From contig JBOZIK010000001.1 in assembly GCA_051453625.1 (NCBI GenBank), positions 8,134,384-8,173,485 on the forward strand: a stretch of DNA of 39,102 nucleotides, given 5' to 3'. The stretch comes from Welwitschia mirabilis. Lineage: Eukaryota. Under the pieces are notes generated by a model. The model saw only the letters and a list, made by a program, of their open reading frames with translations. It was not told the origin of the DNA and searched no databases. The translations under genes and the position numbers were made by a program. Of the stretch, positions 1 to 39,102 are shown one piece after another. Numbering within the stretch: the first letter of the stretch is position 1; each line of letters starts with the position of its first letter.

Positions 1-883
1 TTTTGTTGTTTTCAGAAGTAAGGATAAGTTATTATATATTGGTGATGTGTTGTAAAGGATCTTCATTAGGTTCTTTACTAAAGGTAGAATAAGCATTTAG
101 GTTATATATTCTACATCATCACCATGAGGTAAAAAGAAGTTTGGATTTTACATTTCTTATTTTCCATGAGTTCTCTAAGAGTAAAATTAGCATTGGTATG
201 AGAAGGAGTAGTAGTAGGGATTCTAATGATAAGGGTTAAATTTGGTGAGATAGGTTGCTTTTTCTTTTAGTATGAGAAAGACATAGTAGCAAAATCAAAC
301 TCTGCAGAAATAAAAGTGGAAATTGCAGAAATATCAAAATCTTATGTACCTTCACTATGTTTTACTTGTTTCAATTTCTAAGTTAAACTTTTTTAATATT
401 TCAACAATCAATCACCGCTCTCTCTAGTATTTTTCTTTCTTACTAGATTTAACCATTCATGCTCAATCTTAGATGTGTAAAGTACCATTTCTACTGTTGT
501 CTGGACAATATCCTAGATGATAGAAACACAGAAATCACAAAAAAGCAAAAAATAAAAAACAAAAATAAAAGACTGACTCTGATAGAAAACTTAAAAAATA
601 GACTGTCGTCCACCTGAGTCATCTGGATGACCAAGGGGATAATAGAATAAAAGGCCATCATTGTCACACATCATCTAGATGATAAAGCAAACAACTGACT
701 TTTATTGCTGAGTAGAAAATAAACTTTGATTTTGAAAAATAGAAACCGACTCTGCAAAAAGGAAAAACCTATGCTACTATAGATACTGATACACTGCTGC
801 TATAGCAAGCATCTAAATCAAAATACTCATCGAATTAATCACAACTCTCAAACTCTAAGCAACCTTCCCTAGTAACAATACCA
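1..883 (-). mobile_element. Athila-like Ty3/Gypsy 5' internal region (PBS, 5'UTR, start of degenerate gag)
   Basis: Minus strand 883-866 reads TGGTATTGTTACTAGGGA. This equals the Athila-type PBS TGGCGCCGTTGCCGGGGA with only C>T/G>A changes and follows ...AACA. Minus strand ~100-35 translates NAYSTFSKEPNEDPLQHITNI, resembling the gag F-x-G-x-P-N-E-D-P-x-x-H motif. Confidence 0.65.
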
Positions 884-886
884 AGA

Positions 887-2035
887 TGTTGTAGTGCATA
901 TTTATGTAATGTTTACATTCTGAGTAGAATCCTGTTAATCAATAATAATAAGGCATAAACATAACAAACTAATATAGACAGGAGTTGACCTTAATGTTGT
1001 AATCTGCAGAAGGATAAAGTAGAAAATAAGAAAGTGGATTTCAAAATAGAAATACTTATATCATAATCTACAGAAATAACCTGTAATGCATGAAAGTAAA
1101 GTAAAACACACTCGTGCAAAGGTAATCTATGAAAAGGAAATAATAATGCACTTAATCTAAACTAACTAAGCACAACCTTAACAAAAATGTTATCCTCATA
1201 ACCTATATCATAAGAGAAACTATTACCAAATCTTAAGCAACATAAGCTATGAGGGAGAAAAAGATTTACACATTGAAAGCAAAAAAGGAAATGTTTTATA
1301 TTAAGAATTAAACTACATCCATGTTATAAAGTAGCCGTACCTCAATGCAGGAAATGCCATTAAACACTAAGGAAATATCTCTCTAGAACTATAGGGTCAA
1401 TATCTAGTCTTTGATTTCCTATCATAAGAATTTTAGTGTAAATAAAAACAAGTAGAAGTCAAGGGCGAGATTTCTATTTATTAACTCANNNNNNNNNNNN
1501 NNNNNNNNNNNNNNNNNNNNNNNNNNNNNNNNNNNNNNNNNNNNNNNNNNNNNNNNNNNNNNNNNNNNNGTTTGATAAATGTTTAGTACAGACATTACAA
1601 TAGTGTTGTCCAGCTAGTCATCCAAATGATAGAGGAGAGGATGCCATCTCATAATCAATCCACATTAGCTTCTAGTTATACTTCAGTCAGCATCCAATTA
1701 ACTTAGTTATCTGTATAGTCATATGGATGATGAGGTGGACAATGGCCTTCAATAATTCTTCAGTCATTGCATTAGCCACGATGTTTGCAGAAAGTTATCT
1801 TTAGAAATAAAAAATATTCATATTGGTTTAGAATACTTGTGAATTATTATGGAGATTGCATATTTCCATCCTTTTCATCCTAGCTCTCCATTGCTATAGA
1901 AATCAAGCATTTACTTATCTATTTACCTATAAAACAACTCAAAATATCCTATCAAATATGCGTAAGTTGGTAGTGAAATAATTATTTTATGATAAATTGA
2001 TGAATTAAATATCTCTCCCTATGCATAAGTGATCA
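887..2035 (-). repeat. Probable 5' LTR of the Athila-like element
   Basis: Ends in CA next to the PBS (plus TGTT at 887). Candidate TG start at 2035 (TGATCAC on minus). Contains the decayed GTC-TC--GA-GA motifs also seen in the UTR. The outer boundary is uncertain and the LTR contains an N gap. Confidence 0.45.
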
Positions 2036-2611
2036 ATTATACTTGTTAGTAGTGTTAATTTTTGCATGTAAACAATAATCTTGGATACATAATGGGGAGA
2101 ATTAGTCTTTGATACAAAAACAAAAAACCTCTTTATCCAATGTTCTAAATGTAAAGTAAACGAGCACACAAGTGATAGATGTAAAAGAGAAAAGATTAAT
2201 AAAAGAAAGAAAAATGTTAATAGAAAGTAAAAATGGAAGGAGGTAAATAAAAAGAACACAAGGAAAAAACCCAGTTTTTATTCCAAAAAATGATCCATTA
2301 TTTCAAGCTAATAAGTTTGACATTCTATTAAGAAAGGAGCTAAAGTAGACCCTAAAGATAGCTGATAAGACTCATAATGAGGAAGAGCTAAAAAAAGAAG
2401 TGGACTAGATCCCTGTGAATTTGCTTATGCATGAGGGAACAAGAAATATAAATGCTAATTATAATGAAGATATGCCATAAGTGAGCAAGATGGATACCAT
2501 AGTAAAAAATACTATATTTCAAAGGATTCAACTCAATATGTGTAAGAGGAAGATATAGAAAGAAATAAGGGATGAGACTCAAAATGATAAGCAATTCTAA
2601 CTCTCTTTCTA

Positions 2612-5600
2612 ATGATAGTTTCCTAAAACTATAGAGGCTTAGAAAATGACTAGAAAATTTTCGATCTTTGGAATCTTTTAAAAGAATGTTTAGTTTTTAT
2701 TTATTTACTATTAAAAAATTTGAATGCAACCAAATCAGGAGGGCTTTTATCTAAATACAATTGATCCTTTATTCTAGTACCTAGTATTGCTAGTAGGCAA
2801 GATCTTATGATACTCTTGAGATATGATAAAATCAGCATTATCAATTAGATTAATCATCATATCATGATAATAACCATCATTATAGAGTTATAAATTTTGA
2901 TGAGCCTTAAGATAAAAACACATGATGAAATATCTACTCCATATAGGGTCATATCCTCTAGATATCATAATGGATGACTTCAATTAGATTCTTAGCCTTC
3001 ATGGGAAATATAATAACTTTCTAAACTTAGGTACTTTAGATCCTTTTTTTAGAATTTTTCATTAAGCATGTATAAAAGAATCTTCCTCTACCTGATGCCT
3101 CTTATATATAAAGTAACCTCAGAGATGAACCTCATTTAGTGATGTCTAGAATAGATAAATGTATAGTTAAATACCATTACTTTCATTTCTTATTCCAAGT
3201 AAAGGTCCAATTATTCTTAGATCATAGGATCATAATTCTGTTTTTGGAAAATTTTTAAAGAAACAAGTTTCTTTTGGCTCTATTACTCTTGGACGAGGGA
3301 TTTAAAATTCACATAAATTCTATCTTTTATCTAAAGNNNNNNNNNNCTTTCAAAAGTTCAATATTCTCAGGAAATAACTTATGAAGTAAAAAAATAGTTT
3401 GAATCACTTCTTTAAACATATAAAATCTTAACATTTTAAAGACCTCCATTAAATATAGGCTCAAAATGAATAGCGTCATAGCTTCATAGATTTTAAAATA
3501 TACTCAATGGATTATATTCATGATATCTCAAGGAAAGGCAATGTATTGGAAGTAGTACTTAAGGATCTAGTGGTTATAGGAAAGGAATTATATTATTAGA
3601 ATTCTCTNNNNNNNNNNNNNNNNNNNNNNNNNNNNNNNNNNNNNNNNNNNNNNNNNNNNNNNNNNNNNNNNNNNNNNNNNNNNNNNNNNNNNNNNNNNNN
3701 NNNNNNNAGATCTAAAATTCACAGAAATTCTATCTCTTATTTGAAACACTTCAGTAGAAGGTACTTACACATTCTACCTCTTTTAAAAGTTCAAGATTCT
3801 TAGGAAATAACTTATGGAGTTAAAAAATAGTTTGAATCACTTCTTTAGACATATAAAATCTTAACATTTTAAAGACCTCCATCAAATATAGGCTTAAAAT
3901 AAATAGCGTCATAGCTTCATAGATTTTGAAAAATACCCAGTGGATTATATTCATGATATCTCAAGGAAAGGAGATGTATTGAAAGTAGTACTTAAGGATC
4001 TAATGGCTATAGGAAAGGGATCATAATATTATAATTCTCTTTTAGATAGAAAACAAGCAGACATAGTAGAACAACATTTCCTAGAGCATGCCTAAAATGT
4101 ACTCGAAAATCAATAACCAAAATGCATAGGAGTTCATTGGATACTTTTAAAACATCTTCATAAAAAAGGAAGTAAATATTTAAGCTATCCTAGTTGTTCT
4201 TGCTATCACTAATGAAAAGTATAACTAACTTAATCATAGGATTTCATAGTATAAAAGTTGGGAAGCTATCCATTCACATGGCTTTTTGGTAGATCTTTAT
4301 TAAAATTATTGGAGCATTGTTAAGAAAGATGTCTGTGTTGTTATGAAATAATTTTTTAATAAAGGTATATTTTATCATTACTTTAATGACATTATTATCA
4401 TATCCATTCCTAAAGTAGAAGATGTAAATAGTTCCCACTAATATCAATATATTATTTTATACAATGTATTTTACAAAGTCCACACTAAATTTATAGTGCG
4501 ATGGCTAAAACCATTATTTGTAAACTTGATCCCCCTCGATCAATTCAGATTTGTGTCAAGATGTAATATTCATGATAACATTATCTTAGCTGATAACATT
4601 TTCCATGTTTATCATGAGAAAGAAAACTAAAGATGTTTTTAAAATTAGACTTAGCTAAGGCATTTGACATAGTTTAACATAGTACAGTAAGACAAGTTCT
4701 GAAAAACACAACTTCCTTGTGTCCTTAAGAAAGTCGATCTAATTCTATATTTTAATGTCAAACTTATTTATGATGGTTAATAGGAAGAGATATGGTATTT
4801 TTAGAGTTTTAAAGGATTATATTATGGTGACCTTCTCTCTATAAATTTATTTGTATTAGACATGGATACTTTGACAAGACTAGTTTTGAAGCACAAAACT
4901 ACAATCATAAAACTACTCCTATATTATTTAATTCTTTAGTTTGTAAATAATACCATCTCATCTCTAGATTTAAGTGTTGTTGGGGCTCATAAATCTAGGT
5001 AAGTGTTAGATAACCTTTACACTTCTTTAGGTTTAAACGTTAATTGGGAGAAACTAAAGCTATGTTTACTTAATACTTTGGAGTAAATAAGGGAATACAT
5101 TCTCAAAATTCTACATTATTTTTTAGCTACCTTTCTAGATTTCTAGTTGGGGATTTCTCTTGATATTGAATAATAACTTGTCAACATCTAGAATCCAATT
5201 ATTAGAAGAATAGTAAAAACATTATCAAGGTTCTATAACTTATTTCTTTCAAGTGCAGCAAAGCTTCTTCTTATAAAATCTTATTTGATAAGCATGATAA
5301 TCTATGTAGATACTTATTTTTTGATCTCTAATAAACTTAAAAACATAATTGATAACATTAGAGATTATCTATGATTTGAAGGAAGTCTCATAAAAGGATA
5401 CACCTCATAAAGTATGCAAAAATAACATTATAAAAAATAGGAGAATTGGAAGTAATAAACATTACATATAGCAGTCAATATCTGCTCCCCGAGTACTTTT
5501 GCAAAATGTGCACAGTGGAGAATATTACTTTAATCAACATTCCTAGGCAATGTTACTAAGATAAAGTAAATCACTTTTTAAAACTAAAAATATATAAAAA

Positions 5601-7190
5601 TATCCACTACCATTATGTGACCTCAGCTTTTAGAAAATAATAGTTAAGATATGGAGCTACCTATCTATAATATAAAAATCAGCATATCTAAGATGTATCA
5701 TAATATCTTCAAGTAGAACAATAAGTGGTCAACCCTTTAGAATCTCCAAAAATTCTAAAAAGAATAATTTTTTTTTGATGGTTTNNNNNNNNNNNNNNNN
5801 NNNNNNNNNNNNNNNNNNNNNNNNNNNNNNNNNNNNNNNNNNNNNNNNNNNNNNNNNNNNNNNNNNNNNNNNNNNNNNNNNNNNTATTCCTTTAATTAAC
5901 ATTAATAGATAATATTACTAAGATAAAGTAAATCATTTTTTAAACTAAAGATATATAAAAAGATCCACGACCATTATGTGACCTCAGCTTCTAGAAAATA
6001 ATAGTTTAGATATGGGGCTACCTATCTATAATAGAAAAATTAGCATACCTAAGATGTATCACAATATCATCAAGTACAACAATAAGTGATCAACCCTTTA
6101 GAATCTCCAAAATTTCTAAAAAGAATAATTTTTTTTGATGGCTTATGATAAAAGGTTATATCCTCACTACTAATAATCTCATTAAGAGAAATTTTAGAAT
6201 AACTTAAGATTATCGTCTTTGTCATAAAGATAATAAAACTTAGATATAAATTTTCATCCATTATTCCTATACCTAATGACGTTTATTCTTGCTTTAGATT
6301 AGTACCCCTCTAACACTGGGCTTGATAGTTTTATAATTATAAGGATGAAAGTGTAATTATCATTGGAGCCTCAATTTTTTGAAATCATAGATGCAACACT
6401 ATACTTAAAAATGAGGTTTCTTTTATGTCAAAACTCCATTTTAAAATTATAAAGCACATTGTAGAATTCATTTAAGTTAAGGCCTATAAAAATAACACAC
6501 CTCCCTCAAATGAGAATAACCCTTGATAACAATTTAATTATGTAGCAAAGAGCATCCACACCATGTAATTGTAAAGCATTTGCATTGTGAATGTAGCTAA
6601 AAGNNNNNNNNNNNNNNNNNNNNNNNNNNNNNNNNNNNNNNNNNNNNNNNNNNNNNNNNNNNNNNNNNNNNNNNNNNNNNNNNNNNNNNNNNNNNNNNNN
6701 NNNGAGCATCCACACCATGTAATTGTAAAGCGTCTGCAGTATGAACGTAGCTAAAAGACATGGAAAAGATATTCTACATAAAGCTAGTAAAGCACAATGC
6801 CCTTCTTAATTATGAGAAAATGTAAAAAAAAATTTTAATTAGTGGGATGGACTTCTTATGTTTGTAACATAAAAGGGAATGATCTAGATCTGTTAAAGTA
6901 ATTTTCTATAAACTAGAATCATATATTTTTCTACATAGTCATACTACTATATACATTGATATTACCTCTGTCAGTAATGCTATTCAGATAGTGTCTCAAG
7001 GAATAAATCTTAAAGAGGAGCCCCGAAAGATTTTATTATTCTATAATTTGAGAATATTATAGGCAAATCTCTCAAGAAAAGAAATGATGACTATAAGAGG
7101 AAGAATCTCTTTCATTTATTTGATGCATGAGAAACTTTAATCATATGAAATATTTCACATTAAAGGACCACCCCTAATAGAAAAAAAGCT
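2612..7190 (+). mobile_element. Degenerate L1-clade LINE ORF2 (APE endonuclease, reverse transcriptase, probable RNase H)
   Basis: MIVS*NYRGL at 2612 (SWNCRGL), IIMDDFN ~2964 (GDFN), SRIDKC ~3145, YKVHTKFIVRWLKPLFVNLIPLDQFRFVSRCNIHDNIILA ~4472-4591, KLDLAKAFDIV ~4641, GLYYGDLLSINLF ~4814 (GLRQGDPLSPYLF). The RNase H-like tail at 6710-7170 is weaker. Many stops and frameshifts. Confidence 0.9.
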
Positions 7191-8115
7191 ACTAGGGCAT
7201 TTATTTTAATAAAAACCCTTAATAAAAATGGTTATTAGGATGTTTTCATATGTAAAAATTCTAATTGAATTTTCATCTTTATTTTTAGGATGTGCATCCT
7301 TAGAAATACCTTAAATTATGTACCATAGAGTAAGCAAGTAGAGAATTTTTTAATAAATTCACTAAAATGGATTTAAATAGGGAATCTTTGGAGAAATGTT
7401 CTAAAATAGTGTTAATTAAATTTCATTTCTTAAAATCCATTGTAGTAGAAACTAAAATCATTAATTTAACTGTAAGTACAATAAAATAAATTTGTTTCTT
7501 TAAAGAAAGATGATACAAAAAGAAATGCAAATGCTTAAAAATGTAAAATAATTAAGATAAGTCATAATATCTAAAGAATTTTATGATACAAGCTTTAGCT
7601 TTACTCACCATGTACTACATAGATTTATCTTTGTTTAAGAATTTCATAGAATTATTTAGTTTTCCTTTATTATTTCAAATGATAAGTTTTCCAGACACTA
7701 GCAGCCATGATGCAAAGGGCAATAGTGATAAAGATATATTTTATGATATTTTTAGTAATGTACTAAAGCACTTCTATAGGGAGTTTATGCACCATTATCA
7801 TAAGAACTTATTATATCTTTAGAGAAGAGTGCTACTGATGTTGATAAGGAAGGTTTTAGGGTAAATGAGACTCCAAATTTCATTTCTAAAATAGTTCTAA
7901 TTAAAGTATAAAATGTTGAAGGAGGTCTTATATGTGGTTATCAGGTTAGTCTTTCAGGATAATGCCCAAAGAAAATGAATATAGTGATTCTCAAGATTGA
8001 AGCCCTAATGAGTAGTCGCTAAGATCTAGAATTACTTGCAGGTTCATGTCAATGTGGCCTCTAATTTTAGTGGATTTCTTAAAAACATTCTTCTTAATAG
8101 AGAATGACACTTGAT

Positions 8116-8367
8116 GCCAAAGTTTAGCTTAGATTTCTTATCTCAAATATTTTTCATGGCCTTATTGTAGGCCATTACAACTTCTTTGATGATATTGTAA
8201 GTTTTGAACCACAGTCTTTTACCTCTCCCCAGAGTTCCTAATTTTAGTAGTCTACTTTTCCCATGGCCTTTGCCTTATGTATCTTTACATATTCTTTCTC
8301 TTTCTTAGAGTGGACTTTAACGATTGCACATCCAAGTTTCTGACTACTAGAATTTTAGTGTTATGTT
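8116..8367 (-). pseudogene. AP2/ERF domain pseudogene fragment, copy 1 (ERF-VII-like)
   Basis: Minus translation RKRKNM..YIRQRPWEK*TTKIRNS, a 1-nt frameshift, then GKRLWFKTYNIIKEVVMAYNKAMKNI*DKKSKLNFG. Confidence 0.85.
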
Positions 8368-9203
8368 NNNNNNNNNNNNNNNNNNNNNNNNNNNNNNNNN
8401 NNNNNNNNNNNNNNNNNNNNNNNNNNNNNNNNNNNNNNNNNNNNNNNNNNNNNNNNNNNNNNNNNNNGGAATCTTTGGAGAAATGTTCTAAAATAGTGTT
8501 AATTAAATTTCATTTCTTAAAATCCATTGTAGTAGAAACTAAAACCATTAATTTCACTATAAATAAAATAAAGGAAATTTGTTTCTTTAAAAAAAGAGGA
8601 TACAAAAAGAATTGCAAATGCTTAAAAATGTAAAATGATTAAGATAAGTCATAATATCTATAGAATTTTATGATACAAGATTTAATTCTTTACTCACCAT
8701 GTACTACATAGATTTACCCTTGTTTAAGAACTTCATAGAATTATTTAGTTTTTCTTTGTTATTTCAAATGATAAGTTTTCCAGACACTGGTAGCCATGAT
8801 GCCAAGGGAAATCATGATAATGATATATTTGATGATATTTTTAGTAACCTACTAAAGCACTTCTAGAGGGAGTTTATGCACCATTATCATACGAACTTAT
8901 TATATCTTTAGGAAAGAGTGCTACTGGTGCTAATAAGAAAGGATTTAGGGTAAATGAACTCCAAATTTCATTTCTAAAATAGTTCTAATTAAATATTAAA
9001 ATGGTAAAGGAGGTCTTATATGTGGTTATCAGGTTAGTCTTTCAGGATAATGCCCAAAGAAAATGAATATAGTGATTATCAAGATTGAAGCCCTAATGAG
9101 TAGTCGCTAAGATCTAGAATTACTTGCAGGTTCATGTTCATGTGGCCTCTAATTTTAGTGGATTTCTTAAAAACATTCTTCTTAATAGATAATGACACTT
9201 GAT

Positions 9204-9460
9204 GAGGAAGTTCAACTTAGATTTCTTATCTCAAATATTTTTCATGGCCTTATTGTAGGTCATTGCAGCTTCTTTGATGATATTGTAAGTTTTGAACCAC
9301 ACTCTTTTACCTCTCCCAAAGTTCCTAATTTTAGTAGTCTACTTTCCCCATGCCCTTTGCCTTATGTATCTATACATATTCTTTCTCTTTCTTAGAGTGA
9401 ACTTTAACGATTGCACATCCAAGTTCCTGACTACTAGAATTTTAGTGTTATGTTTAGAGA
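9204..9460 (-). pseudogene. AP2/ERF domain pseudogene fragment, copy 2 (ERF-VII-like)
   Basis: 9392-9204 translates RKRKNMYRYIRQRAWGK*TTKIRNFGRGKRVWFKTYNIIKEAAMTYNKAMKNI*DKKSKLNFL. This is colinear without gaps to the ERF-VII consensus [63 protein letters not shown]. Two in-frame stops. Confidence 0.9.
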
Positions 9461-10473
9461 AAAGCTTAAATCTTTTTGATAATTAAAAAAAGCAAATAAT
9501 ATCTTTACTTAAGATATTATATTTCTTATTGTTTTATGCTACATATAAATTTTCCTTGCAGGGATATGTGTTTGTATGCATTACTTATTCTTTAAGAGCC
9601 ATTGTGTCTTTTCTTCTATTAAATAGATTCATTAGATAATAGAGAGAGAACTACATGTTGACCTTGATTAGTAAATAATTTTATGTGTATATACACTCTT
9701 TAGTTTTATTGCATGGTTTTAATTACTTAATATCTTTATTTATGTTGATCTCTTTCCTTATTTACATCTATTGAAGCTTTATACTTAAGCCCTTAAAATA
9801 ATTATCATTTATCTAATATAATTTCTTCTATAAATAAGTACTTAGAGCAATTATATATATATTAGAGTTTTTAAAGAGTGTAAATAATTAAAGATGATAA
9901 GGATTAATCCTATTATTAAATTTAAAACTTATAACATTTTGATGTACTTTTATCCTTGAAATTGTAGGTAGTTGTTATTAAAGAGCTTGATAATTTTATC
10001 TTTTGTTCTAATATAGAACTATGAGTAAGATATAATATTGGATGTTACTACTATTTTTCTATTATCTCATAATATTATTTATTATTAATTGTGATGTGAA
10101 TAAAGAGCTATAGCAATTTTAGAAAGTTTCTTTTTCTTTGGCCTTATCTTCCATTTATTTCATGAATACCTCTGAAATAATGGTAAATGACTTATAAACA
10201 TTAATAAGTTAAATAAAATACAAACCTTATAAAAGGTCTTATAGGAACTAACCAATGTTAAAATAGAACTGATTATTTGTCATATCTTTTGGATGATATG
10301 GTGGTTACCATTTATAGTGATAACTTTATAAGTTTTATATCAAAGAGAAACTAGTTCCTTATTCTATAGGTACATGATCGATATTGTTTGTTGGGTGTTG
10401 CACATGCTCTTAAATAAACTTAAATGAAATTATCAGTACTATCAAAAATATACTTAAAATTACTTTTATTTAC

Positions 10474-10627
10474 CTATGATGAAAAGGAAGGTTAGACATC
10501 CATTATTAGTGGATTTGACATGGGATTTGCCCTTGACATCCATAGATCCATCATCAACTACCAAGTGATGGTTCTCTCTTTCATGGTCTTTTTTTAAGAA
10601 TTTCCTCCACTGCTCAATTAAGTTCAT
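10474..10627 (-). pseudogene. Isolated first-exon-like fragment of an NRT1/PTR (NPF) transporter
   Basis: Open 51 codons MNLIEQWRKFLKKDHERENHHLVVDDGSMDVKGKSHVKSTNNGCLTFLFII(G), then a phase-1 GTAAAT donor. Resembles the NPF N-terminal D-G/S-S-V-D-x-K-G...T-G-x-W...F-I-I motif and its usual first-intron position. The ExxER exon is not found downstream. Confidence 0.55.
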
Positions 10628-12924
10628 GATAAATAAATCTGTTATTAATTATCCATTAGACCTTTAAAATTTTCTACAAGTCCATATTAGATACTAATCC
10701 TTTATTTAAAGTATTAGACTCTTATAAACATGGAAAAGCTTTATTCCATAGAAAGGAAAAATATTGGGCAAAAGATATGAAATTAAAAAAACTATTAATG
10801 ATTAAGATTTGCAAGTTTTCATTCAATGTTTTTTACTATTTTTCAAACATTAAAGTTAATTAATAAGCATCTACTTATGTTCTTAGACTTCTTTGAATAG
10901 CAAGGAAAACCATCACTATAATACACTTTTTATATCAAAAACCTTTAGTTTTGAGTCCTAGAAATTTGATTCAAGATTTCTCTCTTTATACCTTTTTTTA
11001 ATTTTTATTTTTTATGTGTGNNNNNNNNNNNNNNNNNNNNNNNNNNNNNNNNNNNNNNNNNNNNNNNNNNNNNNNNNNNNNNNNNNNNNNNNNNNNNNNN
11101 NNNNNNNNNNNNNNNNNNNNATTAGACCTTTAAAATTTTCTACAAGTCTATATTGGATACTAATACTTTATTTAAAGTATTACACTCTTGGAAATAGGGA
11201 AAAGCTTTATCCCATAGAAAGGAAAAATATTGGGCAGGGGATATGAACTTAAAGAAACTTTGAATGATCAAGATTTGCAGGAATCCATTCAATGTTTATC
11301 ACTATTTTTCAAACATTAAAGTTAATTAATAAACATTTACTTATGTTCTTAGACTTCTCTAAATAGCAAGAAAAACCATCACTATAATACACTTTCTATG
11401 TCAAAAACCTTTAATTTTGATTCCTAAAAATTTGATTCAAGATTTTTCTCTTTATACCGTTTTTAATTTTTATTTTTTATGTGTGTGAAAAACAAAAAGA
11501 AAGAGAGAGTAAAATTAGTTCAAATCTAGATCTATGAGTCCATGGTTAATATCACTCTTAATATCAAACTTGATATTCACATTTTGGATGTAAGCGAGAC
11601 ACTAGAAATGAAATGCTGTAAGCATTCTTAAATAGAAAACTTCATAAAGATTTACCTTGTATTGTACTTATTTTTTAATTTCTTTTTGTTCAAAGTCCTT
11701 ATGAAAGGTACAAGCTATTGTTTTCTTAGAACTAAAAACTACTGACTCATGATATACTTTATTCATGTTTCATTTTTTAAAGAGTTACTTTATGTAATAC
11801 TATTATGTTTCTAGTTTCATAGACTATTTTTGATCTTCTTACTTTTTAGTGTATTATTATATTCACTATCTACCTAGCATACTTCTTTGTGATTCATTTC
11901 TATAATACAATGAATTTTATTTAAGCATCCTACAAGGATACGCATGATATTCCTCTCCTTATTACTTATCCAAATTCCAAAATACTCATGCTACTAATAT
12001 ACATCTTCTAAATATATTCTTGACATATCACTTCTAAATCAATCATGATGAGGCATTCATTACATCTAGGATGATGATAATCTAATTAATAATACATATT
12101 TGAGTTACTTATATTTTTAGATTTTAGTTAATAAAGAAGTTTAAAACACTCAAACTATTTAGAAATGTTAAAAATGCACTTTGAAAGGTTAAATACAACT
12201 ATGAATCTCTTCAAATTCCAAACTTCTAAATGGTATTTGCCTAATTTATTATGTAAAATGTAGAAATTTAAATTACAATTTAAAAAACATCATTCATAGA
12301 GATATAATAAGAGCTATCTGACATGATTTTTTCTTATTTGTTAAGAGAATTTGAGCATAATTTTGGATCCACATCTCATAATAAAACTATAGATATTTCT
12401 TTCAAATGAATAATTAAAGTTTAGTATTCTTTAGACCTATTTTGTTGTGTATCATTTGTAAAGTTTGTAAAATATTCTAGATTCTTTAATGAGTAGCCTT
12501 AAAATGAAAAATTAGCAATTGGAAGTACCAAATTACTTGGAGATTTCGAATGTTTCATACCATGCCTTGGAAATGAAAATCCAAAATATCACCAAATTTT
12601 TAAATTAGATAAAAGGAGTTCTAATTAGTAATAGGTTGAATAAAAGTTGGTAATAGTAATGCATATCATGTCATGAAGATAATAATTTGTAATAAGTTAA
12701 ATCTCTATAGAAAAAGTGTATAACAACATGTATAAAATTCATGAAAAACCTTCACAATGATAGAATCAAGTTAATTATAAGATTATAATAATGCATAAGT
12801 CATAAAATATGAATACAAAAATTTTTATTCATACATCTAACTTTTGTATCCATAAAGGTTATTTATTTGTACATCTAATATTTGAATTGATATAGGAATA
12901 TCTAAAATGATTATAGTCTTATGT

Positions 12925-13290
12925 GGTTTGTAATCTTTGTTTACTTAGAAATGAGAGTAATTTTTTTTTTCTTTTATGCTTAGAGATCAAGAAAAAGATC
13001 AAACATGAAATATCTTTTGTGTTGTATTTTCTATTTCCTATTTTTATTTTTGTACACTTGTTATTTATCATTTCTTTATATATAAAAAAGTGGGTCAAGT
13101 TTATAACAATTGGTATTTGAGTTTTTGTTTGAGAGTTTTGGTGAAGTAGAAGTTTTTTTCCTTTATAGATGAAGATAATAGCTTCAATAGAAAAATTTTA
13201 TAGATTAAAATATGAGTTAAAGAACTAAAGGTAAAGGATGTATTATATGAGAAAAAGTTAGAAACTAAAGTTGTCTATTTAAGGATTAAC
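12925..13290 (+). mobile_element. Ty1/Copia 5' fragment (LTR end, PBS, start of gag)
   Basis: ...ATAACA-AT-TGGTATTTGAGT at 13103-13122 (tRNA-Met PBS TGGTATCAGAGC, decayed). Followed by IEKFYRLKYEL / LKVKDVLYEKKL, matching the gag IEKFDGxNFxxWKxKxxDxLxxK motif. Confidence 0.65.
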
Positions 13291-13424
13291 CATCTAGCTT
13301 AAATTAGGGATTTAATAAGTATTCCTTATTTCATTAATAACTTATCTATCATGAAAATGTAGAAGAAATAAATGTGAAAGAATCATTACATCCCTCATCA
13401 TTAGTTCATGAATCCACTGATGTA

Positions 13425-16400
13425 AGGGATAAGAGCTAAATGATTATGAATAGGTAAATAACCAAACATAGTTAAAGGCTTACCTTTAATTTCAAATAAT
13501 ATGATTATCTTATTTTTCTATTATTAATATTTGTAGGGCATATAAGAAGTATGAAGATGGTGTTAATAACTTTATACAATTTGTAAGTCATAATGTTAAC
13601 AATTCCCAAGGTATACTTTATCCATGTGTAAAATGCTGCAACACTTATTATCAACAACCAAATATAGGTTTAAGTACCTTTTATGTAAAAGAATGGNNNN
13701 NNNNNNNNNNNNNNNNNNNNNNNNNNNNNNNNNNNNNNNNNNNNNNNNNNNNNNNNNNNNNNNNNNNNNNNNNNNNNNNNNNNNNNNNNNNNNNNNTTAT
13801 CAACAACCAAATATAGGTTTAAGTACCTTTTATGTAAAAACATGGATCTTACCTACATGAATTGGATTATGCATAGGAAAACTTTAGAAGAATATTATGA
13901 TTAATCTAGTAGTAATAATATCTTACAAGATGACCTAGTTTCCATGGTTAGAGAACCCTTCATATACTTTAATAACAGTGAGCAATCATATGGAGAGATA
14001 AACACTAGAAATTTTTCAAACTATGATAATTTAGATGGTGATGTAGAAAATATAGAATATGATAATTAATAAGAGATGCTGAGAGTAATTATACCCTATT
14101 CACATTAAATATTTAAAGCTTTCTATCATTATAAAATTTCTTACCATTAAAGAAATGGGTGGATGATCAAATACAACATTTTCAATATTACTTAATCTCT
14201 TACATGACTCTTTTCTAGAAGATGATACAATTACAGGTTCTTATGATCAATTGTTAAAAAAAAAAAATCACTTCATTGTTTAAGTATGAACTATGATAAA
14301 ACACATGCGTGTCCTAATGACTATGTATTATATTGAAACAAGTATGGAAACAAAAAACAAATGTTCTCAGTGTGATGCATCTAGATAGATATTAACAAGT
14401 AGTTACAAGAAAATAAACTAGATAAAAAGTTACCAACCAAAGTATTGTAATATTTTCCATTAAGTTCAAGGATAAAAAGGCTTTATGCATCAACCAAAAT
14501 ATTAAAACATATGATATGATGTTTCTAAAGGTAGAGAGATCATAGAATAATGCAACATCCAATAGATTTGACCTCATAAAAGAATATTAATGAATCATAT
14601 GATGAATTTAAATTTGATCCTATACATGTAAGACATGATATTATGATAGATGGATTTAACCCTTTGGAAATACTTACCACTTCTTGTAGCTGTTATTTAA
14701 TTGTGATGATTGTTTATAACTTATCACCTTGGTTATGCATGAAAAGATCTTATTTAATGCTTNNNNNNNNNNNNNNNNNNNNNNNNNNNNNNNNNNNNNN
14801 NNNNNNNNNNNNNNNNNNNNNNNNNNNNNNNNNNNNNNNNNNNNNNNNNNNNNNNNNNNNNNATTTAAATTTGATCCTGGACATATAAGATGTGGTATTA
14901 TGATAGATGGATTTAACCCTTTGGGAATACTTACCACTTCTTGTAGCTGTTATTCAATTGTGATGATTGTTTATAACTTACCATCTTGGTTATGCATGAA
15001 AAGATCTTATTTAATGCTTTCTTTATTAATACCCATGCCTAGTAATTAAGTGAATATATTGATGTGTATCTACAACCTCTTATTGAAGAACTAAAGCCAC
15101 TATGACATGAAGGAGCAAAAGTTTTTGATATATTTAAGAAGGATTTCTTTACCATGAAAGCAGTGCTACTTTATATAATAAATGGCTTTCTAGCCTATGG
15201 AAACATTTTAGGATTAAGTACAAAGGGGAATAGCATGTCCCATATTTACTCATAAAATAAATCTATAATGGTTGCTTCATAGTAGAAAACAATACTACTA
15301 AGGGCATATAGTGTTGCTTAATAAGAATCATAGGTATAAGTGAATGAAGAGATCATTACATGAAAGAGTAGAACAAGAAAATGATTTCAAGCCATTAATA
15401 AGTGAAAAAATTATTAACATAGAGTTTACATGGAAAAAGTGCATTTATAATATCAAAAGAAGAAGACAAACGTCCCAAAAGTTGTAAGAATAAAAATCCA
15501 TTTAAAGGTAACTCAACCTATTAAATTTAAAAAGTCACAAAAGAAGTGTAAGGAAATTAACTTGTATGTTTCAAAAAGAGAGCTTAGTAGTGGATTAAAA
15601 AAGAAATAAATAGTATTTAATCTTCCATATTAGAAGGTAATAAAATTTTATGAGATGTTTTAAAAATAAATTGATTTACTTTCATNNNNNNNNNNNNNNN
15701 NNNNNNNNNNNNNNNNNNNNNNNNNNNNNNNNNNNNNNNNNNNNNNNNNNNNNNNNNNNNNNNNNNNNNNNNNNNNNNNNNNNNNCATTTTCTTTCATTT
15801 AATACATTTTTTATTTTTAAAACGTATACAAGATCATGATGTATGGTATAATTTGAATGTTATGCATATTAAAAAGAATGTATATGATATCCTATTAAGC
15901 ACTATCAGAAATATTAAAGAAAATTAAAAGAATAAGCTAAAAGCATGACTAGATCTCAAAGAACGAGGTATCAGAGATGAACTATCATCAATTATGCTAA
16001 ATGATGGTAAAAAGGAATTCCTTTTTATTACCAATTTTGTGATGTCAGTAAAGTAAAAGAATTATTTTCGTTATGATACTAGAGTTGAAACTTCTAGATG
16101 ATTATGGATGAAATATTCATAGTTATACCTTACAAAAGAACATAGACTTTCTAATCTTAAGAGTCATGACTACCATGTTCTTTTACAATAAGTTCTTTCT
16201 ATTGCTTTGTGTAATATACTTCCGTCCAACATGCAAAGAGGCTTTATTGCAAATAAATTAATATAAAAATACTAAAAGAACTAAAGTCAAGAATAAATAT
16301 CATACTTTCTGATCTTAAGAGAATATTTTCTTTATATTTCTTTGTTATCATGATACATCTACCTATTCATTTGGTATGAGAGGTTAGGATTTGTGGGCTT

Positions 16401-17760
16401 GTTTAATATTGAAGGATGTATCCTATATGAAGGTAATAAAAAAATTTTTTTTTAAAGTTTTATCATTTTAATAACTATTATATAATTATAATCTTTTAAC
16501 ATGTCTACCATTTAGATTCTTGAAAGTTTTAAAGGGCTATGTTAGAAATAGGAACATACCAGAGGGATTCATTTTAGAAGTATTTCTAGTAGAGGAGGCA
16601 TAAATTTTCTATATAAAATATATAATAAATATTAAAACCTTAGAAAATTAGTTAGAACATAATGAGGTTCTTGACAATGACTCTAGTGAATCATCTTTTC
16701 ATCTAATAGAAGATTAGTTGATGGTGCAAAGAGAATTGTATTAAATCAAATGAAAATTGAATAAGCACTTAAATATGTATTGTTTAATACCTCTTACATT
16801 GAGTCCTATATAATATTAGTGAATTAGAATTTTATTATTCTATTACTTTTGTATACATACTTAATTTTTCATGTGTACAATCAACATCTAGAAGAAATTC
16901 ATAGAGAGTATCTATGAATGAGAAAATCTCTACTACTTCAAATGCATATTTATTACTTTACCAGTTGGTTTGAATAACATGTAACAAATAATATCTTATC
17001 TATAAAGATATTACTTTTCTTATATAAGGTTATTAGTTTTCTTCACCTCCTACCTTTAAAAGATATATGTTTAAAGATATTTTTTGATGTTTTAGGTTAA
17101 CAAATTAAGGGAAGAAGGAATGCTTAATAAAAAAAATAAAAAGAAAAGNNNNNNNNNNNNNNNNNNNNNNNNNNNNNNNNNNNNNNNNNNNNNNNNNNNN
17201 NNNNNNNNNNNNNNNNNNNNNNNNNNNNNNNNNNNNNNNNNNNNNNNNNNNNNNNNNNNNNNNNNNNNNNNNNNNNNNNNNNNNNNNNNNNNNNNNNNNN
17301 NNNNNNNNNNNNNNNNNNNNNNNNNNNNNNNNNNNNNNNNNNTATGGTGTCTGAAAAGTTATAATTATATTGAAGAATAGTTACATATTCAATGTTATGA
17401 TCTCCAAATGTGCATGATTCAATGTTCTTCAATAAGATAACATCAAGAAGGATGATTATGATTTTACCTTACTTAACATAAGCAAATATCTTAGGAATGA
17501 TTATGAACACGATGAACCATTCATATTAGCTAGTTAGGCATAATTGGTTTTCTATACAAAAGACATTGCAAATCCTTCATAGAGAATTGTAGCATTATTT
17601 AAACCAAGACATATTTATGATAGGAGTGAAAATGAAGAGTGTTTTAAAGTAGAAGAAGAGCATCCATACATCATTTTGAACTCCTTATCAAGGAGAATGA
17701 TGTAGAAATTAAAGCATGAATTAGAATCATACAAGTTTAGAGGATACTATGATTGATGCT
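13425..17760 (+). mobile_element. CACTA (En/Spm) TnpD/TNP2 transposase pseudogene with introns
   Basis: DKS*MIMNR|intron|YEDGVNNFIQFV..YPCVKCCN, KTHACPNDYVLY ~14300, DGFNPLG and MIVYNLPSWLCMKRSYLMLSLLIP ~14906-15035, IDVYLQPLIEEL ~15060, LKSHDYHV ~16155, MIHLPIHLV, RMYP, LKGYVRNRNIPEG ~16530, DEPFILAS*A*LVFY ~17511. No terminal CACTA TIRs were recognised. Confidence 0.95.
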
Positions 17761-18151
17761 TTTAATTTGTGATCTCTACCTTTGCATTAGTATGCATGTA
17801 ATGAGATGATATACCTTTATGTTTACTTAATAGTATTAAACTAGTACTTATAAGAAGTACATGAAACTCTTATCTTAGAAATACTAAATTCTAGTTTGGT
17901 TTGCTATAAATAGACAGAATAGAGTATTCTTATCCCTTTCAAATCATGATATTTATAATAAATACTTTATCTTTGATAAAATATAATGAATGTCTTATAA
18001 GTATTTAATTAACCATTGTGCACAAAATGATATAGGCATGTCTCACATGTTTAAGCTTTACTTTATCATACATTTCAAAATGTCATGATTTGACTTTACT
18101 TATGTAATATTTATTAACAATGTGCTATAATTAGCATTTTTAAAATTATAA

Positions 18152-18780
18152 GGAGGAATGAAAAAGAGGAATAATGGGAGGCATGAAACCTTATAATAGT
18201 AATTGATTTCTTTCTAAGCATATAGTTTTTAATCATTTTTTACATGTGCAAGTATTAAGTTCTTTAAAGAAATATCATTTACTAATACATAGTTATTTCT
18301 CTAAGGTGTTCAAATTGCTAATAATTCTTCCTCTCAAGAATAATGAATATTCTATAACATCCTACATAAGAATAAATATTGAAAATTCATTAATTTATCA
18401 TTTATTTAATTTGTGATATTATGAATTTAATATGCCATAACTTGCAGGTGAAGCCAATAGTTCTAAATTACAAAAAAGAGAAAAATGAAAATGGCCAGAT
18501 CTAGCTAGACTTGGACCTTCGGAGAAGATAAAACTTAGTTGGAATAAAAAAGGTTAAGCAATTAATCCATATAGGAAACTATTATTATTCTATTGGAAAA
18601 AAATAGTTAGGGATAATAAAATTGAACCAAAAAATTATAAAGACTATAAAGGGTTTTAAAACCCAATAAACATATAAAAAATCATGACGACCATAAGACT
18701 TAAATGTATCATGCATAAAAAATGAAACTAGGCTAAATAAAAATTTCACTAGAAATTGAATGACTACATATAACAAAACT
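18152..18780 (+). mobile_element. Possible decayed CACTA second-gene (TnpA-like) exons
   Basis: Short AG/GT-bounded purine-rich segments directly downstream of TnpD, e.g. TTGCAG|GTGAAG ~18448 and KIKLSWNKKG*AI. The call is mainly positional inference. Confidence 0.35.
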
Positions 18781-20049
18781 TTTGATTTTATTTCTCATAC
18801 TTATCTCTCTTGACTAAAGTTTACACAAATTGATTAAACAAAAGAATTAAAACCTAGATCTGTGTAGCTTCTGAATTTGTTGTAGATGCCTGAGATGGGA
18901 CTATTTTGCAGCAGAATTTGATGTAGACAGAATGTAAGATCCTGAAGTAAATTTGTGCTTTATGGATCTTTTTGTGTATTATATAATGGTACTAAAGCTA
19001 GGAACAATCAGAACNNNNNNNNNNNNNNNNNNNNNNNNNNNNNNNNNNNNNNNNNNNNNNNNNNNNNNNNNNNNNNNNNNNNNNNNNNNNNNNNNNNNNN
19101 NNNNNNNNNNNNNNNNNNNNNNNNNNNNNNNNNNNNNNNNNNNNNNNNNNNNNNNNNNNNNNNNNNNNNNNNNNNNNNNNNNNNNNNNNNNNNNNNNNNN
19201 NNNNNNNNNNNNNNNNNNNNNNNNNNNNNNNNNNNNNNNNNNNNNNNNNNNNNNNNNNNNNNNNNNNNNNNNNNNNNNNNNNNNNNNNNNNNNNNNNNNN
19301 NNNNNNNNNNNNNNNNNNNNNNNNNNNNNNNNNNNNNNNNNNNNNNNNNNNNNNNNNNNNNNNNNNNNNNNNNNNNNNNNNNNNNNNNNNNNNNNNNNNN
19401 NNNNNNNNNNNNNNNNNNNNNNNNNNNNNNNNNNNNNNNNNNNNNNNNNNNNNNNNNNNNNNNNNNNNNNNNNNNNNNNNNNNNNNNNNNNNNNNNNNNN
19501 NNNNNNNNNNNNNNNNNNNNNNNNNNNNNNNNNNNNNNNNNNNNNNNNNNNNNNNNNNNNNNNNNNNNNNNNNNNNNNNNNNNNNNNNNNNNNNNNNNNN
19601 NNNNNNNNNNNNNNNNNNNNNNNNAAAGTAGAGCTTCTATTTTAACATCACCTCCTTGACTTTACTGAGAGAAAATGCCTCTTACATAGATTGTATGAAG
19701 CTTAATTATGGTAAGAATAAGGCTTTGGTGAGATTTTGTAGACCTATTATTGCATTCTAGATGATGTTAACTTAAAGAGATGAGATTTTGCTTATTGTCC
19801 TATTCTTCCATGATTGATTCTTATTAGTTTCTATTTTAGATCTTGACTACTTCTGCATTACTAATTTGAGAAGAATTCCTTCACCATTTTGTNNNNNNNN
19901 NNNNNNNNNNNNNNNNNNNNNNNNNNNNNNNNNNNNNNNNNNNNNNNNNNNNNNNNNNNNNNNNNNNNNNNNNNNNNNNNNNNNNNNNNNNNTTTTAGAT
20001 CTTGACTGCTTCTGCATTGCTAATTTGAGAAGAATTCCTTTATCATTTT

Positions 20050-20646
20050 GTATGATGTAAGCCCGAATTTCCCCAGACATCATTGTCATTCATTATGTTT
20101 ATGAATCCTAAAATGAAGAATGACCCCCCAGTCACTGGGAGGGTTAGAGGAGAGGAGACAAAATGGGAAGCCATTGCCATTAGGTTATAGACATTCATGA
20201 ATGAGGATGCTAGTGTAGTTGCAGTCAAAGTGGGGTAACCTGGATTGCTTGCTTTTAGACTACTACTATAGTCTATCATACTTCTCCATCATGTTCTCTA
20301 GGTCCTCATCAGTCATAACAGATATGAGGGCATCCGGATCCTCATTTGATAGCTCATACTTGATGCTCATACTAGCTAGAAATGTTCTAGAAATATTGCT
20401 GATAAGATCAAGATACATAATATTTCTTGAAATAGAAACTATTCTACTATCACTGCCTAGATAATAAAGCTGGTTGTCATGAGGTCTTGGCATGATCTTC
20501 CCTTCAAAGTTGCACATGAATCTCACTTTATTCGCACTTGGAATATTAATCCATTTAATTTAATTAACTAGAAATTCTAGATACATGCTCCTCCTAGTTA
20601 CTATAGATCTCAGGGATGAACCCACAGAATCTATGTAATCCATCAT
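20050..20646 (-). pseudogene. Plant PB1 (octicosapeptide/Phox/Bem1p) domain gene pseudogene, copy 1
   Basis: From ATG 20646: MMDYIDSVGSSLRS...(stop)...KVRFMCNFEGKIMPRPHDNQLYYLGSDSRIVSISRN...IKYELSNEDPDALISVMTDEDLENMMEKYDRL**. Matches the plant PB1 consensus KFMCSYGGKIxPRPHDNQLxYxGGxTxI...KYQLPxEDLDALISVTxDEDLExMMxEYDRL. Confidence 0.92.
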
Positions 20647-20856
20647 CACAAAACCATAAAATTTTCCCTTTCAAAAAAGGAAAAATGCTTGAACAACCCA
20701 AAATTCAAAAAACACCCATTGAAGACATACACAAAAGAAGAACCAAAATTCAAAAANNNNNNNNNNNNNNNNNNNNNNNNNNNNNNNNNNNNNNNNNNNN
20801 NNNNNNNNNNNNNNNNNNNNNNNNNNNNNNNNNNNNNNNNNNNNNNNNNNNNNNNN

Positions 20857-21321
20857 ATTAGGTTATAGGCGTTCATGAATGAGGATGCTAGTGTAGTTGT
20901 AGTCAAAGTGGGATAACCTAGATTGCTTGCTACTAGACTACTACTATAGTCTATCATACTCCTCCATCATGTTCTCTAGGTCCTCATCAGTAATAACAGA
21001 TAGGAGGGCATCCAGATCCTCATTTTATAGTTGATACTTAATTCTTATACTAGCTTCAAATGTTCTAGAAATATTACTGATAAGATCAAAATACATAATA
21101 TTTCTTGAAATAGAAAATATTCTATTGTCACTGCCTAGATAACAAAGCTAGTTATCATGAGGCCTTGGCATGATCTTTCCCTTCAAAGTTTCACATGAAT
21201 CTTACTTTGTCAACATTTGAATATTAATACATTTATTTTAATTGACTAGAAATTCTAAATACATGCTCCTCCTAGTTCCTATAAATCTCAGGTATGAACC
21301 CACAGAATCTGTGTAATCCAT
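20857..21321 (-). pseudogene. PB1-domain pseudogene, copy 2
   Basis: Diverged direct duplicate of copy 1 across a 100-N gap. It carries an extra frameshift before KVRFM and further stops (FM*, DN*). Confidence 0.88.
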
Positions 21322-23047
21322 TATCACACAACCATAAAATTTTCCCTTTCAAAAAAGGAAAAACCCTTGAATAACCCCAAATCTAAACAATACCCATTGA
21401 AGACATACACAGAAGAAGAACCCAAATTAAAAAAAAGGGGGCCTACAATAGCATAGGACAGGGTTAGATAAGAGGGTTCTCTAGATCTTTAAAAGCAATG
21501 GAGAAGGCAACACTGAAAACTTTCAGATGTATGCAATTTCAAACAGGCAAAGCTAAGGAATCATAAAAACAAACCTAAACCTACTTGACTAGATTCCAAA
21601 GCATAATGCTCTTGTGATTTGCATTGCTGCACTTTTGCTGTGCTTCCTTTCTATCTCATAAACTATTCACTATCCCTCACCTTCTTCTCTTTCAATCCCC
21701 TAGTGCCTTTACCATTACCTTTACCATTTAAATGCAGACTATCTTATGCTTCCATCTGGTCCATTCTTCTTCAATTGCCAATGATACAAAGTGAGGATTT
21801 ATAGATGAAGAAAGGATACTCTTCTCCTTTAAACTTTGTCAGTTGTAGGATGATATTTGGGACGAAAGAGGAAGGGAAGAGGAAACCAAGGTTTTAGAGG
21901 AAATCGCTATAAACCCCAGGCTTGAAAGTAGGTGTTGTTGAAGTGGCCTATGAATTTTTTATTGAGGATGATTATTGCTACCTTAGAAAATTAAGCCCAT
22001 GTTAGATTATGTTGTCTACACTACTCACTCTTGAAAATTTTACATAATTGTTATCTCAAAATGCTTAACTTCACCATTTGGGTTTTTAAAAATAATTAGA
22101 AAGATAATATGTCATGTATAANNNNNNNNNNNNNNNNNNNNNNNNNNNNNNNNNNNNNNNNNNNNNNNNNNNNNNNNNNNNNNNNNNNNNNNNNNNNNNN
22201 NNNNNNNNNNNNNNNNNNNNNGGACAAGGTAAAGGGTGAGAGGGAGAGGTAGAGAGGGAGGAAGGGAGAATTTCTTTCCTTAGTAAGAACAACCGTTTTT
22301 CTTTTTATTTTTAAAAAATTTGGAGAAGTGTAAATTACATGTTAAAAGCAAATATGTTCAAAAGTAAATTTTACAGAGGCTGGTGCATAACTGCATATTG
22401 GAGGATGATCACTAGCACAAACAATTCCATTAATAGAAGCAGATCTACATAATAGATCAATGTGATGACACTTTGTCTCTTTAAAATGCAAATAATTTCG
22501 ATGCATTTTATATAGTTGTCAATATTTTCTGTTGGCTGATGTTTACTATTGGTTTTCCCCGTTTTATGTTGGAGTTCATTTTATTATTTGTTCTTCTAGC
22601 ACCTAAGATGTTCATATCCAACTGTTCATTGTGGGATACTTTCAATCTGGTGCAACTTATTCCATGATTGCCTTGGGGTAATGTTATTTCTGTGACACTC
22701 AATTAAGAATTTAAGTGTAGAAGATTAAAGATCTCAAACTAATTAAGATTTTTGATAAGCTAACTAAGATCTTTAATATATGGTTACCTATGATGTAGTT
22801 GGGTTTCAATTTGATGTGATAGGTATTATTTATCACAAGATATGCATATCCTCAATGTGAATCAATGTATCATGAGGAGTATCATAATTTTTCTGTTAAT
22901 AAATTAGTTATGCTTAAATAATCCTTATTACTCGGAATTTAGACTTAATTGCCTGAGCTTGTGTTTACTTGAAGAGGGAAAACTGTTATATGATTTTGCT
23001 AACTAGTTTCTCCCAATATGTAACATGTTCTTGTCATTTTCATCTAG

Positions 23048-23348
23048 GATGTAATAGCTTGTGATGTCATCAATCCAGATGACATTGATGTTACATTTGA
23101 TTCTGTTGGAGGACTTGACAATGTTAAACGGTCTCTTTATGAACTAGTCATTTTGCCCATGCAAAGACCAGGGTTATTTTCCCATGGCAAACTTCTTGGG
23201 CCTCAGAAAGGAGTGTTGTTGTATGGTCCTCCTGGAACTGGGAAGACATTACTTGCAAAAGCAATAGCAAAGGAATCAGGTGCTGTTTTCATTAATGTGC
23301 GCATTGCAAGTCTCATGAGCAAATGGTTCGGTGATGCCCAAAAGCTTG
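23048..23348 (+). CDS. MSP1: Internal exon of an MSP1/ATAD1-family AAA+ ATPase (membrane protein dislocase; similar to Arabidopsis At4g27680/At5g53540)
   Basis: Pyrimidine tract + CATCTAG|GAT acceptor and CTTG|GTACGT donor. Open frame DVIACDVINPDDIDVTFDSVGGLDNVKRSLYELVILPMQRPGLFSHGKLLGPQKGVLLYGPPGTGKTLLAKAIAKESGAVFINVRIASLMSKWFGDAQKL with Walker A and the KWFG pore loop. Confidence 0.95.
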
Positions 23349-25555
23349 GTACGTAAACTAAGACTTGCCCTTTTAATGGAAGTTTTCATTAGTTCACACA
23401 AGTGCTGGTAGCAGTATTGCCATAACCTCTTGTTATCCATCTTCAGGTTTTTATGTTGATGCTAAATGCAAATTTTGATTATTCTAATTATCTAATTTTT
23501 TTTATGGCATTAGTTCTCATCTTTGTGGTAGCCACAATCACAAGACGAATTACTTATTGCATACTTTCTTTACTGTATCAGTTATTTGGATCCTAGAGAG
23601 TACATATAGATATCCCTTTCTTGCCAGTGCCCTGTGATCAAGTATGTAATTATGCTAGACTATAGTGTAGTGATTATTCATCAGAGGGCATTGCATTGAT
23701 AAATGAACTTGAATTACTTACAGGAAGACGACACTAGTGTCACAATGGCCACAATCATGATTATGCCCAACATTGTTACGGGCATGCAAACCGCAATCGG
23801 TCTTACAATAAACAAGTTGCTGTTGATTAAGGAAATTCAACTATCTAAATAATGATGTGGGCACATTCTAAAAAGGATTACCGCTTTTTTAGCCAATGGC
23901 AAATACGTTTTTGATTCACAGAGGTTTGGGGAAGTGACAAGAACACCTACAGGCTTTAGAGTATAGGCGTCTGATATAATAGAGAACAAGTAATCAACAA
24001 ACCTTGAAAATTGTGAAATTTAAATCAACATTAGTGTCATGCACTGATGATATGGAAACTGTAATCAGAAAGTACAGAAAGTACAGAAGGTTTGACATTG
24101 TGTAGCCTGTCTAGCCAATTTTTATGGGAAGCACAGCATAGAGAACCAAGTAATTCTTGAAAACACAAACTGACACAACAAGACATGCAGATTTTAAATT
24201 AATGCATAAACTCTATACCTACGATGCATAACATACGTTGCAATATGGCAAAACCCTCATCCCGTGCTACTTGCTGCCCTACCAATGGTGTCGTAGGTAT
24301 CCACAATTAAGTCATGTGTAAAATTATCTCTCTCATATAAAAATGTTATCACAGGTATGCACAATTAACTCATGCATAATATTATCCCCTCCACGCAGGT
24401 GCTGCAATTAACTTAGGAAGATGCTGCTGCCACAATTCACTCTTTATCTTCAAGCATCCAAGAACTGACTCTAGTTCCAAGGTAGTACCTTTGCATAAGT
24501 CATCTACACCTTTTTAGTCTAATTACAGTTTAAACTTCCCACAAAATGACTTTTAAAAGTCACTTTCATGACATCCAAATTCCCTTTCATGAAATATCCC
24601 TGACCTATCGTGGTGTCACATGGTAGAGATGGCAAACTCAATAATGATCTTTTTTGTGTATAGAATACTATTACACATTTCACCAATACCAAAATGAATT
24701 CAAATGACTATTAGATGCCATTAAAGATGAATAATATAGAAAACCAGCGTAATATGTATCCTTTCTATGGAATCATAAAATCAATCAGTGAACATCCTAT
24801 CATATTCAAAACAAGACACTTAAAACATTGATATTCATTTCAAATATGCAAAAAGCTAATTACATAAGCAATAAGCCAATGGAGTGTCTAAAATGTGAAA
24901 TGAAGTGTTAAAATCCAATTTACAATTGTTAAAACATTGCTCGGTAGACTATAATATGACATTTTGATGAGTTCTTAAATGCCAAAATGTTTCTTCCTAT
25001 TATCTCTTTCCTGCTTACTTTGACTCAGAAAGTTGTGTGACCCTACCATGTATTATGCATATATAACCAAGTTGACATCCTAAGCAGGTCAGTTTACTAT
25101 GTTGATTTGTTCCTAAAGTTAATTTTGTAATGCTCCTATAATAAAATTCATTGTATACGTGNNNNNNNNNNTGTTTTATTTTTTAAACGGCTTTTTTTGG
25201 CAAAGTGGAGTATCCTTTATAAACAAGTATGAAATGATACCTTAGCAAAAAGTGGGGAGCAAGCCCCCTTTGCAAGTCCAACAGGAGGAAAAACAACGAG
25301 GTCCAATGATACAAAAGGAAAACAAGAAAATGCTGGCTTCATGCAGATACAGACAAAATAAACGACAATAAAACTAGAGACATACCTAATGAAGCACGTA
25401 AAATTGTTTCCCATTGTAGAAAGTGTATAGTCACTATGATTTTTTGCAACCAACTTCCTTTCATACTCATGCTAGAGCATCATTTCTAGATTTTTCATTA
25501 TCACAATATTTTTGTCCCTTTGGTATTTTTGTCAGGGTGAATGTGAAGAGGACGT

Positions 25556-26747
25556 TGTTACAATAGAATCAAATCTTTAATTGTCTCATCTGTTCCTTGT
25601 TGTGATAACATTGGGTGTTATTTTGNNNNNNNNNNNNNNNNNNNNNNNNNNNNNNNNNNNNNNNNNNNNNNNNNNNNNNNNNNNNNNNNNNNNNNNNNNN
25701 NNNNNNNNNNNNNNNNNNNNNNNNNNNNNNNNNNNNNNNNNNNNNNNNNNNNNNNNNNNNNNNNNNNNNNNNNNNNNNNNNNNNNNNNNNNNNNNNNNNN
25801 NNNNNNNNNNNNNNNNNNNNNNNNNNNNNNNNNNNNNNNNNNNNNNNNNNNNNNNNNNNNNNNNNNNNNNNNNNNNNNNNNNNNNNNNNNNNNNNNNNNN
25901 NNNNNNNNNNNNNNNNNNNNNNNNNNNNNNNNNNNNNNNNNNNNNNNNNNNNNNNNNNNNNNNNNNNNNNNNNNNNNNNNNNNNNNNNNNNNNNNNNNNN
26001 NNNNNNNNNNNNNNNNNNNNNNNNNNNNNNNNNNNNNNNNNNNNNNNNNNNNNNNNNNNNNNNNNNNNNNNNNNNNNNNNNNNNNNNNNNNNNNNNNNNN
26101 NNNNNNNNNNNNNNNNNNNNNNNNNNNNNNNNNNNNNNNNNNNNNNNNNNNNNNNNNNNNNNNNNNNNNNNNNNNNNNNNNNNNNNNNNNNNNNNNNNNN
26201 NNNNNNNNNNNNNNNNNNNNNNNNNNNNNNNNNNNNNNNNNNNNNNNNNNNNNNNNNNNNNNNNNNNNNNNNNNNNNNNNNNNNNNNNNNNNNNNNNNNN
26301 NNNNNNNNNNNNNNNNAAATCTTTAATTGTCTCATTTGTTCCTTTTTGTGATAACATTGGGTGTTATTTTGGGGGGGTGGGGCGCGGAGGGGAGGGGAAG
26401 GTTTCCGCATGTTTTATCACTTGTTTGTATGGAGTTATTGAAAATTAATTGAAAGGGGTCAATGTTGGGTTATCCTAATGGTGTTTTAACCTTAGTTTTG
26501 TTCTAAAAAGGAATGTGTATTTGGTTGGGATTTGTGTGCATGTGTCTTTGCTTATCTTTAATGTTGATATCCAACTATTGAGGATGCTTGGTGTCCTTGA
26601 AATTTCTATTGATAGTGTGAGCTCCATAATGTTCCATCGATATAGGGTAGAAAATGTTCTGTTGGGAAGCCAAAAGTCTATTTTTATTCTCTTGTTTGCT
26701 ATGTTTATGTTGATCCTATTTAATTGTGAAAGGTAGATTCTATAATA
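25556..26747 (+). repeat. LTR-like repeat copy (gapped), related to 32957-34300 and 34468-34845
   Basis: Shares AAAT-TTAATT-TCTC-T-TGTTC, ATAACATTGG-TGTT, GAAAATTAATTGA-AGGG-TCAATGTTGGG and TGTTGAT--CCA-CTA-T-AGGA with the downstream copies. Starts TGTTA after a purine-rich run. Confidence 0.6.
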
Positions 26748-27727
26748 AGATTACCTTTTTTCGTTTTGGTTGGGGAGAGGGTGTTACTACATTAAGTCAG
26801 AGAAAAAGGTAATGTGATGGTTAGAAGCAGCGATTGAATATTGTCAAACTGGCAACCAATTGGCATATGTTCCAAATCAGAAATTGGTAACAAATTGGTC
26901 CAAATTGCAGACCAATCCCCAAACTATCAGCAAAACGATGGGGAAAAATGGAAATGTAGGAAAAATGATTTTTTCCATGAACAGATCCACCTAGACATGA
27001 TACTACATGTCCAACATCTAAGAAAAATTTAATATTGGGAATATAATGTCTAGAAAATATGATAGTAGCGGCAAACAACCAAAGCATGCACACGTCTATT
27101 TGTTTTTAACATTAAGCAAGTTATAACCATGTGAGAATTTGAAGACAATGAAATATCTAAAGTCTTAACGCATTTGCTCCAGTGAATTATATCATTTATT
27201 GGTTCACAATATTTAGTGGCCAAAAAGAAGCCCATGCTGTCGCTGGTTAAACACCTTAAGGAAAACACTGAAAAAGAGTTTAAAATTTGAAATCTCTTGA
27301 TAAACTCTTATGTATAATTTTTAAGCCTTGAAGATATTAGTTTTAGAATTATGAATGGCTAACTGAGGCAAAAGTTTGAAAAATAGAATTTACATTTATC
27401 TAGTCATAGTTGAAGAATGAATGTAATCTATAAACGTTCCAAGGTTTCTGTTGTTTGCTTGACTACTAATAGTTTTGGAGTAGAAGCATACTTTGGACTG
27501 TCAAAACAAAATGTGCTGCTGCCCCTTTTCAATGTTTAACACGTTTTTCTTCTGTCTCTTTAGGAGATTAATCTCCTTTGATCGGATATTGATCGCATGA
27601 GAGGCTAATTGGATACTAATTGTTGATTCTTAAGATTACAAAAATATATATTTAATCGGATCTGATCATGCTGATCTGATTAGAAATGTCATCTGATTGG
27701 AGGTTAATCGCAGATTTCTCACACACT

Positions 27728-27945
27728 GGTTAGAAGGAAGTAAAGGTTGGTTTGCTTCTTTAACCTAACTACTTTCCTGTATGTACCCCTCAAGCCATTA
27801 AGGGTACAAATGTTGTGTTCTTCATGGCTATTTTTGTATTCTCTAACGCTTTTATTTTCGAATAAACGCGACACTGCTTTCCAAAGGACACAAGCTACAA
27901 CGGGGCCAAACCTTGTTAGATCTTTTGTGTGCCTTTTGTGTTTCA
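27728..27945 (+). repeat. Short LTR-like remnant abutting the Copia 5' LTR
   Basis: TG...CA bounded. Has GGGCCAAACCTTGTTAGATC-TTTGTGT, resembling the 3' part of Copia LTRs. Confidence 0.35.
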
Positions 27946-30318
27946 TGTTGGAAGTGAAGTCTAATCTCTTGATGTTATTTATTCCTTTGTAGTGTGACTT
28001 TATATATTTTTATATAGTCCCCTTTCCTTCTTGTAATATTAAAAAGAAGAAGGGAAGTCTAATGGGGTTATCTAGAAAGTTCTAGAAGTTAGGGTTAGGG
28101 TTAGGGTTTCTACCCTAAAGTAGAGGCATGGAATGCCATGGTGTGTAGGAATCAAGAGTTATCAGATTGGCTATTGAGGACGGCTTGTGTCCTCGCCCTT
28201 TTCTTTATTCTAGTAGAGAGCTCTGCATTGCTTTCGTGGTTTTTCCCCACATTGCGGTTTTCCACCTAAATCGGGTGTGTTGATATTTGCATTTTGCTTT
28301 TGCTCTGCTGCATTTTTCTAACATTTCATTTGCATTTGCATTTCTTTATCTCACCTTATGNNNNNNNNNNACATAACTTTGTGTATTTATTCATTTTGTT
28401 TACTGTTTATTATTTCTCTGTTTTTTCCTACAAATTTTCAACTGTCATACCAAAGCTTGGTTGGGGTTTATCTACATGAAATAGAGCGAAGCGCAACAAA
28501 GCATAGTGAGCATAAGAATGAATGAAACTAGACATGTTCAAGTAGAGATGAGTAGAGTGGAGTGAGGGCGATTTTTTTAATATTGCACACATTTTTTTAA
28601 AATTTTGCCGATTTTGCAATATTGGTGTTGGATTAGGGCTTTCTTCATGTATGCAAAATGGAATGATTCTAGGCAATAGATCAGGTTGTCGGTTAGGACT
28701 AGAATATTTCAAGTATCATCGTGAAGGGTATTCCCATAGAAAAGGAGTGTGTTAATGCTTTGAAACAACAAAGCCTACAGGAATAAATGAAGAAGACTAG
28801 AGAAAGATGAAATTGTAGGCCCTTTCTTTTATTTGTGCTTGCCTGAGGAACAAATATTGGCATTCTTGGCCAGCAAGACTAGCCCTCCCTCTTTTGAACT
28901 AAAGTTAAAGAACTAAGTTGACAAGATATCTAGATTGAATCAATTCCATGTGTGTTATAATCTTTTGAATGCAAAGATGAAGGACAGAGTCACTCCTCAA
29001 GATCATATATTGGATGAGACGATGGTGATTTTGTCAAGTTTGAAGAATATCACATCATGTCCACCATACTATACAAAGCTATGCAACGTTGAACCCTTTC
29101 CTTGGATCTTGGGACTCGATACTGACAGATGTCATAATCTCTACGAGTACCAGTTCTGTTTCTTTTGATACTGTGATGTCCACACTACATGATACAAAAA
29201 AGAGATAGCCTAAGGTAAAACACTTCAGGAATGCCTTAGTTGTAAATGAACAAGAAATAGCCAAGAAATGTGATTATTCCAGGGTGAGGAATAAAAGCAA
29301 AGGAGCTTCTCGTGGAAGAAACATTAGGTGTTCATTTTAGAAGAAAAGGGCCATGTCAAGAGTGTCTGTTAGACCTTAAAGAAATCCAATGAAAAGGAGG
29401 CATGGAGGAAGAAATCTGAGGAACGAGGTAGCTTGAATCAAATTGTTGGGAAAGCAGATTTGGCGTTCATTTTTCTAGTCTTGAGTTAATGTTTCTTATA
29501 ATTTAGTTGATGACGTTTGGATTTTGGTAGCATTGCTTCATTTCATGTTTTTCCAAATCATAATTGTTTTCTCTCATGATACTTGCATTGGTACTCCATG
29601 GATGGCTAACAATATATAACATAAGATTGAAGCAATTGGCATAATCTTGTTGAGACAATAGGGAACACAAAGCATGTTCTTGATTGCACTAGAAATTTGT
29701 CGTTAATGAAACAAAATTGGCTAAGTTGGGTTGCAAGCTAATGTTTGAAGAGGAACATGGAAAACTAATAAGCCTATTATGCAGTTGGGTGGAACTAGTA
29801 AGGCTCCATGGGTTTCTGCTGCGCAATTGCTGCTAAAGGATGTAATGAAGTTATTGATCTAACAAAAAAATGAAATCTTTGGCTTTGCAAGGTGGGGCAT
29901 GTTGGACAACTAGCATTAAAGGTATTCAATCCTTGAAATATATCCCTATTTCTATTCCTGTTTTTGATTTTTGCAAGCACTACATGTAGAGTTTATTTTA
30001 CATGTTATGAATATCAAAAAAGTAGCAGCAGGTGAGAATCGGTTTAATTGTATGTAGTTGAACCTATTCATCTTGCATCTCTTGCTAGCTCTTACTGTTT
30101 AGTTTTGTTTATTGTTGATTATGGTTGTAATGCTTGGGTTTATCCTTTGACATCTAAGGATATGGAGTCAGATGTTTTTAGGCAGTTCGTAGAATGAGTA
30201 GATACGTAGCTAGGTATAAAGGTGAAAAAATTGACTGATGTGTGGTCATATAACGTTCACGTATTTGTTGATTTTGTGTGCGAAAGGTAGTTGTTCATTC
30301 ATACACTATACCTGAAAC

Positions 30319-31082
30319 TAGTGTTACTAGACTCGCAACGAGTTTTGTGAGCTCGCGAGTTCGCAAGTCACATCAAGTTTGCTATAATAAACTTGTTGAG
30401 ACTAGTCTGGTAGTTGCGGATTTTGCCGGACTCGCGTGCACAAAGAGGCAAATAAAAACACTTTTTTTTTTTGGGTTTAAAAGGGGCACCGCAATCCCCA
30501 AAACCAATTTCTCTTTCTAAAATGATGGTTCAGAGCATTGAAGAGATTGCATAATCTGATTCTTAAGGCTGAGAAATTGAATTTTCACATCAAGGCGTGT
30601 CGTAGAGAGGCTTTGCAGGACGCAGATAGTGGAATAAGTTAACTGTGATTTTAGGTTTCCTTATTTCTCATTTTTCTTTTGTTTGTATGTTGTCTTCAAT
30701 CACATTCATGTCTTTGCATTTAATTAAGCGTGTGATACTATTGACCTTTTAAACTTGCAAATGTTTTCCCAAAATCTTGAATCACAATAATTTTAACTCG
30801 TAATGGCAATTTTGACTTTGAGTTTTTGACACACATAATTATTTTTTAACATTAATTCATTAATATCATGTATTCCAACACTTGCTTGATACATACAAAT
30901 GCTCTGTGTCTTATCTGAATGCATAAAAATTTCTTAATCTTTGAAAAAATATATGATAACCCAAACTCTTTTGGCCTTTCCGAGTTTCTGTTGAGTTTTG
31001 CCGAGTCTACCGATTTTGGCTAACAAGTTCGGGTGCAAGAAGCCAAACGAGTTTGGTGCCAAGTCCGAGTTTCACAACCATG
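30319..31082. mobile_element. Non-autonomous hAT-like element (764 bp) inserted in the Copia integrase
   Basis: 8-bp target duplication CCTGAAAC (30311-30318) / CATGAAAC (31083-31090). Imperfect TIRs TAGTGTTACTAGACTCG / rc CATGGTTGTGAAACTCG. Clustered subterminal CGAGT/ACTCG motifs. Removing it restores YTIPETPQQ. Confidence 0.85.
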
Positions 31083-31399
31083 CATGAAACACCACAACAA
31101 AAAATTCAGCATCTTAATGAAACTCCTTCACATTGCACTAGGAGGCCTACTTTGTTAAAAGACAACTGGAAAGGTATTTTCCTTCTTTGCATTATGTTCT
31201 GCTTACATATGGTAGAAAACTTGAACTTTTGTAGAAGCATGGTCCTTATGTGATGTTAAAACATGGGAGAATGTTATGGTTGAAGAATTGAGATCTTTGC
31301 ATCAAGATAGACTTGGGACATTGTGCCCTTACTTAAGTGAAGGAAGATTTTGTCGAGCAAGTCAGTTTATAGAATTAAAGCAGATTCAAATGGTCTGAA

Positions 31400-31555
31400 C
31401 ATTGTTGTCGGACTCGGCTCGGCGAGTTGCGCTCAGTAAAAACTGAACGCGGGAAAAAAAACCCGCGTTCAGTAAAAATGAACTGCGCTCTCCTCTCTCT
31501 CAACCGCGGCGAGTTGCACGCAGGCAGCAGGCGCAGGCGCAGGCAGCACGCGAAG
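31400..31555. mobile_element. Left end of a second, GC/CpG-rich hAT-like insertion in the Copia RT; the rest is lost in the gap
   Basis: Begins CATTGTTGTCGGACTCGGCTCGGCGAGTT, similar to the termini of 30319-31082. Abrupt GC shift. RT sequence resumes after the 10-N gap. Confidence 0.65.
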
Positions 31556-32992
31556 NNNNNNNNNNTACAGAAACCATGTATAAACTTTACCTGAATATTT
31601 CCAGTGTAAAGCACTCTTTTACCTGAATTGTTTTAGCTTTGGTAGCTTGTTTAAATCTGTAATTGCAACAACTAAGTTGTGACACGACTTTCTTGCATGG
31701 GAATTTTAAAGAGGAGATACACATGAATCAACTTGAATGGTTTACGAAATTTAAGTACCGGAATTATGTATGCAAGTTGAAGAAAACTTTGTATGGATTA
31801 AAATATGCTCCCAAACAGTGGTATAAGAAGTTTAATGCATTCATGATAAACCGACAATATAGTAGAAATAGCATGGATCACTATGTGTTTTTTTTTAAGG
31901 ACAATCTGAAGGCAAGGGTTGCATTCTTTTGTTGGATGTTAATAATATGCTTATTGTTGGAAGGGACATGATTCAAACTAATAGACTTAGGCTGAAATGA
32001 GAAATCAATTTGCCGTAAAAAGATTGGGGGCAGCAAAGCAAATTCTTGGCATGAAATATTAGGAATAGATGCATAAGCAAAGTGGGGCTAACTTAAGCTG
32101 ATTTTATAGGAAAGGTTTTGGAGCGTTTTGGTGTGCAAAATGCCAACCTGTGAAGACCGCTTTGGCTTCCCATTTTCGGCTGTTCAAATATGATTCTGCA
32201 GGTGCCAACAAAAGAAGTCGAGAGACTGAAGCATATCCCTAGATGGTAAGTGTTGGTCACTTCTGTGTGCCTTGATATGTATTCATCCTAATATTGCTTA
32301 TGCTGTTAGCATTGCTTGCAAGTTTATGCATAATTTTGGCTGGAATCTTTGGTTGGCTATAAGCTGGATTTTGAGATAGTTGAAGGCGCATGGTCCGCGA
32401 GATTATGCCTTGATGGAGGAAATTGAAGGGTCCATGGTTATTTGGATGCTAATTTTGCAGGGGATCGTGATAAAAGACATACAACGTACTATAATTTTGT
32501 CTTGAATGGTGAAGCAATCCATTGGCTATCAAGGCAATACCCTTTGGTAACTTTGTCCACCATTGAAGCAAATATGTGGTGTTGTTTGAAGGTTGCAAAG
32601 AGACGCTTTGGCTACGTGTTTTCCCTTGTTTACTTGGGCTGAAATAAGATGAATATCTTGTGTATCGTAAGAGCCAAGGTGCCTTCTTCTTGGTTAAGAA
32701 CCCTACATATCGTGGGAGGAATTAGCACATAGATACAAAGTTCGATTTTATTTTGGAAGTGGTGGACAACTTTATAAACATTTGGAAAATTGATACTGAG
32801 AAGAATGTGGCTGATTTCATTATGAGGATAATAGAAGTGGAGAAGCATAATTTTTGCAAGTAGCATTTTGGGTTAGCTACGATGTAAGGACTAGGCATTT
32901 GTATAGTGCATCTCTTCTTATTGTTTTGAAGGCTGGACGGCCTTTAAGGTGGGAATTGGTAGAATGAAATCAAATTGTTAATTCTCTTCTTT

Positions 32993-32994
<2 letters not shown>

Positions 32995-33045
<51 letters not shown>

Positions 33046-33775
33046 NNNNNNNNNNNNNNNNNNNNNNNNNNNNNNNNNNNNNNNNNNNNNNNNNNNNNNN
33101 NNNNNNNNNNNNNNNNNNNNNNNNNNNNNNNNNNNNNNNNNNNNNNNNNNNNNNNNNNNNNNNNNNNNNNNNNNNNNNNNNNNNNNNNNNNNNNNNNNNN
33201 NNNNNNNNNNNNNNNNNNNNNNNNNNNNNNNNNNNNNNNNNNNNNNNNNNNNNNNNNNNNNNNNNNNNNNNNNNNNNNNNNNNNNNNNNNNNNNNNNNNN
33301 NNNNNNNNNNNNNNNNNNNNNNNNNNNNNNNNNNNNNNNNNNNNNNNNNNNNNNNNNNNNNNNNNNNNNNNNNNNNNNNNNNNNNNNNNNNNNNNNNNNN
33401 NNNNNNNNNNNNNNNNNNNNNNNNNNNNNNNNNNNNNNNNNNNNNNNNNNNNNNNNNNNNNNNNNNNNNNNNNNNNNNNNNNNNNNNNNNNNNNNNNNNN
33501 NNNNNNNNNNNNNNNNNNNNNNNNNNNNNNNNNNNNNNNNNNNNNNNNNNNNNNNNNNNNNNNNNNNNNNNNNNNNNNNNNNNNNNNNNNNNNNNNNNNN
33601 NNNNNNNNNNNNNNNNNNNNNNNNNNNNNNNNNNNNNNNNNNNNNNNNNNNNNNNNNNNNNNNNNNNNNNNNNNNNNNNNNNNNNNNNNNNNNNNNNNNN
33701 NNNNNNNNNNNNNNNNNNNNNNNNNNNNNNNNNNNNNNNNNNNNNNNNNNNNNNNNNNNNNNNNNNNNNNNNNNN

Positions 33776-33843
<68 letters not shown>

Positions 33844-33850
33844 TGTGTGT
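32995..33850. repeat. Compound (CT)n(GT)n microsatellite spanning a gap
   Basis: Directly visible dinucleotide runs on both sides of the N run. Confidence 0.97.
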
Positions 33851-34467
33851 TTTGAAAATTAATTGAGAGGGTTCAATGTTGGGCCATCCTACTGGGCTTT
33901 TAACTTAATTTTTGTTAAAAACAGGATGAATGTCTGGTTCGGAGTGCTATGTGAGTATTTTGCTCATTTTAAGTGTTGGTGCCCAGCTAATAAGGACAAT
34001 GGGTCATCCTATTAGGGTCTTAACCCTCATTTTTGTTAAAAAGGGGAGGGATGTCTCGTTGGGAGTGGTGTGTGAGTATTTTGATTATTTTGAGTGTTGA
34101 TGCCCAGCTAATAAGGACAACTTGTGTCCTTGATGTTTCTGTCGAGAACAAATGCTCTACATTGTTTTGTGGATGTAGGGTAAAAATGACTTGAACCATG
34201 TAAATGTGTGTGTGCATGTGCTTGTGTGTGCACACATGCGCGCTTGGATGTTTCGTTTCTTGTTTGCTGTTCTTTATTTTTCTGTTGTGATTTTTCAATA
34301 GAGGCTTCTTGAACCTTTTATGCATTTCCTCGATGATGGTCGAGTGTGTTAGACCTTGAACTTGTTATGGACATTCTCCTCTAGTCTTTTACGGTAAATA
34401 GTTCCAGTTTCTTCAAAATCTAGATTTAGGGATGTGTTGTTAGGTTCTGCAATTACGCATGGAGAAC

Positions 34468-34845
34468 TTTTAGAATGAAGTCAAATTTTTAATTTGTCTC
34501 CTTTGTTCCTCTTTGTAATAACATTGGCTGTTTTACATGTAGCCTCTTGCGTTTTGTTATTCATTTGTATGTGGTTATTGAAATTAATTAAAAGGTATTG
34601 TTGGGTTACATGTTAGGGTTTTAACACTAATGTTTGTTATAAAAGGGGATGTATGTCTAGTCGGGAGACATCGGTGTAAGATTCCTTTGCTTATCTTGAG
34701 TGTTGATGCCTACCTATTGAGGATGGCTTATGTCATTGATGAGAAGAGCTTTGCATTGTTCCATAGAAGTAGGGTAGAAAGGGCCAATGTGTGTGTGTTT
34801 GCTCGCTGCCTTGTTTTTTCCGTTTTGTGCTATGGTATTTCAATA
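34468..34845 (+). repeat. Additional LTR-like copy in tandem with the Copia 3' LTR
   Basis: Starts TTTTAGAATGAAGTCAAAT (compare TGGTAGAATGAAATCAAAT at 32957) and ends TTTCAATA, as at 34300. Internal motifs are shared. Confidence 0.6.
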
Positions 34846-37438
34846 AGGACGGCAAGGAAATGAGGGATGACTGGAGGGAAATCACTGACATAGGGACGAT
34901 GAATAAGAAGACGAAGGATTCAGAGGAGGGAATTCTGATGGAGGTATCTCCATCACATAAGGTGGGAATGGAGGGGAAGGTGGGAGAGCTTGGGGGTTGG
35001 GTGGCAGTGCTAGTCCCTTTAAAGAACCTACCTTTCTTGAGGGAAACAGGGGTCCCCTAATGTTGTGAAGCCCTGGTGAGGAAGGGGAAAAAGGGAAATC
35101 CCCAGGAAAGGGGTGCTAGGGAAGATGGGAGACCAGGAAACGTGAGACTGGGCATTAGGCAGGGAACTACTTGGTTGAGTATGGGGAGGGGCAATAGGAA
35201 CACGCTTACAAGAAGTAGCACATGCGAGCTGGACTTCTTTTCATCCCTTCTGTCTTGTAGCAATGAGAACAACATACACTTTGATGTCACCATCTTCAGG
35301 CAGGGCTATTGCGACTTGCTGGAAATCATCTAGATGATCTCTTGTAGTCGTCCGAGGTAAGGTAGAACACTTTCAGGAACTTGAGTTGGAAAAAGATGGA
35401 TTGCAGATCTTGCTTTTAGATGGAGAGGCATCAGGTAATTCAAAAGGAGTGAGAGGAGAGAGTGTTTCTAATGTTATGGGACCAGAAGGCTCTTCATCTT
35501 CATCAGTGCTGTGGATTATTTAGAGAATCTTAAGTTAGATTCTATTCACTGGATTAACTATATGCTGGAAATCTCAAAATTCCAGCTACTTCAGAACAGC
35601 TACTATTTGAGCTGAAAATTACATCTCAAAAAAACACATAATTAGACTTAAACATGCTAACTCTATGGACAAACTGGGCTGAACCAAAAACTAAGCCAAC
35701 ATTATACAATACTGAAAGAGGCGTAAAAAAACGTAGCTCCACAGACTGATATTAAGCACCTGAGAGAAAGGAAGTTGCTAGGAATGAAACAAAACCATAG
35801 CAGAGTTCAGAAATGCTGGAAAGAGATCACATGCCACATGTTTTACCAAGAGTCTTGATATGAGCCAATAGCAGGTGAGAAATAGGAATGGTTTTCTTTG
35901 GGTCTGCTGAGTTCTTCAGTCTGACTCCCTCGAGTTTTCCTTCATCTTAGGTGGGGACGTGGAGTTTCTCACTCTAGATCGATAGACTGTTCCCTTTTCC
36001 TTTTTCTAATAAAGAAATTCTACTTTTCAGCACTACACCCTTCCATGTGGCCTTTTCCTCACAGAACTGGGTCCAGTTTTTACAAAGTCCTTTGTAATAC
36101 AGCATGAGCTGAATATGTTCGTTTCTACTTCTGTAACTCACAGATCTTTGAATTTCAGCAAATATATACCAACTTTTCTTTGGATACCTAGATGTGAGCA
36201 AGAGGTTTCGAAGTATTCTATCATAACCGATTTGTCCCTTTGCCCAGAGCAGACTATGCCTTCGTCCATACAAGGCTCCTATCCGTCTATGTTAGTCACA
36301 AAGTTTTCAAAGCTACCACTGGAAATGACTCTCTAAAGCCATTTATTTTCCAGCAGGTACAAAGTAGATTCAGGAGATTCCTCTTCAAGTCAAGATTGTA
36401 CTTCCTTCTGTCTCTGCTATGTGTTCCACTGGAAATACCTTTGAAAAGCAGTGTAAGATCTTCATAGGGAACAGAAATTTGTCCACTGGCGTTTGTCTTT
36501 TTTACCACGATTTTGAAGTGCGTAGTGTTTCATTCAATCCATATCACACAACACAAATTCTGCATGAGCACTAGCCAGACCCATTCTCACAATTTATCCT
36601 TTCTTCCTCATCAACGACATGTGAAAGCTGGTGTCATCAAATCTCTAGGCAATGTCAAATGCACATTGCTAATTCTGAGCAGGCAATCCGATAGCCTTTT
36701 AGCTAAATTCACAATGNNNNNNNNNNNNNNNNNNNNNNNNNNNNNNNNNNNNNNNNNNNNNNNNNNNNNNNNNNNNNNNNNNNNNNNNNNNNNNNNNNNN
36801 NNNNNNNNNNNNNNNNNNNNNNNNNNNNNNNNNNNNNNNNNNNNNNNNNNNNNNNNNNNNNNNNNNNNNNNNNNNNNNNNNNNNNNNNNNNNNNNNNNNN
36901 NNNNNNNNNNNNNNNNNNNNNNNNNNNNNNNNNNNNNNNNNNNNNNNNNNNNNNNNNNNNNNNNNNNNNNNNNNNNNNNNNNNNNNNNNNNNNNNNNNNN
37001 NNNNNNNNNNNNNNNNNNNNNNNNNNNNNNNNNNNNNNNNNNNNNNNNNNNNNNNNNNNNNNNNNNNNNNNNNNNNNNNNNNNNNNNNNNNNNNNNNNNN
37101 NNNNNNNNNNNNNNNNNNNNNNNNNNNNNNNNNNNNNNNNNNNNNNNNNNNNNNNNNNNNNNNNNNNNNNNNNNNNNNNNNNNNNNNNNNNNNNNNNNNN
37201 NNNNNNNNNNNNNNNNNNNNNNNNNNNNNNNNNNNNNNNNNNNNNNNNNNNNNNNNNNNNNNNNNNNNNNNNNNNNNNNNNNNNNNNNNNNNNNNNNNNN
37301 NNNNNNNNNNNNNNNNNNNNNNNNNNNNNNNNNNNNNNNNNNNNNNNNNNNNNNNNNNNNNNNNNNNNNNNNNNNNNNNNNNNNNNNNNNNNNNNNNNNN
37401 NNNNNNNNNNNNNNNNNNNNNNNNNNNNNNNNNNNNNC

Positions 37439-38728
37439 TTGAAAAGTTCTCATTTAAGACATGATAGGATTAACCTCTAGTTGAATGTCAAGACACTATC
37501 CTTCACCAGATCTTTGATCAAATATGCTATTTGCTAGTGGTATTTTCATTTCAAAATGAAGCATTTGTTCCCAAAAATTCTAAAATAACTTGCTTTTTGC
37601 TTTTCACCTTAACATAGTTCATATGGACTGTTTTTGGTACAGGGTCTCATAGATTCTATCATACATATAGTGGGTTGTATTTCCTGCTTTAACAAAACAT
37701 ACATGAGGTAGTTTAGATTCACTTAAATAAGTTTTGAGGCATCATTAAGAACTTTGTTTCTTCTCTCAGCTTACCCCTTTTGTTGAGGAGTCTTGAGATG
37801 GGGAAAAAAAATGAGGAAATATGTCATTTTTGTTATAGTATTGCTACAACTTACCAAACCCAAATTCTCCACTGTGATCTGATCGGAGAGTCATGATAGT
37901 CTACCTCTTTTTATTCTGTATCTTATTGGCAATCTTGACAAAGTGATAAAAAACCTTCTCATCTTTGTTACATAGATAAACCAACCCAATGAAAACTTCA
38001 AAAATCTTAAATAATAACAAAAGTAGCTCCTGTTATGAAGGGCTTCTTCTATGGGTGGGACCTATTAGAACCATGTGAAGATAAACCAACCCAATGAAAA
38101 CTTGAAAAATCTTAAATAATAACAAAAGTACCTCCTGTTATGAAGGGCTTCTTCTATGGGTGGGACCTATTAGAACCATGTGAAGAATATCCAATGGTCA
38201 ACCTGATGTAATGTCTTTCTTGCTGTTGGAATAAGTTTGTTTTGGTTACCCACTTACAAGCAGGACAAGAGTTTAAGTATTCAATTCAGGCACGCCTTAG
38301 ACTACCTCCTCATGAGAAATCTTCGTTAGATTTTTCTAGTTTAACAGGCCAAGTCTTCTATGTCAAAGGAAGCCCTCCACCACGTTATCCAAGTAATAAT
38401 CTTCATTTTGTGAATCAACATCTGCAGTTGGGCATAAATTTCCTCATCTCCTTCCAACTACAATGTTGTTAGTAATTTCATTAAATATTTTACATTTATG
38501 CTTAAGAGAACTTTGTTACCTTTGCCACTCATATGGGCTATGCTCAATGATTTATGTTTTAGCCCACTTACACTTAGAATGTCAGCTATTTTAGAATAAG
38601 AAACAATACCCTTAACAATGCTTTTTGCTTTTCTATTATCACGAAAGGATAATGCATGTCCCTTGTAATCTGCAAGATAGCAGAATCATGATCTATATCT
38701 AGTCATATCAGAAGAGCAACCATAGTCA
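37439..38728 (-). mobile_element. Degenerate Copia (SIRE/Maximus-like) protease-integrase region
   Basis: Minus translation DYGCSSDMTRYRS*F..YKGHALSFRDNRKAKSIVKG..SGLKHKSLSIAHMSGKG (compare DSGCSRHMTGD...GLKHNLLSISQLCDKG), L*HRRLG, CPAC, PLDILHMVLIGPT, LRSDHSGEF ~37890-37863. Confidence 0.85.
37974..38186. repeat. 105-bp tandem duplication within the integrase
   Basis: The unit AGATAAACCAACCC...CCATGTGA starts at 37974 and again at 38079. Two substitutions seen. Confidence 0.95.
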
Positions 38729-39102
38729 TGTTACAAATCTAACAACAAGAAAGTGCTTGAACAAAATGGAACAACAGGCACACAAAAGAAACAACACAGA
38801 ATTTAAGTGGTTCGGGCTCTTATTACCCTATGTCCACGAAAAGCAATTTAGAGCTCTATTGATCGATTAGGAGCAAAATGTGTCCAGATACAACAAACAA
38901 CCCTTTAACAGGTTTTTATATCCCTAGGGTTAGGGTTACAAGCCAGTCCCCTTTTACAACTTTAAAGAGGGGTCAATGTTAAAACATAACATTACAATAT
39001 AAATAATATATTTGGCTTTACATACCAACACTCTCCCACTTGAAGACAAATTTCCCATGCCTTCAAAATTAGCTCCTTATAAAACTCAAGAGATGCAATG
39101 CT
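38729..39102 (-). mobile_element. 3' LTR (38729-39030) and PPT of a second Copia, nested in the older element's protease
   Basis: TGTTAC...CCAACA boundaries. The PPT reads AAGTGGGAGAG on minus (39041-39031) immediately before the LTR TG. Confidence 0.8.

Follow-up and report, generated by a model that had tools for sequence, protein, structure and literature searches.

The region between about 7.3 and 21.4 kb of the Welwitschia mirabilis DNA analysed here (the window, 39,102 nt in all) is probably old, silenced repeat DNA in which a dead CACTA transposon and two dead pieces of host genes lie as separate debris, and in which the apparent doubling of the pieces is an artefact of assembly. An earlier note on this DNA had placed three fragments of host genes near a CACTA relic. 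Two of them, from an ERF group VII gene and from a PB1-domain gene, prove to be real, partial and non-functional; the third, ascribed to an NPF gene, found no support in our searches.

The pieces and the relic sit in old, AT-rich and decayed repeat DNA on a very gappy draft scaffold. In a composition scan, GC was 0.23-0.29 and the CpG observed/expected ratio 0.08-0.16 across the region, values that fit the composition (about 29% GC) and the long-term deamination reported for the Welwitschia genome (PMC8275611). Three coding-like bumps in GC stand out, all on one strand and within about 13 kb, and two of the three begin with ATG. The sole intact host exon in the window encodes part of an AAA ATPase (23048-23353, plus strand); no partner AAA exons were found for it among 137 ORFs of at least 22 aa on the plus strand from 21.4 to 31 kb. 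The host intron inside which the earlier note placed its proposed element is putative. Sequencing runs that share part of 7300-17148 make up 12 rows from 3 studies, the best with 0.53 of the sampled words and none of those listed an RNA run; we draw no inference from them.

The gene pieces and their decay

The PB1 piece lies on the minus strand and is present in the scaffold as copy A (20236-20643) and copy B (20905-21321). Its closest intact relative is a Welwitschia mirabilis transcript, P0001 (814 aa), which copy A follows from its ATG up to codon 139 or so with 70.5% identity (E 2e-52) and copy B over amino acids 1-142 with 62% identity. The Pfam PB1 domain (PF00564) is recognized at 20269-20559 on the minus strand (E 6.3e-12; 45.7 bits, where the cut-off is 23.6), and the read-through scores 47.5 bits. 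Copy A has four in-frame stops, all of them C>T products and including a QQQ that became TAG TAG TAG; copy B has the same four and three more. Other truncated PB1 copies were sought, in what is a weak test, among proteins of a length similar to that of the PB1 ORF, and no candidate emerged. Retroposition was rejected as the source of the piece because the homology stops near a donor-like site (AG|GTTAC) and gives way to unrelated sequence beyond it.

The same boundaries bear on another origin, in which the PB1 piece would be the first exon of a pseudogene that decayed in situ after duplication of a gene or of the genome. The remaining exons would have been deleted or would lie outside the window, past a long intron, and the CACTA relic and the rest would be later insertions downstream. 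The homology sets in precisely with the ATG and gives out close to the AG|GT donor-like site, and the piece sits in a GC-richer block (GC steps up around it from 0.23-0.29 to 0.32-0.36) that is 1.7 kb from the intact AAA ATPase exon. Very long, TE-filled introns are also allowed for in Welwitschia, where gene prediction admitted introns of up to 500 kb and 69% of introns are reported to be filled by TEs (PMC8275611). Against this, the minus strand carries no homology to amino acids 143-814 of P0001 in the 20 kb downstream. We regard an in-situ origin as possible but rather doubtful; it would be compatible with our main account of the ERF piece.

The ERF-VII piece, also on the minus strand, is likewise written twice. 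Amino acids 51-163 of a second W. mirabilis transcript, P0062 (397 aa), the closest intact relative, align by tblastn to 9482-9160 (copy 2, E 1e-24), and amino acids 67-163 to 8362-8072 (copy 1). Copy 2 (9160-9482) holds a whole but decayed AP2 domain with two in-frame stops (W>TAG and R>TGA); copy 1 (8072-8362) has one extra frameshift and runs into a 100-N gap at 8368. When the stops are read through, the minus strand at 9183-9458 matches residues 5-65 of the 70 in the AP2 domain of AtERF1 (PDB 2gcc, E 3.4e-9), and the read-through finds 3651 relatives at E of 0.001 or less among 1.84 billion representatives. Pfam speaks less clearly: a 35-aa ORF gives an AP2 match under threshold (E 4.6e-4; 20.9 bits, where the cut-off is 33.3), and the 138-aa read-through gives no AP2 match at E of 0.01 or less.

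The assignment to group VII comes from the relatives. P0062 is the best single-stretch relative of the piece, and it and the two other closest such relatives examined (P0065 and P0073) all begin MCGGAIISDF, which we take, as a form of the MCGGAI(I/L) motif, to be the N-terminal hallmark of the group. The piece itself does not carry the motif because it begins at about amino acid 51 of P0062; it does share with P0062 the lead-in RKRKNMYR. Outside amino acids 51-163 of P0062, ERF-VII homology was at the level of noise (E 2.7-18). We expect the piece to come from a second exon. Both P0062 and P0001 may be close paralogues of the genes from which the pieces came, instead of their true parents.

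The remaining candidate is an ORF of 51 codons (10474-10627, minus strand) that runs from an ATG at 10627 to a donor-like GGTAAAT and has a GC of 0.37, against 0.23 in the adjoining sequence. The earlier note had called it NPF exon 1, an identity for which Pfam, a word-indexed protein search and the ESM Atlas gave no match and the PDB gave no NRT1/POT chain even at E as high as 10. The Pfam PTR2 model may not span the N-terminus of these proteins, and the Pfam test for NPF/POT is weak for that reason. The ORF may represent a scrap of coding sequence, with its NPF identity putative.

Decay of the two verified pieces has a clear direction. With P0001 and P0062 as references, we counted the replaced residues that can be explained only by C>T/G>A changes and those that can be explained only by the reverse. 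The counts were 26 vs. 1 in PB1 copy A (38 replaced residues), 25 vs. 1 in PB1 copy B (51 replaced) and 26 vs. 2 in AP2 copy 2 (41 replaced). The stops follow the same rule, as C>T/G>A changes produced all four in PB1 copy A and both in AP2 copy 2. Such an excess is what dead DNA that has long been methylated should show in a GC-poor genome.

From where the pieces end, we infer copying at the DNA level, since the ERF piece is truncated within an exon and the PB1 homology breaks off at a donor-like site, with unrelated sequence beyond. An internal part of about 340 bp of an ERF-VII gene and the 5′-end of a PB1-domain gene (its ATG and the codons up to 140 or so) would each have been copied, whether through capture by a transposon or through patching during repair, and both would then have decayed through deamination of methylated cytosines.

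Copies on the two sides of scaffold gaps

The doubling of the pieces is part of a wider pattern. At nine of the 11 100-N gaps in the window, the sequence before the gap is repeated after it, over 49-985 bases and with 90-96% identity. In all nine cases the left-hand copy reaches the edge of the gap; the right-hand copy restarts at the first base beyond it in eight and 72 bases later in one. In the longest pair, 7381-8367 recurs at 8468-9454 (985 aligned bases, 93.7% identity), and the two arms directly adjoin the 100 N between them. Another pair joins 10655-11020 to 11121-11485 (90.4%, 100 N between), and a third, which holds the two PB1 copies, joins 20179-20756 to 20857-21434 (90.3%, 100 N between). 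Self-comparison found no repeats other than gap-flanking pairs in 7.3-21.4 kb; window-wide, repeats unrelated to gaps occur only at 25.5-26.7 kb and 33-38 kb.

Most likely, the gap-flanking copies are unmerged overlaps of contigs, in which one locus is written twice. The spans of some 1.3 kb that the earlier note gave for its AP2 piece (8116-9460) and PB1 piece (20050-21321) are therefore inflated, each being one piece seen twice around a 100-N gap, although both pieces are partial and on the minus strand as it had said. Between the arms, 4-10% of the sequence differs, and the changes comprise 136 transitions vs. 83 transversions. This divergence is high for two alleles, and would also fit paralogous copies of a repeat, which would favour a multi-copy carrier.

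Could the copies then be real, either tandem duplications or two paralogous copies of a repeat that were set next to each other? The divergence of the arms, the natural-looking ratio of transitions to transversions and the three stops of PB1 copy B without counterpart in copy A speak for it. However, the boundaries coincide with gap edges at nine of the 11 100-N gaps while the lengths of the copies range from 49 to 985 bases, and no such near-tandem pair lies away from gaps in 7.3-21.4 kb. False duplication from divergent haplotypes is, moreover, a described error of assembly (PMC2864568). We consider real duplication decidedly unlikely and retain the unmerged overlap. The region resembles reported false duplications at scaffold gaps in that near-identical copies around a gap inflate gene content, and differs from them in the divergence of its arms, which is above expectation for alleles (PMC2864568, PMC9516828).

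The CACTA relic and the question of a common carrier

The earlier note was right about the CACTA relic, a broken transposase of the TnpD type (En/Spm) at 13505-16600 on the plus strand, with its domains in separate ORFs and three 100-N gaps inside. Pfam finds Transpos_assoc at 13505-13696 (E 4e-8), Transposase_21 at 14580-15252 (E 1.5e-17, 6.8e-15 and 5.3e-8) and DUF4218 at 16257-16600 (E 2.2e-7; a second ORF, with E 3e-5 and 24.3 bits, is under the 27-bit cut-off). We take these three domains to be the marks of a CACTA TnpD, and their order is as expected for it. One portion of the Transposase_21 profile is matched both before and after one gap, because two of the three gaps in the relic carry flanking duplicates (13648-13696 with 13797-13845, and 14606-14762 with 14863-15019).

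Around the relic, termini are missing, as the earlier note had also reported. The longest 25 of the 199 inverted pairs found in 1-25161 included no terminus-like pair, and the stretch upstream of 13505 yielded neither a CACTA terminus nor an array of subterminal repeats. A motif search of the window gave two occurrences of CACTACAA (889 and 27987), no more than chance would produce. The missing termini are weak evidence, because short ends could be unrecognisable in DNA so decayed. Long terminal inverted repeats like those of MULEs are absent from 1-25161, given that the longest inverted repeat there is 42 nt at 71% identity. Searches for inverted and direct repeats, together with a sensitive self-comparison of the whole window, gave no repeat that joins the two sides of the region. 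Among the 111 + 131 ORFs scanned with Pfam, a scan that decayed fragments in ORFs shorter than 35 aa may escape, Helitron_like_N, PIF1 and MULE protein domains were not found, and the TE protein domains at 7-22 kb were those of TnpD only.

These results lend no support to the proposal that the AP2 piece, the NPF-like ORF, the CACTA relic and the PB1 piece all lie inside one composite gene-capturing element, be it of the Pack type, a Helitron or another. In its favour, both verified pieces and the NPF-like ORF are on the minus strand; for the two that are verified, agreement in strand has odds of one in two. An ATG at the start and a donor-like site at the end mark two of the three, in keeping with the preference of TE capture for first and second exons (PMC13477047), and the divergence of the gap arms could mean that the assembly drew on reads from several genomic copies. 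But the repeat and motif searches gave no termini of any class and no linking repeat, the ORFs scanned held no Helitron or MULE domain, and the NPF-like ORF has no homologue in our searches. Three scaffold gaps (17149-17342, 194 N; 19015-19624, 610 N; 19893-19992, 100 N) and the compositional step set PB1 apart; because the gaps intervene, the adjacency of PB1 to the CACTA relic is a matter of scaffolding alone. PB1 is also less diverged from its nearest relative (38 of 136 residues replaced) than is the ERF piece (41 of 92), and on average only 13.68% of host TEs with captured fragments are reported to bear at least two (PMC13477047). We give the composite element very little credence. Also very improbable is an extension of the idea, in which the gap arms would be reads from different copies of an old, amplified, CACTA-derived gnetophyte carrier whose cargo (the ERF-VII piece and first exons of an NPF and a PB1 gene), in one orientation, later decayed.

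A more limited association would make the ERF-VII piece antisense cargo of the CACTA element, perhaps together with the NPF-like ORF, between its 5′ terminus and its transposase gene, with PB1 unrelated. The TnpD relic is 3-4 kb from the ERF piece, which lies upstream of the TnpD start on contigs alike in GC and in CpG depletion (GC 0.29-0.33 and CpG observed/expected 0.10-0.13, vs. 0.27 and 0.12). The piece is cut at both ends within what is presumably a single exon, which fits capture over an in-situ pseudogene, and CACTA elements elsewhere are reported to carry host fragments (PMC6379663, PMC8903248). No CACTA terminus or subterminal array upstream of 13505 completes such an element, however, and two scaffold gaps lie between the ERF piece and TnpD. 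We hold this arrangement to be unlikely, and prefer to view the relic and the two pieces as separate debris.

Known systems and wider bearing

Elements of the Pack type are non-autonomous and multi-copy, with recognisable TIRs and a 3-bp target-site duplication. Helitrons that bear gene fragments, as in maize, carry several unrelated fragments in one orientation. The present region is like the latter in its unrelated fragments of one orientation, and unlike them in having no RepHel domains among the ORFs scanned and two verified fragments. With Pack-CACTA and Pack-TYPE elements (PMC6379663, PMC8903248) it shares the presence of host gene fragments near CACTA-type sequence; unlike Pack-TYPE elements, it has a transposase relic between the fragments, and no TIRs were found.

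A survey of 23 vascular plants, W. mirabilis included, reports the capture of gene fragments by TEs to be widespread, the events in gymnosperms to be ancient, and the dead gene fragments in TE-rich gymnosperm DNA to number hundreds of thousands (PMC13477047). Our pieces are like those fragments in being partial, dead host exons in methylated, TE-rich DNA, the PB1 piece a first exon, but differ from the fragments surveyed in that no carrier is delimited here (PMC13477047). For this reason "captured", when applied to them, is our reading rather than an observation. Dead gene fragments in such DNA are already known and an ordinary finding, and the biological weight of two more is small where they have been counted in bulk (PMC13477047).

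The region carries a caution for the use of the assembly, as the two flanks of a 100-N gap usually represent one and the same locus. Until they have been checked, seeming tandem copies, "decayed duplicates" and overlong fragments elsewhere in the genome should be disregarded. The verified pair of fragments also provides a clean, small example of decay driven by deamination, as in the CAG CAG CAG that became TAG TAG TAG.

Gene pieces and a transposase relic

The earlier note placed three gene fragments between 7.3 and 21.4 kb. Sequence matches back the ERF-VII and PB1 fragments. The ERF piece (9482-9160, minus strand) carries a complete though decayed AP2/ERF domain plus an upstream lead-in. 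With its two stops read through, it matches the AtERF1 domain structure (E 3.4e-9), and 3651 relatives reach E ≤ 0.001 in a library of representative proteins. Pfam alone is weak on the ORF and blank on the read-through. The best single-stretch relative, P0062 (a 397-residue ERF-VII protein), begins MCGGAIISDF, as do two further ERF relatives, P0065 and P0073. This motif marks the N-terminus of group VII ERFs, a part that the fragment itself lacks, and the ERF-VII label probably holds. By tblastn, aa 51-163 of P0062 alone map, the rest of the protein yielding noise only. From the gene structure that we assume for ERF-VII, we expect the piece to derive from a second exon. The other AP2 copy (8362-8072, minus strand) is the other arm of the gap at 8368, an arm being one of two near-identical stretches on either side of a 100-N gap.

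The PB1 piece is a first exon. At 20643-20236 (minus strand) it corresponds to aa 1-139 of P0001, an 814-aa PB1-domain relative, with 70.5% identity from the ATG onward; the other arm, at 21321-20905 (minus strand), is 62% identical to P0001. The homology stops near an AG|GTTAC site, and no match to the remaining P0001 sequence was detected in the window.

The third fragment, assigned to NPF, is a 51-codon ORF (10627-10474, minus strand) with ATG at its start, GGTAAAT at its end and a GC content above that of the flanking sequence. It found no match in Pfam, a word-indexed search, the ESM Atlas or the PDB (to E ≤ 10), and its assignment is a lead.

The transposase was correctly recognized. Transpos_assoc, Transposase_21 and DUF4218 follow one another in order on the plus strand at 13505-16600, each in its own ORF (Pfam); this is a broken CACTA TnpD, on the strand opposite to that of the gene pieces. 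Among 111 ORFs of at least 35 aa at 7-22 kb, Pfam revealed no TnpA-type, MULE, Helitron or retroelement domain.

Doubled sequence at scaffold gaps

The window has 21 N runs, of which 11 are exactly 100 N long. It is AT-rich, with GC per kb mostly 0.21-0.43; the four bins at 0.09-0.19 contain the longest N runs. In self-comparison, every repeat at 7.3-21.4 kb is a pair flanking a gap, with no comparable pair away from gaps. The pairs are 7381-8367 with 8468-9454, 10655-11020 with 11121-11485, 13648-13696 with 13797-13845, 14606-14762 with 14863-15019, 19834-19892 with 19993-20051, and 20179-20756 with 20857-21434. Targeted flank alignment showed that at nine of the 11 100-N gaps, the 49-985 bases running up to the left gap edge recur beyond it at 90-96% identity; the second copy begins at the first post-gap base in eight of these and 72 bases further in the ninth. 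Window-wide, near-identical (90-96%) flush flanks lie at gaps 3608, 5785, 6604, 8368, 11021, 13697, 14763, 19893 and 20757, and additionally at 25626. The 100-N gaps at 15686 and 22122 have no flanking copies. The transposase gives a further sign of doubling: largely the same Transposase_21 profile positions (14-74 and 23-81) are matched on both sides of the gap at 14763.

Because the copy boundaries follow the gap edges and no comparable pair at 7.3-21.4 kb lies clear of a gap, we read the pairs as probable contig ends of one locus, left unmerged by the assembler. Such false duplication at contig ends is described as a known class of assembly error (PMC2864568, PMC9516828). The AP2 and PB1 spans of the earlier note would thus have been doubled by artefact. 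Summed over all pairs, 136 transitions and 83 transversions distinguish the arms, which looks more like natural divergence than read error; the arms may represent separate haplotypes or else copies of a nearly identical repeat. Similar false tandem duplications probably occur in other windows of this assembly.

Decay and the question of a single element

Both P0001 and P0062 are transcripts of Welwitschia mirabilis (EukProt). Fragments were compared with their relatives codon by codon, counting residues explained solely by C>T/G>A and solely by the reverse. The counts were 26 and 1 for PB1 copy A (20643-20236; 38 replaced in all), 25 and 1 for copy B (21321-20905; 51 in all), and 26 and 2 for AP2 copy 2 (9482-9160; 41 in all). 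The stops are of the same type: AP2 shows W>TAG and R>TGA, and PB1 shows Q>TAA and QQQ>TAG TAG TAG. The last change, at P0001 aa 129-131 (within QQQQQQ), is present in both arms and provides a compact example of CAG>TAG deamination. This bias marks the fragments as derived, dead copies, with the transcripts representing the living genes. CpG observed/expected is 0.08-0.16 over the region vs. 0.29-0.45 rightward, and the window composition fits the published description of Welwitschia, with about 29% GC and long-term deamination (PMC8275611).

Gene fragments of this kind are already known. Across 23 vascular plants, W. mirabilis among them, a survey reports that their capture by TEs is widespread, more ancient in gymnosperms and biased to first and second exons, with 481,821 fragment-capturing TEs per conifer genome on average (PMC13477047). 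By the same survey, host TEs that hold at least two fragments make up just 13.68% on average (PMC13477047). The pieces here, a first exon and an expected second exon, agree with this background. Pack-CACTA elements are described from Arabidopsis (PMC6379663); our locus differs in two tested features, the transposase being present and TIRs not found.

The proposal that AP2, NPF, the CACTA relic and PB1 belong to a single large gene-capturing element is unproven; on the available evidence, we consider it very improbable. The longest inverted repeat within 1-25161 is 42 nt at 71%, matches to a common CACTA terminus motif are no more frequent than chance and fall outside the region, and no direct or inverted repeat joins the region's two sides. 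Decay could, however, have erased short termini, and the divergence between gap arms could reflect more than one genomic copy. Gaps of 194, 610 and 100 N separate TnpD from PB1, and PB1 is the less diverged piece (38/136 residues replaced relative to its nearest relative vs. 41/92 for the ERF piece). With NPF unsupported, the argument from a shared minus strand is reduced to two pieces, AP2 and PB1. That the ERF piece was cargo of this CACTA element is a narrower reading, improbable but less so. PB1 also lies in a GC-richer block, beside an intact AAA+ ATPase exon.

Other features of the window

This CDC48/MSP1-like exon of 102 codons (23048-23353, plus strand; PDB E 1.5e-44) has a polypyrimidine-AG acceptor, a GTACGT donor and a GC of 0.42. 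Since no further AAA exon was found on the plus strand at 21.4-31 kb, either its introns are long or it is isolated.

The GC-richer right part holds a Ty1/copia-type reverse transcriptase ORF (31663-31968, plus strand; Pfam RVT_2, E 1.2e-12). Perfect (TC)25 runs at 32995-33045 and 33776-33826 flank a 730-N gap, which probably interrupts one long TC microsatellite. Several copies of a repeat family of about 120-190 bp, 70-88% similar, occur at 26411-26656, 33836-34188 and 34470-34741, some in tandem (33880-33999 and 34000-34120). Away from gaps, a 105-bp unit forms two tandem copies of 98% identity at 37974-38186.
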